DNA of 64,000 nt, taken from sequence record SRR31156797_601; one strand, 5' to 3'. This document shows positions 1 to 64,000 of the stretch, in pieces. Position 1 is the first letter of the stretch. The number at the start of each line of letters is the position of its first letter. Below the pieces are notes generated by a model. It was not told the origin of the DNA and did not search any database. It saw only the letters and a list, made by a program, of their open reading frames with translations. Position numbers and translations under genes: made by a program.

Positions 1-40
1 CGGCATGGGCGGCATGGGCGGCATGGGCGGAATGTACTAA
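1..40 (+). CDS. groEL: 3' end of chaperonin GroEL (partial at window edge)
   Basis: The frame from position 2 reads GMGGMGGMGGMY-stop (TAA 38-40), the GGM-repeat tail typical of GroEL. Confidence 0.9.
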   Translation, partial: GMGGMGGMGGMY

Positions 41-68
41 GAAGTCTAAGCTGAATAATATAGTAAAG

Positions 69-101
69 TACCCACTATCATTAGATGGTGGGTAATTGTT
101 T
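69..101 (+). terminator. Probable intrinsic terminator after groEL (also faces the convergent gene)
   Basis: Stem TACCCACTATC / GATGGTGGGTA (69-94, one G-U pair), 4-nt loop, T-rich tail. Confidence 0.7.
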
Positions 102-115
102 GCTAATATATTTTT

Positions 116-663
116 TTACAGATTATCATACTTTAATATTAAACTATCATAACCACCTATGCGGATATTTTCCTTTTGTAAATTACCCAATACATCCTTA
201 TATTCCTTTTTGCCTAAGTTTATTAGCTTTTCATCAGAAGTGAAGTTCATAATGAAAATAAATCTATTTTTCTCATCATAGCGTGTCTGTACGGATACTC
301 CCTCCGGCAGTGGTGTGGGCAGAATTGTATCAATACCGCAGGTATCGATGAGATAATTATAAAAGTCTTTTTCGAATGTACTATTATTCCTGAAAGCAAT
401 ATAATATGCACTGCCTTTACCGAACTTATTAACAGTAAGTGCAGGATAACCAGCATAAAAATCTTCAACATACTCGCCCAATATCTGTGCACTCTCTAGA
501 TGTATAAGCTCACATATGTTTATTGCCTCATACTTTTTGCAATTCATTCCAGTAAGCGAAATTTTAACATAATTTTTGTCATCTTTGTATAAACCATCGC
601 TTTCTTCTGCCCATATACCCAGTACTTTGCGTAAAGGTCCCGGAAAGCCGCCAAGATAACAGT
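116..663 (-). pseudogene. 5'-truncated GH42 beta-galactosidase (only the trimerisation and C-terminal domains remain)
   Basis: CYLGGFPGPLRKVLGIWAEE, YAGYPALTVNKFGKGSAYY and FIMNF are GH42 C-terminal motifs. The catalytic TIM barrel is absent; residues upstream of about 663 come from the opposite-strand AraC sequence. Confidence 0.8.
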
Positions 664-1269
664 GTCTCTTTCTATTGCGCAGACAAAAATGATCCATGGG
701 AATATATCTGGATAGAATTTGATGGCTTGAAAGCTCCCACGTTTCTGAATGAGGCGGGATTTACTAAAAAGCTACCAATCTACACTCCAATATCTAGTGC
801 TGACAGCACGCTGGAAGATTACCTGCATTTTTTTGTTGAGCACCATGATGCACCCTCATTGGAATTGATGGGCACACTTTATTTGATGCTCAGTACCCTT
901 ATAAAAACATCTGCTGTTAAAAAAATTACACGTCAAGGCAGTTTACAGGAATTTTATATCCGAGAAGCTGTAAATTATATTGAACAAAACTATAATAAAA
1001 ATATAACTGTTGAAGGTATTGCGAACTGGTGTAATCTGAACCGAAGCTATTTCGGCAAGCTCTTCAAGGATACTATGCTTGTATCGCCTCGTGAATTTCT
1101 TATAAAATATCGCCTGAACAAAGCCTGCGATCTGCTAAGGCAAACGGAAACATCAATTGCACAAATTGCTGAGCTGATCGGTTATGCAAACCCCCTGCAT
1201 TTTTCCAGATCCTTTAAGAATATGTTTGGTATATCGCCAAGAGAGTGGAGAAAGCAAAACACGCAGTAA
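664..1269 (+). pseudogene. 5'-truncated AraC-family regulator
   Basis: The frame of ORF 727..1269 extends upstream as VSFYCADKNDPWEYIWIEFDG (AraC sensing-domain motif) with no start codon or RBS. The C-terminal double HTH is intact (IAQIAELIGYANPLHFSRSFK). Confidence 0.75.
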
Positions 1270-1274
1270 AGTAA

Positions 1275-1299
1275 GGAGAGCTTTGGGTAGATTCTCTCC
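1275..1299 (+). terminator. Possible stem-loop after the AraC remnant
   Basis: GGAGAG...CTCTCC inverted repeat just after the stop codon. Confidence 0.4.
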
Positions 1300-1432
1300 A
1301 CGTCAACATTTTATTAATAATTTCTTGTCTACTAAATACCTATAAGAATTCTACTATTATTTTGTTAGTAAATAATATAAGTGTTTTATAAAATCTTGAG
1401 AAAGTACGAATTTAATGCTATGAAAACATACA

Positions 1433-1459
1433 AAAAAGTGACTTTTTATAGCCACTTTT
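1433..1459 (-). terminator. Probable terminator for the DUF5107/TPR gene
   Basis: AAAAGTG...CACTTTT inverted repeat with A/T tracts, about 30 bp after the stop codon. Confidence 0.5.
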
Positions 1460-1485
1460 AAAGTATAGATACGAAATTGCATATA

Positions 1486-4400
1486 TTATAGGTCTATGAC
1501 AAAGCTCTTTGCCTCAATGTGGTTTATGTTTATATCAATACACATTTTTAAGTATTGTTTAGCACTTAGTTTATCACCAAGACCTAAATAGCCAAGTCCA
1601 ATAATATAGTAACAGTGAGCTTTATTAATTGCATTTAAGTCCATAGTGAATATCAAAAACTCAGGTACAGAAATGGCAAAATAGTCTATCTGCGCATTAA
1701 TTTCTGCTTTTTCTAAATGATATTTAATTAATTCTTTAAATACTTCCTCTGCTTTTTCAGGATAACCTAACTCTATCATTGATAAACCCTGATAGTAATT
1801 CATTTGAAGTTTTTCTGGTTTATAGCTAAGTTTGCTTGAACTTACAACTTTTTCTTTGGCAGACATTTCAAAATACTTATGTGCTTTAGGATTACTTATG
1901 CTCTTGTAGCATACACCAAGATAATAATTTATATCTGCTTCTGGTGTTCCATAAATTTTGCCTTCACCTAGATTGTGAGGGAAAATTTTTGCTTCTTCTA
2001 GATACTGTATTGCTTTTAAATACTCTTTTTGCTTGATTAATTGTTTTGCTTTTTGAATTTTTGCAAATTTATACTGCTCACAGATTTTACCTTCGCCACC
2101 TTCGAATGGATGGAAATTGTGATTTGAAAGCAGTGTAAGAGCTTCATTATATTCTCCTAATTCGTTTGTTAATGTAATGTACTCTAGGTATAAATCATCT
2201 CTTTGTATTACTATGTTCATTTTGTTTTTAAGATAGCTTAGTCTGTCGGCAGGCTGTTTATTATTAATTTTATATAACTGATCAAGCTCATATAGTATTC
2301 TGCCATCAGAAGGATTAATATTATGCGTCTTTTCGTACATATTCATTGCTTTTGCAATATTATGCTGAATATTGAAATAGCCTATGCCAAGATTTCTGTA
2401 TAATGTAGGATTATCATTGCAGTTTTTAGCAGATAATTCAAAGTAATAAATTGCATTATCGAAATCTTTCTTATCATATAATAAATTGCCTAAATAGTAT
2501 GCAGCAGATGGAGAAGTTATCTCATTGATAACATCTAAAAGAATTATTTTTTCTTGTATCCTGTGAGGGAAACAATAATCTCTGTTTGAAGCTTCGCCCA
2601 TATTGTAACATTTTATTTTTTGATTATTATTATTTATTTGTTTGTAGTAATACCCTAATAAATAATAGGCCATTGGATATACATCACTGCTTAATGAAAC
2701 ATATTCGTTTAATACAATAATAGCTTTTTTATAGAACCCTGCATCTCCGTACTCTAACGCCACTTCGAAATAAGTTTTGAAATTACCAAATGTTAATTGC
2801 TTGAAATTATCAGTATTTTTGACTTTATCTAATTCATTTACAGATACATATGACAAAGGGTTGAGAGAAACATTTTCCAGTGCCCATTCTGCTGCTACTT
2901 CTTTATTATCTGTTTCAAGTAATATTAACAATTTTAGATTTCTAGCTCTACTACTATCACTATTTGTTACTAATGATAGATTTATATGTTCCAATGCTTT
3001 TTGGTAATCATTTTTAATACAATCAATCTGACTTAAGCACAAATATGCAGCACTTCTGTATGAGTAATCCCATACTGCTTTGTAAAATGCATCATATGCC
3101 TGAGAATATTCCTGTTTATACATTCTGCAAAGGCCAAGTCCATAGTATGCTTCGCAGTCTTTTGGGTTTGGATTATATTTTGTCATCGAATCTATAGATT
3201 TTTTAAAATACGGTATTGCTTTCTTATAATCATGTCTCTTTAACAGCAGCATTGCATATGCAGTGTTGCATCTGATATCATTTGGATTTCTCTTTAACCC
3301 TTCTAGGTAATAATCTTCAGCATCGTATGTTGCATGTCTATACTGTTCTAAGTGAGTACCAATTAAGTGGAGTTCGTCTATTGTTTCGATTTTTTCAGGA
3401 CGCAATGCCTCTATAGCTGGTTTTGCGCTTTTGTGCGTTATTTCTTCTTTGTATACAAAGTTAACTAATTCCTTACCATTTTTGGAGAGAATTCTGGTTC
3501 CTAACCCCAATTTATTATCAATTTTATACTCAATGCTTTCTGATATGATTTTATCTTTTGGAGTTAAGCTAAATTTCTCTGATAGAATAACTCTATCTTT
3601 ATAATAAATCTGATAAGTACAGTCATTCAAATGGGCTGGAGTACCGATACCATATGTTATTATGCCATCATTGTATTCTATATTTACTGCTGCATGCAGA
3701 TTGGCATTCTTTACTTTTCCAAGGCTCTTAAAAGGATACCAGTACTGGAAGAAGGATTTTTGTTCAAAAGGGTTTATCCAAGTGAAATCAGGCTGATTGT
3801 CTGTGTAAACACCTGCCATTAATTCAGCATATGGACCATCTTCGTCTGTAAGCTGTCTGTCCCACGCTATGCCAAAGTCTCCGCAGCCCCATGTCCATTG
3901 CTTTTTCCCAGGTGCTATATGATGGTTTGATATGTATATAGTTCCCATATCTTTACTGTAATCGTATCCGCCAAAAAAGTCATAGTTAGAGCCCATAGCC
4001 ATATAGCTCATCGGTACGGGTATATTATTGTAGTTAGTTATGTTTCTTTTTTCCAAATCAAGTGAGGGATAGTCTACATTATAGTATATCTTGTCCGCAT
4101 ATGGATATGCAGTCATATCTCTCTTACCGTGGTCAGCAACGAATTTTACATCCTGTGGGAAAAATGATTCGTACTTATCATGTACGTGTACTGCAATATT
4201 TGCCCACCATAAGAAGTTTTGCGGCATGGAAGTGTTATTGTATGATCTTCCCTCAACTTCCACATAGGCTTTGTCAGGATACACAGTTATGTAAACCTGA
4301 CCAATCATTCTGGACATTTTTTCTATCTCACCCATACACAATGTCTTGCTGCCATCATCATTTTGAATTATTTTATATTCTACAGGATCAAATGTACTTG

Positions 4401-4773
4401 GTCTGTGATGCTGAGGCCAGTTGAATTCTACTCCTCCGGATATCCATGGACCTGCTAATCCAACTAGGGCAGGTTTGATAACATTATTGCGGTAAAAGAA
4501 ATCGTAGTCATGTACTTTGTCATAACCATATTGTATTCTTCCGCCTAGTTCGGGCATCATAACCAGCTGTATATAGTCGTTTTCGATTATTACTACATTG
4601 TATTCTTTATCGAATTTTTCGTCATATACTTTTTCTATAAATGGATATGGATATAAATTGCCTTTACTTGCCTGATATACACGCTTTTCCAAAAACATAG
4701 GGTTTTTGTCTGCCTCCCCTATACCATATGTTGGCAGTGTCATTTTCTTTTCATAGATTTTTACTTCGCCCAT
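1486..4773 (-). CDS. DUF5107-domain plus TPR-repeat protein (YphG-like)
   Basis: Motifs PMFLEKRVYQ, NNVIKPALVGLAGPWISGGVEFNWPQHHRP, GKKQWTWG, YAELMAGVYTDNQPDF; long TPR C-terminus with FHPFEGGEG and PHNLGEGK. Start reassigned to ATG 4773, which follows an AAGGAGGG RBS. Confidence 0.85.
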   Translation of the reverse strand: MGEVKIYEKKMTLPTYGIGEADKNPMFLEKRVYQASKGNLYPYPFIEKVYDEKFDKEYNVVIIENDYIQLVMMPELGGRIQYGYDKVHDYDFFYRNNVIKPALVGLAGPWISGGVEFNWPQHHRPSTFDPVEYKIIQNDDGSKTLCMGEIEKMSRMIGQVYITVYPDKAYVEVEGRSYNNTSMPQNFLWWANIAVHVHDKYESFFPQDVKFVADHGKRDMTAYPYADKIYYNVDYPSLDLEKRNITNYNNIPVPMSYMAMGSNYDFFGGYDYSKDMGTIYISNHHIAPGKKQWTWGCGDFGIAWDRQLTDEDGPYAELMAGVYTDNQPDFTWINPFEQKSFFQYWYPFKSLGKVKNANLHAAVNIEYNDGIITYGIGTPAHLNDCTYQIYYKDRVILSEKFSLTPKDKIISESIEYKIDNKLGLGTRILSKNGKELVNFVYKEEITHKSAKPAIEALRPEKIETIDELHLIGTHLEQYRHATYDAEDYYLEGLKRNPNDIRCNTAYAMLLLKRHDYKKAIPYFKKSIDSMTKYNPNPKDCEAYYGLGLCRMYKQEYSQAYDAFYKAVWDYSYRSAAYLCLSQIDCIKNDYQKALEHINLSLVTNSDSSRARNLKLLILLETDNKEVAAEWALENVSLNPLSYVSVNELDKVKNTDNFKQLTFGNFKTYFEVALEYGDAGFYKKAIIVLNEYVSLSSDVYPMAYYLLGYYYKQINNNNQKIKCYNMGEASNRDYCFPHRIQEKIILLDVINEITSPSAAYYLGNLLYDKKDFDNAIYYFELSAKNCNDNPTLYRNLGIGYFNIQHNIAKAMNMYEKTHNINPSDGRILYELDQLYKINNKQPADRLSYLKNKMNIVIQRDDLYLEYITLTNELGEYNEALTLLSNHNFHPFEGGEGKICEQYKFAKIQKAKQLIKQKEYLKAIQYLEEAKIFPHNLGEGKIYGTPEADINYYLGVCYKSISNPKAHKYFEMSAKEKVVSSSKLSYKPEKLQMNYYQGLSMIELGYPEKAEEVFKELIKYHLEKAEINAQIDYFAISVPEFLIFTMDLNAINKAHCYYIIGLGYLGLGDKLSAKQYLKMCIDININHIEAKSFVIDL

Positions 4774-4892
4774 GGTGCCCTCCTTGTGAATCTTATACCA
4801 CAATGATATAATAAAAACAAACAGAGTAAAATAGATTGATAAACATAATGATGGACAAATCATTTATTTATGCAAAAGAAAGGGAATAAATA

Positions 4893-5723
4893 GTGAAAAA
4901 AGATGGATTTAAAAATGAACAGATTTTTATAATTCCAAAAGATAAAATTGACATCGAATCAAAAACTTATATCACAGATATAGGTTATTTCCCCAATGCC
5001 AAGTATCACTATAGAAAAAGGGGAAAAGGCAGTGATGAGCACATTCTGATATTATGTATTGCAGGTAAAGGTTATATAAATAAAGATATTACAGTCCATA
5101 GTGAATCACTTGTGATTATTCCAAAAGGTGTTAGTCACGAATATATGGCAAGTGATGAAGCTCCGTGGCATATTTATTGGGTACACTTTTTTACAGATGA
5201 AGAATTCCATTTTGATGAGATTACACTGATGGATTTATCAAAAGAACAGACGAGAACCTATATGGATATTTATGTAAATATGCTGCATACGTTTTCTAAT
5301 GGAATTAATACAAAGTCGCTGAGGTTTACTTCAAATGCAATAAAATATATGATAGGTATTATTAACAATCAGATTAGTGAAATAGATAGAAACCAACTAC
5401 ATATTATAATAAGAAAAACAAAGGAATATGTGCTGGAAAATCTGAATATACCAATATCCATTGAGGGAATATGTCATAAGTTTGAAGTATCAAAAAGTCA
5501 CCTTTTTTATTTATACAAAAAAGAATTTGGAGTATCGCCTCTTACTTATTTTACTAATTTAAAGATGGATATAGCTTCTAATTATTTACTAATTACAAAT
5601 ATGAATGTGAAGCAAATAGCCATATCCTTAGGCTATGATGACCCTTATTATTTTTCCAGACTTTTTAAGAAGAAATTTACTTTGTCCCCTAATTATTATA
5701 GAGGGAAAAATCAGTTGAAATAA
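4893..5723 (+). CDS. AraC-family transcriptional regulator
   Basis: N-terminal cupin (ITDIGYFPNAKYHYR, PWHIYWVHF) and C-terminal HTH (LGYDDPYYFSRLFKK); divergent from the DUF5107 gene. Confidence 0.93.
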   Translation: MKKDGFKNEQIFIIPKDKIDIESKTYITDIGYFPNAKYHYRKRGKGSDEHILILCIAGKGYINKDITVHSESLVIIPKGVSHEYMASDEAPWHIYWVHFFTDEEFHFDEITLMDLSKEQTRTYMDIYVNMLHTFSNGINTKSLRFTSNAIKYMIGIINNQISEIDRNQLHIIIRKTKEYVLENLNIPISIEGICHKFEVSKSHLFYLYKKEFGVSPLTYFTNLKMDIASNYLLITNMNVKQIAISLGYDDPYYFSRLFKKKFTLSPNYYRGKNQLK

Positions 5724-5752
5724 AAACGTATAAAATTTATTAAATATTTAAC

Positions 5753-5772
5753 GCCCTTTGAGGGCTTTTTTT
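5753..5772 (+). terminator. Intrinsic terminator
   Basis: GCCCT-TTG-AGGGC followed by T7. Confidence 0.7.
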
Positions 5773-5831
5773 GTTGCAGAATAGTATCAAAATATTTGCT
5801 TTAAGTATTATTAAAATAAATATATCAAGAA

Positions 5832-5886
5832 TGTGTAAACCTGTCACGATATTTACAAATACAATCTAAGTAACAATATCTATAAT
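5832..5886 (+). promoter_or_regulatory. Activator-dependent promoter of the catabolic operon (motif plus TATAAT)
   Basis: 5832-5863 matches 10505-10536 at 23 of 32 positions, at the same distance from a perfect TATAAT (5881-5886). Confidence 0.65.
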
Positions 5887-5914
5887 GAGAATGAAGAAGC
5901 ATGAGAGGGATATA

Positions 5915-6862
5915 ATGAACGTTTTTAATAGTGATTATAAGGGAATTGAATGCCTTGTTGTAGAAAATGAATATCTTAGTGTGAAAATATTACCTTCTCT
6001 AGGTGCAAAAATTGTATCAATAGTCTACTTAACGACTGGTTATGAAGCACTAATACAAAATTCTGATTTCCAATTTAAACAATCAAAGTACGGTGATAAT
6101 TTTACTGACGGAGAAATGTCCGGCTGGGATGAGATGTTCCCAACTGTATCCGAATGTACTTATGCTAATGATGAGTATCAGCGAATACACATTCCAGACC
6201 ATGGCGAAGTATGGGCATTAAACTGGGATTATGAAATTAATAGAGATAGTATAAGTCTATCAGTGAATGGTAAAAATCTGCCATACATATTTACTAAAAC
6301 CATAACATTAAAACAAAATATTATTCATACAGAATATTCTGCTGTAAACACAGGTGAGAAGGATTTGGATTTTATATGGGCTCTTCATCCATTGTTTAGA
6401 GCAGTAGAAGGCATGCAAATACTATTTCCTGATACAGTGACTGAAGTAATCAATGTATGTGATGACAATATGGTATTGGGCGAGTTTGGTAAGAAATACA
6501 ACTGGTCAAATGCAGTAGGTATAAATAATAAACAAAGGGACCTGGCAATAGTTCCGAAACCAAATGGAACCTTTATGAAGTTTTACACCATTGGAAGTCA
6601 TGCAGGCTGGTGTGCTCTTAAAAATCCTGTGGATAATATTATGATTGAACTTACTTATCCAGAAAATATAGTAGATAAACTTGGTGTTTGGTTAGACTAC
6701 ATGGGCTATACACCAAAGCCATTATATAACGTAGCACTGGAGCCATGTATTGGCGGATATGACAGCCTAGAATATGCTCAGAAGAATAATTTGTGTGCGA
6801 CATTGTCAGCCGGAGAGAAGCTGGATTGGCACATAGATATAGCTATAAAGAATATTGAATAG
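5915..6862 (+). CDS. Aldose 1-epimerase / galactose-mutarotase-like protein
   Basis: GWDEMFP, PDHGEVW, WALHPLF and VALEP (His/His/Glu catalytic pattern). Start moved to ATG 5915 after GAGGG, because the track start overlaps the -10 box. Confidence 0.75.
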   Translation: MNVFNSDYKGIECLVVENEYLSVKILPSLGAKIVSIVYLTTGYEALIQNSDFQFKQSKYGDNFTDGEMSGWDEMFPTVSECTYANDEYQRIHIPDHGEVWALNWDYEINRDSISLSVNGKNLPYIFTKTITLKQNIIHTEYSAVNTGEKDLDFIWALHPLFRAVEGMQILFPDTVTEVINVCDDNMVLGEFGKKYNWSNAVGINNKQRDLAIVPKPNGTFMKFYTIGSHAGWCALKNPVDNIMIELTYPENIVDKLGVWLDYMGYTPKPLYNVALEPCIGGYDSLEYAQKNNLCATLSAGEKLDWHIDIAIKNIE

Positions 6863-6874
6863 GGAGTGATAAAT

Positions 6875-7636
6875 ATGGAAAACAAATGTGTACTTATAAC
6901 TGGTGCAGGCAGAGGGTTAGGGCGTGCTGCAGCAATTGAATTCGCAAAAAATGGCTATGATATAGGTATTAATTATTATCATAGTAAGCATAAAGCACTG
7001 GAAGTCAAAAACGAAATAGAAAGTTATGGGCAAAAAGCTATATGCATTCAGGGAGATGTCAGCAAGTGTGATGATATTGACAGGATGATAAATGAATTCA
7101 CAAGTAAATTTGGTAAAATTGATGTTCTAATCAATAATGCAGGCATTAGCGAATTTGTTCCATTGCTGGATATAACAGAAGAATTTTTTGAAAAGATGAT
7201 TTCTACTGATTTCAAGGGAGCAGTCTTTGCAACCCAAACAGCAGCCAAGAACATGATTGACAATAAGATAAACGGAAGTATTGTCAATATCTCATCTAAT
7301 CAGATATATGGATGTTGGCCTGATTCAAGTATTTATGCATCTGGAAAGGCAGCACTTACCGAATTTACCAAACACGCAGCAATGGAACTTGCGAAATACA
7401 ATATTAGAGTTAACGCAGTAGCTCCGGGATATACAGATGTCGGCTGGACACAGTTCCCCGATATTTATGAAGCGCAGGAGAGGATACCGATGAAAAGATT
7501 TGCTCGCCCTGAGGAGATTGCAAAGCTTATTTACTTTATAGCAAGTGAGAACAACAGCTATATGACAGGCAGCTGCATTCTTTCTGATGGAGGAGCATTG
7601 CTTCCTGTGGTAACTGAGAATGAATACATCAAGTAA
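6875..7636 (+). CDS. SDR-family oxidoreductase (candidate aldose 1-dehydrogenase)
   Basis: TGAGRGLG, NNAG, YASGK (YxxxK), IRVNAVAPG. Substrate inferred from context only. Confidence 0.85.
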   Translation: MENKCVLITGAGRGLGRAAAIEFAKNGYDIGINYYHSKHKALEVKNEIESYGQKAICIQGDVSKCDDIDRMINEFTSKFGKIDVLINNAGISEFVPLLDITEEFFEKMISTDFKGAVFATQTAAKNMIDNKINGSIVNISSNQIYGCWPDSSIYASGKAALTEFTKHAAMELAKYNIRVNAVAPGYTDVGWTQFPDIYEAQERIPMKRFARPEEIAKLIYFIASENNSYMTGSCILSDGGALLPVVTENEYIK

Positions 7637-7648
7637 GGAGATATAAAT

Positions 7649-8788
7649 ATGAAAATCACAAGATTAGAAACTATACATGTTAAGCCTAGGTGGTTATTTT
7701 TAAAGGTTCATACTGATGAGGGAATAGTTGGTTATGGTGAGCCGGTAGTAGAAGGACGTGCCAGAACAGTAGAAACTGCTATATCTGAGTTTAACGATTT
7801 CTTAATTGGAAAGAATCCATTAGATATCGAGAACTTATGGCAGGCAATGTATCGCAATGTGTATTACCGCAGCGGTCCAGTTCTTACCAGTGCTTTGAGC
7901 GGTATTGAGCAGGCTCTTTGGGATATTAAGGGTAAGTATTATAACATTCCAGTTTACGAGATGCTTGGAGGTAAGTGTAGGGATAAAATCCGCATGTATG
8001 GACATTGCTGGGGAGCAACAACTAAAAAGATTATAAAAAGAGCGCTGGTTAGAAAGGAACTTGGATTTGATGCAATTAAAATATTGGTTGAGCCCAAAAT
8101 GAGCAATGGCGGACATATGAAATATATAGAAGGTCAAATCGATAGATTTGCTGAAATTCGAGAAGCAATTGGTAACGATATGGATTTGGCAATTGATTTT
8201 CATGGCAGGGTAGACCCTGCAACTGCCATTCAAATTATAAATGGTATAGAGGAGTATCGCCCTATGTTTGTTGAGGAAGCATGCCTTCCAGAAAATATTG
8301 ATGCAATGATAAAAATATCACAAAAAACCAATGTAGCAATTGCGACAGGTGAACGACTATTCACTAAATGGGGATTTAAAACATTACTTGAAAATCAAGC
8401 TGTTGATGTACTCCAGCCTGACTTATGTCATGTAGGAGGAATATTTGAGACTAAAAAGATTGCAGCAATGGCAGAGGTTAATTATGCCAAAATTGCTCCT
8501 CATAATCCGTTAGGACCAATATCATTGGCAGCTAATTTACAGGTCGCTATGTGTACTCCAAACTTCTTGATACAGGAACACTTTGGTATGAAAGAAAAAT
8601 GGGATTTAGGTGAAGGTTACTTAAAAGAGCAGTTTACTATTGATAATGGTTATATAACATTAGACATGACAAAGCCTGGTCTGGGAATTGAACTAAATGA
8701 CGAAGTTGTACAGGAGAGGACATTCGAGGGGAATTGGGATTCACCGAGGCTATTTAATGAAGATGACAATTCTATTGTCGATTGGTAA
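7649..8788 (+). CDS. dgoD: Galactonate dehydratase (enolase superfamily)
   Basis: MKIT...PRWLFLKV.TDEGIVGYGEPVVEGRA, DFHGR, FVEE, ATGER, APHNPLGP, FLIQE. Confidence 0.9.
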   Translation: MKITRLETIHVKPRWLFLKVHTDEGIVGYGEPVVEGRARTVETAISEFNDFLIGKNPLDIENLWQAMYRNVYYRSGPVLTSALSGIEQALWDIKGKYYNIPVYEMLGGKCRDKIRMYGHCWGATTKKIIKRALVRKELGFDAIKILVEPKMSNGGHMKYIEGQIDRFAEIREAIGNDMDLAIDFHGRVDPATAIQIINGIEEYRPMFVEEACLPENIDAMIKISQKTNVAIATGERLFTKWGFKTLLENQAVDVLQPDLCHVGGIFETKKIAAMAEVNYAKIAPHNPLGPISLAANLQVAMCTPNFLIQEHFGMKEKWDLGEGYLKEQFTIDNGYITLDMTKPGLGIELNDEVVQERTFEGNWDSPRLFNEDDNSIVDW

Positions 8789-8799
8789 AGGGATATATT

Positions 8800-9468
8800 A
8801 TGAAAAATACAAGAGAAATAATTGTTGAAAATAAACTAATAGCTATAATTCGAGGCATTAGCACTGAACGTATCGTTGATACTGCAAAGGCATTGTATGC
8901 TGGTGGAGTTAGACTTATGGAAGTGACAGTCGATCAATCAAGCTCAACTGGTATAAAGGATACAAGCAAAGCTATTGAAGCAATAAGTAAAGAAATGGGA
9001 GATAAGATTTGTGTTGGTGCAGGTACAGTAATGTCTGTGGAGCAAGTTGATGCGGCTATTGATGCAGGCGCAAAATATATTATTTCACCAAATATCAGAA
9101 TTGATGTAATGAAAAGAAGCATTGTAAGAAATGCAGTGTCTATGCCAGGAGCTTTAACACCTACGGAGATTGCAATGGCATATGATGCTGGAGCAGGATT
9201 TGTTAAGGTATTCCCTGCAGGAGCATTAGGAATTTCTTATATAAAAGCTGTTCGTTCACCAATAAGCCATATACCATTAATGGCTGTAGGTGGTGTTAAT
9301 GCAGACAATATGATGAAGTATTTGGAAGCAGGCGTTAAAGGTGTCGGTATTGGTTCCAATATTGTTAATCGAGAGCTTATAAATGCGGGGCAATATGAGG
9401 AATTAACAAAACTTGCAAAAACATATACTGAACAGTTAGTAAATAAAGAACAATCAGGAAAGGAATAA
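8800..9468 (+). CDS. eda: 2-dehydro-3-deoxy-phosphogluconate/phosphogalactonate aldolase (Eda/DgoA family)
   Basis: IAIIRG, VGAGTV, IISP, PGALTPTE, VKVFPA (Schiff-base Lys), AVGGV. Confidence 0.9.
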   Translation: MKNTREIIVENKLIAIIRGISTERIVDTAKALYAGGVRLMEVTVDQSSSTGIKDTSKAIEAISKEMGDKICVGAGTVMSVEQVDAAIDAGAKYIISPNIRIDVMKRSIVRNAVSMPGALTPTEIAMAYDAGAGFVKVFPAGALGISYIKAVRSPISHIPLMAVGGVNADNMMKYLEAGVKGVGIGSNIVNRELINAGQYEELTKLAKTYTEQLVNKEQSGKE

Positions 9469-9471
9469 AAA

Positions 9472-10494
9472 ATGGGAAAAGCAGTTTGTTTTGGAGAAAT
9501 AATGGGCAGATTGTGCCCTGAAGGATATTTGAGGATAGTACAGGCTAATAAACTTAATCTGACGTTTGCTGGTGGTGAAGCAAACGTAGCAGTGTCATTG
9601 GTCAATTACGGTGCTGAAGCTTCACTTGTAACAAAATTACCTGAAAATGATTTAGGGAAATCGGTTGTTAGAACACTTAGAAGTTATGCAGTTGATTTAT
9701 CTGATGTTGTCTATGGCGGCGAAAGATTAGGTATGTATTATGTGGAAAAGGGTGCATCTCAGAGGCCATCAAAAGTAATTTATGATAGAAAGTATTCGTC
9801 TATTTCTATGGCGAAGCGAGAAGACTTTGACTGGGATAAGATATTTGAAGGAGTAGATTGGTTCCACTTTACTGGAATTACACCTGCTTTATCAGAAATT
9901 ATGCCAGATATTTGTCTGGATGCTTGTATAGCTGCAAAGAAAGCAAATGCTACTATTAGCTGTGATTTGAATTATCGTAAGAATCTTTGGAGCAGAGAAA
10001 AAGCTAAAGAAACCATGACAAAACTAATGAGCTATGTAGATGTATGCATTGCAAATGAAGAGGATGCGAGTGATGTTTTTGGAATTATAGCAGAAGGCTC
10101 TGATATTACAGGTGGTTCACTAAAACATGAAGGATATATCAGCGTAGCTAAACAGATAGAAGAAAAATTTGGATGCTCTACAGTTGCAATAACCTTGAGA
10201 GAGAGTATATCTGCAAGTGACAACAACTGGGCGGCAATGTTCTATACAGGCGGTCAAAGCTATTTTTCAAAGAAGTATTCAATTCACTTAGTTGATAGAG
10301 TTGGCGGCGGAGATTCATTCGCAGGAGCCTTAATTTATACACAACTATCGGGCTTTGAGCCACAGAAAGCAGTGGAATTTGCAGTAGCAGGTTCATGCCT
10401 AAAGCACACAGTGGAAGGTGACTTTAATCAAGTGACTGTTAATGATGTTTGGCGATTGGCTGAGGGAGACGGTTCAGGCAGAGTACAAAGGTAA
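9472..10494 (+). CDS. kdgK: 2-dehydro-3-deoxy-aldonate kinase (PfkB family, KdgK-like)
   Basis: FGEIM.RL, GGEANVA, GASQRPSKVIYDR, DLNYR..LW, VDRVGGGDSF, GSGRVQR. Confidence 0.88.
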   Translation: MGKAVCFGEIMGRLCPEGYLRIVQANKLNLTFAGGEANVAVSLVNYGAEASLVTKLPENDLGKSVVRTLRSYAVDLSDVVYGGERLGMYYVEKGASQRPSKVIYDRKYSSISMAKREDFDWDKIFEGVDWFHFTGITPALSEIMPDICLDACIAAKKANATISCDLNYRKNLWSREKAKETMTKLMSYVDVCIANEEDASDVFGIIAEGSDITGGSLKHEGYISVAKQIEEKFGCSTVAITLRESISASDNNWAAMFYTGGQSYFSKKYSIHLVDRVGGGDSFAGALIYTQLSGFEPQKAVEFAVAGSCLKHTVEGDFNQVTVNDVWRLAEGDGSGRVQR

Positions 10495-10504
10495 TGGTCA
10501 GATT

Positions 10505-10559
10505 TGTGCAAAGTTGTAATGTTTTGTCCAAATACATATATGAAATGAAAATATATAAT
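10505..10559 (+). promoter_or_regulatory. Activator-dependent promoter of the ABC importer genes
   Basis: Direct repeats TTTGTGCAAA (10503-10512) and TTTGTCCAAA (10523-10532) with 20-bp period; TATAAT at 10554-10559; aligns with 5832-5886. Confidence 0.65.
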
Positions 10560-10597
10560 TGATATATGATTTTGAGATAGTTGTTATGGAGAAGGTT

Positions 10598-12094
10598 ATG
10601 AATGTAAATAAAGTAGAATTCAAGAATATTACAAAGGTGTTTCCCGGTGTACGTGCATTGAATAATGTAAGCTTTACAGCTAATGGTGGAGAGGCGATTG
10701 CATTTGTCGGTGAAAATGGAGCTGGTAAATCAACATTGCTTAAAATATTGAATGGTGATTATCAGGCAACCAGTGGGAAATATTTGATTAATGATAAAGA
10801 GGTGACTTTCTCAGAACCAAAGGAAGCAATAGAAGCAGGAATAAGTATTATTTATCAGGAAAGGCAGCTAATACCTGAGGTCAGTATAGCCGAGAATGTT
10901 TTTGTTGGTGAACTGCCAAAGAAGAAAAGCGGTTTGATTGATTACAATTTGCTGTACGAAAACACACAGAAATTAATTGATGAATTTGGACTTCCGCTTG
11001 ATGCAAGGGAGAAAGTAAAAGACATCAGTATTGCGCATCAGCAGATGATTGAGATATTAAAAGCCTATAAAAGAAATTCCAGAATAATAGCATTTGATGA
11101 ACCTACAGCATCTCTTACAACTTCAGAAATAAAGATTCTTTTTGATTGTATTTGTAAGATGAAAAAAGAAGGAAAAATTATAATGTATGTCTCTCACAGA
11201 ATGAAAGAGATTGAACAGATTGCCGATACAATAGTGGTATTTAAGGATGGTGAATTAGTCAGACGATTGAGCAAAGAGGAAGCTAATCCTGAGCTGTTAA
11301 TAAAGCTGATGGTAGGCAGAAACTTAGGTGATATCTTTAATGAGCTGGAACGCAATACAGAATTTGGTGAAGTGATTCTAGAGGCTAAGAATTTGTCTAC
11401 TAAGTATGTTCACGACATTAATTTTACACTTAGAAAAGGTGAGGTGCTGGGATTTTCAGGTTTGGTTGGTTCAGGCAGAACAGAAGTGATGAAAGCTATA
11501 TTTGGTCTTGACCATATTACTAAAGGTGAATTATTAGTTAATGGCAGTAAAGTTCACTTTAGGTCACCTGAAGATGCTATGAAAAAGAAAATAGCCCTTT
11601 GTCCAGAGGACAGAAAAGAGGAAGGAATTCTTCCAAATCTTTCAGTTAGAGAAAACATCACAGTGTCTATATTAGATAAATTGGTTAATAGATTGTCATT
11701 TATCAATAGAGATCAGGAAATAGATATTGCTGAATGCGATGTGAAGAAACTCAATATAAAGACACCAAATATAGAAAAAAAGATTGCAGAACTAAGTGGA
11801 GGAAATCAGCAGAAGACGATTATTGCAAGATGGCTGGATACTAACCCACAGGTTCTGATACTGGATGAACCAACAAAAGGTATAGATGTTGGTGCAAAAT
11901 CTGAATTCTATAAATTGATTTGTGAATGTGCTAAAGAGGGCATTGGGGTAATCGTAATTTCATCAGAAATGCCAGAGATTATTGGCTTAGCAGATAGGAT
12001 TATTGTAATGAAGGACGGCACAATTACTGGTGAAGTTATGCGTGAAGATGCAAATGAGGAAAGTATATTAGCATTAGCAATGCTTGATGACTAA
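10598..12094 (+). CDS. Monosaccharide (CUT2) ABC transporter ATP-binding protein (AraG/RbsA-like)
   Basis: Two nucleotide-binding domains: GENGAGKST, FDEPT, LSGGNQQK, LDEPTKGIDVGAK. Start moved to ATG 10598. Confidence 0.93.
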   Translation: MNVNKVEFKNITKVFPGVRALNNVSFTANGGEAIAFVGENGAGKSTLLKILNGDYQATSGKYLINDKEVTFSEPKEAIEAGISIIYQERQLIPEVSIAENVFVGELPKKKSGLIDYNLLYENTQKLIDEFGLPLDAREKVKDISIAHQQMIEILKAYKRNSRIIAFDEPTASLTTSEIKILFDCICKMKKEGKIIMYVSHRMKEIEQIADTIVVFKDGELVRRLSKEEANPELLIKLMVGRNLGDIFNELERNTEFGEVILEAKNLSTKYVHDINFTLRKGEVLGFSGLVGSGRTEVMKAIFGLDHITKGELLVNGSKVHFRSPEDAMKKKIALCPEDRKEEGILPNLSVRENITVSILDKLVNRLSFINRDQEIDIAECDVKKLNIKTPNIEKKIAELSGGNQQKTIIARWLDTNPQVLILDEPTKGIDVGAKSEFYKLICECAKEGIGVIVISSEMPEIIGLADRIIVMKDGTITGEVMREDANEESILALAMLDD

Positions 12095-12105
12095 GGAGAA
12101 GATAT

Positions 12106-13101
12106 ATGTTAAGAAAAAGAAAAGGCGTTACAAGCCAGGTAATGGATAGGGTGGGATTGATTATTGCTTTGTTAGTAATAGTACTAATATTTTCCCTGAT
12201 GAACGAAAATTATTTCAGTATGCAGAATATGGTGAATATTTGTGTTGCAGCATCATTGATAGGATTGGTTGCAATTGGTGAAACATTCTTGATTATTTCA
12301 GGTTCAGTAGATTTGTCAGCAGGTTCAGTAGCTGCATTTGCATGTGTATTAAGTGCGTATTTATTGGACAATGGTATCAATACAGTATTTACGATAATAA
12401 TGGTTTTGATTGCTGGTGCAATAATTGGTTATGCTAATGGTTTAGCTGTTACAAAGCTGAAGTTGGAACCATTTATTGCTACATTGGCGACAATGTCAAT
12501 TGTACGTGGTATGGCATATATTATTTGTTCAGGACGACCAATATTTATAAATAATCAATTCTTTATAAGTATTGGCAGTCAAAGATTTTTTGGTCCTATG
12601 ACAATACCGGTAATACTGTTGATAGTATGTTTTATTATTTTTGGGATTATATTAAACAGAACAAAATTCGGACGCAGTACATATGTACTTGGCGGTAATA
12701 AATATGCAGCACGTTTAGCAGGATTAAATCCAACTAGAATTACTAGCAAGTTGTTCATGCTAACTTCAATCCTCGCATCACTTGGAGGAATATTGCTGGC
12801 TGCCAGAATGAACTCAGGTAATCCTTCTGCATCTGAAGGTCTTGAATTTGATGCGGTAACAGCTGCAGTTTTGGGCGGTACAGCATTCTCCGGTGGTGTA
12901 GGTACAATGCTGGGCACAGTGCTTGGTGTGTTTATTCTACAGGGGTTCAACACTGGTTTAATCATGGTAAACGTTCCTACATTCTGGCAAAAGGTTGCAA
13001 AAGGTTTGCTTCTATTAGTGGCATTGGCATTTGACTACTATAGAAAACTAAGGAGAGAGAAGAAACAGCTTGAGAAGAGCATGGAAGAATTTAACAAGTA
13101 A
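12106..13101 (+). CDS. Monosaccharide ABC transporter permease (AraH/RbsC-like)
   Basis: VDLSAGS, PFIATLATM, GGNKYAARLAG, AAVLGGT; multiple TM helices. Confidence 0.93.
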   Translation: MLRKRKGVTSQVMDRVGLIIALLVIVLIFSLMNENYFSMQNMVNICVAASLIGLVAIGETFLIISGSVDLSAGSVAAFACVLSAYLLDNGINTVFTIIMVLIAGAIIGYANGLAVTKLKLEPFIATLATMSIVRGMAYIICSGRPIFINNQFFISIGSQRFFGPMTIPVILLIVCFIIFGIILNRTKFGRSTYVLGGNKYAARLAGLNPTRITSKLFMLTSILASLGGILLAARMNSGNPSASEGLEFDAVTAAVLGGTAFSGGVGTMLGTVLGVFILQGFNTGLIMVNVPTFWQKVAKGLLLLVALAFDYYRKLRREKKQLEKSMEEFNK

Positions 13102-13162
13102 AGATTTAGTATTACAATACCATAGTTAAATGCTATGAGTTATAATAAACAAGGAGGAAAGT

Positions 13163-14218
13163 ATGAGAAAATTATTAGTCATTTTAATGGCACTAGTAAT
13201 GGCAACAGTAGTATTTGCAGGCTGTTCTCAAACAGAAGAAGCAGCAACAGAGGCAGTAGAGGAAGCAGCAGCAACACAGGCAGTTGAACAAGAAGAGGTG
13301 GCAGCAGACGATGAAATAGTCATTGCTGGTATTTACAAAATGGGCGATGCTGTATGGTTCATTGAAGAAGGTGCAGCAGCAGAGCAAACTGTAAAAGAAA
13401 TGGGTGCAAAAGACTTCAATTATATTGATGTACAAACAGACCCTGACCTATTCTTACAAGCTCTAGATAATGTTATCGTTCAAGGCGTTGATGGTGTATT
13501 AACATGTATACCTGATCAGCAATTGAGCCAAGTGGCTGTAGACAAGCTATCAGAGGCTGGCATTCCAGTAATCGCTTGCGATGACGCTCTTCAAGATGAA
13601 GATGGCAACAAATTAGCACCATGGGTTGGTATCAGCGGATACAAAATTGGTGAGTCATGCGGTAAATGGATGGTTGAATATATGCAGGAAAACAATCTAG
13701 TTGATGACGAAGAAGTCGGTATACTAATCCTTACAGCAGAAACAGTATCAAGCTGTGTACCAAGAACAGAAGGTGAATTGGCAGTAATCAAAGAAATGAT
13801 TCCTGAATTTCCAGAAGATAGAATCTTTAAAGGTGACCACTTAACAGACACAGAAACAGGCTATAATGCAGCAAGTACAATTATTACTGGTAATCCACAG
13901 ATCAAGAAGTGGATGGTATTAGGTGTAAGTGATGATGGAGCAGTTGGTGCAGTTCGTGCTCTGGAACAAGCTGGTCTGGATAAAGAATCATGTGCAATCG
14001 GTCTTGGCGGATACTTAGGACCTGGTGAATTCGAAAAAGAATATTCTGCATTCAAAGCAGCAGCTTACTTCTCAGCATATGACGTTGGAAGCACTTCTGC
14101 ATCATCTTTGATGAATAATATTTTAAACGGAACAGAAATTCCAATGGAATACGCAGTAGACGCAGTTATCGTAACAAAAGACAATTATAAAGAATTGATG
14201 CAGGAATACTTAGAGTAG
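13163..14218 (+). CDS. Monosaccharide-binding lipoprotein (AraF-like)
   Basis: Lipobox FAGC, acidic linker, KMGDAVWF..E (AraF-like), PVIACDD, SDDGAVGAVRALE. Confidence 0.85.
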   Translation: MRKLLVILMALVMATVVFAGCSQTEEAATEAVEEAAATQAVEQEEVAADDEIVIAGIYKMGDAVWFIEEGAAAEQTVKEMGAKDFNYIDVQTDPDLFLQALDNVIVQGVDGVLTCIPDQQLSQVAVDKLSEAGIPVIACDDALQDEDGNKLAPWVGISGYKIGESCGKWMVEYMQENNLVDDEEVGILILTAETVSSCVPRTEGELAVIKEMIPEFPEDRIFKGDHLTDTETGYNAASTIITGNPQIKKWMVLGVSDDGAVGAVRALEQAGLDKESCAIGLGGYLGPGEFEKEYSAFKAAAYFSAYDVGSTSASSLMNNILNGTEIPMEYAVDAVIVTKDNYKELMQEYLE

Positions 14219-14229
14219 TACTAATACAC

Positions 14230-14261
14230 TTAGGAGACATATCAAAAGGTGTGTCTCCTAA
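14230..14261 (+). terminator. Stem-loop after the SBP gene (mRNA stabiliser or partial terminator)
   Basis: TTAGGAGACAT...GTGTCTCCTAA inverted repeat. Confidence 0.65.
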
Positions 14262-14349
14262 TGCTATAATAAAGTAAAATAATAATGTTAAAAAGCTCAT
14301 GCAATAATTATATTTGCAATGGGCTTAGTGGCTTTTTGGAGGATGAATA

Positions 14350-15237
14350 ATGAGGATTACTAAATTGAATAGTCCATTATGTTTGCTCGGGGAAGGACCA
14401 GTTTGGAATGATACAGATAGTGCGATATATTGGCTGGATATATTAAATAACAAAATTTACAGGAAAAGTGATGGTAAGGAGAATGTCACATGTATCTGGG
14501 AAACTGATAGCAATATTGGTGGTATAGCTTTTGACAAAAACGGATATATTTTAGCTTTCGTAAAGGAAGGTGTGAAACGACTGGGATTAAGAAATGATGG
14601 CTTAGTAGATTGTGAGGAGCTTATTGTGTCATTTGATATCGCTGAAGATGAAAGATATAATGATGTTATAGTTGATCCAAAGGGGAGAATATTTGCTGGT
14701 ACAATGAAACCTACACATAAAGAAGGAAGGTTGATTTTATTTGAAAAGGGGAAGAATCCCAAAGTTGTACTTGAGCATCTTGGCATTTCAAACGGCATGG
14801 GATTTTCGCCGAATGAAAAATATTTCTACCATACGGATACTAAGCAAAGGATAATCACTCGATACAATTATAATGTAGAAACTGCTGAAATTCCATCTCC
14901 GTCTATCTTTTACACTGCATTGAGTGGGGATGGGTTTCCAGACGGAATGGCTGTTGATCAAAATGGTGAGATTTGGTCTGCATGCTGGGGAGCATTTCAG
15001 ATAATACACCTAAGCACTGAGGGTGAAATAATAGACAGAATAAAGCTAGATGCAAAGCAAGTGTCCAGCATTACATTTGGAGGAATTAATATGAATAAGG
15101 CATTTGTGACATCAGCGGGTATTGGTGCAGATGATGAGGAAACTTTCAAAAATATAGACGGAACAAAAATGGGTGGAAGTATATTTGAAATAGATATAAA
15201 TGCCGAAGGGAAAAAGGATTACAGAGCAGATATTTAG
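14350..15237 (+). CDS. SMP-30/gluconolactonase-family sugar lactonase
   Basis: LGEGPVW, RYND, SNGMGFSP, PDGM, ITFGG. Confidence 0.9.
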   Translation: MRITKLNSPLCLLGEGPVWNDTDSAIYWLDILNNKIYRKSDGKENVTCIWETDSNIGGIAFDKNGYILAFVKEGVKRLGLRNDGLVDCEELIVSFDIAEDERYNDVIVDPKGRIFAGTMKPTHKEGRLILFEKGKNPKVVLEHLGISNGMGFSPNEKYFYHTDTKQRIITRYNYNVETAEIPSPSIFYTALSGDGFPDGMAVDQNGEIWSACWGAFQIIHLSTEGEIIDRIKLDAKQVSSITFGGINMNKAFVTSAGIGADDEETFKNIDGTKMGGSIFEIDINAEGKKDYRADI

Positions 15238-15279
15238 GATATTTGGTATGGTTATGTTGATAACCGTTGGGGGAATCAG

Positions 15280-17058
15280 ATGTTAAATCGTATTAAACAC
15301 TATTATGGAAAGCAAAGTGTACAGTTTAAGCTATTAATATTTGTGATAATAATAGTTTATGTAGTTGTGCTTTCTTTGACCATACCTTATATGATTATTT
15401 ACAAACGAAGCATAGAAAATAGTATTAATAATCAAGCTATGCAGATAAATCAACAACTAAAAAATAGTGCTGAGGGGTATTTTGAGTCTGTTGAAATGAT
15501 GGTGGATAATCTGAATAAAAATGAAAGTGTTATTATGTTTTTAGAGCACTCATGGCAGTATTATGATGAGCAGCTTGAAGTTGAACAAGAGATTAAACAG
15601 GAATTATTTGATTTTAAAGATGTAAATAAAGATGTAATAGGTCTTGCAATTGTTAACAACAAAGGTGAAATGATTAGCAATGATATGGTTAGAATGGGAA
15701 CAGTGAACCTTACAGAAGACTATTGGTATCATAAATCTATAAGCAATGCAAATAGGATTCATATCAATTCAAAACTAACAGGTACAAATATAAAAAGTAT
15801 ATACGATTACTATTCTTCTGATGTTGTGGTTTCGTACTCAAAGGCACTAATTGACGATTCGGGTAATATTAATGGGGCGATACTCATTAATATTAAGCTG
15901 GGAACTATTGAAAATATATTCGAAAATGTTGGCTTTGGTGATGATGATTTCTTTTATATTGTAAATAGAAACGATGAAGTAGTGTATGCGCCGCTTAATG
16001 AAACTGTGCATCGTGTTAATACCGACTGGATTACAGGTAATGACGGAAGAATAGTAAAAACTATCCGTGGTACTGAATATCAGATTAACTATAAATATTC
16101 AAGCTATTTAGACAGCTATATTGTATCCGTTTTTTCATTGGAAGAGAGTGGCAGAACAATAAGAACTCTGATGATAGTATCTATTATGGTTTCAATTTTT
16201 ATGATGGTAATTGCTTCAATCTTTGGCTATCTTGTTACGAATAATTTTAAACGAAGGCTTGATTTGCTCAAGTCAATGATGCATACAGCACAGAAAGGTC
16301 AGCTGGAGGCACAATTTGCACCAACATATAATGATGAGATAGACGAGCTGGGTGAAAGCTTTAACCAAATGATAAGATCATTGAGCGGCATGGTGAAACA
16401 AATTGAGCATGACCAAAAGACATTGAGAAAGAGTGAACTTAAAACTTTTCAGATGCAGATAAAGCCGCATTTTTTATATAATACACTTGATACAATTAAT
16501 TGGATGGCACAAGAGTACGGCGCAGAAGATATTTCTAATATGGTTCTGGCACTTACAACTTTTTTCAGAATGAGTTTGAATAATGGAAAAGAGGTAATAT
16601 CTCTTGGCGAGGAGCTTGAACAAATTAAGAGCTATATGGAGATACAAAAAATCAGATATGAAAACAAATTTGATTTTTATATAGAATGCAGTGAAGAACT
16701 GATGAGCTATAGAGTTATAAAGCTGATATTGCAGCCTATTGTTGAAAATAGTATATACCACGGTATTAAGTACAAAAAGGGGAAAGGGAGTATCAGGGTC
16801 AAAGTTGAGAGAATAGATGAAAAAATAGAATTTCTGATTACAGATGACGGAATTGGTATAGATGATGATACATTACGAGATATAAACATTAATTTGAAAA
16901 ATGGTAAAAGCAAAGATACTGATAAGTATGGAATAGGTATTTATAATGTAAATGAACGTATTAGGCTGACATTTGGCAATGAATATGGACTTAGCATAAT
17001 AAGAAATCCTGAAAAAGGGATAACGGTTAGGATAGTAATACCTGTTGTTGAAAAGTAA
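15280..17058 (+). CDS. YesM-like sensor histidine kinase (Cache, HAMP)
   Basis: Two TM helices, HAMP (DEIDELGESFNQM), QIKPHFLYNTL H-box, LQPIVENSIYHG, DDGIG, GIGIYNV. Confidence 0.93.
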   Translation: MLNRIKHYYGKQSVQFKLLIFVIIIVYVVVLSLTIPYMIIYKRSIENSINNQAMQINQQLKNSAEGYFESVEMMVDNLNKNESVIMFLEHSWQYYDEQLEVEQEIKQELFDFKDVNKDVIGLAIVNNKGEMISNDMVRMGTVNLTEDYWYHKSISNANRIHINSKLTGTNIKSIYDYYSSDVVVSYSKALIDDSGNINGAILINIKLGTIENIFENVGFGDDDFFYIVNRNDEVVYAPLNETVHRVNTDWITGNDGRIVKTIRGTEYQINYKYSSYLDSYIVSVFSLEESGRTIRTLMIVSIMVSIFMMVIASIFGYLVTNNFKRRLDLLKSMMHTAQKGQLEAQFAPTYNDEIDELGESFNQMIRSLSGMVKQIEHDQKTLRKSELKTFQMQIKPHFLYNTLDTINWMAQEYGAEDISNMVLALTTFFRMSLNNGKEVISLGEELEQIKSYMEIQKIRYENKFDFYIECSEELMSYRVIKLILQPIVENSIYHGIKYKKGKGSIRVKVERIDEKIEFLITDDGIGIDDDTLRDININLKNGKSKDTDKYGIGIYNVNERIRLTFGNEYGLSIIRNPEKGITVRIVIPVVEK

Positions 17059-17079
17059 AGAAGTAAAGAAGAAGGACTG

Positions 17080-18300
17080 GTGCGAAAAATGTTAAAGCTG
17101 ATTATTGTTGATGATGAACCAAGAATCAGACGTGGTTTAATGAATTGTCTGCCTTGGGAAGATATGAACATAGAAGTAGCGGGAGAAGCTGAGGATGGAC
17201 AAGAGGCTATCGAACTTGCTAAAGATATCAAGCCAGATATTATGTTTTTGGATACATATATGCCTATCAAAAATGGTATTGAAACCGCACGCGAAATGGC
17301 AGATATTATGCCTGAATGCATATTAATAATAATATCAGGATATGACGAGTTTGAATATGCACAACAAGCTATTGAATGCGGTGTTTTTAGCTATATATTA
17401 AAACCTGTTGATAAGAAGAAATTGAAAGAAACTGTGGAAAAGGCAATAGAGTCAAAGATAAAAAATCAAACTATAAAGGAGTATTCCGAATGGGCAGAGA
17501 ATTATATTGAGGATAATGGACAACAATTAAAGAAAAATGTGATTTTGAGCTGGATAAAGGGGAATATTTCGACTTCCGAGATTGAAAAAAGGAAGAAGAT
17601 ACTACCTATTGATAAAAACGCAAAATACGGTATGTTTATTATTAATAAACTCAGCATTATGAAAAACAAGGAAGAGTCCAAACAGCCTATGTTTATGGGG
17701 TTTGAAGAAATTGCAGAAAAGTATGTAAAAGGAGTATTTGGCAATAACACAATACTGGCTGAATATGAAGAAGATAAATTTTTAGGATTTTTTGAATATA
17801 CAAGAGAAATGGACGTGTCAGACTTGGTGTGTCAGGCATCTCAAGCGATTGAATATCACTGTGGTTATATTTGTGTTAGTGATTATATTGTTGTAGATGA
17901 CGTTATGCAAATAAGTGATAAGTTCAGAGAATTAGTTGATATCTGTGAACGAAAAACAACACTTTCGCCATCTTTATTAATGGTTAAAGCATATGTGGAC
18001 AATAATTATACGGATCCAGAATTGACATTGAACGAAGTAGCAGAGAAACTTTTTGTTAGTGAGTCATACATATCAAGACTATACAAAAAGGAACTTGGAA
18101 AGACATTTAGTGAATATTTAACCGGACTTCGTATAGAAAAAGCAAAAGAGTACTTGCTTTATCCATACTCAAAAGTTTATGAAGTAGCGGAAAAGGTAGG
18201 GTATAAGACACAGCATTACTTTAGTAGAGTATTCAAAGCTGATGCAGGTATGACTCCCCTAGAGTATAAACTGCATAATGAGGGGAGAAAAGAGAAGTGA
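17080..18300 (+). CDS. YesN-like response regulator (receiver plus AraC HTH)
   Basis: IVDDE, FLDTYMP (phospho-Asp), YILKP; C-terminal VGYKTQHYFSRVFK. The start may be ATG 17089. Confidence 0.92.
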   Translation: MRKMLKLIIVDDEPRIRRGLMNCLPWEDMNIEVAGEAEDGQEAIELAKDIKPDIMFLDTYMPIKNGIETAREMADIMPECILIIISGYDEFEYAQQAIECGVFSYILKPVDKKKLKETVEKAIESKIKNQTIKEYSEWAENYIEDNGQQLKKNVILSWIKGNISTSEIEKRKKILPIDKNAKYGMFIINKLSIMKNKEESKQPMFMGFEEIAEKYVKGVFGNNTILAEYEEDKFLGFFEYTREMDVSDLVCQASQAIEYHCGYICVSDYIVVDDVMQISDKFRELVDICERKTTLSPSLLMVKAYVDNNYTDPELTLNEVAEKLFVSESYISRLYKKELGKTFSEYLTGLRIEKAKEYLLYPYSKVYEVAEKVGYKTQHYFSRVFKADAGMTPLEYKLHNEGRKEK

Positions 18301-20138
18301 AAAAAATCTTTTTAACTGTGTTTCCGATTGTTATTGTGATTTTTTCAATAGTATATTTTGTGTTCATTTGTCCGATTAAAAAAGATGAAGGTGTTAAATA
18401 TCTGCTGGGATTGTCGTTTTCTAATTTATCAGAAGCAGAGCAGACATCTATATACAATGCGATATCAAAGCAAGCAGCACAGGAATCTGATATAAGTATT
18501 GTAGTTACAAATGCATCAGGAAGCGTGTATACTCAGCTAAAAGACCTGCAAAAACTACAGTCAATGGGGGTAGATGCAATGATGGTATGTGCTGATGATG
18601 GGCAGGTCATAAAAAACGAAATAGCATCTTACTATGGACAGATTCCAATAGTTTTATTGGAGAAAAATATTTCTGGATATAATTATGATATATACTTTGG
18701 CGTAGATGATTATGAAATGGGCTATAATGCAGGGAAAGTAATTGGTGAGAGATTATCTGATGAAGAATGTACAGTAGTAGAGATAAAAGATGCAATTAGT
18801 GTAAAAACAACGCAGGAAAGAAGCAAAGGTTTCTTTGATGCACTTGAAGATTTTGATAATATTCAGATTTTTTCTATATTTTATGATCCATATGACATCG
18901 AGCTGGAAAATAAGCTAAGAAGCTTATATATGAATAACAAAGGTACGAAGGCGTTGTTTTCACATAATATAGATGTAGCAATTGCTGCAAAATTGGCAGC
19001 AGAACAAATGAATATGGATGATATATATATATTGAGTATCAGTAATATGGGATACAGTGACAAACATACTTTGGATAGGATGAAGAAAATTGATGGTATA
19101 TTCTCTTATAATTATTATGGCGAACACTTAAAGACTCTGATAGAAACGCTGATAGACGATAATGAAACAATTGTTAAAAAGAATATTTTGAATGTAACAT
19201 TACTAAATGGTAATGATTTATCGTGGTATATGGAGAATGGGGAAGTGTTTGCAGGCAAAAAGCACGAGATTGATAATGATACAGTAATTGGATACATTGG
19301 AAATGGTATTGATTCTGAGTATTATAATTCTACTCAAAATGATTTAAAAACTTTCTTTAAAAAAGAAAAATTGAATTTTATTGCATACTCTCTGATTAGC
19401 GATGTTTCTATAGAGAATATCGAATTTGCACAGGAAAAGGCATTTGACGAGTTGATTGAGCAGGGAGCAAAGATAATATTCTATACATCTTGCAATAAAA
19501 TAGATAATACTGAACTATTGAAAAAGGCAAAGATAAATGGGGTCAGAGTGATACTGCTGGATGAACATCTGCCATATACAGTGCAATATCCAATTACTTT
19601 TATTGGCAGCGATGGTTATGATGAGGGTTCTCTCGCAGCTGAATGGGTAGTTGACAGGGTTTATTCGGATAAAGAGGATATTGTAATTGCAGAGATAACA
19701 TCAGATATGAATTTGTTGTCTACTCAAGACAGAAGGGAAGGCTTCAGAAATGTTATCAATGGTTACCTTAGGATAAGTATTGTCCAAAGTGTTTATGGCT
19801 ATGATAGCTATGACGGCGGTGTGCAAGCTATGAATCAAATATTAGACAATTATGATGATATCAATCTTTTGTATGTTCACAATCAGGAAATGGCAATGGG
19901 GGCAATTGATGCATTAAAAGCTAGAGGGTATGACCCTGGGACGGGAATTAAGATAATAGTAAATAACGGGATGCTAAAGTCTGAAAAACTATTGAAGAAT
20001 GGTTCCATTAACTGCATCATTAAACGAAAAGGCACCCCTGCAGAATATATCAAAAGCTACTTTGATGACATATATTTAGGGTTGGTTATGAATCAGAAGA
20101 TAATTTTGGCAGATGAAGTAGTAGGAAATATTGAGTAG
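18297..20138 (+). CDS. Membrane-anchored protein with two tandem sugar-binding (RbsB-like) domains; probable sensory partner of the kinase
   Basis: N-terminal TM helix without a lipobox; two PBP-I repeats (GVDDYEMG..ERSKGF and GSDGYDEG..DRREGF..HNQEMAMGAIDAL); overlaps the regulator stop by 4 bp. Confidence 0.75.
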   Translation: MKKIFLTVFPIVIVIFSIVYFVFICPIKKDEGVKYLLGLSFSNLSEAEQTSIYNAISKQAAQESDISIVVTNASGSVYTQLKDLQKLQSMGVDAMMVCADDGQVIKNEIASYYGQIPIVLLEKNISGYNYDIYFGVDDYEMGYNAGKVIGERLSDEECTVVEIKDAISVKTTQERSKGFFDALEDFDNIQIFSIFYDPYDIELENKLRSLYMNNKGTKALFSHNIDVAIAAKLAAEQMNMDDIYILSISNMGYSDKHTLDRMKKIDGIFSYNYYGEHLKTLIETLIDDNETIVKKNILNVTLLNGNDLSWYMENGEVFAGKKHEIDNDTVIGYIGNGIDSEYYNSTQNDLKTFFKKEKLNFIAYSLISDVSIENIEFAQEKAFDELIEQGAKIIFYTSCNKIDNTELLKKAKINGVRVILLDEHLPYTVQYPITFIGSDGYDEGSLAAEWVVDRVYSDKEDIVIAEITSDMNLLSTQDRREGFRNVINGYLRISIVQSVYGYDSYDGGVQAMNQILDNYDDINLLYVHNQEMAMGAIDALKARGYDPGTGIKIIVNNGMLKSEKLLKNGSINCIIKRKGTPAEYIKSYFDDIYLGLVMNQKIILADEVVGNIE

Positions 20139-20648
20139 AATTATGAGTAGTTTTCGATCAAAACCTTGTAAGCAACTATATAAAAGCGACAAAAACCTAA
20201 AGTCTAATAGGAGGATATTTATTTCGAAATTCCTGTGGGATGGGCTGCAGGAACGTTATGTCGAAATATAAACGGGCAGAAAAGAAGAATTATTAATTTA
20301 TCATGAGTGAATTGAAATGATGACAGCTTATCACTTTGTGTAGGGCAGGCAACAGCTCAAACTTGTACAGAAGCTATATGATTTGTACAAAAGAGTAGTT
20401 TACTATTGGATATATCTATATTGCTTAAAGCATCTGTAATAGCCGTATTCTGTTATGTGAATTTATTTAACAATATCACTATTTTATGACTTTGGTAAAA
20501 TGACTTCTTATTATCTTGAATATTTAATAAACTGACCTAAAAACCACATAATGATATAATTAAATCAGTCAGATTACTGCAATAAATTTATTGTGTAATA
20601 TTCTAACTAATATGCAGACAAAGATTAAATGTGAGACATTTTGGGTAA

Positions 20649-20685
20649 AAAACAAGCCGCCCAAATTTAATGGAACAGCTTGTTT
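20649..20685 (-). terminator. Terminator of the lsrRK-cupin-lsrF operon
   Basis: AAACAAGC...GCTTGTTT inverted repeat; the A-tract on the + strand is a U-tract on the - strand. Confidence 0.55.
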
Positions 20686-20723
20686 GCAGTCAATTGTTCT
20701 GCAGAAATTAAATGAAAAGATAC

Positions 20724-21608
20724 TTACTTATTCTTTAGTTCTAAATACATATCATACGCTTCTTTTGAATCGATGCCTTTGTGTACGATTGCCTGTACAG
20801 CCTGAACCATTGCTAATGGGTCGTCTGATTGGAAGATATTTCTTCCCATATCTACGCCAGCTGCGCCTCTTGCTAATGCATTGTAACACATGTCAAGTGC
20901 ATCTTTCTCAGGAAGTTTCTTACCGCCTGCGATAACGATTGGTACTGGGCATGATGCCGTAACTGTTTCAAAATCGTCACAGTAGTAACACTTTACGATT
21001 TGTGCGCCGAATTCAGCAATCATTCTTGTTGCTAAGCGAAAATACTGTGGAGTCCTGGCCATTTGCTTACCAACGGCTACAACGCCCATTGTTGGGATAC
21101 CGTATGAATTACCTGCGTTAATTGCTTTTGAGATGTTATCAATTGATTCCAATTGACCTTCTGCACCAACAAATACTTGTAATGCCATACAGTCAGCGTT
21201 CATGCGAACTGCTTCCTCGATGCTGACACTTACTATTTCGTGGCTTAAGTCATCCTGTAATACTGAGTTACCTGATGATGTACGCAGAGCTACTGCCTTA
21301 TTGTGAGTCAAAGCTGGTTCAATGCATGATGACAGTGCACCACGTGTTCCCATAAATACGTCAATATATGGTGCTAGTGGTGGAATCTTTAAATCTAATC
21401 TTTCCAAACCTGATGTAGGTCCAAGAAAATAACCGTGGTCAAAAGCCAGCATTAATGTGTGTCCGCTTTCTGGGTTGAAAATCTTTGATAATCTTGATTT
21501 CATTCCCCAGCCATAATTGTTACAGCCCTTTACATGAAATCCATGAGTCTCTTGCGGTATTCCCACACCGTAGTCCTTAGTTACTTTGATGTTATCTGTA
21601 TCTGCCAT
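20724..21608 (-). CDS. lsrF: 3-hydroxy-5-phosphonooxypentane-2,4-dione thiolase LsrF
   Basis: MAD.D..K..KDYG.G.P, WGMKSRLSKIFNPESG, MLAFDHGYF.GPTSGLER, PVPIVIAGGKKLPE, GVDMGRNIFQS. Confidence 0.95.
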   Translation of the reverse strand: MADTDNIKVTKDYGVGIPQETHGFHVKGCNNYGWGMKSRLSKIFNPESGHTLMLAFDHGYFLGPTSGLERLDLKIPPLAPYIDVFMGTRGALSSCIEPALTHNKAVALRTSSGNSVLQDDLSHEIVSVSIEEAVRMNADCMALQVFVGAEGQLESIDNISKAINAGNSYGIPTMGVVAVGKQMARTPQYFRLATRMIAEFGAQIVKCYYCDDFETVTASCPVPIVIAGGKKLPEKDALDMCYNALARGAAGVDMGRNIFQSDDPLAMVQAVQAIVHKGIDSKEAYDMYLELKNK

Positions 21609-21625
21609 GCTATCCTCCTAAAATA

Positions 21626-21967
21626 TTAATCATCTACTTCTATTTTGTCTGCCTTTTGGAAAGGTCCTAACATAAATACTGCCTTCATAGGAGTATCTCC
21701 GTTATTCTTTAAGTAATGTGTTTCTCCTGGTTCTGCTGTGATTAAATCACCGGGTTCACAGTGATACACTGTACCGTCAACAGCGATATCCAGCTTGCCT
21801 TCTAGAATGAAGAAACTTTCCTCCATAATGTCGTGGAAATGATTTTTGAAATCTTGTCCTGGCTGCAGAACAACAACTCCAGCACTAAGTCTTGGACCCT
21901 TTCTCAAATATTTTGGACCGCTATCGCCAAAACGATACTCTCTTTCGCTTTCTTTTACTAATTGCAT
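21626..21967 (-). CDS. Cupin-domain protein (HxH...E...H metal motif) in the lsr operon
   Basis: NHFHDIMEESFFILEG and EPGETHYLKN cupin motifs; RBS present; located between lsrK and lsrF. Confidence 0.88.
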   Translation of the reverse strand: MQLVKESEREYRFGDSGPKYLRKGPRLSAGVVVLQPGQDFKNHFHDIMEESFFILEGKLDIAVDGTVYHCEPGDLITAEPGETHYLKNNGDTPMKAVFMLGPFQKADKIEVDD

Positions 21968-22011
21968 GTTTACACCTCTGTTTATTTTTTATTAATACTT
22001 ATAGCTCTTGA

Positions 22012-23574
22012 TTATAGCCCTGGAGCTTTCCACATATGAGATATAAGTCCTTCGTCCGAGTTCTCCATCTGGCTATTATTAATTTGTTTCCAGTTTTCGA
22101 ATATAGCCAAGTACTTTTCGTGATTTTCTGTATTTGGATTATACACTTTTTCTATTTTTACCAAATTCTCTGCTGCTTCTTCTATGCTGTTATATATTCC
22201 CGCACCTACACCTGCACAGATTGCTGTTCCTAATGCCGTAGCTTCTTTAACCACAGGCACATGTACTTGAGCACCTAAAACATCTGATACTATCTGGCAC
22301 CAAAGGGGACTTTGTGATGCCCCTGAAGCAAAGATTATGTTATCTATTTTAGTATTATTTACTTCACCTAGTATTTTTGCATGACCCAAAGTAACCAATG
22401 CGGCATTTTCCATTAATGAGCGATAGAATGTACCTTTGTTAAATTTTTCGGGGTCAATATTGAAGTTTACGAAGCAGGGGGAAGGGTGTTTCCATTGCTT
22501 ATAATCCATAATGCTGGAGAATGAACACATCATACCATTTGAACCTACAGGTACTTTTTCTGTTATTTTTTCTAACTGTGTATATACTGAAGTCCCCTCT
22601 TTTTCAGCTGTCAAAGTTTCATACTGGCAGAATGCATCTCTGAACCAGCGCATCACTAGTCCCGGGTAGAACGCAATCATTTCCTGCTGCCATATATCTG
22701 ACAATACACCACAGTTAACACGAACCCTGCAGTCTTTGTCAATGATTGGCTTGCCTGAGTTATATTCCAGCTGCCAGAAGCTGCCTCCAAAAAGTGCTGC
22801 CTGACCAGGCTTAACTGCACCTACACCGATGGAACCAAGACCTGCATCTCCGCCTCCGGCAACTATCAGGCATTCATCAGACAGATTTAGTTCTTCTGCC
22901 AATTCTGGTAGTATTTTTCCGATGGCTTCACCACATTCGTATACTACTGGATAAATATCATCTTTTAATCCGCATTTAGCAGCAATCTCGCTGTCCCATT
23001 TTCTAGTTGATAAGTCAATCATTCCGGTTGTGCATCCATTTGATGGCTCTACGGATAAAATACCGGACAATCTGTAAGTAATCCAGTCGTTGAGCATGGT
23101 TACACAGGAAGTGTTATCATAAACGTCTGGCATATTGTTCTTTACCCATAGAATTCTTGGCAGTGCTCCCAGTGCGAAGGTCTGCCCTGAAATATTATAG
23201 ATTTCTCTTTCTATGTTCTCTGCTATTTCATTTAGCTGATATACTTCGTTGTCTGCTCTGGAATCAACATTGGCGCATGCCCAGATTTCTTTACCATTAT
23301 TATTATATAAAACTATACCCTCTCGCATGCTGGTTGATGCAATAGCTACAATATTTTTAGGGTTTATATTTGATTTAGCTATACTATCCTTAATGCAGTG
23401 TATCATGATTCCATAATTTGTTTTGACATCAAAGTCCATGGAATTTGGATATCTTGGATCTTCCTTATGGGTCCATTCCCGGGCAGAAACACTGATTTGA
23501 TTGCCGTCAAGATTAAAAATAACAGAGCGAATACTGCCTGTTCCTGCATCTATTGCCATCAAATACTTGCTCAT
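22012..23574 (-). CDS. lsrK: Autoinducer-2 kinase LsrK
   Basis: YLMAIDAGTGSIR, SMDFD, TSMREG, WACANVD, SGQT, GGSFWQ, W.APG. Start at ATG 23574 after GGAGG. Confidence 0.95.
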   Translation of the reverse strand: MSKYLMAIDAGTGSIRSVIFNLDGNQISVSAREWTHKEDPRYPNSMDFDVKTNYGIMIHCIKDSIAKSNINPKNIVAIASTSMREGIVLYNNNGKEIWACANVDSRADNEVYQLNEIAENIEREIYNISGQTFALGALPRILWVKNNMPDVYDNTSCVTMLNDWITYRLSGILSVEPSNGCTTGMIDLSTRKWDSEIAAKCGLKDDIYPVVYECGEAIGKILPELAEELNLSDECLIVAGGGDAGLGSIGVGAVKPGQAALFGGSFWQLEYNSGKPIIDKDCRVRVNCGVLSDIWQQEMIAFYPGLVMRWFRDAFCQYETLTAEKEGTSVYTQLEKITEKVPVGSNGMMCSFSSIMDYKQWKHPSPCFVNFNIDPEKFNKGTFYRSLMENAALVTLGHAKILGEVNNTKIDNIIFASGASQSPLWCQIVSDVLGAQVHVPVVKEATALGTAICAGVGAGIYNSIEEAAENLVKIEKVYNPNTENHEKYLAIFENWKQINNSQMENSDEGLISHMWKAPGL

Positions 23575-23602
23575 TTGCTTATCCTCCATATTTGTTGAAT
23601 TT

Positions 23603-24535
23603 CTAATCTTTGAGATTAACTAATGCTTTGGCTGTTTCTTCATCGGTAACTAAAATGTTGATGAAACCGCCTATTAGTGCTGAGTTAATAGCAGAAACTT
23701 TTTCTTCTCCGCCTGCTACGCCTATTACATTTTCGCTGTTTTTTAACATGTTTATATTTGTGCTTATTAATCTATCCAAGAGATCAACTTTTATTATATT
23801 ACCCTGCGAATCGTAGAAATGGCTTAGTATATCACCAACTGCTCCCTGCATCTTTAGCAGTACTAGATCGGACTGCTTGATTACATTGTATTTAAATATG
23901 GTAGCAGTGTTGCTTGTTGCACCTATTCCTACAACAGACATACTTGCTAATTGAGTCATTTCCAGTATGTCTTTTATTGATGATTCTTTTAGCAAATCCT
24001 TTGCAAGTTCTTTGGTGGACGCCAAAAGAGGAGCAGGAATCACATATATTTTTGGTGCTGGAGATTCTGATGTTCTTTTGTGGGCACCATTTATTATTGA
24101 TGATGTATAGAAAGATACACCACCGGATAGCGAAACCAGTGAGATAGGCTTATCTATTGCGTAGATTAAGTGACTTACAGTTTTTGATACTGTATCGCCA
24201 TATCCTATATTAATATAGTCACCCGGATTGCTCTTTTCTTCAATATATTGTGCTGCAGCCATAGCTAGTGAGTCGTTCAAATCCGACTTGCTGGCTGTAG
24301 GAATTACAAAAACATCATCTAATCCATATTTTTCCAATAAAGCTTTTTCTATATTGATTCTGTTCTCTAGGTTTCTGTTAATCTTAAATTGAACAATTCC
24401 ATCTGTTTTAGCTTGATTTAGATACTTAATTACTTTCATACGTGAGATACACAGTTTTTCTGCAATCTGCTGCTGTGTCATGCTCTCCATGTAATACAAC
24501 CATGCTATTTTCATTACTAAATTATCTTCATGCAT
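23603..24535 (-). CDS. lsrR: SorC/DeoR-family repressor LsrR
   Basis: IAWLYY.E..TQQQIA..L..SR HTH, LSGG, VGIGA, GAVGDI, GVAGG..K, LVTDE; lsr context. Confidence 0.9.
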   Translation of the reverse strand: MHEDNLVMKIAWLYYMESMTQQQIAEKLCISRMKVIKYLNQAKTDGIVQFKINRNLENRINIEKALLEKYGLDDVFVIPTASKSDLNDSLAMAAAQYIEEKSNPGDYINIGYGDTVSKTVSHLIYAIDKPISLVSLSGGVSFYTSSIINGAHKRTSESPAPKIYVIPAPLLASTKELAKDLLKESSIKDILEMTQLASMSVVGIGATSNTATIFKYNVIKQSDLVLLKMQGAVGDILSHFYDSQGNIIKVDLLDRLISTNINMLKNSENVIGVAGGEEKVSAINSALIGGFINILVTDEETAKALVNLKD

Positions 24536-24550
24536 ACGCCTTCTCCATTT

Positions 24551-24822
24551 ATTTGTTTTATAGTATATTGTAACATAATATTACTATGATGAACAAATGT
24601 AAATATTGCGAGATAATCAATTGTTTATAAAACAATCAAATGTTATATCTTTTCTACAGTATATCAGTATAATTTGTGAATGTCAACGAATAAATATTGA
24701 ATTATTTGATATTTGTGTTGACAAATTGGAGTATGTGAATTATTATAGTAAACAAATGATAGATTAACGCACAATAGTTTACAAATATATGCAGAATAAT
24801 TGTTTGACAAAGAATCATTTGT
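24551..24822. promoter_or_regulatory. Divergent lsr promoter region with repeated ACAAAT/ATTTGT boxes (candidate LsrR operators)
   Basis: Copies at 24551, 24593, 24672, 24711, 24721, 24752, 24781 and 24817; TTGACA at 24718-24723. Confidence 0.5.
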
Positions 24823-24860
24823 TAAACCAAGGATATTTTATAGAAGGAAGCGAGAGTGTA

Positions 24861-26384
24861 ATGGTAAAGAAAGATAAAGCCAAAGAACTCCTTAGAGTAA
24901 AGAACATCTGTAAGTGCTTCGGCAGCAATGTTGTACTGCAAGGTATTGACATGAGCCTTAGTTCAGGCGAAGTTCTGGCTCTTATCGGCGGCAACGGCGC
25001 GGGTAAAAGCACATTGATGAAGATAATAATGGGTATTTATCAATGTGATAATGGGGAGATATTTGTTGATGGCAATTTGGTTCACATGTCAAAGGCAGCA
25101 AATGCGTTAGCATCTGGCATATACATGGTTCCGCAGGAGCCAATGCTTTTTCCAAATATGTCTGTGGAAGAAAACATTGTAATGGGATTCTCAGGCAAGG
25201 CATTAGAATTACATAAAAAGATTATAAGCATAATGGAAGATATCGGCTGGGAGCTGGATTTAAACCGTAAAGCAAGTTCATTATCAATTGCAGAACAGAC
25301 TTTGGTTGAGATTATCAGAGGATTGTTAAGAGAAGCAAAAATATTGATACTGGATGAACCAACATCAGCTTTGACTTTTGATGAAGTTGAATCTTTCTTT
25401 AGAGTAATTCGAGATTTAAAAGAACAGGGAATCGGGATTATATATATTACTCACAGGCTGGCAGAAGTATTTGAAATTGCAACTCATGTATCTATTATGT
25501 GCGATGGTGTAATTACGCTGAATGGTCCGGTAACAGACTTCACTCGTGAAATGCTGGTACAGGGATTGATGCCTACAGACACAGAACATAAGGACACTGC
25601 AAAAACTCAAATAAATGACATAGATTATGATAATCTTGAACCAATATTTGAGTTGAAAGATTACAGTGGATATGGGTTTAACAATGTTTCCTTAAAGATA
25701 TATCCAGGTGAGATTCTTGGTATGGCAGGTGTTGTTGGAGCTGGTCGTACAGAATTAGCAAGAACAATTTTTGGCTTTGATAAGGTATTAGGAGGACGAT
25801 CAATACTAAATGGTAAGGATATTACAGGGCTAGATACAAAATATATATTAAAAGCAGGTATTAATTTCGTCCCAGAAGACAGACACAATCATGGATTATT
25901 CAAAATTAGCTCAGTTAAGGCAAACACTTCTTCAGCAATGTTATCCAGCAAAAAACTGGGCAGATTTTTCCTAAATAAGACTGTCGAATACGAGATGACA
26001 AAAGAATATGTGGATGACTTCCGCATAAAGGTGACAGGTCAGAATCAGCTGACAGGCTCACTTTCAGGCGGTAATCAACAAAAGGTAGTTATTGGTCGTT
26101 CTCTTTCTACCAAGCCAAAGCTAATAATTCTAGATGAACCTACTCGTGGAATTGATGCAGCAGCACGTATGGATGTATATAGAATAATTCACAAGCTTCG
26201 TAATGAAGGTGTTGCTATACTATTGATTTCTTCAGATTTGGAGGAAGTAATTGAACTGGCAGATCGTGCAGTTTCAGTCTATAACGGCAGAATAAATGGT
26301 GAATTCAAGAGAGACGAAATCAATATGGACAATTTAACTGCGGCATCATTTGGTTTTAATAATCAAGGGGAGGAAGGGAAATGA
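24861..26384 (+). CDS. lsrA: AI-2 ABC transporter ATP-binding protein LsrA
   Basis: GGNGAGKSTLMKI, YMVPQEP.LFPN, LDEPTSAL, LSGGNQQK, DEPTRGID..AR.D.Y. Start moved to ATG 24861. Confidence 0.9.
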   Translation: MVKKDKAKELLRVKNICKCFGSNVVLQGIDMSLSSGEVLALIGGNGAGKSTLMKIIMGIYQCDNGEIFVDGNLVHMSKAANALASGIYMVPQEPMLFPNMSVEENIVMGFSGKALELHKKIISIMEDIGWELDLNRKASSLSIAEQTLVEIIRGLLREAKILILDEPTSALTFDEVESFFRVIRDLKEQGIGIIYITHRLAEVFEIATHVSIMCDGVITLNGPVTDFTREMLVQGLMPTDTEHKDTAKTQINDIDYDNLEPIFELKDYSGYGFNNVSLKIYPGEILGMAGVVGAGRTELARTIFGFDKVLGGRSILNGKDITGLDTKYILKAGINFVPEDRHNHGLFKISSVKANTSSAMLSSKKLGRFFLNKTVEYEMTKEYVDDFRIKVTGQNQLTGSLSGGNQQKVVIGRSLSTKPKLIILDEPTRGIDAAARMDVYRIIHKLRNEGVAILLISSDLEEVIELADRAVSVYNGRINGEFKRDEINMDNLTAASFGFNNQGEEGK

Positions 26385-27403
26385 GCTTTTTCAAAAGATT
26401 TGGTAAAGTGCGGTGGTTATCAAGCCTGGTATTTCTGATAATACTAATCATTATAACTGGTATTATAAATCCTGCATTTTTCTCATATGGCAATATAATC
26501 AGCTTATTTAATAGTTCGGTGGTATTTGGGTTATTGGCAATTGGTATTTCATTTGTCATTATGACTGGGGAAATTGACGTATCCATTGGTTCAACAATGG
26601 GGCTGTCTGCAGCAATAGCAGGAACAATAGCACAGCAGGATGGAAGTATAGTCACAATGTTAATTTATGCAGTCCTGCTTGGGTTAATTGTGGGAGTATT
26701 CAATGGCGTTGGTGTTTCAGTTATTGGAGTTCCTTCACTAATATTTACTCTTGGAACTAATGGTATTGTACGAGGATTAGTATATATATACTCAAAAGGT
26801 CGTACAGTTGAGAATTTTGCTGGTGAATTTACAAATATCGGAAGTATGACACTTTTTGCAGATATAACTATGTATTTTATTATATTAGTTGCTATCGTAA
26901 TACTCGCAAATACCATATTAACTCGAACAAGACGGGGCAAGAACTTTATAGCTGTCGGCGACAACATAAATGGAGCTGAATTAATTGGTATTCCTGTTGT
27001 TAGAACAAAGATTATAGCATATGTACTATGTGGTGTGTTTGCAGGCATAGCAGGCGTGGTTTTTGCATCAAAATATGGGCAAGTAAATATCGTGGCAGGT
27101 ACAGGCTATGAGATGACTGCAATTGCAGCCTGTGTACTTGGCGGTGTCAGCCTATCAGGCGGATTAGGAAGTGTTGTTGGTGCTGCGATTGGTGCGGTTA
27201 TCATGTCAGCCATCTCAAGACTATTGGTATTTATAGGACTGTCATCAGACTTTGATAATACAATAAAAGGCATCATGCTGCTTACAATTGTTGTAGTAGA
27301 TGCACTGATGCATAGACGTTCAGTAGAAATGGCTAGAAGAGAAAGGCTTTCTGCAAGGGCATCGATTCACATGGAGAAAGCAGGTGACAGCAATGAAAAG
27401 TAG
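26381..27403 (+). CDS. lsrC: AI-2 ABC transporter permease LsrC
   Basis: IDVSIGS, FTLGT.G..RG, AVGDN..GA, IAACVLGGVSL.GG.G. Confidence 0.88.
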   Translation: MSFFKRFGKVRWLSSLVFLIILIIITGIINPAFFSYGNIISLFNSSVVFGLLAIGISFVIMTGEIDVSIGSTMGLSAAIAGTIAQQDGSIVTMLIYAVLLGLIVGVFNGVGVSVIGVPSLIFTLGTNGIVRGLVYIYSKGRTVENFAGEFTNIGSMTLFADITMYFIILVAIVILANTILTRTRRGKNFIAVGDNINGAELIGIPVVRTKIIAYVLCGVFAGIAGVVFASKYGQVNIVAGTGYEMTAIAACVLGGVSLSGGLGSVVGAAIGAVIMSAISRLLVFIGLSSDFDNTIKGIMLLTIVVVDALMHRRSVEMARRERLSARASIHMEKAGDSNEK

Positions 27404-28445
27404 TTTTAAGGATAAACTTTTGAACATTGTGAAAAGATGGGAATTCTTCTTATTCATAGTATTAGTACTGGAATTTGTAGTATTTGGCTCTGCAAACTTT
27501 GAGAAGTTTATGAGACTTCCATCAATCTTTTCCAGTATTAATAACTATATAAGTATTTGCATTATATCTTTGTTTGTAACTTTCGTAATGATTACAGGCG
27601 GTATTGATATACAGGCATCATCCTTGGTTGGACTGACTTCAATCATTATAGGAGTGCTGTGGAGTGATGCAGGATTGAATATCTGGACTGCGGTATTACT
27701 AGCAATAGTAACTGCTGGAATGTGCGGAGCCTTATCAGGATTTTTGGTTGCATACTGCGGTGTTCAGCCAATGGTCGTAACGCTAGGCGGCAGCTTTCTA
27801 TTTTCGGGAATTGCGCTGCTTATATCAGGACTATCTGAAACACCAGCATACAAGGGTATCAGCGGTTTCCCAGGAAAGAGTGAAGCAGGTGAATACATTT
27901 CATTTCGTGTATTGGGTAAATTAAAACTATTCGACACTATACCAATTCAGGTATTAATCTACCTTGCACTTATTATTATCTGCTATTTGTTACTGCATAA
28001 ATCAAAATATGGACGCAGAGTGTTCCTGGTTGGTGTTAATCCAAAGGCAGCTGAATACTCAGGAATAAACAGCAGACTGATAATTATGAGTACTTATATA
28101 TTGACAGCTGTTGGTGCTGCAATAGCAGGAGTACTGTTAACTGCTAATGTTAATTCAGCAAAGTATAACCTAGGATCAACATTCACGCTGTCAATTATCA
28201 CAGCAGTAGTATTAGGCGGTACATTATCAACTGGCGGCAAGGGAAGTATTATTGGAACGTCACTTGCAGCTATCGTAATCTGTATTCTGCGATATGGACT
28301 GCCGCTGTGTTTCGGTGTCAGCACACAGAACCTAGACTTACCAATTGGTATATTGCTGGTATTAGTTGTTGTTGGACGTGAATTGGCTGCAAATAATAAA
28401 GTTAAGGCATTTTGCAATAATTTTAGCAAAAAGATGTCAAAATAA
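27393..28445 (+). CDS. lsrD: AI-2 ABC transporter permease LsrD
   Basis: RWE, GGIDI, PMVVTLG, ISGFP, FLVGVNP.AA.YSG, ITAVVLGG. Confidence 0.88.
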   Translation: MKSSFKDKLLNIVKRWEFFLFIVLVLEFVVFGSANFEKFMRLPSIFSSINNYISICIISLFVTFVMITGGIDIQASSLVGLTSIIIGVLWSDAGLNIWTAVLLAIVTAGMCGALSGFLVAYCGVQPMVVTLGGSFLFSGIALLISGLSETPAYKGISGFPGKSEAGEYISFRVLGKLKLFDTIPIQVLIYLALIIICYLLLHKSKYGRRVFLVGVNPKAAEYSGINSRLIIMSTYILTAVGAAIAGVLLTANVNSAKYNLGSTFTLSIITAVVLGGTLSTGGKGSIIGTSLAAIVICILRYGLPLCFGVSTQNLDLPIGILLVLVVVGRELAANNKVKAFCNNFSKKMSK

Positions 28446-28514
28446 TAAATGAAATTGTTAATAAGTTTAGGATATCTAATATCCTAGAAATAAATATTAC
28501 TATGGAGGATAAAC

Positions 28515-29657
28515 ATGAAGAAAATCATAACATTACTACTTGTATTAGCACTTGTATTTTCAATGGCAGCATGCAGTAAGACAGAAGAACCAACTGAAAC
28601 AGCTGCTCCAGCAGCTGAGGAAACAACTAACGAAGCTACAGAAGATGCTCCAGCAGAAGCTGGCACAACTGATATTGCAGGCAAAACAGTTGCTTTTATT
28701 CCAAAACTAACAGGTAACTCATTCTTTGAAGCTGCTAACGACGGAGCTCAAAAGTATGCTGAAGAGTGGGGCATTAGTGTTGAATACATGGGCAGTGCAA
28801 CAGCATCTGTTACAGATCAATTAGAAGTTATCCAACAAGCTATGGACGCAGGCGTAGATGCTATCTCTATCTCATCTGTTGACGCAACAGCACTAGATGA
28901 AAAGCTTCAAGAAGCTATCGATGCTGGTATCGTTGTAACAACTTGGGACTCAGACGTATCATCATCATCACGTTCATTGATGGTATCTCAAGGTACTGCT
29001 GAAATCCTTGGTGCTATGCTAGTAGACATGGGTGTTGATGCATTGGAAAACCGCGGTGTAGATACTTCAGGTGAAGTAAAATACGTATGGCACTATTCAC
29101 AGGCTTCTGTTGCTGACCAAAACTCTTGGTATGTAGCAGGTGAAGAATATATCAAAGAAAACTATCCAAACTGGGTAGCAGTATCTGATCCATTCTATTC
29201 AGAGCAGGACTCACAAAAATCTGTTTCAATCGGTGAATCAATTCTGGATGCTTATGCTGATGTTGATTTAATCATTTGTAACGACTCTACAGCTCTTCCA
29301 GGACAAGCTCAAGCAGCTCAAAATAAAGGTTTGACAAAAGATGATATCACAATCACAGGATTCTGTACTCCTTCAGGTATGACAGCATATCTAGATGCTG
29401 GCATCGTAGAACAGTGGGGACTATGGGACTGTGGTATCCAAGGTGCTTTAGGCTGTTACTTCGCTGCATACCTAGCAGCAGGCAATGAAGTTGCTGTTGG
29501 TGATACAATTGATGTTCCAGGAATCGGAGAATGTTCAATCGTTGCTAATGACGCACTAGTAGCTGGAGATGAAACACCAGCAACAAACAGTGGTGTTGTT
29601 CTTCTACCTGAACGTGTAGTATTCACAGAAGACAATGTAGCAGACTACAACTTCTAA
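28515..29657 (+). CDS. lsrB: AI-2-binding lipoprotein LsrB
   Basis: Lipobox AAC; AFIPKLTG..FF, TWDSD, VADQNSW, GLWD, G.VLLPERVVFT..N..DYNF. Confidence 0.9.
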   Translation: MKKIITLLLVLALVFSMAACSKTEEPTETAAPAAEETTNEATEDAPAEAGTTDIAGKTVAFIPKLTGNSFFEAANDGAQKYAEEWGISVEYMGSATASVTDQLEVIQQAMDAGVDAISISSVDATALDEKLQEAIDAGIVVTTWDSDVSSSSRSLMVSQGTAEILGAMLVDMGVDALENRGVDTSGEVKYVWHYSQASVADQNSWYVAGEEYIKENYPNWVAVSDPFYSEQDSQKSVSIGESILDAYADVDLIICNDSTALPGQAQAAQNKGLTKDDITITGFCTPSGMTAYLDAGIVEQWGLWDCGIQGALGCYFAAYLAAGNEVAVGDTIDVPGIGECSIVANDALVAGDETPATNSGVVLLPERVVFTEDNVADYNF

Positions 29658-29691
29658 AATGCTTAAAAACTAAGTAGATATTACAAGTGAT

Positions 29692-29730
29692 AAAAAGCTA
29701 TCCGAAGCAGCATGCTGAGGGTAGCTTTTT
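29692..29730. terminator. Bidirectional terminator after lsrB
   Basis: AAAAAGCTA...TAGCTTTTT inverted repeat. Confidence 0.7.
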
Positions 29731-30066
29731 AATTAATAATTTTTTCTGTAACACCTATATAATAAATTGACTCGCTGCCATCTTTTCCATCAAAAAAATT
29801 ATTTGACAACACAGGTACTGATAAGCAAAACTGACACAAAAATACTCTAGACAATTGGAATGCGATAATAGTATTAAGTAAATGTGCTGTATGGAAATAA
29901 GATTCCTCAACTGGCATTCAGTGATTATTATTCAGGCATATTCAGCTGATTTTTATATTAAATGATATTGGTATAAATATGGAAATAATATAGTGATGAC
30001 AGAGTAAAATCAAAATCATTCTGTCATTACAATTATTATTCACCTTTTGACACTTTCACGATTTTG

Positions 30067-33000
30067 TTAATTTCCTATATAACCTAAAATCATTTTTATT
30101 TTTGATTGAATATTCTTATAGAAATTGTTAAATATGCACTTCATATCTGTAAACCAATTAGTATTATCTCCGGTTTTTGGATTAATTGCTTTCGTGTCCC
30201 ACCTATGCTTGAAAATTACACCATTTATTGGTCGTACTTCAAAATTACTAGTACTTCTTGGTATTTGCAATCTAAGGAAGATATATTCTGTATCATTGTT
30301 GTATGTTACATCCAATGATCCATCTGCATTTAACGTATAGGTTTCATGAATACCATATGTAAAAGTCACTGGTATTCTGCCTATTTCTTCGCCGGGACTC
30401 CATTCTGCAACTATCATATGATTACCTTCACTTGTATAGCCTAAATTGAAATATCCATCACTATTAGTAAATCCGCTCTTGGGTGTTGAATAAAGAGTAA
30501 CTTCAATATCAGGGATAGGAGTTTCATCTGTTACATAAAAAATATCTCCCTCTACCTTGATTACTCTGGCATTTGGGTCATCTGGTGTAGCTGATTGTAC
30601 TGTAACTATAACTGTTGCTGTAGATTCCCCTCCGCTAGGATCAGCTATAGTATAAGTAAATTTATCACGTCCAAAGAAATCTGTTGCTGGTGTATACGTT
30701 ATCATTCCATTTTCTATTACAACTGTACCGCCTTGTGTTGCTGTCCCACTATTAATTATTGTTAACACATCATTCTCTGGATCGGTATCATTTTCTAAAA
30801 CGTTTACTACTACTGGTGTATTTATAATTGTTACAGCTGTATCTTCATTCGCTAGTGGCAAACTGCTCCATTGTGCTGTGAGAGTTACATCTGCTGCCGG
30901 CATTGTAAAACCAATATCAGATGTTCCTGTTTTGTATGTTGCTGTATCTCCATCTATATCACTCTTCCAGCCTACAAATGTGTATCCTGTTTTTGTTGGC
31001 TCTTGTGTTGATATTGTATATACATTTCCTGATATTTCATTATTATTAGTTCTCGGTATTGTTCCGCCTGTTGCATCTGGAGCTGCATATACTACATCAT
31101 AGCCCCACTGTGCTGTTAGTATCACATCTGCTGCTGGCATTATGAAATCATTATCGCCATCGGTTTTATATATTTGATTATCTTCACTGCTTTTCCAGCC
31201 CATGAAAGTACCTTCCGATTTTATTGGTTCTACTGAAGATACCATCACTGTTTCACCATTACTATAATCTGTATTGTCGGTAGGCACAGCAATATTTTCA
31301 TCTGCTACACCATCTTCGTATGTAACTGTATATGTTGTTTCATAATTATAGAATGTAAATGTGCTGTGGTTACCATTGTAAAGTGCTTCAACACGATTAT
31401 CCGATACACGCCGTATTTCGAAGAAATTAGGAACTTCATCAGCTTGATTATCTGGCCCATAATTATATTTTAATACATAGTAGTTAGGATCATCAACAGT
31501 TACATCCAGCTGATTAAACCATCCAGCTCCACTTTTTTCTACAATACCTATTACTTCAATATTTATGCTAGGTAGAACTGGTGAAAATACTTGTGCGGAG
31601 TTAATCTGTGTAATGGTTCTTGTCTTATTCATTTCAAAATCATTAACCGTAAATCCAGCATATGGTATATTTTGAAGGTAATTCACTTCAAACCCAATCG
31701 GATTAGAGCTATATCGCCTAACATCAAATCCATTGATTTCTTCATAAACATCATCGGGATTAAGCTGTATTGTATTGCCGTTATTGGCATAAAACCCTGA
31801 AGCATTTAATATGGTTGTTTGGTTTATTGTACTGCCATTATCATCAATGCTAAACTTTGCTGTTTCAAGCATACATCTTTGGTTTTCCAAGATATCTTGT
31901 ATTTCGGCATACAGACCTGATCCGCCTAATGACAGCGGATCATCTATCATCATATAATTGTAATCTCGTATTATCTCACCTTTCGCAATACCAATAACTT
32001 CAAAAATAATTGGCTCTGGGCTTGGAGTTCGCCATACTGCATACAGTATTATATCATTTGAAGGCATTAAGAAATATAACTCATTAACGTTTGAGCTTTT
32101 TGAAGAATATTGTACTATACCATTATCTGCATCAGACTGCGATGTATTCCAACCTAAGAAGATTTCGTCATTATTTGTCATGGAACCTTGGTCCGCTACA
32201 TATACTACACTGCCAGAAGAGTAATTAGCATTAGCAGGTGCATTTATACCACCATTTGCATTGTATGTAACCTCATAATTCGTATTCACCGCATTTATGG
32301 TTAGAGTGTATGTATTTGATTCACCATATTGGTCAAAGGCTTTAAATACAAATACTGTTTGTCCTTCTGCTGTAGGAGTAAAGGAGAAATCGCTTGTTAC
32401 ATCTTCAAATGCCCCTCCTTTAACTTGTACTTGAAAAGTTAAGATATCATTGTCAGCATCTTCAAATATTGTGAATAAATCAAGTGTATATTCACTATTT
32501 GCTTCTATTTCTTTAGTTTTTGTTTCAGGTACCGATGTTTTTCTATTTGGAGGATTATTCGGTGTGAATTTCATAACTGTAGGTCCGTAACCATTGCCGA
32601 AGTCTCTGAATCCAACATACACTATTCCGTTTTCGATGAATAATGATGTGTAGTTCACTTGAACATTAGAGAAGCCAGCTACGCCCACGTTTTCCCAGTT
32701 GCCGTTAATATATTTCATCACCGTGGCTTTATCGCCATTTCCACTATCTGTATATGCAACATAGGGTACTCCATTATATACCTGTAAAGATGTGTAGCTG
32801 GCACGCCCTGCTGAAAATGCATCTGTACCTACTGTTTCCCAGCTTGTACCATCGTATTTTTTTAGGGTTGCACCAGATCCGTTTTTAGTATCTAGGTATG
32901 AAAAGTATACTGTATCCTCATCCACTACATACAGTGAAGCATAATGTATAGCTCCATCTGAAAAGGCTTCTGTGCCAACAACTATCCAGCCATTGCTATT

Positions 33001-33660
33001 ATCATACTTCATAACAGTTGCTTTACGGTCATTAGTACCATCCTGATAACCAACATATGGTGTACCATCATGGACAAATAGCTTGACTACATTTGCCTCT
33101 CCGTCGGTAAACGCTTTTTCTCCGACTAAAACCCAGCCAGAGTCTGTGTACTTTTGAACGGTTAATTTACTGCTGTTAATTGTATCTTTGTACGCCAGAT
33201 AAGGTACTTCTCCATCATCCACATACAAAGATAAATACTGAGCTCCCCATTCTGATACTACTTCGCTTCCTACTTGTTCCCAACTGCCATTTACATATTT
33301 TTTTACAGTTGCGGCATTACGGTTACCGCCAACTTTAGTTGTATAGGCAACATATGGCGTATCACCATAGACAAACAGAGAAATATTCTTTACACTAGCT
33401 GATGAGAAGCCTTCGACACCTAATGTTTGCCAACTATCATTTTCATATTTTTTAACTGTTATTTTCCTGCTCTTAGCAGTATCTGCATATGCTACATAGG
33501 GTACTGCATTACTTGAATAAAATGATGGGTAGTTCGCTGCACTTGTGGAAAATCCAGCATCACCAATTACTTCCCATGTACCATCTTCAGAAAATGCAGT
33601 GAATGGAAAAAGTAATATTAGTACTATGGTAAGGATTAAGAAAACAAATAACTTTTTCAT
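30067..33660 (-). CDS. Large secreted/surface protein: 7-repeat beta-propeller, Ig/cadherin-like, InlB B-repeats, Big_9-like domain, C-terminal NPKTG
   Basis: Signal peptide MKKLFVFLILTIVLILLFPFTAFS; seven repeats of about 48 aa; Y.VTY..NGG..., F.GW and F.MPAADV.LTAQW repeats; ANEDTA...NVLENDTDPEND.LTI...FTYTI.D. Start at ATG 33660 after GGGGGA. Confidence 0.85.
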   Translation of the reverse strand: MKKLFVFLILTIVLILLFPFTAFSEDGTWEVIGDAGFSTSAANYPSFYSSNAVPYVAYADTAKSRKITVKKYENDSWQTLGVEGFSSASVKNISLFVYGDTPYVAYTTKVGGNRNAATVKKYVNGSWEQVGSEVVSEWGAQYLSLYVDDGEVPYLAYKDTINSSKLTVQKYTDSGWVLVGEKAFTDGEANVVKLFVHDGTPYVGYQDGTNDRKATVMKYDNSNGWIVVGTEAFSDGAIHYASLYVVDEDTVYFSYLDTKNGSGATLKKYDGTSWETVGTDAFSAGRASYTSLQVYNGVPYVAYTDSGNGDKATVMKYINGNWENVGVAGFSNVQVNYTSLFIENGIVYVGFRDFGNGYGPTVMKFTPNNPPNRKTSVPETKTKEIEANSEYTLDLFTIFEDADNDILTFQVQVKGGAFEDVTSDFSFTPTAEGQTVFVFKAFDQYGESNTYTLTINAVNTNYEVTYNANGGINAPANANYSSGSVVYVADQGSMTNNDEIFLGWNTSQSDADNGIVQYSSKSSNVNELYFLMPSNDIILYAVWRTPSPEPIIFEVIGIAKGEIIRDYNYMMIDDPLSLGGSGLYAEIQDILENQRCMLETAKFSIDDNGSTINQTTILNASGFYANNGNTIQLNPDDVYEEINGFDVRRYSSNPIGFEVNYLQNIPYAGFTVNDFEMNKTRTITQINSAQVFSPVLPSINIEVIGIVEKSGAGWFNQLDVTVDDPNYYVLKYNYGPDNQADEVPNFFEIRRVSDNRVEALYNGNHSTFTFYNYETTYTVTYEDGVADENIAVPTDNTDYSNGETVMVSSVEPIKSEGTFMGWKSSEDNQIYKTDGDNDFIMPAADVILTAQWGYDVVYAAPDATGGTIPRTNNNEISGNVYTISTQEPTKTGYTFVGWKSDIDGDTATYKTGTSDIGFTMPAADVTLTAQWSSLPLANEDTAVTIINTPVVVNVLENDTDPENDVLTIINSGTATQGGTVVIENGMITYTPATDFFGRDKFTYTIADPSGGESTATVIVTVQSATPDDPNARVIKVEGDIFYVTDETPIPDIEVTLYSTPKSGFTNSDGYFNLGYTSEGNHMIVAEWSPGEEIGRIPVTFTYGIHETYTLNADGSLDVTYNNDTEYIFLRLQIPRSTSNFEVRPINGVIFKHRWDTKAINPKTGDNTNWFTDMKCIFNNFYKNIQSKIKMILGYIGN
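32566..33585 (-). repeat. Seven intragenic repeats of about 48 aa (beta-propeller blades)
   Basis: Consensus W..VG...FS.....Y.SL.V....PYVAY.D.....KATV.KY seen seven times in the translation. Confidence 0.85.
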
Positions 33661-34386
33661 AATAAAATCCCCCATATTATTTCATGGAACATATTACTAT
33701 TATCATCGATACCTATCCTGTAATCTTGAAGAATGCCTATGTGTTTCAATGCTCCGTAACCGTTGCAAAGCAGTGTTAATTGCTTTTTTCTAATTAACAA
33801 CATTATTATTGAATTACCAAATATTGATGTAAAATCAAACTTTGGAATATTAAGTGTAGTAGTTTTCATGATTCTCAAATTTTAGAATCCTTTCATAGCA
33901 TCATTATGGGTATTGCACTACGCATACAATATCGCTTTCGGGACTAATAATATTAACTTTATTCTGGTATATGATATTACATATCGCATTTAACTTGAAT
34001 CCCATTTATATTTTTTTATTGTATGAAACTATAGTGTTTGAATAATTATATATTTACCCATTATTTACCTATATTTTACCATAATTTTATCTATTTGAGT
34101 TAATTATTTTTAAAATACCTTATATTAGAACAATTAAACGTTTATTCCACATTCAACAATATTCACTTTAATTTTTGCTGCTAAAAATTAAACATTTATT
34201 ATAAACCAATAAAAAAACATACATGTCTACGTAAGCTATAAGTTTATAATGTTAAAACCAATATACAGGTACAGTCATATACTGCTATAGCGTATTTAAT
34301 TATAAGATAATAAACAAATAAAAATGAACAGGTAATAAATTAGCAGCTAATTTGAAGAGCATTCTGAATATTCTTGTAACAAACAG

Positions 34387-35298
34387 TTAAATATCAATAT
34401 TTTGATTAAAATACTGCTTACAATAGTCCGTAGGCGTCTGACCTACAATTTTTTTAAATAATCTACTGAAGTAATACTGATTATCTATTCCAACCAGGTA
34501 TGCGATTTCAGAGAATTTCATATGTGTAGCCAGCATCAGTTCCTTTGCCTTATTAATTCTAATCAAATTTAGATAAGCGAAAATAGTATGACCGGTAGTT
34601 TTTTTGAAGCATCTGTTTAAGTGGTCAAAATTCCCCTCAAATATTTCAGATATGTCTTTGCTGCTGATTTTGTTTGGATAGTTTGAGTTAAGGAATACTA
34701 ATATTTGCTGTGAAATATCAAAAGACTTATTTTTTGAGTCGATTTGCTGTATTTGAGTAGAAACAAAATCTCTGGAGATATTTATTAGCATTATCAGCAG
34801 CTCGCATGATACCTTTTCCTTATAGTTTTCCAATCTGTTTTCATAGTCATCGATTTCATCTCTAAGCATAATCTTATAGTGATTTACATTTTGCATATTC
34901 ATTTGTTTTGGCAGATAGCATGTTGAGTCATTAGCAAAAGAAGAATACAGACAATTGCTTGTTGATGCATGATATCTTCTTTCATACAGCTCTTTAACAA
35001 ACTCACTTTTTGTTTTGTTTATTTTGTTTATAGAATTATGGCTGAAATGAATGTAGAAGTACTCACAGGTTGAGCTTTTGTAGCCAAAATGCGTGGAATT
35101 TGGTTCAAAAATAAAAAAGTCATTCTTATTAAGTACATATTTTTTATCATCTTCTTGTATGTACAAAGTTCCGCTTTTTATTATATAAATAATATACTCA
35201 TCAATAGTTCTTTTAAAATGCATCCATGGTTCGGTGTAGTTTACTTCACCGATGAATCGGCATACTGGAAGTTCATTTGTTTTGATGGATAATATCAT
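34387..35298 (-). CDS. AraC-family regulator of the dextran locus
   Basis: N-terminal cupin (W.HF.R, YFYIHF); C-terminal VGIDNQYYFSRLFKK; divergent from the ABC operon. Confidence 0.92.
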   Translation of the reverse strand: MILSIKTNELPVCRFIGEVNYTEPWMHFKRTIDEYIIYIIKSGTLYIQEDDKKYVLNKNDFFIFEPNSTHFGYKSSTCEYFYIHFSHNSINKINKTKSEFVKELYERRYHASTSNCLYSSFANDSTCYLPKQMNMQNVNHYKIMLRDEIDDYENRLENYKEKVSCELLIMLINISRDFVSTQIQQIDSKNKSFDISQQILVFLNSNYPNKISSKDISEIFEGNFDHLNRCFKKTTGHTIFAYLNLIRINKAKELMLATHMKFSEIAYLVGIDNQYYFSRLFKKIVGQTPTDYCKQYFNQNIDI

Positions 35299-35496
35299 AT
35301 TTCTACCTTATATATTCAAAAAGTCGATATTGTGCAAAAGAAATCATTATTCTTCATTTTAATTTTTTCTCTGATAAATATAATTAAATCATAGATAATG
35401 CAAAAAATAAAGCATGAATACTTACAAGTGGATTTGATTTGCATATCTAATTAAATTTATAAATGGTATAATACCATTTAAATAATAGGAGGAATT

Positions 35497-36798
35497 ATGA
35501 AGAAGACCAGAGTATTATTGATTATGATTTTGGCATTCGCACTAGTTTTTGCAGGATGCACAAAGCAAGAGGTGGTTGAAGAAACTAGCGCTCCAGTAGA
35601 AGCTGAAGAAACAGAAGAAACTATAGAAGAAGCAACCCCTGAACCTGAAGAAGTTGTTGAAATCACATTTTGGCATAACTACGGTGCTGATAAAGAATCC
35701 CCTTATTTTGAAGAAGTTATTCTTCCAATGTTTGAGGAAAAATATCCTAACATAAAGGTAGAAGTAGTTGCACAAGGCAATGACCAATATAGAGATCAAA
35801 TAGTTGTCAGTGCTGGAACAGATACTGCTCCAGATGTCGCGAGACTGGATTTATCTGATGTTGCAGGTCTTGCAAAGCTCGGTGCACTATATCCTCTAGA
35901 TGATATGGAAGGATTCGCAGACTTGAAGGCTAGTGTATTTGAAGGACCAATGAGTACTAATTTGTATCAAGGAAAGTACTATGCAATGCCTCTGGATACA
36001 AACTGTAAGACAGCAGTATTTAACATGGCAACACTAGAAAAAATAGGCTTAACAGAAGTTCCTGAAACAATGGAAGAATTAATTGAAGCAAGTAAAGGTG
36101 CAGGATTCCCTACAATAAATGTATCTAGTGCTGGTGAATGGGACTTTATGCCATATTTCTGGCTGTTTGGCGGCGTGGCAACAAATGAAGAGTTCACACA
36201 AGCAACAGGTTATTTGGACAGTCAAGCAAGTATAGATGCTGTAAATAAACTAGTAGAACTGCACGATGAAGGAATATTTACAATCAAGGAAATCGACGGT
36301 TCAACAGATGCATGGGATGGAATTAAATCCGGCGAATATGCAACATTCTTTGAAGGTCCATGGTTCTTTACATTTACTGGTGACTGGAAAGAGCTGGGCT
36401 TACAGCCTGCGTTGATTCCTTCATATAATGGAAGAACAACATCTGTTGTTGGCGGTGAAAGCATCGGCGTATTCTCAACTAGTGAGCATCCAGAGGAAGC
36501 CTATAAGTTCGTTGAATTCCTGCTTTCAGAGGAAGTCCAGGTTCTGATGGGTAAAGAGATGGGACAGATGCCTGTTAATATGGCAGCAGCAGCTAATGAA
36601 GAATTGGTATCAGATGAGGTTTGGAGCGTATACCTAGAGCAGTTAAACACTGCACAAACCAGAATACCTTCACCAGATAGTCCAACAATTCAGCAGTACC
36701 TAAAGGATGCATTTGATGGAATATTAAGAGGTGAAATGACAACAGAAGACGCTTTGACAGAAGCAGCCCAGCTGATTGACTCAGTTCTTGCTCAATAA
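35497..36798 (+). CDS. Oligosaccharide (CUT1) ABC substrate-binding lipoprotein
   Basis: Lipobox FAGC, ITFWH, APDVARLD, GKYYAMP, FEGPW, GGE. Confidence 0.92.
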   Translation: MKKTRVLLIMILAFALVFAGCTKQEVVEETSAPVEAEETEETIEEATPEPEEVVEITFWHNYGADKESPYFEEVILPMFEEKYPNIKVEVVAQGNDQYRDQIVVSAGTDTAPDVARLDLSDVAGLAKLGALYPLDDMEGFADLKASVFEGPMSTNLYQGKYYAMPLDTNCKTAVFNMATLEKIGLTEVPETMEELIEASKGAGFPTINVSSAGEWDFMPYFWLFGGVATNEEFTQATGYLDSQASIDAVNKLVELHDEGIFTIKEIDGSTDAWDGIKSGEYATFFEGPWFFTFTGDWKELGLQPALIPSYNGRTTSVVGGESIGVFSTSEHPEEAYKFVEFLLSEEVQVLMGKEMGQMPVNMAAAANEELVSDEVWSVYLEQLNTAQTRIPSPDSPTIQQYLKDAFDGILRGEMTTEDALTEAAQLIDSVLAQ

Positions 36799-36818
36799 GT
36801 ACAGGTTACTAAACTTAA

Positions 36819-36852
36819 GAAGCGTAAGGGTAAAACTTTACGCTTCGCTTTT
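36819..36852 (+). terminator. Stem-loop after the SBP gene
   Basis: GAAGCGTAAGG / CTTTACGCTTC inverted repeat followed by GCTTTT. Confidence 0.65.
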
Positions 36853-36881
36853 AAATAAATTTCACAGTTGAGGAGTTAGTT

Positions 36882-37796
36882 TTGAAAATCGATAAAAAGC
36901 AAATTGAAAATACTAAAAAAGCTTTACCATTCATACTGCCAGGGTTTGTATTAGCTGCTGTTTTTATATTTTATCCAACAATCAGGAACATATATATAAG
37001 TTTTTCAGAGTATAACCTTATTCAAAGAACTATGACTTTTAAAGGGTTGGATAATTATATTGCACTAATCAAAGAACCACAGAGCAGATTTTTCTTAGCT
37101 TATAGAAACAATATTTTGTATGCATTGATTGTAACTCCTGCAACTATATTTTTGGGTCTGATATTGGCAAGCAGTATCAATTCTTTAAAAAGATTTTCTG
37201 TAACGTTCAGAACGGTATATTATCTTCCGGTTATCACATCATGGATTATTGCAGGATTGGTATTTAAGTACTTATTTAATGCAGGATTACAGGGACCAAT
37301 AAATTATGTACTGGTTGAGAAACTCCATTTGATAAAGGAACCGATTAACTGGCTAAAAAGTGAATGGGGTGGAAACTTTGCTATATGGGTACTGGGGATT
37401 TGGAAGAACGTAGGCTATGCAATGGTTTTGTATCTAGCTGCACTGCAAGGAGTTAGCAAGAGCTACTATGAAGCAGCAGCTATTGAAGGAGCTACAAAGT
37501 GGCAGTCGCTGCGATATATTACAATACCATCAATAAAACCAATAACTTACTTCTTGACAGTTCAGCTGTTAATTGGCTCATTCAATGTATTCTTGCAGGT
37601 ATTGGTGCTGACGGGCGGAGAGCCAAGAGGCAAAACAAGCAGTTTGCAGTATTTGCTATACTCAAGAACATTTGAGCTGTACAAATTCGGTGAAGGCGCA
37701 GCAATAGGAGTAATCACAGCGATTAGCATCTTGGTATTTACTATTCTTCTAAACAAAGCACTGCATCAGGACAATGTGTTTGGAGGCAATTCATAA
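36882..37796 (+). CDS. CUT1 ABC permease (MalF-type)
   Basis: FKGLDNY, YYLPVI, WKNVGY, EAA loop YEAAAIEGA. Confidence 0.92.
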   Translation: MKIDKKQIENTKKALPFILPGFVLAAVFIFYPTIRNIYISFSEYNLIQRTMTFKGLDNYIALIKEPQSRFFLAYRNNILYALIVTPATIFLGLILASSINSLKRFSVTFRTVYYLPVITSWIIAGLVFKYLFNAGLQGPINYVLVEKLHLIKEPINWLKSEWGGNFAIWVLGIWKNVGYAMVLYLAALQGVSKSYYEAAAIEGATKWQSLRYITIPSIKPITYFLTVQLLIGSFNVFLQVLVLTGGEPRGKTSSLQYLLYSRTFELYKFGEGAAIGVITAISILVFTILLNKALHQDNVFGGNS

Positions 37797-38629
37797 TGAA
37801 GATAAAACCAAGTAAAATCATTACAGTTGTATTTTTAGGATTTGGTGTATTTCTAGCAATGCTTCCATTTTTGGTTATGGTAGGGAATTCCTTTGAAGTG
37901 TTCACATTTTCTTTGCCTAGTCCACCAAGGATATTCCCAAAAGAATTTACTCTTGATAACTATAAAGAAGTAATATTTAACTATGAAATCTATAAGTATT
38001 TCGGTAATAGTCTGATGATTACCATACTTACAACATGCTTTGTAATATATGTTTCTGCACTTTCAGCATATGCATTTGCAAAGATACCATTTATCGGCAG
38101 AAAAGTATTGTTTCGTGTTTACCTATTTACTTTGATGATACCAGGTGTATTGAATATTATCCCTCAGTTTTTAACCATTAATTCAATAGGATTAATAGGA
38201 ACTAGGGTTGGATTAATTCTATTGTATGTGGGGACGGGTATTTGTGGTAATACATTCTTTCTGAAAGGATTCTTTCAGCAGATACAGAATGAATTACTGG
38301 AGTCTGTGGTAATTGATGGTGGTAATCATTTTACTATTTTTAGCAAAATTATCGTGCCCCTAGCCAAGCCTGCACTGGCAACGCTCGCAGTATTGACATT
38401 TTTAGGCACTTGGGATGATTTTTTTACTGCGAAAATCATACTAGCGTCCAATCAGAAAGTTCTGACTTTACCGATTATAATACATAAAATAAATGGGCAG
38501 CATGCAACGAAATTTGGTTTGGTATTTGCAGCATCAATTATTACTTTAATCCCTGTAATCACCATGTATATTATAGCCCAAAAGTATTTTATAGTTGGAG
38601 GTCTTACAGAAGGAGCAGTCAAAGAATAA
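37796..38629 (+). CDS. CUT1 ABC permease (MalG-type)
   Basis: TLDNY, AYAFAK, ELLESVVIDG, PLAKP, GAVKE. Confidence 0.92.
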   Translation: MKIKPSKIITVVFLGFGVFLAMLPFLVMVGNSFEVFTFSLPSPPRIFPKEFTLDNYKEVIFNYEIYKYFGNSLMITILTTCFVIYVSALSAYAFAKIPFIGRKVLFRVYLFTLMIPGVLNIIPQFLTINSIGLIGTRVGLILLYVGTGICGNTFFLKGFFQQIQNELLESVVIDGGNHFTIFSKIIVPLAKPALATLAVLTFLGTWDDFFTAKIILASNQKVLTLPIIIHKINGQHATKFGLVFAASIITLIPVITMYIIAQKYFIVGGLTEGAVKE

Positions 38630-38643
38630 TTTGAGGGGAAAAT

Positions 38644-40332
38644 ATGAAAGATATTATGCTTTTAGATGTGTATCCTGACAAGGGGTACTATAAAGAAAAC
38701 GATGAAATAAATATCTTTTTACAAATAAAAAGTATAAAAGATAAAACAGAAGAAATAAGAATTACTGTTTACAGAAATAATGATGTGATTAATTCACAAA
38801 CTGAAAATATTGCACTTTGTGCTGGCAGCTACGAATACAAGATTAACCTAAAAATGGAACTAGACTTATTATTAGGCTACGGTGTTGAGGTAGAGGCTGA
38901 CGGCAGTATTATGTCTACAGCTTTTGATGTAGTTGAAGCATGGAAAGACAGACCAAGGTATGCATTTTTGAGTGATTTCTATGAGGAAGATGAGCAGGAT
39001 AATGACGATGTGAAATCGCTGCTAAAACATCATATAAATGTTGTGCAATTCTATGACTGGATGTATAAGCATGAGGATTTAATACCAACGACTGACTACT
39101 ATGTAGATTTATTAGATAGGAAGCTGTCCAAAATTGCGGTGGAAAATAAAATTAAGCTATGCAAGCAGTATGGGTTATATCCACAAGCATATGGAGCAAT
39201 ATATGCATCTTCCAGAGAATTCTATGAAAGTCATAAGGAATTAGCACTATACACAAATGATGATAAACCGCAAAACCTTGGTAATTGGTTTTATATTATG
39301 AATATTTCAGAAGAATCTCCGTGGCGTAATCATATAATTAATGAGTTTAAAAAGTCAATAACTGAAATGGGTTTTGCAGGTATTCATATGGATACATACG
39401 GCTTTCCCAAATCAGCATATTCAAAACTAAACGGTATAAAGAAACTGGAAAAGCTAAATGAGCAGTTTCCTAGCATTATAAACGACACGAAAAAGATGCT
39501 GGATGAAACTATAGGTGAAAGCGCATTAACATTTAATGCAGTAAGTAACTGGGCAATAGAGGACGTTGCAAATAGTAACCAGGATGCAATATATATTGAG
39601 GTTTGGGAACCTCAGGATACATATTATCATTTATATCAATTGGTAAATAGAGCACGGGAACTAAGCGGAAAACAGGTGTTATTAGCAGCTTATTTGAAGT
39701 GCTTTTCGAAAAAAGAAAGATATAATGACGAGCAATGCCATGTTTCTTTGCTTCTTGCTAGTGCTACTATATTCGCATGCGGAGGCTACCATTTTGTTAT
39801 TGGTGAAGACGGGGGAGTACTTCCGGATCCTTACTATGTCAACTATGCAAAAGTAAATGATAAATATAAAAGAGATATAAGAAACTATTATGACTTTATT
39901 ACACGGTATGGAGACTTGCTTTTTGATATTAAAGGTAAAGATGAATCGATGACACATGCTAATGGTATTAACACAGAATGCATATTTAACAATGGAGAAT
40001 TTTCATCGTATCCAAAGGTCAATAGGGTATGGACCTTAATAAGAACATTTGATAGATATAAAACAATTAGTTTAGTCAACTACACTGGTATAAAATCTGA
40101 TATATGGAATGAAGGTAAAGCAGATTATCCTGATGAGATATATAATATCGAGATACAAGTACTTATTGATGAAGATGTAAACGGTGTTTATTTGGCATCA
40201 CCAGACTACAATCAGTGTAAAAGTGAAAAGATTGAATATGAATACTGTGATATTGATAGAGGCAGAGCAATAAAATTCAAAATTTCTCAGCTTAAGATTT
40301 GGAACCTGATATATATAGAAATCAATAATTAA
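38644..40332 (+). CDS. GH66 dextranase-like protein, no signal peptide
   Basis: STAFDV...W..RPRYAFLSDF, HIN.VQFYDWMY.H, GIHMDTYG, FNAV, YIEVW, LAAY, YYDF. Confidence 0.88.
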   Translation: MKDIMLLDVYPDKGYYKENDEINIFLQIKSIKDKTEEIRITVYRNNDVINSQTENIALCAGSYEYKINLKMELDLLLGYGVEVEADGSIMSTAFDVVEAWKDRPRYAFLSDFYEEDEQDNDDVKSLLKHHINVVQFYDWMYKHEDLIPTTDYYVDLLDRKLSKIAVENKIKLCKQYGLYPQAYGAIYASSREFYESHKELALYTNDDKPQNLGNWFYIMNISEESPWRNHIINEFKKSITEMGFAGIHMDTYGFPKSAYSKLNGIKKLEKLNEQFPSIINDTKKMLDETIGESALTFNAVSNWAIEDVANSNQDAIYIEVWEPQDTYYHLYQLVNRARELSGKQVLLAAYLKCFSKKERYNDEQCHVSLLLASATIFACGGYHFVIGEDGGVLPDPYYVNYAKVNDKYKRDIRNYYDFITRYGDLLFDIKGKDESMTHANGINTECIFNNGEFSSYPKVNRVWTLIRTFDRYKTISLVNYTGIKSDIWNEGKADYPDEIYNIEIQVLIDEDVNGVYLASPDYNQCKSEKIEYEYCDIDRGRAIKFKISQLKIWNLIYIEINN

Positions 40333-40350
40333 TAAAATTGAATTACTAAT

Positions 40351-40379
40351 ATAAGCACTTGTTAATAGGTGCTTATTTT
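40351..40379 (+). terminator. Stem-loop between the GH66 and GH13 genes
   Basis: ATAAGCAC...GTGCTTAT followed by TTT. Confidence 0.55.
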
Positions 40380-40410
40380 GTAGAACAATTTCGAAGGGAA
40401 TATAATAGTA

Positions 40411-42087
40411 ATGAACAATATAATAGATAAAAACTGGTGGAAAGAAGCTGTTGTATATCAGATTTATCCTAGAAGCTTTATGGACAGCAATGGTGATGGA
40501 ATAGGCGATTTGCAGGGGATTATCAGCAAACTGGATTATCTGAAGGACTTGGGAATAGATGTAGTATGGCTGTCACCATGCTATGAATCACCAAATGATG
40601 ATAATGGCTACGATATCAGTGATTATCAAAAGATAATGCATGAATTTGGTACAATGGATGATTGGGATCAAATGATAGAGGAAATGCATAAGAGGGGCAT
40701 TAAGCTGATTATGGATTTAGTTGTTAATCATACATCAGATGAGCATAGATGGTTTGAGGAGTCACGCAAATCAAGAGATAATCCTTATCGAGATTATTAT
40801 ATCTGGAAAACTGGTAAAAATGGTAAAGAGCCAAATAACTGGACATCATTTTTCGGCGGACCAGCATGGCATTATGATGAAACAACTAGTGAATATTATC
40901 TTCATTTATTTAGTAAAAAACAGCCTGATTTAAATTGGGAAAATGAAAATGTCAGACAAGAAATCTATAAAATGATGAAATGGTGGCTGGATAAAGGTGT
41001 AGATGGATTCAGAATGGATGTAATTAATCTTATTTCAAAAACTTCCAGGCTGCCATCAGTTGGAGACGAGAATGAGTATACATGGGGTGGCGAACATTTT
41101 GTAAATGGTCCTAGAATTCATGAGTTCTTAAAAGAAATGAACAAAGAAGTATTGTCAAAATATCCTGTTATGACTGTTGGTGAAACTGTTGATACAACTG
41201 TTGATGATGCCATTGAATTTACCAGTGAACACAGACATGAACTTAATATGATATTTAGTTTTGATATTGTTGATATTGGCAATGGAAAACATGGCAAGTG
41301 GGATAGAAAAGGCTTGGATATGACTGAGTTTAAGGACGTGGTTGTCAAATGGCAGGAAGGTTTAAAAACAGAGGGGTGGAACAGTTTATTTCTAAATAAT
41401 CACGACCAGCCACGATTGGTATCAAGATTTGGGGATGATAAGAATTACCGTGTAGAAAGTGCAAAGATGTTTGCGACTGTACTGCACTTATTAAAAGGTA
41501 CACCGTATATTTATCAGGGGGAAGAGCTGGGGATGACCAATGTCAGATTTGATTCAATAAATGACTACAGAGACATTGAAACACTTAATATTTACAACGA
41601 GTTTAAGCAAATCGGACTTGGTGAAGATGAAATCATGGGAATGATTTATCGAAACAGCAGAGATAATGCCAGAACTCCAATGCAGTGGAATAAAACCAAT
41701 AATGCAGGGTTTACATCAGGTAAACCGTGGATAGATGTTAATGAAAACTATGTCAGTATAAATGCAGAAGAAGCCGTTAAAGATAGAGATTCAATATTAA
41801 ATTACTACAAAGAATTAATCAGCTTAAGAAAACAATATCCAGTTATTGTGAGTGGCAGTTTTGAAACAATTCAATGTGATGATGAAGCGCTTTTTGTATA
41901 TTCTAGGGGATTTGATAGTGAAAAGATTATTGTAATAGCAAATGGCTCATCAGAGATAGTAGATTTTGCTAATCCTATTGATATTTCAGAATATAAAGTT
42001 ATACTTAACAACTATGGAAATGCTCCTGATTTTGATGGGGCAGTGAACTTAAGACCTTATGAGGTAGTAGTATTATATAGAGCATAG
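40411..42087 (+). CDS. malL: Oligo-1,6-glucosidase (GH13_31-like)
   Basis: WWKEAVVYQIYPRSF, DLVVNHTS, QPDLN, FRMDVIN (nucleophile followed by Val), TVGE, NNHDQPR, RDNARTPMQW. Confidence 0.9.
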   Translation: MNNIIDKNWWKEAVVYQIYPRSFMDSNGDGIGDLQGIISKLDYLKDLGIDVVWLSPCYESPNDDNGYDISDYQKIMHEFGTMDDWDQMIEEMHKRGIKLIMDLVVNHTSDEHRWFEESRKSRDNPYRDYYIWKTGKNGKEPNNWTSFFGGPAWHYDETTSEYYLHLFSKKQPDLNWENENVRQEIYKMMKWWLDKGVDGFRMDVINLISKTSRLPSVGDENEYTWGGEHFVNGPRIHEFLKEMNKEVLSKYPVMTVGETVDTTVDDAIEFTSEHRHELNMIFSFDIVDIGNGKHGKWDRKGLDMTEFKDVVVKWQEGLKTEGWNSLFLNNHDQPRLVSRFGDDKNYRVESAKMFATVLHLLKGTPYIYQGEELGMTNVRFDSINDYRDIETLNIYNEFKQIGLGEDEIMGMIYRNSRDNARTPMQWNKTNNAGFTSGKPWIDVNENYVSINAEEAVKDRDSILNYYKELISLRKQYPVIVSGSFETIQCDDEALFVYSRGFDSEKIIVIANGSSEIVDFANPIDISEYKVILNNYGNAPDFDGAVNLRPYEVVVLYRA

Positions 42088-42293
42088 TGCTTGGATTAGT
42101 AATAATATTCTTGACTAGAATATGCATTTTCACGTAATCGTAATTTTTTAGATTATTATAAGAGATATTTTTTTTTATAGCAGATTATGGTAGAATGATT
42201 ATAACGTTGTAGCAAAAGTTTAGTAGCTGATCAGCATTCATATTTGGCTTAATCTTTTTGTGATTAATATCATATCTTAAGGAGAGATTAATA

Positions 42294-42992
42294 ATGGAAG
42301 AAAGAAATAATCTTGTAACTTTACGTTTAATACTTGTTGTAATTGCAATCATTTGTATTGGAGTTTATTGGTGGGCACGAATGAATGAAAACCTCTCAGT
42401 TGTAGCAGTTGTTCAGCCAGCTATTACTATCTTATGTATCATAACTGCACTTCTATCATTAAGAGGGGAAAATCCTCAGCCAGCTCTGACAATTTGGATT
42501 GCAATTGGTCTGGGTATTGCGCTTTTAGGTGATTTTTTAAACCTTGATATGGGGAATCCTTTTGTTGTTATTAGAGGACTAATCATCTTTGTTATTGCGT
42601 ATCTTACTTATGCAATTGGCTTTACAATCATCAATGGATTTCATCGTCAAGATATTTATGTAGGAATAGTAGCTTTAGTTGCATACGGCGGCTTGATGTA
42701 TTATCTTTCTGATTTCTTAGGAGATATGATGATTCCTGGACTAATATATGGATTGGTTCTACCATTTTTGGTAACAAGAGCCGTTTCTACATTCTTTGGT
42801 AAAAAGTTTTCCAAAACACAGGCGATTCTTTTAACAATAGGTACAGGTATGGTTTATCTTGGTGACGTTGAATTTGCTCTGCATACCTATGCAAAAGTAG
42901 TACCCATGATTTTAGGTCCGATTCTTTATGCAGGCGGACAGTTGATTATCTCATTGAGCCCGTCATTTGGAAAAAAGATATCAGATAAATAA
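42294..42992 (+). CDS. YhhN/lysoplasmalogenase-like integral membrane protein
   Basis: About 8 TM helices; GL..ALLGDFL, GL..F..AYL.Y, G......GD, Y.GGQ..I. Confidence 0.7.
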   Translation: MEERNNLVTLRLILVVIAIICIGVYWWARMNENLSVVAVVQPAITILCIITALLSLRGENPQPALTIWIAIGLGIALLGDFLNLDMGNPFVVIRGLIIFVIAYLTYAIGFTIINGFHRQDIYVGIVALVAYGGLMYYLSDFLGDMMIPGLIYGLVLPFLVTRAVSTFFGKKFSKTQAILLTIGTGMVYLGDVEFALHTYAKVVPMILGPILYAGGQLIISLSPSFGKKISDK

Positions 42993-43273
42993 TATTATCA
43001 GTTATTAAGAGTCAATGGTCTTTGTAGTATAGTCTATTGTTATGAATGCAAATATATCGTATGAGAGATTCTGCCTTTATTACAATAGTAATCGTTACTG
43101 GGCGTTATATGGCATATTTTTTTATCTGTCGTAATAACCTAGTTATACAATAAACTGTTTGACAATCTAATAAGTTCTATTCTATGTGTTAAGTACTTTA
43201 TTTCGCAGATAGGCATACTTCCTAGCAAAAAGCCTTCCGATAGTGAGACTTACTAGTGCAGGTATACCAATAA

Positions 43274-43735
43274 TTATAGCTGCTTCAATATCTTAATACT
43301 ATTTATAACATGATTGCGTACTGATATACCAATTATTACATAATTAATAAAAGCAGCTAGTAACACAATAGGTATTGCTGAAAGTGGCATACCAAATAAT
43401 AGACATAGAAGGATGAAAATGATACAAATTATGGGATGAAATATTCTCGTTAATTTGTTGACCTCTATTACACCTTTAATAATTGTAGATTTACCATCTG
43501 TAGTTACTTCACCTATAATGTTAGGCTTTACTGAACGCTTTGAAAATGTAAAACTTATAGGTTTTAGATTGAAACTATTTCCATAAATATCTCCTCGAAA
43601 ATGTTTGCCGGAATTACTTAATCTGAATTTCATGAAATCTTCTGAACTAATTGTCATTTCGTATAATTTTTTTATAACTTCTTCTTTCGTTCTTTTAGTC
43701 TCAATCGTAAATTCTTCGCATGGAAAAATATTCAT
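43274..43735 (-). CDS. Hypothetical membrane protein (soluble N-terminus plus two C-terminal TM helices)
   Basis: 153-aa ORF with a GAGGT RBS; no family recognised. Confidence 0.65.
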   Translation of the reverse strand: MNIFPCEEFTIETKRTKEEVIKKLYEMTISSEDFMKFRLSNSGKHFRGDIYGNSFNLKPISFTFSKRSVKPNIIGEVTTDGKSTIIKGVIEVNKLTRIFHPIICIIFILLCLLFGMPLSAIPIVLLAAFINYVIIGISVRNHVINSIKILKQL

Positions 43736-43927
43736 ACTTACCTCTATTTATGTTTATATACAAATGATATCATAAATGTAATCAATGAACAAATAGTAAT
43801 GAGCTGTATAAATATAAAAACTACCTAATAACCATAATATAGTACATTTAACCAAACAAACTCAAGGATAGTTAGACATATTAAATGATAAATTTCATAA
43901 AAATATAGTAATATAGTAATTTTTGTA

Positions 43928-43971
43928 TTGACAAGTATAGTATTGGTGTGTAAAATGACAACGTAGGACAT
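43928..43971 (+). promoter_or_regulatory. Sigma-A promoter with an overlapping LacI-type operator
   Basis: TTGACA 43928-43933, 17-bp spacer, TAAAAT 43951-43956; AAATGACAACGTAGGACAT at 43953-43971 matches the site at 45012. Confidence 0.7.
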
Positions 43972-43992
43972 AGAGACAGGAGGGAATTCATC

Positions 43993-44994
43993 TTGAAAGA
44001 TATAACTATGAAGGATATAGCCCAAATGTGTAATGTTTCTACGAAAACAGTTTCACGCGTAATTAACGGCAGTAATGAAGTAAAACCTGAAACAAAAGAA
44101 AAAATAGAGAAAGTAATGCAGGAATATGGATATCAGGCAAATCTTTTGGCTAGAGGGTTAAGGAACAAGAAGACCAATACGATTATTGTTTTTATTGATA
44201 ACCATAAGGAAAGATACTGGGGTATGTGGCATACAAAAATGCTTTCCAGTTTGTTCAAAGAGGCTAAGAAAAAGGGCTTTAAGATTGTTGTTACCCCATC
44301 CAGTGCAACAGGTCATCTAGATGATGAAACAGATGGATTTCATTTGTTAGCCAGTAAGATGGCAGATGGTGCAATTTTGCTGGATAATGCTACCCACGAT
44401 ATTCGATTCGATTTTTTAAATAAACGTAAGATACCATATGTTCTTGTAGGGCAAGTGGACAATAAAGACATAACATGGGTTGATGCCGACAACTATGGAA
44501 TAGGAAAAGTCGGATGTGAGTATCTTGTTAATAAGGGGTACAAGAAAATATGTCTGCTGTTGGGTCAGCAGCAATATCACGTTAATGAACTCAGAGCACA
44601 GGGGTTTGAAGACGTTGCAAAAGTAAAAAATATTGATTACAGAATATATTATAATGCAGACAGCATGGAAGTCGTACACGATACACTTATAAAGGTAAGA
44701 GATGAGTTTGACTATGATGCTTTGTATATATCTGGTTCAGAAAGAGCCGTTGGTGCATACAGAGCACTAAATGAAATGAATTTGAAGATACCTGATGATG
44801 TTGCAGTGCTTGGAATAGATAATTTATCAATTTGTAGGTATTTATATCCAGCGATGAGTGTTGTGGATCAGCACTGCGATATATTCACTAAGCATATTAT
44901 TGAGAAATTGGATAAATTGATTAAAGGCGGAGATATAACTGGTGAAAATCATGTATTGGTTGAAAACACAATTTGGGAGAGAGAATCAACATAA
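43993..44994 (+). CDS. LacI-family transcriptional repressor
   Basis: TMKDIAQMCNVSTKTVSRVIN, ANLLARGL, IPDDVAVLGID. Confidence 0.95.
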   Translation: MKDITMKDIAQMCNVSTKTVSRVINGSNEVKPETKEKIEKVMQEYGYQANLLARGLRNKKTNTIIVFIDNHKERYWGMWHTKMLSSLFKEAKKKGFKIVVTPSSATGHLDDETDGFHLLASKMADGAILLDNATHDIRFDFLNKRKIPYVLVGQVDNKDITWVDADNYGIGKVGCEYLVNKGYKKICLLLGQQQYHVNELRAQGFEDVAKVKNIDYRIYYNADSMEVVHDTLIKVRDEFDYDALYISGSERAVGAYRALNEMNLKIPDDVAVLGIDNLSICRYLYPAMSVVDQHCDIFTKHIIEKLDKLIKGGDITGENHVLVENTIWEREST

Positions 44995-45011
44995 GATGTT
45001 TTTTTATCATA

Positions 45012-45032
45012 AAATGTCAACGTCGGACATTT
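45012..45032. promoter_or_regulatory. LacI-type operator upstream of the phosphorylase gene
   Basis: Imperfect palindrome AAATGTC-AACGTCG-GACATTT; a second copy lies at 43953. Confidence 0.7.
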
Positions 45033-45060
45033 ACAAGATATGCAATAAAGGATATATTGA

Positions 45061-46728
45061 ATGGAAAATAATGAAGTAATATTGTATATGCTTACTGAGC
45101 TTTATGGGGATAAGTCATTAAGTGTATATAAAAAAATACAAGAGTTAGTAAAGAGATATTCTGGAATAAAAAATGAAAAGGTCAAATGGGTAGACGAGAA
45201 GGATGTCATGATAATAACCTATGCAGACAGTATCATATCAAGTGATGCGTCAGGCATAAAGAACCTTTCTCAATTATTTGCTAAATATATAAAGAAAAGC
45301 GTTTCAGCAATTCATCTGCTTCCGTTCTTTGAATACTCATCTGATGACGGGTTCTCTGTAATTGATTATAAGAAGCCTCACAGCAAGGCAGGCACATGGG
45401 ATGAGATAGATGAACTATCTGATAACTACGATTTGATGTTTGATGCCGTAATAAACCATATATCAAGGCAAAGTGAATGGTTTCAGGGATACTTAGCAGG
45501 TAATGAAATTTACCAGAATTACTTCATTGAATGTGACCCTGGTTTAGATTATTCATCTGTAACCAGACCAAGAGCACTTCCTCTTTTGACAGAGGTAGAA
45601 ACAAAAAGTGGTAAAAAACATGTATGGACGACATTCAGTGATGACCAGATTGATTTGAACTATGAAAATCCAGACGTACTGATAGATATACTTGATGTTC
45701 TGCTGTATTATGTGAAACACGGAGCTATGTATCTAAGGCTGGACGCAATAGGATTCTTGTGGAAAGAGATCGGCACTAGTTGTATGCATCATGAAAAAAC
45801 ACATCTGTGTATAAGACTGATGAGAAAAGTAATTGAGCAGCTAAACAAATCTGTTGTAATAATAACAGAGACTAATACACCGCATGAAGAAAATATTAGC
45901 TATTTCGGCAGTAAATACGATGAAGCGCATATGGTTTATCAGTTTCCGCTCCCCCCATTAACTGCTCATGCTTTTCTTTCAGGTGATAGCACAACGCTGC
46001 TGAAATGGTGCGAGAGTCTAGGACATATAGATGAGAAGGCAACTTACTTTAACTTCCTTGCATCCCATGACGGCATAGGCTTAAGACCTATTGAGGGAAT
46101 ATTAGACAATAATGAAATAGACATGATAGTAGAATCTGTTATTAATCACGGCGGACGTGTATCATATAGAAATATGCCTGACGGCAGAAAAAAACCATAC
46201 GAATTAAATATTTCGTATCTGAGTTTAGTCAGTGATAAAGATGATAGTAATGATATAAAGGCAAAAAAGTTCATGGCTTCTCAAGCAGTTCTGTTGTCTG
46301 TGGTAGGCATACCGGGAATATATATACATAGCCTTTTAGGCAGTGAAAATGATATTGAAGGTATGCTCACTTCAGGCATAAACAGAAGGATAAATAGAGA
46401 GAAACTGGATAAAGACACCCTGTTTGATGAGCTTAATGACAAAAATTCTTTAAGAGCTAAGGTGCTTGGTAAATACATAAAATTGCTGAATATTAGAAAG
46501 ACGAACAGTGCATTTTCACCTAGTTCTAGGCAGATTAGTGAATATATTGACCAAAGGGTATTTGCTATAACTAGAGTTAATGAGAAGACTAAAGAAAAAA
46601 TTAGGGTAAGAATAAATATTTCTAATGACAATGTAGAGATTCATGATATTGGAAGGGATATAATATCTGGTCAAAATATAAAAGATGATTACATAATGAA
46701 ATCATATGAGGTTTTGTGGGTAGAATAA
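45061..46728 (+). CDS. ycjM: GH13_18 phosphorylase, most likely glucosylglycerate phosphorylase (YcjM-type)
   Basis: SSDDGFSVIDY, V.RPRALPLLT, WTTFS.DQIDLN, RLDAIGFLWK, ITETN, LASHDGIG, KPYELN. Confidence 0.82.
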   Translation: MENNEVILYMLTELYGDKSLSVYKKIQELVKRYSGIKNEKVKWVDEKDVMIITYADSIISSDASGIKNLSQLFAKYIKKSVSAIHLLPFFEYSSDDGFSVIDYKKPHSKAGTWDEIDELSDNYDLMFDAVINHISRQSEWFQGYLAGNEIYQNYFIECDPGLDYSSVTRPRALPLLTEVETKSGKKHVWTTFSDDQIDLNYENPDVLIDILDVLLYYVKHGAMYLRLDAIGFLWKEIGTSCMHHEKTHLCIRLMRKVIEQLNKSVVIITETNTPHEENISYFGSKYDEAHMVYQFPLPPLTAHAFLSGDSTTLLKWCESLGHIDEKATYFNFLASHDGIGLRPIEGILDNNEIDMIVESVINHGGRVSYRNMPDGRKKPYELNISYLSLVSDKDDSNDIKAKKFMASQAVLLSVVGIPGIYIHSLLGSENDIEGMLTSGINRRINREKLDKDTLFDELNDKNSLRAKVLGKYIKLLNIRKTNSAFSPSSRQISEYIDQRVFAITRVNEKTKEKIRVRINISNDNVEIHDIGRDIISGQNIKDDYIMKSYEVLWVE

Positions 46729-46785
46729 ATTTGGTCTAAAGGATTAAAAATCCTTAATATATAGGCATATTTAAGAGGAGGAAAA

Positions 46786-48096
46786 ATGAAAAAACTGACT
46801 TTAATTATTTTGGTTGTAACTTTGTTTGCAACAATGACACTTGGCTGTCAGCAGGAAGTAGCTGAGACTGAAGTGGCTGAACCAGAAGCAACTGAGGCAC
46901 CAGCAGAAACTGAAGCACCTGCAGAAGAACCTTCAGAACCTGTAACTATTAAAGTAACATCAGGACTATGGTCAAAACCAGAAGAACAACAATACGTAAG
47001 GGAAGAAGCTCTTACAGCTTTTGAAGAAGAAACAGGTATTACTGTAGAACTAGAAGTTGTAGAGAACATTCAGGACATGATGGAATCTCAAAAAGCATCA
47101 GGCGAATGGACTTCAGACGTAGTTATTACTCATAGTGGTGATATGACAAAGTATATCTCAAACGGTTATGTTCAAAGCTTAAACAGCGTACTTGAAGGCA
47201 TGGATATTACTATACTCCCAGCATTCAATGAATCAACAAGTGCAGACGGCGAAACATATTATATCCCAATTTCAGCAGACGTTTATCTGGTAATTGCAAA
47301 TACTAAGGCATTAGACTATTTACCAGAAGGTGTTGATCTGAACTCTATTACATGGGAACAATACAAAGATTGGGCTATTGCAATGGCAGAAGGCGAAGGA
47401 ACAGCAAAAACAACTATGCCTGCAATGACAGTAAAATCTATGTGCTATCAAGTCGGCGGTATGGGATTATCATACGGTGCAGACTTTGCAGAAATCGACT
47501 CAGACGCAATGAAGGAAGTATGGGGACTAGTAGGCGAAATGATAGCAGCAGATGCTATTGTTGAAACATCATTCTCATATGGTGACCCAGCTGACTTGAT
47601 GAAAGCTGAAGAAGCTTGGTTATCATTCTATCACATGGGACCGGTTGGTCAGATTTATGCATCAGCACCAGCTCAATTTACAATTGCACCAGCTCCAGCA
47701 GGTCCAGAAGGCAACGGCTCAATAGCAGGCGCTTGGGGTATGGGTATTACAGCAGGAACAGAAAACCTAGAAGCAGCACAAGCATTTATCGAGTACATGG
47801 CAGATCCTGACATACTATACAAAGTTACTCAAGGTATCGGCGGAACAATTCCTCCAGTACAAGAGGTTGTAGATGTATTAGGTTCAGAGCCAGCAGACGA
47901 AGTTGTTAAAATGGGTCTGATTACTCTTGAAGCAGGTATTCCACACGGTGTACCATCAGCAGACTATACTGACTGGAGTGCAGTAAAGACTGTTTATGAC
48001 GAAACTTTCCAAAAACTATGGGACGACAGCGGTGTAGTGGATAATGATTTCTTAGCAGAACAACAAGCTGCTCTTGAAGCATTATTAGTAGAATAA
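46786..48096 (+). CDS. CUT1 ABC substrate-binding lipoprotein
   Basis: Lipobox TLGC, acidic Ala/Glu/Pro linker, YYIPISADVY, PAPAGP, GSIAGAWG. Confidence 0.9.
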   Translation: MKKLTLIILVVTLFATMTLGCQQEVAETEVAEPEATEAPAETEAPAEEPSEPVTIKVTSGLWSKPEEQQYVREEALTAFEEETGITVELEVVENIQDMMESQKASGEWTSDVVITHSGDMTKYISNGYVQSLNSVLEGMDITILPAFNESTSADGETYYIPISADVYLVIANTKALDYLPEGVDLNSITWEQYKDWAIAMAEGEGTAKTTMPAMTVKSMCYQVGGMGLSYGADFAEIDSDAMKEVWGLVGEMIAADAIVETSFSYGDPADLMKAEEAWLSFYHMGPVGQIYASAPAQFTIAPAPAGPEGNGSIAGAWGMGITAGTENLEAAQAFIEYMADPDILYKVTQGIGGTIPPVQEVVDVLGSEPADEVVKMGLITLEAGIPHGVPSADYTDWSAVKTVYDETFQKLWDDSGVVDNDFLAEQQAALEALLVE

Positions 48097-48106
48097 TAAT
48101 ACACAC

Positions 48107-48138
48107 AAAAGAGAGCATACCTTAATGCTCTCTTTTTT
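48107..48138 (+). terminator. Stem-loop after the SBP gene
   Basis: AAAAGAGAGCAT...ATGCTCTCTTTT inverted repeat. Confidence 0.7.
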
Positions 48139-48185
48139 ACTTAGTGGAGTTTTGTACTTCGCACATAAAGAAGAATGAGGTGTTT

Positions 48186-49046
48186 ATGAAAAAATTTGTA
48201 AAAAAATGGTTTCCATATCTCTTGCTTACACCTGCATTAATATATTATATTTTGTTTTGGATTCGTCCAGTAATAAAAGCCTTCGCTGAAAGCTTTACCG
48301 ATTTAGACGGGAAATTTTCTCTTGTTAATTATATCGATATTATTAAAGATCCTGTTTTTAAGGAAGCTCTGGTAAACTCTATTGGATTTGCAGCAGTTTC
48401 TGTAATTTTACAGTTTATATTTGCATTTATGCTAGCGCTATTACTTAATAAGAAATTCAAAGGGGTAAACCTACTACTGTTTATTGCTTTGATTCCAATG
48501 GCTGTACCGCCAACTGCTGTTGCAGTGTTGTGGAAAACAGGATTTTCTTCATTTGGATGGGTAAATAACCTACTGTACAGAATGGATATTATTACAGAAC
48601 CAATCAAATGGCTGACCGTGGAAGGTGCCAATGCACTGGGATTCTTGGTATTGATAGATACATGGACGGTACTGCCCAGCGTAATGATAATATTATTAGC
48701 AGGACTTCAGAACCTTAATAAAGAATATGAAGAAGCGGCTTGCGTATTTGGTGCAAGCAGATGGCAGGTGATAAAGGATGTTACAATTCCTATTTTAAAG
48801 CCTACAATTGTAACAGCAATAATTCTGCGTATGATAGCTGCAATACAGGTATGGATGATATCTGTAATGATGTTTGGCTACGGCAGAGTTCCTTTCCTTG
48901 TAGAAAGAATTGCTTATTACACGGATGTAGTTTCAGAAATCGATACAAGCTACAAGACTTCGTTAGCATATTCAGTATTGGTTACAGTGATTGTTTTAAT
49001 CTCTGCAACACTGTATCTGAGAGTTAATAACAGGAAAGGAAATTAA
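48186..49046 (+). CDS. CUT1 ABC permease (MalF-type)
   Basis: PYLLLTPA, IPMAVPP, LAGLQ, EEAACVFGA. Start moved to ATG 48186. Confidence 0.9.
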   Translation: MKKFVKKWFPYLLLTPALIYYILFWIRPVIKAFAESFTDLDGKFSLVNYIDIIKDPVFKEALVNSIGFAAVSVILQFIFAFMLALLLNKKFKGVNLLLFIALIPMAVPPTAVAVLWKTGFSSFGWVNNLLYRMDIITEPIKWLTVEGANALGFLVLIDTWTVLPSVMIILLAGLQNLNKEYEEAACVFGASRWQVIKDVTIPILKPTIVTAIILRMIAAIQVWMISVMMFGYGRVPFLVERIAYYTDVVSEIDTSYKTSLAYSVLVTVIVLISATLYLRVNNRKGN

Positions 49047-49050
49047 TGAT

Positions 49051-50091
49051 ATGAATGCAAGAAAAGCAATTGGCAAAGCAGTATTTTATCTGATAATTGC
49101 AACAGTTTTATTTGCGGTATTAGTACCATTTCTCTCTTTCCTTGTAACTGCATTCTATTCCGCTGACGAAGTATATAATATCCCCAGATCGTTTTTACCA
49201 AAGGGGAGCTACGATATCATGGTAGAATACAAAGATGATATGTACTATTTGTCAGTTTATGAAGATGGACTGGAAGATTATGAACTAAAGATATATTCAG
49301 GCAAATCAGAGAAACTAAGAAGATACCTGCAAACAACATATTCAGTAAGATTGACAGATGAGGAACTACTAGCTGATTTTGAACCTGCAAAGAACGGTGA
49401 GACGATATATTTAAACTATAGGAAAGATTTACTATATAATTTCAAAACATTTTTTTCAATAACAAATAATGCAGATAAATCCGTTATGAATTCAATTATT
49501 GCAGCTGGATGGACAATATTGATTTCGCTGACTATTGGCTCAATGGCTGGATATTCTTTGGCAAGGTATAGAATAAAATTCAAAAAGCAGATAAATATGT
49601 CGCTGCTTTTAGTTAGAATGTTTCCAATGGTAGCAATAGCAATTCCTATGCTGGTAATCTTAATAAAAATGGGATTTACAAATACTATGATAGGATTGGC
49701 AATTGTATACTCCGTAGGTAACATAGCATTGACGGCATGGATTACAAATAGCATTTTCAAGGGCATTGGTGTTGAATTGGAAGAAGCATCATTGGTATTT
49801 GGTGCAAACAGAATACAGACATTTTTTAAGATTACACTACCACTAGCCTTCCCGGGGCTTGTTGCGTGTAGTATGTATGCCTTTTTAGCAGCATGGAATG
49901 ACTCTATAACCGCATTGATATTGGCAAATAATAATCCTACATTGTCATTGCTGATTTACAAAGCAATCGGCATGAGCGGAGAAATACAATTGGCAGCAGC
50001 GGGTGCAGTAATATTAATAACTCCTGCGCTAATATTTACATTCATTATTAAAAATTACATCAACCAATTGTGGGGAGATGTTAAATTCTAA
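49051..50091 (+). CDS. CUT1 ABC permease (MalG-type) with an enlarged extracytoplasmic loop
   Basis: AGYSLAR, RMFP, ELEEASLVFGA, ITLPLA.PG; acidic insert of about 80 aa after TM1. Confidence 0.9.
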   Translation: MNARKAIGKAVFYLIIATVLFAVLVPFLSFLVTAFYSADEVYNIPRSFLPKGSYDIMVEYKDDMYYLSVYEDGLEDYELKIYSGKSEKLRRYLQTTYSVRLTDEELLADFEPAKNGETIYLNYRKDLLYNFKTFFSITNNADKSVMNSIIAAGWTILISLTIGSMAGYSLARYRIKFKKQINMSLLLVRMFPMVAIAIPMLVILIKMGFTNTMIGLAIVYSVGNIALTAWITNSIFKGIGVELEEASLVFGANRIQTFFKITLPLAFPGLVACSMYAFLAAWNDSITALILANNNPTLSLLIYKAIGMSGEIQLAAAGAVILITPALIFTFIIKNYINQLWGDVKF

Positions 50092-50109
50092 GCAGAGGGA
50101 GGACACAAA

Positions 50110-51201
50110 GTGGAATTTTTGAAATTAGAAAATCTAACGAAGAAATATCAAAATAAAATATTAGCAGTAGATAAGATGGACCTTGAAATAAAAAAAGGTG
50201 AATTTCTGGTATTGCTTGGACCATCAGGCTGCGGTAAGACGACAACCATGAGGATGATTGCAGGACTTGAGGATGTAACTGAAGGAGACATATTGTTAGA
50301 AGGTCAGTCTATAAAGGAACTGCCTCCAAAGGACAGGGACGTCTCGATGATATTTCAATCATATGCAGTTTGGCCCCATATGACTGTCAGGGAGAATATA
50401 GAATATCCTCTAAAACTAAAGAAAATACCTAAAGAAGAAAGAAAAAAAAGAGTAGAAGAAACAGCGGAAATGGCGGATATTACGAAATATCTTGACAGAC
50501 TTCCAGCCAATTTATCTGGTGGTCAGAGACAGAGAGTAGCAGTAGCTAGAGCAATGGGGGTGAAGCCTAAGCTTTTCTTAATGGATGAGCCTTTGTCAAA
50601 TCTGGATGCAAAACTTCGTGTTTCTATGAGAACTGACCTAAAAAAAGCACACGAGCAGCTAGGCTCAACCACAATATTTGTTACTCATGACCAATCTGAA
50701 GCTATGTCGCTAGCTGATAGAATCGTTGTAATGAATATGGGTGTTATTGAACAGATAGGTACACCTAATGAGATATATCACGATTGTGAAACTATGTTTG
50801 TTGCCAATTTCATCGGTTCACCACCAACGAATTTCTTGGATGTTGAAGTAGAAGCTAAAGACAATAAAGTTTTCTTAAAGCATGAGTTGTTTAGTTATGA
50901 AGTTAAATCATCAATATCTGACAAGTTAATTGCCTATGACGGCAAGAAAATCGCATTTGGCATCAGACCAGAGAATTTTGTTATAGCTGATGATGATAAT
51001 GAACAGATATTATTTACAAGAAAAATATTGTTTGTGGAACCTCAGGGCTCTCATACAATCATTGTTGTAAAAGTAGATGACAAACAAATTAAGCTTTTAA
51101 CAAGCGATGTTCTAACGTTTGAAGTGGGTCAGGAGATAAAAATCGCTGTAAATAAAAAATATATGTTATTTGATTTAGAAACAAAGAATCGAATCAAATA
51201 A
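50110..51201 (+). CDS. Sugar ABC ATP-binding protein (MalK/MsmX-like)
   Basis: GPSGCGKTT, LSGGQRQRVA, LMDEPLSNLDAKLR, VTHDQ, C-terminal TOBE domain. Confidence 0.95.
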   Translation: MEFLKLENLTKKYQNKILAVDKMDLEIKKGEFLVLLGPSGCGKTTTMRMIAGLEDVTEGDILLEGQSIKELPPKDRDVSMIFQSYAVWPHMTVRENIEYPLKLKKIPKEERKKRVEETAEMADITKYLDRLPANLSGGQRQRVAVARAMGVKPKLFLMDEPLSNLDAKLRVSMRTDLKKAHEQLGSTTIFVTHDQSEAMSLADRIVVMNMGVIEQIGTPNEIYHDCETMFVANFIGSPPTNFLDVEVEAKDNKVFLKHELFSYEVKSSISDKLIAYDGKKIAFGIRPENFVIADDDNEQILFTRKILFVEPQGSHTIIVVKVDDKQIKLLTSDVLTFEVGQEIKIAVNKKYMLFDLETKNRIK

Positions 51202-51214
51202 GAAAGGTTATATT

Positions 51215-52561
51215 ATGAATATTGCGTTGACGCACTTTAGAGTAGGGGAAACCGATGGTGTATCTCTTGAAATGGATAAGTGGAAACAAGTACTTGAGAG
51301 AATGGGGCATAATGTATGCTACATAGCTGGTACATCTGGTCCGCAGGAAGCATTTATTATAGATGAAATGGACTATCGGGGTAAAAAAGATGCAGAGCTG
51401 AACAAAGCTTGTTTTGAGAACGAAGGTCTGATCTCTGATGAAGAATTAAAAATTGAAATTGAATCATTTGCTAAAATAATAGAAGATCAATTTGTAAAGA
51501 TAATTGAGGACAATGGTATTGATATGGTTATTGCAAACAATCTGTTGTCTTTAGGAAGAAGCCCTCATATTGCAATGGCTTTGACTAATGCTGCTATTAA
51601 AACGAAGGTAAAAGTAATCGGCCATCATCATGATTTTTACTGGGAGAGAGATTATTTTGATAATCCTAAGAATGAATATGTACGATATTTGCTGGATGAA
51701 TATTTTCCGCCAAAGCAACTGGGTGATATGAAGCATGCTGTTATAAATAAGTTAGCAAAAAGGGATTTGTTGGACAAAAAGGGTAAAGAGAGCTTAGTAG
51801 TGCCTAATGTGTTTGAGTTTAATAATGATTTATGGGTAGAAGATGAATATAACAGAACATACAAACAGGATTTGGGCATCGGCGATAATGAAGTAGTGTT
51901 CCTGCAGGCTACAAGAGTAACCAATAGGAAAGCTATTGAGCTGGCGGTGGACTTGGTGGCTATGCTTGATACTCCAAAATTTAGAAATAAACTACTAGGT
52001 AAAACGCTATATAATGGTAAGATTTTTGACGAAAACACAAAATTGACACTTGCAATGATTGGTTTGCATGAAGGCGGCGATAATTACGAGGAGAGACTTA
52101 TTAATTACGCTAAGCACAAAAATGTGAATCTGATTGTTAAACCCGAATTAGTAGACCATGGCAGAAAGATACAAGAAGATGGAACAAAAGTGTATGCCTT
52201 GTGGGATGCTTATGTATACTGTGATTTGATTACTTATCCAAGTATATATGAAGGATGGGGCAATCAGTTTTTAGAAGGGGTTTTTGCTAAAAAGCCACAG
52301 ATTGCATTTGAATACAGGGTGTTTAAAAGCGATATAAAAGATTTTAATTTTGACTATATTACTTTGGGCCAAACCTATACAATTGGCGAAAATAACTTGG
52401 CAAAAGTTAAAAACGAAGTACTTGAAAAGGCAGCGGATGATTGTATCGCGTATTTGTGTGATAAGCAAAAATATTATGACTGTGTTGACAGAAATTTTGA
52501 GATTGGGAAAGAGAATCTGTCGCTGGAGGCGTTAGAAAAACTAGTCAAAACTTTAGTATGA
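51215..52561 (+). CDS. GT4 glycosyltransferase, mannosylglucosylglycerate synthase (MggS)-like
   Basis: IAL.HFR.G.TDGVSLEM.KW..VL..MGH, NNLLSLG, HHHDFYWER, VVPNV, LQATRV..RKAIELA, YPS.YEGWGNQFLE. These match the Thermotogales MggS pattern as I recall it. Confidence 0.75.
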   Translation: MNIALTHFRVGETDGVSLEMDKWKQVLERMGHNVCYIAGTSGPQEAFIIDEMDYRGKKDAELNKACFENEGLISDEELKIEIESFAKIIEDQFVKIIEDNGIDMVIANNLLSLGRSPHIAMALTNAAIKTKVKVIGHHHDFYWERDYFDNPKNEYVRYLLDEYFPPKQLGDMKHAVINKLAKRDLLDKKGKESLVVPNVFEFNNDLWVEDEYNRTYKQDLGIGDNEVVFLQATRVTNRKAIELAVDLVAMLDTPKFRNKLLGKTLYNGKIFDENTKLTLAMIGLHEGGDNYEERLINYAKHKNVNLIVKPELVDHGRKIQEDGTKVYALWDAYVYCDLITYPSIYEGWGNQFLEGVFAKKPQIAFEYRVFKSDIKDFNFDYITLGQTYTIGENNLAKVKNEVLEKAADDCIAYLCDKQKYYDCVDRNFEIGKENLSLEALEKLVKTLV

Positions 52562-52580
52562 TTTCTAACATGGAGTAAGT

Positions 52581-53519
52581 ATGAGTATAACATTAACGAG
52601 AATTGTTCAGGAGCCTATTTTAGAGGCGAATGAGAGCAATGCTTGGGAAAAAGCGAGCTGCTTTAATGCAGGAGCTATAAAAAAAGATGGCGTGGTTCAT
52701 ATGTTTTACAGAGCGACAAATACCAGCTGCAACGGAAGAGAAAGCAGCGACTACATGAATTATATTGGTCATGCAGTAAGTACAGATGGTATTAACTTTG
52801 AACGTGATAATGATTACGTTATTGGACCAGAAGAAGGAACTCAATGGCAAAGGGGCTGCGAAGACCCCAGAGTTATGAAGCTGGAAGACAAATATTATAT
52901 GCTTTACACTGGATATGCAGCAAGATTTCCAGGAGATTTTCGTATATGCATGTCTTCCAGTGATGATTTGGTGAACTGGGAACAGCACGGAATGATATTG
53001 GATGAGAGCAACAAGGACGCAGCATTCTTCTCCAAAAAAATTAACGGTGAATATGTTTTGCTGCATAGAAGATCACCCAATATATGTATAGGTTATTCAA
53101 AGGACTTAAAAGAATTTTATAATCATAAGGTGTTGGCTAAAAGGGACGAAAATAATAATTGGGAAGATTATAAAATAGGAATTGCCGGACCACCAATTGA
53201 GACTGAAAAGGGATATATTCTGATATATCATGGAGTCAGTAAAGCAAAGAAAGATTACGGTATAAGGGGTGAATATGCCCAGTATTCTCTTGGAATTATG
53301 CTGCTTGACAAAGATGACCCCAGTAAAATAGTGTACAGACAAAAGGAACCAATTTTGGTACCTAAACTTGATTGGGAGCTAAATGGTCACGTGCCAAATG
53401 TGGTTTTTAGCTGTGGTCAGGTCATAATGGGTAAAGACTTGTACGTTTACTATGCAGGTGCAGACCAAAGAATGGGCGTTGCCAAAACATCTATGAGCAG
53501 TATAATGGATTTATTTTGA
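52581..53519 (+). CDS. GH130 beta-mannoside phosphorylase-like protein
   Basis: FNAGA, MFYRA, RGCEDPR, NKDAAFF, LLHRR, KIG..GPP, YHGV, VPNVVFSCG, YYAGAD. Confidence 0.88.
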   Translation: MSITLTRIVQEPILEANESNAWEKASCFNAGAIKKDGVVHMFYRATNTSCNGRESSDYMNYIGHAVSTDGINFERDNDYVIGPEEGTQWQRGCEDPRVMKLEDKYYMLYTGYAARFPGDFRICMSSSDDLVNWEQHGMILDESNKDAAFFSKKINGEYVLLHRRSPNICIGYSKDLKEFYNHKVLAKRDENNNWEDYKIGIAGPPIETEKGYILIYHGVSKAKKDYGIRGEYAQYSLGIMLLDKDDPSKIVYRQKEPILVPKLDWELNGHVPNVVFSCGQVIMGKDLYVYYAGADQRMGVAKTSMSSIMDLF

Positions 53520-53520
53520 T

Positions 53521-55086
53521 ATGAAAACAAGCGAGAAATGGTTTAAAACAGAAATAATTTACGAAATATACCCTGCAAGCTTTACGGAAGAAGGATTGCA
53601 GGGTGTAATTAAGAAACTAGAATATATAAAAAGTTTGGGTGTAGATGCAATATGGCTTTGCCCAATTTTTGATTCTCCTTTTATGGACAGCGGATATGAT
53701 ATATCTGATTATTACAATGTGAATGAGAAATTCGGGACAATGTCTGACTTTGATGAATTAATTGAAAAAGCTCATAAAACAGATCTGAGAATCATTCTGG
53801 ACATTGCATTAAACCACACAAGCAGTGAACATCCGTGGTTTAAGGATGCATGCAAAAGCAAAGACAGTATTTATAGAGATTATTATATTTTTAGAGATAG
53901 TAAAAATAATAGTTATCCAAATAATTGGATTAGCTCCAAAACACTGAAAACCACATGGACTTATAATGAAGCGACGGATGATTATTACATGCATATCTAT
54001 ACAAAATATCAACCGGATTTAAATTGGCGAAATGAAAAGGTACGAGATGAAATTTATAAAATATTGGAGTTTTGGATAGAGAAAAATGTAGACGGCTTTC
54101 GATTTGACGTTATAAACAAGATAGCAAAACCAAGTGAGCCAGAAAATGTGGAATCTCAAAGAGTATATGCAGATTATCTATATGAAAATCATGCGGATTC
54201 TCATGTATTTATAAGAGAAATGCGAAATAATGTATTTGATAAGCATAAGGGAGTACTGATGCTTGGTCAAACAAGTGGTATCAGTATTGATGAAGGTATA
54301 AAGTATGGCAGCAGAGACAATCAAGAGCTGGATTTGTTTCTACAGTTTGATCATATGGACATTGATGGCAAAGATAAAGTTATATTGCAAGATTCTATAA
54401 TGAAATGGCAGAATATTGACGAAAACGGTGCATGGCCTGTTATATTTATGGGGAGTCATGATTCGGGTAGGATGGTTAGTAAATTTGCAACATCCAAAAG
54501 TGAATATATTTATACCGCTGCAAAAATGCTTTGTGTACTTCAGTTATGCCTAAAAGGCACTCAGATTATTTATATGGGGGATGAGCTAGCTGTTTCTAAT
54601 GTAAGAAATACTCATATCGACGAATTTGTTGATATCAGGAGTAAAGATATATATTATGCAGGAATTAAAGCTGGGCAATGTGAAGAGCAGATAATAGATA
54701 ATCTCAATCAAATAACTCGAGATAATGCAAGGCAGCAGATACCCTGGGCAAAGGCACAGGATATGATGGGGGATAATGAAAGTGTACTATCGTTTTATAG
54801 AAAGATAATTGCGTGGCGTAAGGACGAAGAAGCAGTATTGTATGGCAGGACTTACAGCATTTTCGATGAGGATGATAATATATTTGCTTATCAAAGAGTG
54901 TATAAAGATACTATATTAACTATACTTGCAAATATATCCGAAAAAGATGTAATATTAGATAGCAGTATATATGGAGAACCAATTATATCAAATTATTCAA
55001 ATATACATTCTGGTAGAATGGCTCCATATGAGGTGCGAATATATAAAAAAGCAGGTAGAGTATGTCATTTGATACTAAAAAAATGA
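53521..55086 (+). CDS. GH13 alpha-glucosidase-like protein with Gln at the acid/base position
   Basis: IYEIYP.SF, DSGYDISDY, NHTS, QPDLN, GFRFDVIN and SHD are present; conserved region III reads LMLGQT (CAA 54268-54270) instead of xxGE. Confidence 0.8.
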   Translation: MKTSEKWFKTEIIYEIYPASFTEEGLQGVIKKLEYIKSLGVDAIWLCPIFDSPFMDSGYDISDYYNVNEKFGTMSDFDELIEKAHKTDLRIILDIALNHTSSEHPWFKDACKSKDSIYRDYYIFRDSKNNSYPNNWISSKTLKTTWTYNEATDDYYMHIYTKYQPDLNWRNEKVRDEIYKILEFWIEKNVDGFRFDVINKIAKPSEPENVESQRVYADYLYENHADSHVFIREMRNNVFDKHKGVLMLGQTSGISIDEGIKYGSRDNQELDLFLQFDHMDIDGKDKVILQDSIMKWQNIDENGAWPVIFMGSHDSGRMVSKFATSKSEYIYTAAKMLCVLQLCLKGTQIIYMGDELAVSNVRNTHIDEFVDIRSKDIYYAGIKAGQCEEQIIDNLNQITRDNARQQIPWAKAQDMMGDNESVLSFYRKIIAWRKDEEAVLYGRTYSIFDEDDNIFAYQRVYKDTILTILANISEKDVILDSSIYGEPIISNYSNIHSGRMAPYEVRIYKKAGRVCHLILKK

Positions 55087-56240
55087 TAATTGCAATTATT
55101 ATTGTTGCTATACTGTTTATTCTCTTTTTGGGTTATGCGTTTAACAATATCCAGAAAGTCGAGTTAGAAATTAGATTAATTGATATCTCTGTACTCGATG
55201 CGGAATTGGAAACAAGTGCGAATGAAATAGTTGACAAATACAATGTGGAATATGTGGATAACTTATCATTGAACACAATTGATATGAACATTCTGCTGGT
55301 TAATCACCAAACAAAAAGTGCATGTTTAGTAAAAGGGCAAGAGATATTTGCGGTCGATTATGGGAAACTAGATAAAAGTATAATATATTGCAATAGTTAT
55401 GTTGCTCTTGCTGATGGTCAAAAGACACTTATCATTAATTGTGATGAAATATTAGGGAATCCTATCGCAAGGACTATTTCCAATGCATATCATTATGAAT
55501 ATACAAATACCAGCAACTTAAGCCCAGAATCTGTAGAATGCTTCCAAACAATTTCGCAGAATGAATCAATAAGTTTTTATAAATATCAGATGATTGAGAG
55601 TGCAAAAGAGTCTCTCTTTAATGACGAAAAGCTGGATAATTTTTATTATTTTTATGACCAATGGGCATATTTTGAAGGATTGAATGGGTATCAGGAAGTA
55701 ATAAATTATGATTACTATGATGGTTTCAAGGCTTATGTTTATTCAAAGGCGATGGAAGATATAGATGATAGCTTTGTCTTGGAAGAGTATATTGATAGTT
55801 TTAAAAATGCACATGGAATATATTCAAAAGATAGTGAAAATGCCGTGATGGGTTTGCTTTGGTGCTTATTAATGGAAAAGCAAGGACGCAATGTAATAAT
55901 TGATGAAGACAGAATAACAGATATGTACAAAATGCTTCTGGAAGGTGTACCTCAAGGGCAGGTTGACGATAGTGATATGCGGAGTGAATACCATGAGAAA
56001 TTTATTCATTACATAGAGAATATTGATGAAATCATAAGTGAATATAAAGCTGATATGAATGATATAGAGCCAATAATGCCTGTGAAAACTGCTGAGACAT
56101 ATAAGGGTACTATTAAAGTTAAAGATAATCATTATATTTATATCAATTACAGAGTAAGAACTGATGATAATACCATATTACAGCAAGGGTATTTAACGGC
56201 TGAAGTATCACCATACAATATAAAGCTATATTTTAAATAA
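55062..56240 (+). CDS. Hypothetical acidic protein with an N-terminal membrane anchor
   Basis: 392-aa ORF; KK followed by a hydrophobic helix; overlaps the GH13 gene by 25 bp; no family recognised. Confidence 0.7.
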   Translation: MSFDTKKMIIAIIIVAILFILFLGYAFNNIQKVELEIRLIDISVLDAELETSANEIVDKYNVEYVDNLSLNTIDMNILLVNHQTKSACLVKGQEIFAVDYGKLDKSIIYCNSYVALADGQKTLIINCDEILGNPIARTISNAYHYEYTNTSNLSPESVECFQTISQNESISFYKYQMIESAKESLFNDEKLDNFYYFYDQWAYFEGLNGYQEVINYDYYDGFKAYVYSKAMEDIDDSFVLEEYIDSFKNAHGIYSKDSENAVMGLLWCLLMEKQGRNVIIDEDRITDMYKMLLEGVPQGQVDDSDMRSEYHEKFIHYIENIDEIISEYKADMNDIEPIMPVKTAETYKGTIKVKDNHYIYINYRVRTDDNTILQQGYLTAEVSPYNIKLYFK

Positions 56241-56248
56241 TGTAATAC

Positions 56249-56300
56249 TTGAAACATTGAAAACACTCAAAGTATAATTTGCTCGTAAAACCCGGTTTAC
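56249..56300 (+). promoter_or_regulatory. Sigma-A-like promoter with a downstream operator-like palindrome for glycerate kinase
   Basis: TTGAAA 56249-56254, 18-bp spacer, TATAAT 56273-56278; GTAAAACCCGGTTTAC at 56285-56300. Confidence 0.5.
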
Positions 56301-56385
56301 AGATTATTAATTAGCCGTGTTGGAGAAAAACATATACTGATTTCAGTTTACTTTTATAGAACGATATTAATAAGGAGAAATGCAC

Positions 56386-57522
56386 ATGAAGATAATTGTT
56401 GCACCAGATTCTTTCAAAGGCAGTATATCAGCAAAGAAGGCATGTGATGCTATTGAAAGAGGAATAATCAGCGTTTTGCCTAATGCTGAGGTTGTTAAGC
56501 TTCCCATTGCTGACGGCGGTGAAGGTACAGTTGAATCATTCATTACAGCAACTTCATGCAAAACTATAAATGTCTCTGTAGCAGGACCTCTTGGACTAAC
56601 TACAAATGCAGAATTTGCTGTTCTTGATGATAATACAGCTATAATAGAAATGGCAATGGCTTCAGGACTGACTTTAATTCCTGAAGAAAAGAGAAATCCG
56701 ATGCAAACAACTTCATATGGTACAGGAGAATTAATAAAAGCGGCTCTAGACCAGGGGTGCAGGAAACTGATTGTTGGACTTGGAGGAAGTGCCACAAATG
56801 ATGGCGGCATGGGGCTTGCACAAGCACTAGGCTATTCGTTTAAGGATTCTGATGGAAGAGAATTAGGATTTGGCGGCGGTGAAATCGATGAACTCTACAC
56901 AATAGATTGTTCTAATCGGGATAAAAGACTTGATGACTGTGAAGTTATTGCTGCATGTGATGTGAAGAATATTTTGTGTGGTAAGGAAGGTGCATCATAC
57001 GTTTTTGGTCCTCAAAAGGGGGCAACTCAAGAATCGGTTAAGATTTTGGATGATAATTTGAAACACTATGCAGAGATAATAAAAAAGGATATAAATCTGG
57101 ATATTTGTGAAGTCCCTGGAGCAGGAGCAGCCGGGGGGCTTGGAGCTGGACTTGTAGCTTTTTGCAATGCAAGTATTGTATCTGGGATTGATACTGTCTT
57201 GGATGCAATAGGATTTGATGATTATATGGAAAGTGCTGATTTAGTTATTACTGGAGAAGGGAAAATAGATGTTCAATCTTTTTATGGCAAAGTACCGATT
57301 GGTGTTGCTAAGCGAGCAAAGGCATATCAAGTGCCAGTAATTGCTATTGGGGGGACTATTGATGATAGCATAGATAACATATATGAACATGGTATTACTG
57401 CTGCCTTCAGCATTGTTGACAAACCAATGACTCTAGAGTGTGCTATATCAAATACTGAAGAGCTGCTAACTTGTGCTGCAGATAGGATTTTTCGGTTAAT
57501 CAATATCTATTTATCTAAATAA
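56386..57522 (+). CDS. glxK: Glycerate kinase (GlxK/GarK family)
   Basis: MKII.APDSFKGS, PIADGGEGT, GLGGSATNDGG, FGPQKGA, GAGAAGGLG, ITGEG.ID.QS..GK. Confidence 0.95.
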   Translation: MKIIVAPDSFKGSISAKKACDAIERGIISVLPNAEVVKLPIADGGEGTVESFITATSCKTINVSVAGPLGLTTNAEFAVLDDNTAIIEMAMASGLTLIPEEKRNPMQTTSYGTGELIKAALDQGCRKLIVGLGGSATNDGGMGLAQALGYSFKDSDGRELGFGGGEIDELYTIDCSNRDKRLDDCEVIAACDVKNILCGKEGASYVFGPQKGATQESVKILDDNLKHYAEIIKKDINLDICEVPGAGAAGGLGAGLVAFCNASIVSGIDTVLDAIGFDDYMESADLVITGEGKIDVQSFYGKVPIGVAKRAKAYQVPVIAIGGTIDDSIDNIYEHGITAAFSIVDKPMTLECAISNTEELLTCAADRIFRLINIYLSK

Positions 57523-57679
57523 AAATAAATGATGCTAAAAAGATTGGTTTAATAGGATAATATATTCATTATTGAACCCACTGTTTATACTTCCACTTTG
57601 TGTTTATTAGTATCGTAATTAACTTTACTTTTGATGCAAACTATTCTACTTATAACCCCCAATAAGTTGTCGTATTTGT

Positions 57680-58711
57680 CTAACTTTTGGGGATTGATTT
57701 TTTTTGATTTAATAAACGTACAGATTCTCTAACTATAAGCTTAGTATGAGTATACAATCTCTGTGCAGGAGTATCTGGATTTTTGAGCTTATCTGCCATC
57801 TGGTTATATGCTTTTACTGCAAATTCCTCTTTGTTAATGTCAATAGAAGTGATTTTTGGATCTGTAGACTCTGAAATATCTGTATTATCAAAGCTTATTA
57901 TTGATACATCGTCAGGAACTTTGATATTATTCTGAGCTAATTTCTGCATCAAATAGTATGCAGCCATATCGCAGTGGCATACAAAAGCAGTTGGCATATT
58001 TTCAGGCAAATCGATATCCAACGTGTACAAATTGGTAATTGGGTCATCGTTACTTATTACAATATCAGAATCAAAAGAAATATCATATGCATCCAGAGCT
58101 TTTAAATAACCAAAATAACGATCAGAGATACTGGAAGTATTATTTTTGTCACCTAAAAATCCAATTCGTCTATGTCCATTCTCCAAAAGATAGTTTGTTG
58201 CTTTATATCCAATATAGAAATTGTCAGTTACTACACAATCCAGATTTAAAATAGGCTTGTAAAAGTCAATAAGAACTATAGGAATATCTAGTGTGATTAG
58301 CTGATTAACATATGCTTTCGAAAATTCACCGGCAACGAATATACCATCGCATGGAGTACTAATAAGGGCTTGTGGTATAGACTGCTGTTTTTCAGATTGT
58401 GAATTAATCACATAAAGGTTTAGGTTTAGTGATTTAGCAGTACAGATTTTATTTAGATTATAAAAGATTGTTGAATAGAAATTATCGGTTTCCAGAAAGA
58501 ATTTTTTTGGTACAACGAATGCAAATCTACTGTAGCTATGAGCCTTCAAAGAGTTTGGATTAACATAACCAAGTTTATTTGCTGTGTCTATTATTTTATT
58601 GCGAAGTTCTTGACTGACACCAGGCTGATTATTCAAAGCTTTGTGTACCGTGACTTTTGATATATTTAACATATTAGCAATATACTGCATTGATGTTTTT
58701 TCATTCTTCAT
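57680..58711 (-). CDS. LacI-family transcriptional regulator
   Basis: SMQYIANMLNISKVTVHKALN HTH, GHRRIGF, PTAFVC.CD, VPDDVSIISFD. The start may be ATG 58711 or TTG 58729. Confidence 0.92.
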   Translation of the reverse strand: MKNEKTSMQYIANMLNISKVTVHKALNNQPGVSQELRNKIIDTANKLGYVNPNSLKAHSYSRFAFVVPKKFFLETDNFYSTIFYNLNKICTAKSLNLNLYVINSQSEKQQSIPQALISTPCDGIFVAGEFSKAYVNQLITLDIPIVLIDFYKPILNLDCVVTDNFYIGYKATNYLLENGHRRIGFLGDKNNTSSISDRYFGYLKALDAYDISFDSDIVISNDDPITNLYTLDIDLPENMPTAFVCHCDMAAYYLMQKLAQNNIKVPDDVSIISFDNTDISESTDPKITSIDINKEEFAVKAYNQMADKLKNPDTPAQRLYTHTKLIVRESVRLLNQKKSIPKS

Positions 58712-58951
58712 TGTAGTCTGTTTCTCCAATTTGTATTGTTGTTACCTAACAAAAACAGTATATCAGATTAAAACACATAAATCAAATAAAAATTGCCAGT
58801 TTATATAAATAATTGTTAAGAAGTCCTGTATAACTAATTATTAATGGAAATCGGTGAACTTATTATTGTTAAGTTTATTTAAGTAATAATCACATGTTTA
58901 GTATTAACACCAATAAATGAGTTATAAAATTGGATAAATTGCATAATAATG

Positions 58952-59026
58952 TTGACAAACTCAGAAAACTGTTGTAGAATAACGTTAGCTAACAAAAGGG
59001 TAACACAAACAAGCGTGTTTGGTAAC
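58952..59026 (+). promoter_or_regulatory. Sigma-A promoter with GTTnnnTAAC operators
   Basis: TTGACA 58952-58957, 17-bp spacer, TAGAAT 58975-58980; GTTAGCTAAC 58984-58993 and GTTTGGTAAC 59017-59026; a further copy GTTACCTAAC at 58741-58750. Confidence 0.7.
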
Positions 59027-59129
59027 GATATTTAAATAGATTCAAATTCGACATAATACTATTGTATTGACAACAGTAATAATCAATGTCAAAAGTATTT
59101 ATTTGGTAATCAGAAAGGACGAATGGAGA

Positions 59130-60083
59130 ATGGTAAAGAATACTAAGATAAAAAAACAAAAAGAAACATCCTTTTTTCAGGAGTTGATTAGAAACAAGGT
59201 ACTCTACATGATGGTTCTTCCAGGAGTGCTGTACTTTCTGATTTTTAATTATTCACCCATAATTGGTATCTATTACGCTTTTGTTGATTATAAACCTATG
59301 GCTGGTTTATATGGATTTGGAAGTGAATTTGTAGGCTTAGAGAATTTCAAATTTTTCTTTGCTTCAGGCATGTGGATAAAGATTACTATCAACACACTAT
59401 TTCTTAATGCATTGTTTATTATAACAGGCTTATTCACACAAATGTTTATGGCAATTCTGCTAAATGAGGTAGGCAATAAGATGTTTAAGAAACTATCTCA
59501 GTCATTTATGTTTTTACCCAATTTCTTATCATGGACGGTTGTTTCTGTGTTTGCAGCTGCTTTATTTGCTACAGATACAGGACTAATAAATAATATTATT
59601 GTTAAATTAGGCGGTGAATCTATTTCCTTTTATCAGGAAGCAAAATACTGGCCGTTTCTGCTTGTGATTTTGAAACTATGGAAAGGTGTTGGATATGGAA
59701 CAGTTATTTATCTAGCAACTATTTCATCTTTAGGACAGGAGATGTATGAAGCTGCGGAGATTGATGGTGCTAACCGAATGCAGCAGGTCTGGTACATTAC
59801 CGTACCTATGCTGAGAAACACAACTATAGTATTGATGATATTGTCAGTGGGCAGCATATTCTTCGGTGATTTTGGAATGATTTATGCTCTGTTAGGAGAC
59901 AATCCGCTGGTTAGACCAACTACTGATGTTATAGATACTTTTGTGTTTAGGGCATTAAGAGAGCTGAATGATATCGGTATGTCTACTTCCGTTGGATTGC
60001 TACAATCTGTATTAGGCTTAATTATGGCACTTGCGACCAACTTTGTGGCAAAGAGAATAGACGAAAATGCTAAAGTATTTTAA
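59130..60083 (+). CDS. ABC permease (LplB/YteP-type)
   Basis: LY.M.LPG, FVGLENF, LPNFLSW, WKGVGYG..IYLA, YEAAEIDGA, DVIDTFV.R. Start moved to ATG 59130. Confidence 0.92.
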   Translation: MVKNTKIKKQKETSFFQELIRNKVLYMMVLPGVLYFLIFNYSPIIGIYYAFVDYKPMAGLYGFGSEFVGLENFKFFFASGMWIKITINTLFLNALFIITGLFTQMFMAILLNEVGNKMFKKLSQSFMFLPNFLSWTVVSVFAAALFATDTGLINNIIVKLGGESISFYQEAKYWPFLLVILKLWKGVGYGTVIYLATISSLGQEMYEAAEIDGANRMQQVWYITVPMLRNTTIVLMILSVGSIFFGDFGMIYALLGDNPLVRPTTDVIDTFVFRALRELNDIGMSTSVGLLQSVLGLIMALATNFVAKRIDENAKVF

Positions 60084-60111
60084 ATAACATAGGAGAGGAA
60101 GGAAATCTAAT

Positions 60112-61011
60112 ATGAAAAATGCAAAAAGACAATTGGGTGACAGAATATTATTAATTGTGTCCTATGTTATGACAGGTGGATTTGCTATTGCGTGTTTACT
60201 TCCTTTATGGATGGCATTTTGCGCATCATTCACCAATGAATTGACTATTTTAAGTGAAGGATACAAGTTATGGATTCCAGATTTTGATGCTACATCTTAT
60301 AAATTGCTGTTTACTGGTACAGATGTTATGTACAAGGCTTATGGTATAACCATTGCTATGACTGCAGTGGGCACATTGTGTACAGTATTTTTTACTGCAT
60401 TGACAGCTTATCCGTTATCAGTAAAGAAATTAAGATTTGCAGGAGGCATTTCTTTATTTATATATATTACGATGTTGGTTAACGGGGGATTAGTACCAAC
60501 CTACATATTAATAACTAGAGTGCTGCGTATGAAGGATACATTCGCTGTGTTGGTTATCCCAGGTATGCTGCAGGCATTTAATATTTTCCTGATGAAAAAC
60601 TATTTCTCATCCATACCAATATCTTTATCTGAATCAGCAAAGATTGATGGTGCATCTGATTTTACTATTTTTATAAAGATTATTCTTCCATTAGCAAAGC
60701 CTATACTTGCTACCATTGGTCTTTTTGCTGCTATGAATTACTGGAATGAATGGTATAGAGTATTACTATATATTGAAAATCCTGATTTGTATACACTACA
60801 GTTTTTGATTATGAAGATGCAGAAGCAGTTAAACTTCATGACAACCGAAATGGGAGCAAAAGCAATGGAAGCAATGGGTAATGTAATGATACCATCTCTT
60901 GGTATCAGAATGGCAACAGCTATGCTGAGTATTGGACCAATTGTATTACTGTATCCAATACTACAGAAGTATTTTATGAAGGGCATTATGATTGGAGCTG
61001 TAAAAGAGTAG
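60112..61011 (+). CDS. ABC permease (LplC/YtcP-type)
   Basis: AYPLS, NGGLVPTYI, SLSESAKIDGA, YWNEW, YPILQKYF.KG...GAVKE. Confidence 0.92.
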   Translation: MKNAKRQLGDRILLIVSYVMTGGFAIACLLPLWMAFCASFTNELTILSEGYKLWIPDFDATSYKLLFTGTDVMYKAYGITIAMTAVGTLCTVFFTALTAYPLSVKKLRFAGGISLFIYITMLVNGGLVPTYILITRVLRMKDTFAVLVIPGMLQAFNIFLMKNYFSSIPISLSESAKIDGASDFTIFIKIILPLAKPILATIGLFAAMNYWNEWYRVLLYIENPDLYTLQFLIMKMQKQLNFMTTEMGAKAMEAMGNVMIPSLGIRMATAMLSIGPIVLLYPILQKYFMKGIMIGAVKE

Positions 61012-61094
61012 TACATAAATCCTATTCAATTAACGAATTAGTTGATTTATGGGATATGTAAATAAATAGCTAAATGTATATGAAGGAGGCACAA

Positions 61095-62777
61095 ATGAAA
61101 CGTATAATTGTAACATTGTTGATATTAGCAATGCTGCTGTCTACTTTGGTAGGATGCGCAAATGAAACAACATCAGAATCAGAAGTTTCACCTAACAAAG
61201 AGGAGACATCAGATGATTCTGCACAAGTAAATGAAGAGGATGAGGCTAATGAGCCATATGAAATCCTTTTTGTTCATCCAGGTGATGCTGCTACAGACAT
61301 GGACGTTGTACTAGAGGAGTTCTATAGCAGGACATCAGATAGTTTGAACTTAACACTAAGTTTTGTACAAACTGGGTGGGATGATATTGGTCAAAAAGTT
61401 AGTTTGAAGATATCTGCCGGTGAAAAGATAGACTCTGGTTTCTTGGCTCAGTGGACATCACCATCAATTGGTCAAGCTGCACAAGATGAGCAAATACTTA
61501 ATTTGGATAAATACTTTAACAATGATGATTATCCAGGTCTAAAGGCTGCATTTTCTGAAGAATTCTTAAGCACAAATAAATTCTTGGGGCCTGATGGTGA
61601 GTATCATGTATACGGCATACCATTCTCTCACTCATATGAAGGCGGCTCAGTTCTTTACTATAGGAAAGACTTAGCTGACAAATATGGTGTAACCGTAGAT
61701 AGTCCAGAAGGTGTAATCGCATACTTTGAAGCAATTCTTGCTAATGAACCAAGCATGGTTCCTATGTCATTCTTGGGTTCTCAGGACTTATTGACATCTA
61801 TAGCTGGAACAATTATGAAAGAGGAAGCAGTAGTTGCGGCAAATACATCTGACAAAGGATTATCATATTCAACACAAGTAATTATCACAGATGACGGGTC
61901 ACCACACGTGGCAAGAAGTTTAGTACCTGCCAATGATCCTGAATTTAACAAATATATGGTTGATGGTTTAACATTAAAAGATGATCCATTCTATGATTAC
62001 AAAATTGCAACTGAATGGTATGAAAAAGGCTATGTACCTAAAGATATTCTGAATGTTCAAGACACACAAGGGGAGTTCTTGGCAGGAAGAGCTGCAAGCT
62101 TCGTACGTGGTGCAGATATTTATGCATCAGTAAATGCACAATTTACAGAACAATTCCCTGAAGGTGAATTAGGAGCTTATGATATAACTTACGCAACAAG
62201 AAATGATATTATGAATTCACTCTCAACTACATTCCAAGCATGGAACTTCGCAACAATTCCTGTAACATGTGAAGACCCTGACAGAGTTATGGAATTCTAT
62301 GATTGGATATTCTCATCTCAAGAAAACTTGGACTTATTTGAGTATGGCGTAGAGGGTAAGCATTGGATAGCAGATGGTGATGATAAATACACTGCTCAAG
62401 CAAATCCAGACACTGGCAATACTTATAACTTCGGCGGTTATTTAATGACTTGGAATCCAACTATGTATCGTGTTTCAGCTGAATTGCCAGATGATATAGT
62501 AACACTAACGAAAAAGTATTCAAACCAAGATTATTTCTACAAAGATCCATTGGCTGGATTTAGCTTTGATGAAAGTAATGTAAAGACAGAAGCTGCATTG
62601 ATTAGTGAAGTAATGTCTAGAAGATACGGTGTAGGTAATGGTATGGTTTCAGACTATGAAGCTGAAGTTGCATCTATAGATGAAGATTTAATGAAAGCAG
62701 GATGGGAAACATATTGTCAGGAACTAGAAAAACAAATTGCAGAGTTCTGGGAAGAAAACCCACCTGTACAGAATTAA
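61095..62777 (+). CDS. ABC substrate-binding lipoprotein (LplA/DUF3502-like)
   Basis: Lipobox LVGC after an AAGGAGG RBS; YRKDL, YGVEGKHW, GFSFD, AG......E..KQI. Confidence 0.88.
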   Translation: MKRIIVTLLILAMLLSTLVGCANETTSESEVSPNKEETSDDSAQVNEEDEANEPYEILFVHPGDAATDMDVVLEEFYSRTSDSLNLTLSFVQTGWDDIGQKVSLKISAGEKIDSGFLAQWTSPSIGQAAQDEQILNLDKYFNNDDYPGLKAAFSEEFLSTNKFLGPDGEYHVYGIPFSHSYEGGSVLYYRKDLADKYGVTVDSPEGVIAYFEAILANEPSMVPMSFLGSQDLLTSIAGTIMKEEAVVAANTSDKGLSYSTQVIITDDGSPHVARSLVPANDPEFNKYMVDGLTLKDDPFYDYKIATEWYEKGYVPKDILNVQDTQGEFLAGRAASFVRGADIYASVNAQFTEQFPEGELGAYDITYATRNDIMNSLSTTFQAWNFATIPVTCEDPDRVMEFYDWIFSSQENLDLFEYGVEGKHWIADGDDKYTAQANPDTGNTYNFGGYLMTWNPTMYRVSAELPDDIVTLTKKYSNQDYFYKDPLAGFSFDESNVKTEAALISEVMSRRYGVGNGMVSDYEAEVASIDEDLMKAGWETYCQELEKQIAEFWEENPPVQN

Positions 62778-62814
62778 TTAATCAATAATAGGCTATGGAA
62801 ATATAGTGAACTAT

Positions 62815-62843
62815 GAATGAAGAAGCATCTAGCTTCTTCATTC
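62815..62843 (+). terminator. Stem-loop after the SBP gene
   Basis: Perfect 12-bp stem GAATGAAGAAGC / GCTTCTTCATTC. Confidence 0.7.
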
Positions 62844-62870
62844 TATAAAATAAATATAAGGTGTAGTAAA

Positions 62871-63833
62871 ATGAAATTATTGCAGGAAAAGGCCGATTTT
62901 GAAAATCAAAACACAGTATATTCAAAGAACATACTTACCTTTAAAGGGGTAGATGGGTTTGATGTGTATAATACGTCTATTCCTTTTGTTTATGACGGCA
63001 AAGAATATATCTTTGGAAGAGTGGAAAAACGTGAAGACTGGGCGACATCATATTCATCATTGTTTATAAAAACTGGAAAGGATGAATATACAATCTGCAA
63101 AGAGAGCATGATATATCCATTAGAAGATCCATATATTACATTTATCGATGGTGAGTTGATCTTGGGCGGAACTCATGTGAAGAAATCGCAGGGTAAGATG
63201 GAAACTTTTTTTGGATATTTTTACAGAGGATACAACCTATATAATCTAAAGTATTTCACAACTGGTCCTGAGAGAATGAAGGATATTCGTTTAGTACAGC
63301 TTGGTGACAGTAGAATCGGTGTGTTTTCCAGACCCCGTGGCGAAGATGTCCGAAAGGTTCATGGAAGCGAGGCTATTGTAGGATTCACGATTATTAACAG
63401 TATTGATGAATTAAATGCTGAAGTTATTGAAAATGCTACGAAGATTGAAAATTTGTTTGAAAAAGATCAATGGGGCGGTTGTAATCAATGTTATTTGTTA
63501 GACAGCGGGTTAATTGGTGTTATTGCTCATATGAGTGAGAATGCAGTAAGTGATGACGGTCAGGAATTGTTGATATATGTTAATGTTTCCTTTGTATTTG
63601 ATATGGATACACATAATGCTATGGATTTGAAGATTATTGGTACAAAAGCCAGTTACCCAACTAGTGCTGCAAAGGTACCAAATTTATTAGACTGTGTATT
63701 CCCATCGGGTATTGTTATGAGAGATGATGGCAAGGTGGATATGTATAGCGGCATTGGTGATGTCAATGAGGGCAGAATAGTAATAGATTATCCGTTTGAG
63801 GGATATGGAAAGATAGTAAAAAATAAGTTATAA
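62871..63833 (+). CDS. DUF1861 family (GT108/MTP-like beta-1,2-mannan phosphorylase)
   Basis: LTF.GVDGFDVYN.S.PF, IFGRVEKR.DWA, LEDPY, LGGTHV, FTTGP..MKDIRLV, VFSRP, WGGCNQ, DCVF.SG, YSG.GD. Start moved to ATG 62871 because the track start lies inside the hairpin. Confidence 0.85.
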   Translation: MKLLQEKADFENQNTVYSKNILTFKGVDGFDVYNTSIPFVYDGKEYIFGRVEKREDWATSYSSLFIKTGKDEYTICKESMIYPLEDPYITFIDGELILGGTHVKKSQGKMETFFGYFYRGYNLYNLKYFTTGPERMKDIRLVQLGDSRIGVFSRPRGEDVRKVHGSEAIVGFTIINSIDELNAEVIENATKIENLFEKDQWGGCNQCYLLDSGLIGVIAHMSENAVSDDGQELLIYVNVSFVFDMDTHNAMDLKIIGTKASYPTSAAKVPNLLDCVFPSGIVMRDDGKVDMYSGIGDVNEGRIVIDYPFEGYGKIVKNKL

Positions 63834-63900
63834 TATCCTAAGTATATGAGTAGTGAATGATTGCAGGTTTGCAAGATTGTAATAAGGTAGGTAAACAAAT

Positions 63901-64000
63901 ATGAAATTGTACAAAACTATTACACCACAGCCATTAAAGAAAGAATATGAAGAATTTCAAAAACATAAGCCGATAGTGAAAGGCGAATTACTTACTTTTG
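63901..64000 (+). CDS. Partial CDS at window edge; probably a second DUF1861 paralogue
   Basis: ATG 63901 after AAGGTAGG; reads MKLYKTITPQPLKKEYEEFQKHKPIVKGELLTF, and ELLTF aligns with NILTF of the preceding gene. Confidence 0.55.
   Translation, partial: MKLYKTITPQPLKKEYEEFQKHKPIVKGELLTF

Follow-up and report, generated by a model that had tools for sequence, protein, structure and literature searches.

The locus analysed here raises the question of how phosphorylated AI-2 is passed on to the thiolase LsrF where lsrG is missing. LsrK phosphorylates linear DPD, LsrG isomerises the resulting P-DPD, and LsrF transfers an acetyl group from the isomerised product to CoA, with release of DHAP (PMC8016206, partial text). 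The window, by which we mean the whole stretch of 64,000 nucleotides that was analysed, encodes an LsrK and an LsrF that both exceed their model cut-offs and no LsrG, and the pathway as encoded there has a hole at P-DPD isomerisation. Given the small cupin encoded between lsrK and lsrF, we lean, with considerable reserve, towards regarding it as a candidate metal-dependent phospho-DPD isomerase that bridges LsrK to LsrF where LsrG is absent.

Organisation of the lsr locus

The features of the locus are as follows.

20724–21608, minus strand: lsrF, 3-hydroxy-5-phosphonooxypentane-2,4-dione thiolase (NF006081, 431 bits; cut-off 297)
21626–21967, minus strand: lsrK-linked cupin, 113 aa, STM4071-type family, candidate phospho-DPD isomerase (from Cupin_2 and position)
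21973–21978, minus strand: GAGGTG, resembling a ribosome-binding site, 5 bases upstream of the cupin ATG (from sequence)
22012–23589, minus strand: lsrK, autoinducer-2 kinase (NF008187, 732 bits; cut-off 528)
23603–24535, minus strand: lsrR-like repressor, SorC/DeoR type (best match NF011947, 240 bits; cut-off 486)
24658–24686, minus strand: sigma-70-like promoter site, 11/12, extended -10, facing lsrR-K-cupin-F (consensus match only)
24718–24746, plus strand: sigma-70-like promoter site, 11/12, facing lsrACDB (consensus match only)
24789–26384, plus strand: lsrA, ABC ATPase (NF011967, 533 bits; cut-off 586)
26381–27403, plus strand: lsrC-like permease (best match NF011961, below cut-off)
27384–28445, plus strand: lsrD-like permease (best match NF011612, below cut-off)
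28515–29657, plus strand: lsrB-like AI-2 binding lipoprotein (NF011937, 300 bits; cut-off 384)

The lsrR-K-cupin-F arm is divergent from lsrACDB, and the cupin gene starts 44 bases past the end of lsrK and ends 17 bases ahead of the start of lsrF. The true start of lsrK may be the second methionine (23574), and that of lsrA is probably the in-frame ATG at 24861. The total of sigma-70-like sites in the region is no higher than in shuffled sequences.

LsrK and LsrF pass the NCBIfam cut-offs; for LsrR, LsrA, LsrC, LsrD and LsrB the lsr models are the top matches, at scores below cut-off. The window LsrF also matches the E. coli LsrF structure at 341 bits. The closest solved relative of the window LsrB is 6DSP (427 bits), named AI-2-binding protein LsrB, and from this similarity we infer that the window LsrB may bind AI-2 and that AI-2 may be consumed through the locus. 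With the LsrK and LsrF equivalogs accompanied by LsrR and an ABC importer, the Lsr system is present in the window. The locus shares with the known system (lsrRK / lsrACDBFG) the divergent lsrR-K and lsrACDB and the LsrK and LsrF over cut-off, and differs from it in that lsrF lies in the lsrR-K-cupin arm and that both lsrG and lsrE are missing.

The surroundings are rich in carbohydrate genes. Positions 5885–20138 (plus strand) hold a sugar-acid cluster comprising a short-chain dehydrogenase, an enolase-superfamily dehydratase, a KDPG-type aldolase, a sugar-kinase-like ORF, an ABC importer, a lactonase and a two-component-like pair, as well as a protein of 613 aa that has two sugar-binding domains. 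Several carbohydrate clusters are found at 35497–63833; they include genes for GH66, a glycerate kinase and a GH130 phosphorylase, together with three genes of the alpha-amylase family. The minus strand at 30067–33675 encodes a secreted protein of 1202 aa, which combines Listeria-Bacteroides repeats with a Big_9/cadherin-like domain.

The cupin and its family

The preliminary description of this DNA had noted a 113-aa metal-binding cupin between lsrK and lsrF, and this is borne out: the ORF is intact, begins with ATG behind the GAGGTG element and encodes a 3-His-1-Glu motif. Synonymous sites are saturated relative to an 83%-identical relative, which identifies the ORF as a real gene; together with 440 homologues at E<=1e-8, this rules out a spurious ORF. 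The closest relatives, at 82-84% identity, occur in Clostridia assemblies, and the closest hosts overall are Clostridia, Acidaminobacter and Atribacterota.

The protein matches Pfam Cupin_2 at 63 bits (cut-off 27). Its score against MannoseP_isomer is 20.5 bits, below the cut-off of 23.6, and no match was obtained with the LsrG and ABM profiles NF007791 and PF03992. The predicted metal motif, H-x-H-x4-E-x6-G followed by a distal histidine, comprises H43, H45, E50, G57 and H84; in the alignment with solved cupins, H43, H45 and E50 fall on the H-x-H-x4-E motif and H84 on the distal histidine. The neighbouring E49 was rejected as a metal ligand, the solved cupins having Y or T at that position. 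In an alignment of 83 sequences, Y11, R12, S16-Y20, G24, P25, the metal residues, D107 and K108 are invariant. When the alignment was widened to 31 rows, of which the enterobacterial clade contributes 13, R12, G17, P18, Y20, L21, G24, H43, H45, E50 and D107 were retained in all rows and H84 in 30. A strict pairing of E49 with K108 is not supported, as three rows combine E49 with S108.

The AlphaFold2 model is a single cupin barrel (pLDDT 88.8) whose top structural matches are all cupins. The first is 7ZVY, a cupin titled phosphomannose isomerase (Z 16.2, rmsd 1.9, 108 residues, 21% identity), a lead that lies within 1 Z of five other structures; further matches, at 16-25% identity, include KdgF (Z 15.3), the DMSP lyase DddK and dioxygenases. 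As these tie with 7ZVY, the fold assigns no reaction. The solved small cupins as a group (Thermococcus 'phosphomannose isomerase' 7ZVY/7ZVM, KdgF, DddK and TM1459) resemble the window protein in being single barrels (Z 14.8-16.2, rmsd 1.6-2.0), and 7ZVY, whose activity is known from its entry title, shares the H-x-H-x4-E motif. They differ from it in their low identity (16-25% in structural alignments) and in that sequence matches begin only after the N-terminal motif. Their reactions differ from one another, and none assigns a function. When the family profile was compared with PDB sequences, quercetin 2,3-dioxygenase came first, at 73 bits summed over two cupin domains; it shares the cupin motif, but is a bicupin, whereas the window protein has a single domain. 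Matches in the ESM Atlas were to generic cupin clusters only. The complex prediction for LsrK and the cupin scored 0.00 (mark 0.32) and gave no answer either way.

A close counterpart is found in Salmonella, where WP_001173080.1 (STM4071 by position) is 48% identical over 112 residues (E 3e-39), lies directly after lsrK (13 bases) and has the same metal residues and N-terminal motif. The window protein thus shows the full-length similarity, the shared N-terminal motif and the place directly downstream of lsrK that define the STM4071-type family and, judged by sequence and position, is the orthologue of the Salmonella gene after lsrK. The Salmonella protein is annotated as hypothetical or as 'mannose-6-phosphate isomerase'. 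The Salmonella-type locus differs from that of the window in having lsrG and lsrE, and its cupin clade has C or S at position 49 and S at position 108, where the window protein has E and K.

LsrG, (4S)-4-hydroxy-5-phosphonooxypentane-2,3-dione isomerase (NF007791), catalyses the reaction that we propose for the cupin. The two proteins are of similarly small size, and in alphaproteobacteria lsrG occupies the slot after lsrK; they are unrelated in sequence and fold, with an ABM domain in LsrG as opposed to a cupin barrel with a metal motif (PMC12274486, partial text).

Linkage to lsrK

We scored 112 loci, mostly fetched through the cupin, of which 101 carry it. By a distance rule, the cupin gene adjoins lsrK in 83 of these 101. 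Among the other 18, lsrK sequence is present upstream in 14 and two loci end less than 200 bases from the gene; the metagenome loci L049 and L091, both short, have no lsrK match in about 1 kb upstream. Because the scored loci had mostly been fetched through the cupin, additional searches were led by LsrK, covering 401, 301, 86 and 301 genomes. In a 301-genome sample of one order, the same 16 genomes carry both lsrK and the cupin, and 285 carry neither.

These searches yielded 26 lsrK genomes, counted without centres and genomes handled before; three of them correspond to loci to which the cupin had already led. The cupin directly follows lsrK in 23 of them. The remaining three, with divergent kinases, have neither the cupin nor lsrG beside lsrK. 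Two of these three are the Atribacterota genomes G714 and G717, in which a distant member of the cupin family lies outside lsr loci. The third, G398, has an unrelated cupin after an LsrK-like kinase that is over cut-off (589 bits); this cupin (L110:1391-1804) falls outside the family (32 bits), and the slot may perhaps have recruited a cupin a second time here.

The position after lsrK is common to four phyla, and it is kept where lsrF has moved to the transporter operon. In one case, P0384, LsrK and the cupin are fused in a protein of 653 aa, with an LsrK part of 710 bits and no methionine at the start of the cupin; this fusion is a single-member cluster from one contig. A Deinococcus replicon carries lsrK, the cupin and an lsrR-like fragment, without lsrF on that replicon, and since it looks like a remnant it says little.

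Distribution of the cupin and lsrG

The reported absence of an LsrG-like gene was confirmed for the 64-kb window, in which neither tblastn nor phmmer with Salmonella LsrG gave a match. A hidden lsrG in the gaps at 20139-20723 and 29658-30066 was likewise dismissed, as no LsrG-like ORF is present there. LsrG exceeded its cut-off in none of the 26 lsrK genomes, all outside Proteobacteria, whose assemblies may be incomplete. It was also not detected in seven more genomes behind cupin loci, possibly incomplete assemblies too, nor was lsrG found in the incomplete assemblies of the 82-84% identical relatives. Weak ABM matches of 27-48 bits, away from the lsr locus, occur in five of the 26 genomes, compared with 100-121 bits for lsr-linked LsrG of alphaproteobacteria and 193 bits for the Salmonella control. 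It is unlikely that these weak matches in Bacillus-type genomes represent LsrG, given their scores, their location off the locus and the fact that B. subtilis rings likewise.

Four of the five alphaproteobacterial loci fetched (Rhizobium, Sinorhizobium, Paracoccus and Thalassospira) have lsrG directly after lsrK, in the slot of the cupin; in Roseicitreum it lies elsewhere in the lsr cluster. Klebsiella, Enterobacter and K-12-type E. coli loci have lsrG without the cupin, and an LsrG-like match in Pantoea has no lsr genes around it. Across 39 non-redundant loci with full lsrK and lsrB, 31 carry the cupin only, six lsrG only, two both and none neither, in a sample biased toward the cupin, through which most loci were fetched.

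Strict mutual exclusion of the two genes across lsr loci, expected if one substitutes for the other, does not hold. Salmonella has the cupin, lsrG and lsrE in one locus, and an IS-flanked E. coli island with a Salmonella-type lsr locus (L113-L115) has lsrG and lsrE beside the cupin in all three examples examined. Co-occurrence with lsrG, which the preliminary description had named as evidence against its proposal, is therefore a fact in these relatives. Of 5426 E. coli genomes, 125 carry the cupin. Taxon names place both proteins in Citrobacter, Edwardsiella, Serratia fonticola, Brenneria and Entomohabitans, and outside E. coli the enterobacterial co-occurrence is based on plasmid-collection records and such names. 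The lsrE gene is present in all four loci with both cupin and lsrG and absent from the other 108. The enterobacterial cupin keeps its metal residues and shows a dN/dS of about 0.07 (dS near saturation), so that it is not a decaying spare, and a decayed copy was ruled out as an explanation of the co-occurrence.

Evolutionary history

The LsrK tree comprised 42 rows, namely 39 representatives at less than 90% identity (with a Klebsiella row removed) together with Deinococcus, Roseicitreum and G398; it was rooted at the midpoint, and its non-proteobacterial rows had mostly been fetched through the cupin. All lsrG-bearing rows form one proteobacterial branch (support 86/85), which is sister to the cupin-bearing Deinococcus row (support 100/99). 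With G398 uncounted, the tree requires one change of state for lsrG and three for the cupin. A single clade of the lsrG-only rows was rejected (p-AU 5e-9), for a group named after the tree had been seen and under the midpoint root.

On this tree the cupin is absent only from lsrG-bearing lineages. The simplest reading is that it was lost only where lsrG was present, and hence that the cupin is, as far as sequences can tell, probably the older partner of LsrK and LsrG a later gain. We infer a single gain of LsrG in Proteobacteria, followed by loss of the cupin in several of the lineages that carry LsrG and by its retention, in diverged form, in Salmonella-type loci. The idea that the cupin replaced LsrG survives in part. 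Outside Proteobacteria the slot is indeed filled (23 of 26 genomes with the cupin, 0 of 26 with LsrG), alphaproteobacterial lsrG sits in that same slot, and the chemistry suits a metal cupin; 'replacement' is too strong a word, and the direction is probably the reverse.

Divergence of the retained copies was also apparent. In one lsrG-bearing pair, the cupins are 71.7% identical and the LsrKs 83.8%, a difference of 12 points, whereas the gap is at most 5.7 points in 67 lsrG-less pairs, which are not independent of one another. This larger drift is what partial redundancy would give. E49 is lost in 13 of 13 enterobacterial rows and kept in the 18 others; as it is not a metal ligand, its loss is a lead only. 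There was no sign that Enterobacterales recently imported their cupin from the clade of the window, the enterobacterial sequences having a long branch of their own in a weakly supported tree.

A fuller account, which we advance tentatively as a possibility short of probable, is that phospho-AI-2 was originally isomerised by the cupin, as a metalloenzyme of Bacillota, Atribacterota and other phyla, that LsrG arrived late, in Proteobacteria, and displaced it, and that the Salmonella-type copies, with E49 lost, shifted to a second AI-2 reaction alongside LsrE.

Proposed reaction and alternative explanations

In the proposed mechanism, a divalent metal held by H43, H45, E50 and H84 would bind phospho-DPD through its C3 and C4 oxygens and promote a 1,2-hydrogen shift, by an enediolate or a hydride route, to give 3-hydroxy-2,4-pentanedione-5-phosphate, which LsrF and CoA would cleave to acetyl-CoA and DHAP. 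The phosphate would be held by the conserved R12, K19 and Y20, and D107 may assist proton transfer. Such a keto-alcohol shift between C3 and C4 is the chemistry of metal-dependent cupin sugar isomerases. In lsrG mutants, lsr transcription is raised (PMC2728841, partial text, citing Salmonella work); the Salmonella cupin therefore covers the loss of LsrG incompletely.

The most serious alternative, which we consider rather unlikely, is that the cupin carries out another AI-2 step at LsrK or close to it. Cyclic or hydrated AI-2 might be ring-opened or dehydrated, or another stereoisomer or DPD analogue might be handled with LsrE; isomerisation in LsrG-less bacteria would then be spontaneous or the work of an unlinked enzyme. 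This would account for the retention of the cupin beside lsrG under purifying selection in Enterobacterales and for the confinement of lsrE to the four loci with both genes, in none of the other 108. It also agrees with the closer tie of the cupin to lsrK than to lsrF (it stays when lsrF moves, and one fusion exists) and with the place of KdgF, an enzyme with a ring-opening role, among the top structural matches (Z 15.3). That LsrK acts on the linear form (PMC8016206, partial text) points the same way. However, another AI-2 step leaves unexplained both why the cupin is absent from lsrG-bearing lineages alone and why lsrG occupies its slot. Moreover, the enterobacterial copies lack E49 (13 of 13) and may not speak for the window protein. 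Ring forms are usually interconverted by RbsD/FucU-type proteins, and genes of this type occur beside either the cupin or lsrG. In the lsr clusters examined, they lie at L013:12371-12766 beside the cupin (a Lacticaseibacillus plasmid) and at L121:2436-2927 beside lsrG (Roseicitreum).

We regard it as improbable that the cupin lacks catalytic activity and, as a ligand-binding or structural partner of LsrK, serves to channel or buffer reactive P-DPD. The near-fixed place after lsrK (83 of 101 cupin loci) and the one fusion would fit such a role, but the full 3-His-1-Glu site and the conserved extra polar residues are typical of enzymes, and the isomerase step would be left unfilled in lsrK genomes without LsrG.

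Less probable still is a dioxygenase activity, in which O2 would be used to cleave phospho-AI-2 in its enediol or beta-diketone form, as modelled on acireductone dioxygenase and Dke1. The closest hosts (Clostridia, Acidaminobacter and Atribacterota) are anaerobes, and a cleaving enzyme would be in competition with the co-transcribed LsrF. The best PDB sequence match of the family profile, quercetin 2,3-dioxygenase at 73 bits, favours this reading, although the score adds up two cupin domains, as does the observation of 2-phosphoglycolate as a product of P-AI-2 (PMC2728841, partial text).

Finally, an unrelated passenger gene, which the distant relatives outside lsr loci in G714 and G717 and the lack of an lsrK match in about 1 kb upstream in L049 and L091 might suggest, is already close to refuted by the identical presence with lsrK (16 of 16 positives among 301 genomes), by the same position in four phyla and a fusion, and by the rise of STM4071 with the lsr genes (PMC4804515, partial text).

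Earlier mentions of the gene and significance

The link to lsrK is not new. A gene for a 'mannose-6-phosphate isomerase' has been described as invariably adjacent to lsrK in Salmonella, Spirochaeta and the B. cereus group, and was placed in print in 2012 as a member of the LsrR regulon with a possible role in AI-2-P processing (PMC3420918, partial text); we equate it with the Salmonella cupin by position, not by accession. STM4071, labelled hypothetical, is one of the lsr genes listed as raised in a fabR mutant (PMC4804515, partial text), STM4071-80 have been grouped as lsr (PMC11000858, partial text), and STM4071 has instead been grouped with the neighbouring carbohydrate island (PMC3604774, partial text). 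The accessible portions of PMC12274486, PMC2561040 and bioRxiv 2024.08.19.608533 contain nothing on the cupin. In the literature searched, which excluded the primary LsrG and LsrF papers, most subscription papers and supplements, we found no proposal of the cupin as an LsrG analogue and no tests of it.

The cupin is accordingly a real, conserved and uncharacterised member of the Lsr system, and the appearance of its link to lsrK in print since 2012 limits the surprise. AI-2 is an interspecies signal, and the lsr-cupin locus is found in many gut Clostridia. If the phospho-DPD isomerase reading is correct, it would complete AI-2 catabolism in Gram-positive and anaerobic bacteria, assign a reaction to a family that at present carries no label beyond 'cupin domain protein', represent a second, unrelated solution to P-DPD isomerisation and provide a marker for AI-2 consumers. 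The comparison also points to an unexplained gene within the LsrR regulon of Salmonella.

Other variation among lsr loci

Some loci have a gene for an AEC-type transporter (about 310 aa, PF03547) on the same strand after lsrF (L042:313-1245, L094:3711-4652 and L095:355-1287), and similar ORFs occur in the metagenome lsr loci L030, L040, L052, L055, L079, L087 and L088; PF03547 was confirmed in 3 of these 10 ORFs. A possible role for this transporter is the export of AI-2 or of a product. Directly after the cupin, an aldo/keto reductase gene (L023:9118-10062) and a ureidoglycolate-lyase-like gene (L030:10352-10885) were found in one locus each. All five alphaproteobacterial lsr loci fetched (L116:2927-4180, L118, L121, L122 and L123) have no lsrF and encode a class II aldolase of 415-450 aa instead, and the LsrF step therefore seems to have a non-orthologous alternative.

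Follow-up and report, generated by a model that had tools for sequence, protein, structure and literature searches.

The DNA analyzed here, a 64-kb stretch that we refer to as the window, is a succession of sugar-utilisation loci according to a Pfam scan of its ORFs. Between positions 43993 and 57522, limits identical to those of a preceding sequence-only reading, the ORF table lists 11 genes that all lie on the + strand and are separated by gaps of at most 66 bp, except for 139 bp ahead of the glycerate kinase gene. The gene list proposed in that reading, from a LacI-family repressor to the glycerate kinase in a single orientation, is borne out by the ORFs together with their Pfam and NCBIfam families. 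The same applies to its remark that the window contains no GpgS, GgS, or GH38, given that none of the 48 ORFs in the window with a length of at least 150 aa gave a Pfam match to a GH38 or GT2/GT81-type domain.

The first gene (43993..44994) encodes a LacI-family repressor (PF00356, 1.8e-17; PF13377, 1.5e-25) that reaches no NCBIfam equivalog cut-off. It is preceded on the same strand by a promoter-like site, TTGACA-17-TAAAAT (43928..43956), which is a consensus match only, and such sites number 84 in the region versus a shuffle mean of 78, i.e., not above shuffles. The -10 hexamer of this site is overlapped by a 17-bp operator candidate, ATGACAACGTAGGACAT (43955..43971, + strand), while a second candidate of 17 bp with the arms ATGTC/GACAT, ATGTCAACGTCGGACAT (45014..45030, + strand), lies 31 bp ahead of the start of the GH13_18 gene. 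The operator pattern was built from these two sites, which both match it by construction, and no further match with up to 3 mismatches is present in the 64 kb. Across 161 scanned loci, the operator core recurs ahead of the LacI gene in L001 and L083, where the genes are orthologous, with a second copy preceding the GT4 gene of L083, and it is absent from all others.

A complete CUT1-type sugar ABC importer is encoded by four genes: an extracytoplasmic lipoprotein solute-binding protein (46786..48096; SBP_bac_8 and SBP_bac_1), two permeases (48144..49046 and 49051..50091; both BPD_transp_1), and a MalK/UgpC-like ATPase (50110..51201; ABC_tran, OB_MalK, and TOBE_2) that scores 424.9 bits against NF008653 with its cut-off of 432. 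The lipobox of the binding protein (...TLG-C), which is followed by a Glu/Pro/Ala-rich linker, supports import as the direction of transport. A candidate stem-loop of 12 pairs lies between the binding-protein and first permease genes (48107..48136).

The GH13_18 protein encoded upstream of the importer (45061..46728) aligns over its full length with E. coli YcjM (44% identity, 481 bits), compared to at most 162 bits with solved sucrose, sucrose-6F-phosphate, and glucosylglycerol phosphorylases (the 162 bits being those of the highest-scoring sucrose phosphorylase among PDB entries), and its best NCBIfam match is sucrose phosphorylase, under the cut-off. It carries a TETN signature (...VVIITETNTPHE...; ITETN is common to YcjM) as well as a loop-A Glu, with PYELN aligning to PYEIN of YcjM versus IYQIN in sucrose phosphorylase 7qqj. 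Both TETN and the loop-A Glu, which is Gln in other clades, are described in PMC7178133 as signatures of glucosylglycerate phosphorylases. On the basis of these published motifs and the similarity to YcjM, we assign the protein as a predicted phosphorylase of the glucosylglycerate type (EC 2.4.1.352). The glycerate kinase at the end of the cluster (56380..57522; PF02595, 9e-156) matches TIGR00045 across residues 4-376 with 515.4 bits, far above the cut-off of 168.45, but reaches neither the 2-kinase nor the 3-kinase equivalog cut-off.

Downstream of the importer lies the gene of an MggS-like GT4 enzyme with a GT-B glycosyltransferase fold (51215..52561). Its alignment to NF041101, “mannosylglucosylglycerate synthase”, runs end to end (431.8 bits, E 2.4e-129) and misses the cut-off of 640, which is also reached by none of 30 relatives (232-465 bits). 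A PDB sequence search returned no match, and the Foldseek neighbours of the structure model (pLDDT 93.4) are GT-B enzymes of families GT4 and GT5 (E 1e-13, TM ~0.6). An Arg/Lys pair and EX7E are the defining motifs of GT4; correspondingly, R234, K239, and E346-x7-E354 are invariant across 25 sequences, as is the motif HHHDFYWE in the alignment of relatives. Such motifs cannot tell a Leloir GT4 enzyme from a GT4 phosphorylase, so their retention is compatible with the use of either a nucleotide sugar or phosphate. The only MggS-family member assayed is a synthase (PMC3736172), and the discussion in that paper has the Thermotoga maritima homologue form mannosylglucosylglycerate from GDP-mannose and glucosylglycerate. 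The sole biochemistry for this family is thus synthesis, which counts against a cleavage step catalyzed by the GT4.

The next gene (52581..53519) encodes a GH130 protein that matches two characterised Thermoanaerobacter beta-1,2-mannoside phosphorylases across residues 1-308 (PDB 7fip, 1.3e-91; 9fj8, 6.3e-91) and scores 391.3 bits against NF052550, missing the cut-off of 450. Its EDPR, HRR, and YHG stretches align without any substitution to those of both phosphorylases, and hydrolases of this family are described as having carboxylates where phosphorylases have basic phosphate-binding residues (PMC4599007). On the strength of its close homology to 7fip and 9fj8, we regard this protein as probably of the beta-1,2-mannoside phosphorylase type represented by Teth514_1788/1789. 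The next locus encodes, 5.3 kb downstream, a homologue of the mannogen enzymes of Leishmania (GT108-like), and a mannogen-enzyme homologue (DUF1861) lies inside the related block of L084 described below.

Two further genes encode more unusual proteins. The first (53521..55086) specifies a GH13_31-like protein of 521 aa, the catalytic domain of which matches GH13_31 oligo-1,6-glucosidases and alpha-glucosidases such as PDB 1uok and 9u7v (E 1e-108 to 1e-110). Like these enzymes, it keeps the nucleophile (Asp196, FRFDVIN) and the His-Asp pair with the transition-state Asp314 (SHD), but it lacks the complete GH13_31 catalytic triad because the acid/base Glu is replaced by Gln250 (LGQTSG versus VGET in a canonical neighbour gene). 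This Gln is present in all 42 members found of what we call the “GQT” clade, which differs from the glucosidases also by gained basic residues (Lys200, Arg373, and usually Arg381), an Asn-to-Ser change before the His-Asp pair, and the loss of 23 residues; one member, P0036, is fused to DUF1861. The second gene (55062..56240) overlaps the first by 25 nt and encodes an orphan without a match in Pfam or NCBIfam, in which a membrane helix at the N-terminus precedes a domain of around 360 residues. Its best Z score against zincin-like metallopeptidases is 6.2, compared to a background of 7-8 stated for the tool; no HExxH metal site is present in the orphan, and the His of its AYHYE helix is not kept in P0015 or L001.

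The neighbourhood comparison demanded by the sequence-only reading confirmed that these genes co-occur elsewhere: The block of GT4, GH130, Gln-type GH13, and orphan recurs in L001, L174, and L084, and partly in L082, with protein identities of 41-91%, so the arrangement is not due to chance, and membership of a conserved block extends to the Gln-type GH13 as well as to the membrane orphan. L174 repeats the binding protein, permeases, and ATPase together with these four genes, and the locus in L001 ends with phosphomannose isomerase and a phosphogluco/phosphomannomutase. The order in L084 is GlxK, GH13_18, ABC genes, GT4, GH130, Gln-type GH13, DUF1861, an orphan-like gene, GH92, a family-less ORF, phosphomannose isomerase, and a BadF-type kinase, while L012 carries CdaR, GlxK, phosphomannose isomerase, and GH130. 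Across many phyla, 41 of 80 related loci have a GH13_18 homologue no more than 5 kb away from the GT4 (24 of the 45 loci in which each flank extends to 3 kb or more), and it is on the same strand in 39 loci; 39 of these 41 homologues have (T/S)ETN and 40 have the loop-A Glu. LacI homologues, permeases, and glycerate kinase were found in 31, 32, and 9 of the 80 GT4 loci, respectively. An alpha-mannosidase accompanies the GT4 in L015 (GH38) and L084 (GH92), which makes the GT4 dispensable for the removal of alpha-mannose there; minimal loci such as L013 and L044 contain no candidate enzyme for mannose besides the GT4.

GH130 was detected by tblastn in only 5 of the 80 GT4 loci; Pfam alone revealed a further, divergent copy in L012. 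This minority bears on the idea that the locus, as in Thermoanaerobacter, is mainly devoted to beta-1,2-mannosides, and would either use external beta-1,2-mannooligosaccharides or turn over a reserve resembling mannogen, with (mannosyl)glucosylglycerate as its primer. At the centre of such a system would stand GH130 together with the GT108-like enzyme nearby, leaving the primer to the glucosylglycerate enzymes. Such a role could draw on the closeness of GH130 to the Teth514 enzymes, whose cluster also has an ABC importer and a GT4 alpha-mannosyltransferase (PMC4264767), on the two mannogen-enzyme homologues, and on the DUF1861 fusion of P0036. However, what is conserved across loci is instead the GT4, the GH13_18 phosphorylase, and the importer, and we consider this explanation distinctly improbable.

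An osmolyte cycle was one of two readings previously offered for the cluster. The GT4 would use GDP-mannose to turn glucosylglycerate into the compatible solute mannosylglucosylglycerate, and the phosphorylases and kinase would recycle it after stress, with glucosylglycerate either imported or formed from glucose 1-phosphate and glycerate by the reversed phosphorylase. Besides the synthase activity known for the MggS family, this idea is in line with the saline or thermal lineages of many carriers (Halanaerobiales, Sphaerochaeta halotolerans, and Thermotogota) and with an NTP-transferase ORF that adjoins the GT4 in L036 and L051, which suggests a Leloir synthase role of the GT4 in these two loci. 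Furthermore, an alternative route by way of a sucrose-phosphorylase-like enzyme and MggS has been proposed for R. baltica (PMC3736172), but the same source reports that the MggS homologue showed no activity as a recombinant protein and that the phosphorylase made no glucosylglycerate. The cluster has no mannose-1-phosphate guanylyltransferase, and TIGR01479 and PF00483 revealed none in the GT4-carrying genomes G003 and G001, an absence that is weak for G003 since this assembly, like G004, G005, and G246, is of unknown completeness. In G003, the NTP_transferase genes were identified as GlmU and RfbF, and in G001, as an RmlA-long type and one other whole gene in an unannotated ORF of GlmU size; among five locus-carrying genomes, TIGR01479 matched in just two and NF010496 exceeded its cut-off in none. 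Moreover, an osmolyte cycle offers no function for GH130 or the Gln-type GH13 and sits poorly with the sugar-type repressor, binding-protein importer, and glycerate kinase here as well as GH92/GH38 and a sugar kinase in relatives. We therefore view it as unlikely; neither the cycle nor the suggestion of the reversed phosphorylase as the source of glucosylglycerate gained positive support.

The other reading, in which a mannosylated glucosylglycerate is catabolized, agrees with the data. Most likely, this conserved cluster lets a low-GC anaerobe import and degrade mannose-decorated glucosylglycerate, and we think it reasonably probable that its genes form a catabolic operon under repressor control, the substrate being an imported glycoside of the mannosylglucosylglycerate type, built on glucosylglycerate, which probably carries beta-1,2-linked mannose. 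Catabolism is favored over an osmolyte cycle by the lipoprotein binding protein, the operator candidates, the sugar-utilisation surroundings, and the catabolic genes of relatives, i.e., phosphomannose isomerase, phosphomannomutase, GH92/GH38, and sugar kinase, alongside the glycerate kinase of the cluster itself. In the proposed pathway, the LacI-family repressor would act on the two 17-bp operator candidates, and the binding protein, permeases, and ATPase, recognized as an importer by their families, would bring in the putative glycoside. GH130 may then release beta-1,2-mannose as alpha-mannose 1-phosphate, as its close homology implies, and the GT4, working in the cleavage direction, might take the alpha-mannose off glucose, either phosphorolytically or by passing it to GDP, which is the weakest step of the proposal. 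Motifs and YcjM similarity predict that GH13_18 would cleave glucosylglycerate by phosphorolysis into glucose 1-phosphate and D-glycerate. The glycerate could enter glycolysis via the glycerate kinase (a family match above cut-off), and the sugar phosphates via phosphomutases and phosphomannose isomerase encoded in relatives’ loci rather than in this window. Counting against this catabolic route, the closest solved relative of the binding protein is the acarbose/maltose binder GacH at just 5e-10, GH130 is scarce among GT4 loci, and we know of no beta-1,2-mannosylated glucosylglycerate.

Several known systems share parts of this design, and the sequence-only claim that the combination had not been described holds for the wider set only: The literature searched did not yield GH130, Gln-type GH13, orphan, and importer together, but the MggS/phosphorylase pair is published as part of the operon-like mggS-mggB-spasE structure of R. 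baltica (PMC3736172), and an association of the phosphorylase with glycerate kinase is stated in PMC7178133. As in R. baltica, an MggS homologue is paired here with a sucrose-phosphorylase-like GH13_18; unlike R. baltica and the non-phosphorylating route of Petrotoga/Thermotoga (GgS and MggS), this locus lacks GgS, GpgS, MggA, and MggB and has an importer, repressor, kinase, and GH130. The Teth514_1785-1796 cluster of Thermoanaerobacter sp. X-514 likewise has an ABC importer, GH130, and GT4, but as described in PMC4264767, where GDP-mannose salvage is proposed, it comprises GH130 in two copies along with GH5 and a mannose-1-phosphate guanylyltransferase, with no GH13_18 or glycerate kinase among its genes. 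The ycjM-ycjW/ompG locus of E. coli K-12 encodes the glucosylglycerate phosphorylase YcjM, the YcjNOP-V ABC importer, the kojibiose phosphorylase YcjT, the beta-phosphoglucomutase YcjU, and the LacI-type repressor YcjW. It resembles our cluster in its order, with a GH13_18 phosphorylase of the glucosylglycerate type at the front and a binding-protein importer behind it, in its control by a LacI-type repressor, and in having a second enzyme that acts on a 1,2-linked hexose. This second enzyme is GH65 acting on an alpha-1,2-glucoside in E. coli, whereas GT4 and GH130 are found here; the binding proteins are unrelated, YcjQRS-type oxidoreductases are missing from our cluster, and glycerate kinase, Gln-type GH13, and orphan are added. 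The related locus L002 merges the ycj design of E. coli with that of this cluster.

The eleven open reading frames that the sequence-only reading had described between positions 43993 and 57522 were all found exactly where it had placed them, on the plus strand and with short gaps, in the order LacI repressor, GH13_18 enzyme, binding protein, two permeases, ATPase, GT4 (an MggS-like GT-B enzyme), GH130, an atypical GH13, an orphan and glycerate kinase (GlxK). Pfam and NCBIfam identified the LacI repressor as well as the importer genes (a family-1 solute-binding protein, two permeases and a MalK/UgpC-like ATPase), and the glycerate kinase scored 515 bits against an NCBIfam cut-off of 168. We surveyed the relatives of the GT4 with one genome per species, which gave at least 600 relatives, and kept 80 loci; this locus type is spread over Clostridia, Halanaerobiales, Atribacterota, Anaerolineae, Spirochaetota, Thermotogota and other groups. 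With tblastn matches required to reach an E-value of 1e-10 and to span half of the query or more, a homologue of the GH13_18 was detected in 41 of the 80 GT4 loci, followed by permease 1 (32), LacI (31), glycerate kinase (9), GH130 (5) and, in one locus each, the atypical GH13 and the orphan. In each of these 41 loci the GH13_18 homologue is no more than 5 kb away from the GT4; the distance does not exceed 400 bp in 24 cases, and the two genes share a strand in 39. Of the 45 loci flanked by 3 kb or more on either side, 24 have the homologue.

Pfam annotation of these neighbourhoods revealed a minimal unit of CdaR-GlxK-GH13_18-GT4-importer (L013) as well as loci with additional functions, i.e., phosphomannose isomerase and GH130 (L012), GH38 (L015) or a 2-hydroxyacid dehydrogenase (L011 and L023). 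The latter two loci, from Halanaerobium kushneri and a Clostridia genome, also have Pfam-less open reading frames directly upstream of the GT4 (8170-9987, 605 aa, in L011; 8558-9580, 340 aa, in L023). The whole order of the window is found in L001, where genes for phosphomannose isomerase and a phosphogluco/phosphomannomutase come last. Part of the block recurs in L082 (at 73-91% identity), and L083 consists of LacI, GT4 and the atypical GH13. L174 has binding protein, permeases, ATPase, GT4, GH130, atypical GH13 and orphan, and L084 comprises GlxK, GH13_18, ABC genes, GT4, GH130 and the atypical GH13, continuing with a DUF1861 gene, an orphan-like gene, GH92, a family-less open reading frame, phosphomannose isomerase and a BadF-type kinase. 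The sequence-only reading had named a lack of co-occurrence of these genes in other genomes as one ground against its proposal, but the block does recur in related loci. The cluster is a real, conserved operon.

The best NCBIfam match of the GH13_18 enzyme was sucrose phosphorylase, below the cut-off. Glucosylglycerate phosphorylases are distinguished by a (T/S)ETN motif and by a loop-A Glu in place of the Gln of other clades, and their link to glycerate kinase has already been stated (both in PMC7178133). The window enzyme carries both signatures and shares 44% identity (481 bits) along its entire length with YcjM of E. coli, which is annotated in RefSeq as glucosylglycerate phosphorylase, compared to 162 bits for the best solved sucrose phosphorylase. 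Among the 41 GH13_18 partners of GT4, (T/S)ETN is present in 39 and the loop-A Glu in 40; in the partners from L006 and L007 (Atribacterota/Caldatribacteriota), TQTN replaces (T/S)ETN. The GH130 matches both Thermoanaerobacter beta-1,2-mannoside phosphorylases (E 1e-91), and its NCBIfam equivalog score of 391 is below the cut-off of 450.

We conclude with moderate confidence that the locus is probably catabolic and serves the utilisation of a glucosylglycerate-based glycoside, because it combines an outward-facing binding protein, a sugar-type repressor and glycerate kinase, because sugar-utilisation loci follow one another along the window, and because relatives of the locus carry isomerase, mutase, alpha-mannosidases and a sugar kinase. 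In the binding protein (46786-48096), an acidic linker comes after a lipobox, so that the protein faces outwards and serves import. In the mature protein, this N-terminal linker is long and rich in Glu, Pro, Ala and Thr. It is unrelated to YcjN, and GacH, its closest relative of solved structure, is not similar enough for naming the ligand. The sequence-only reading had noted that GpgS, GgS and GH38 are missing from the window, and the scanned window open reading frames of at least 150 aa proved to be free of GT2/GT81-type and GH38 domains. No mannose-1-phosphate guanylyltransferase is encoded in the cluster. Across the 5 genomes carrying the GT4 locus, mostly assemblies of unknown completeness, TIGR01479 was matched in 2 (in one of them by its isomerase end only), and NF010496, the model of glucosyl-3-phosphoglycerate synthase, exceeded its cut-off in none. 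In one of these genomes (G003), the NTP_transferase genes encode GlmU and a glucose-1-phosphate cytidylyltransferase; in another (G001), they comprise one of an RmlA-long type, one other whole gene in an open reading frame of GlmU size, and broken fragments.

The sole NCBIfam match of the GT4 (51215-52561) was mannosylglucosylglycerate synthase, with 431.8 bits (E 2.4e-129) where the cut-off is 640, and a comparison with the PDB matched no sequence relative. Its predicted model (pLDDT 93.4) shows a GT-B fold whose neighbours in a fold search are GT4 and GT5 enzymes (BshA, MshA, PimA and sucrose-phosphate-synthase-like proteins), a likeness that is only general at 11-15% identity. An Arg/Lys pair, EX7E and an invariant HHHDFYWE are kept across 25 relatives, but neither motifs nor fold separate a nucleotide-sugar transferase from a phosphorylase. 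A catabolic role of the GT4 is opposed by the assay of a single family member, which proved to be a synthase (PMC3736172), by an NTP-transferase open reading frame that adjoins the GT4 in 2 of 83 loci examined (L036 and L051) and lies 6 kb off in a third (L052), and by the additional presence of an alpha-mannosidase in L015 and L084. Minimal loci have no other enzyme for mannose, and because of these we tentatively favour cleavage over synthesis for the GT4 step. The GT4 phosphorylases known by 2021 all act on trehalose (PMC8950772), and our literature search for a GT4 mannoside phosphorylase found none. The locus type calls the standing “synthase” annotation of this widespread GT4 family into question.

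The atypical GH13 (53521-55086), annotated by Pfam and NCBIfam as oligo-1,6-glucosidase-like, still has Asp196 as nucleophile and the His-Asp pair of GH13_31 enzymes, carries Gln250 at the position of the acid/base Glu and is missing 23 residues. Gln occupies this position in 42 of the best 120 homologues, including all of the top 37, and the other 78 have Glu; a pseudogene was rejected as explanation since all 42 clade members share the Gln. Compared to 79 canonical sequences, this Gln-type clade has Lys200 four residues past the nucleophile (100% of the clade), Arg373 in place of Glu (98% versus 97%), usually Arg381, Ser instead of Asn ahead of the His-Asp pair, and Leu instead of Phe at position 274. 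Because one carboxylate was lost and two or three basic residues were gained, these differences hint at an anionic partner, possibly phosphate or a carboxylate, beside the catalytic centre. A metagenome scan with the Gln-type GH13 returned mostly canonical GH13_31, with GQT at the catalytic position only in L082, L083, L084 and L117; among the five genomes G001 to G005, only G003 encodes a close homologue, and one was found in 2 of 300 sampled genomes of the class, the second being represented by L174. A literature search for a natural GH13_31 without acid/base residue yielded nothing relevant, and our results point to a GH13 clade in which this residue is naturally absent. Further upstream, an apparent locus for the utilisation of dextran or isomalto-oligosaccharides (34387-42087) encodes an AraC-type regulator, a binding protein, two permeases, GH66 and a canonical GH13_31 (VGET) that served as internal control for the Gln-type copy.

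The orphan (55062-56240) is a protein of 392 aa with an N-terminal membrane helix that has no family in Pfam or NCBIfam, and its 14 homologues of equal length all lack a Pfam domain. With its predicted model, a confident one (pLDDT 88.4), Foldseek gave no match at E 1e-3 or better, VIA-align reached a best Z of 6.2 with zincin-type peptidase domains, below the background stated for the tool, and ESM Atlas returned only unnamed clusters (scores of 0.89) that offered no lead. A peptidase was dropped as candidate function given the absence of HExxH. Directly after the cluster, a second sugar locus (57680-63833) continues towards the window end with a LacI-type gene on the minus strand, two permeases, a large DUF3502 binding protein and a DUF1861 protein. 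The latter aligns with the mannogen mannosyltransferase/phosphorylases of Leishmania (PDB 6q50, E 1.5e-103; also 6q4x and 6q4w). One Gln-type GH13 homologue (P0036) is an 860-aa fusion with a DUF1861 domain, and L084 has a separate DUF1861 gene (10607-11533) that separates the Gln-type GH13 from the orphan-like gene, from which we conclude that both families are linked in function. The locus type also ties bacterial homologues of the mannogen enzymes of Leishmania to the metabolism of glucosylglycerate.

Glucosylglycerate and mannosylglucosylglycerate are stress protectants whose synthesis is well studied. The use of these compounds by other microbes once released is far less understood, and the locus offers a testable route. 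It is a variant of glucosylglycerate-glycoside utilisation loci, a type already known. Like the window with its GT4 and GH13_18, R. baltica pairs an MggS homologue with a sucrose-phosphorylase-like gene, and neither recombinant protein showed the proposed activity (PMC3736172); a Thermoanaerobacter cluster combines importer, GH130 and GT4 as in the window (PMC4264767). In a Bacilli locus (L002, 11343-17768), GH13_18-GlxK-GT4 are joined to homologues of E. coli ycjQRS and ycjT, the GT4 being followed by GH4, a Zn-dehydrogenase, a xylose-isomerase-like TIM barrel, a GFO/IDH/MocA oxidoreductase and GH65. We found no paper that places GH130 and glucosylglycerate enzymes in one locus, though published genomic-context figures may show part of the neighbourhood. 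A bolder and rather unlikely interpretation is that the block encodes a pathway working nearly throughout by phosphorolysis, with two unrecorded activities, for an undescribed beta-1,2-mannosylated mannosylglucosylglycerate or a short glucosylglycerate-primed mannogen-like chain. If so, the GT4 would be a retaining alpha-mannoside phosphorylase that converts mannosylglucosylglycerate to mannose 1-phosphate and glucosylglycerate, the counterpart of YcjT, the kojibiose phosphorylase of the E. coli cluster, and the Gln-type clade derived from GH13_31 would work with phosphate or the glycerate carboxylate as anionic partner. Phosphorylases of new specificity are wanted as tools for glycoside synthesis (PMC8950772).

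Promoter and terminator scans gave counts no higher than those of shuffled sequences. A candidate operator of 17 bp with inverted arms (ATGACAACGTAGGACAT and ATGTCAACGTCGGACAT) has just two occurrences within the 64 kb when up to 3 mismatches are allowed, using a pattern built from these same two sites. One copy overlaps the -10 element of a promoter-like site ahead of lacI, and the other lies 31 bp 5' of the GH13_18 start. Among 161 loci, the operator core was found only ahead of the LacI orthologue in L001 and ahead of both LacI and GT4 in L083, a recurrence that is independent support for the candidate.
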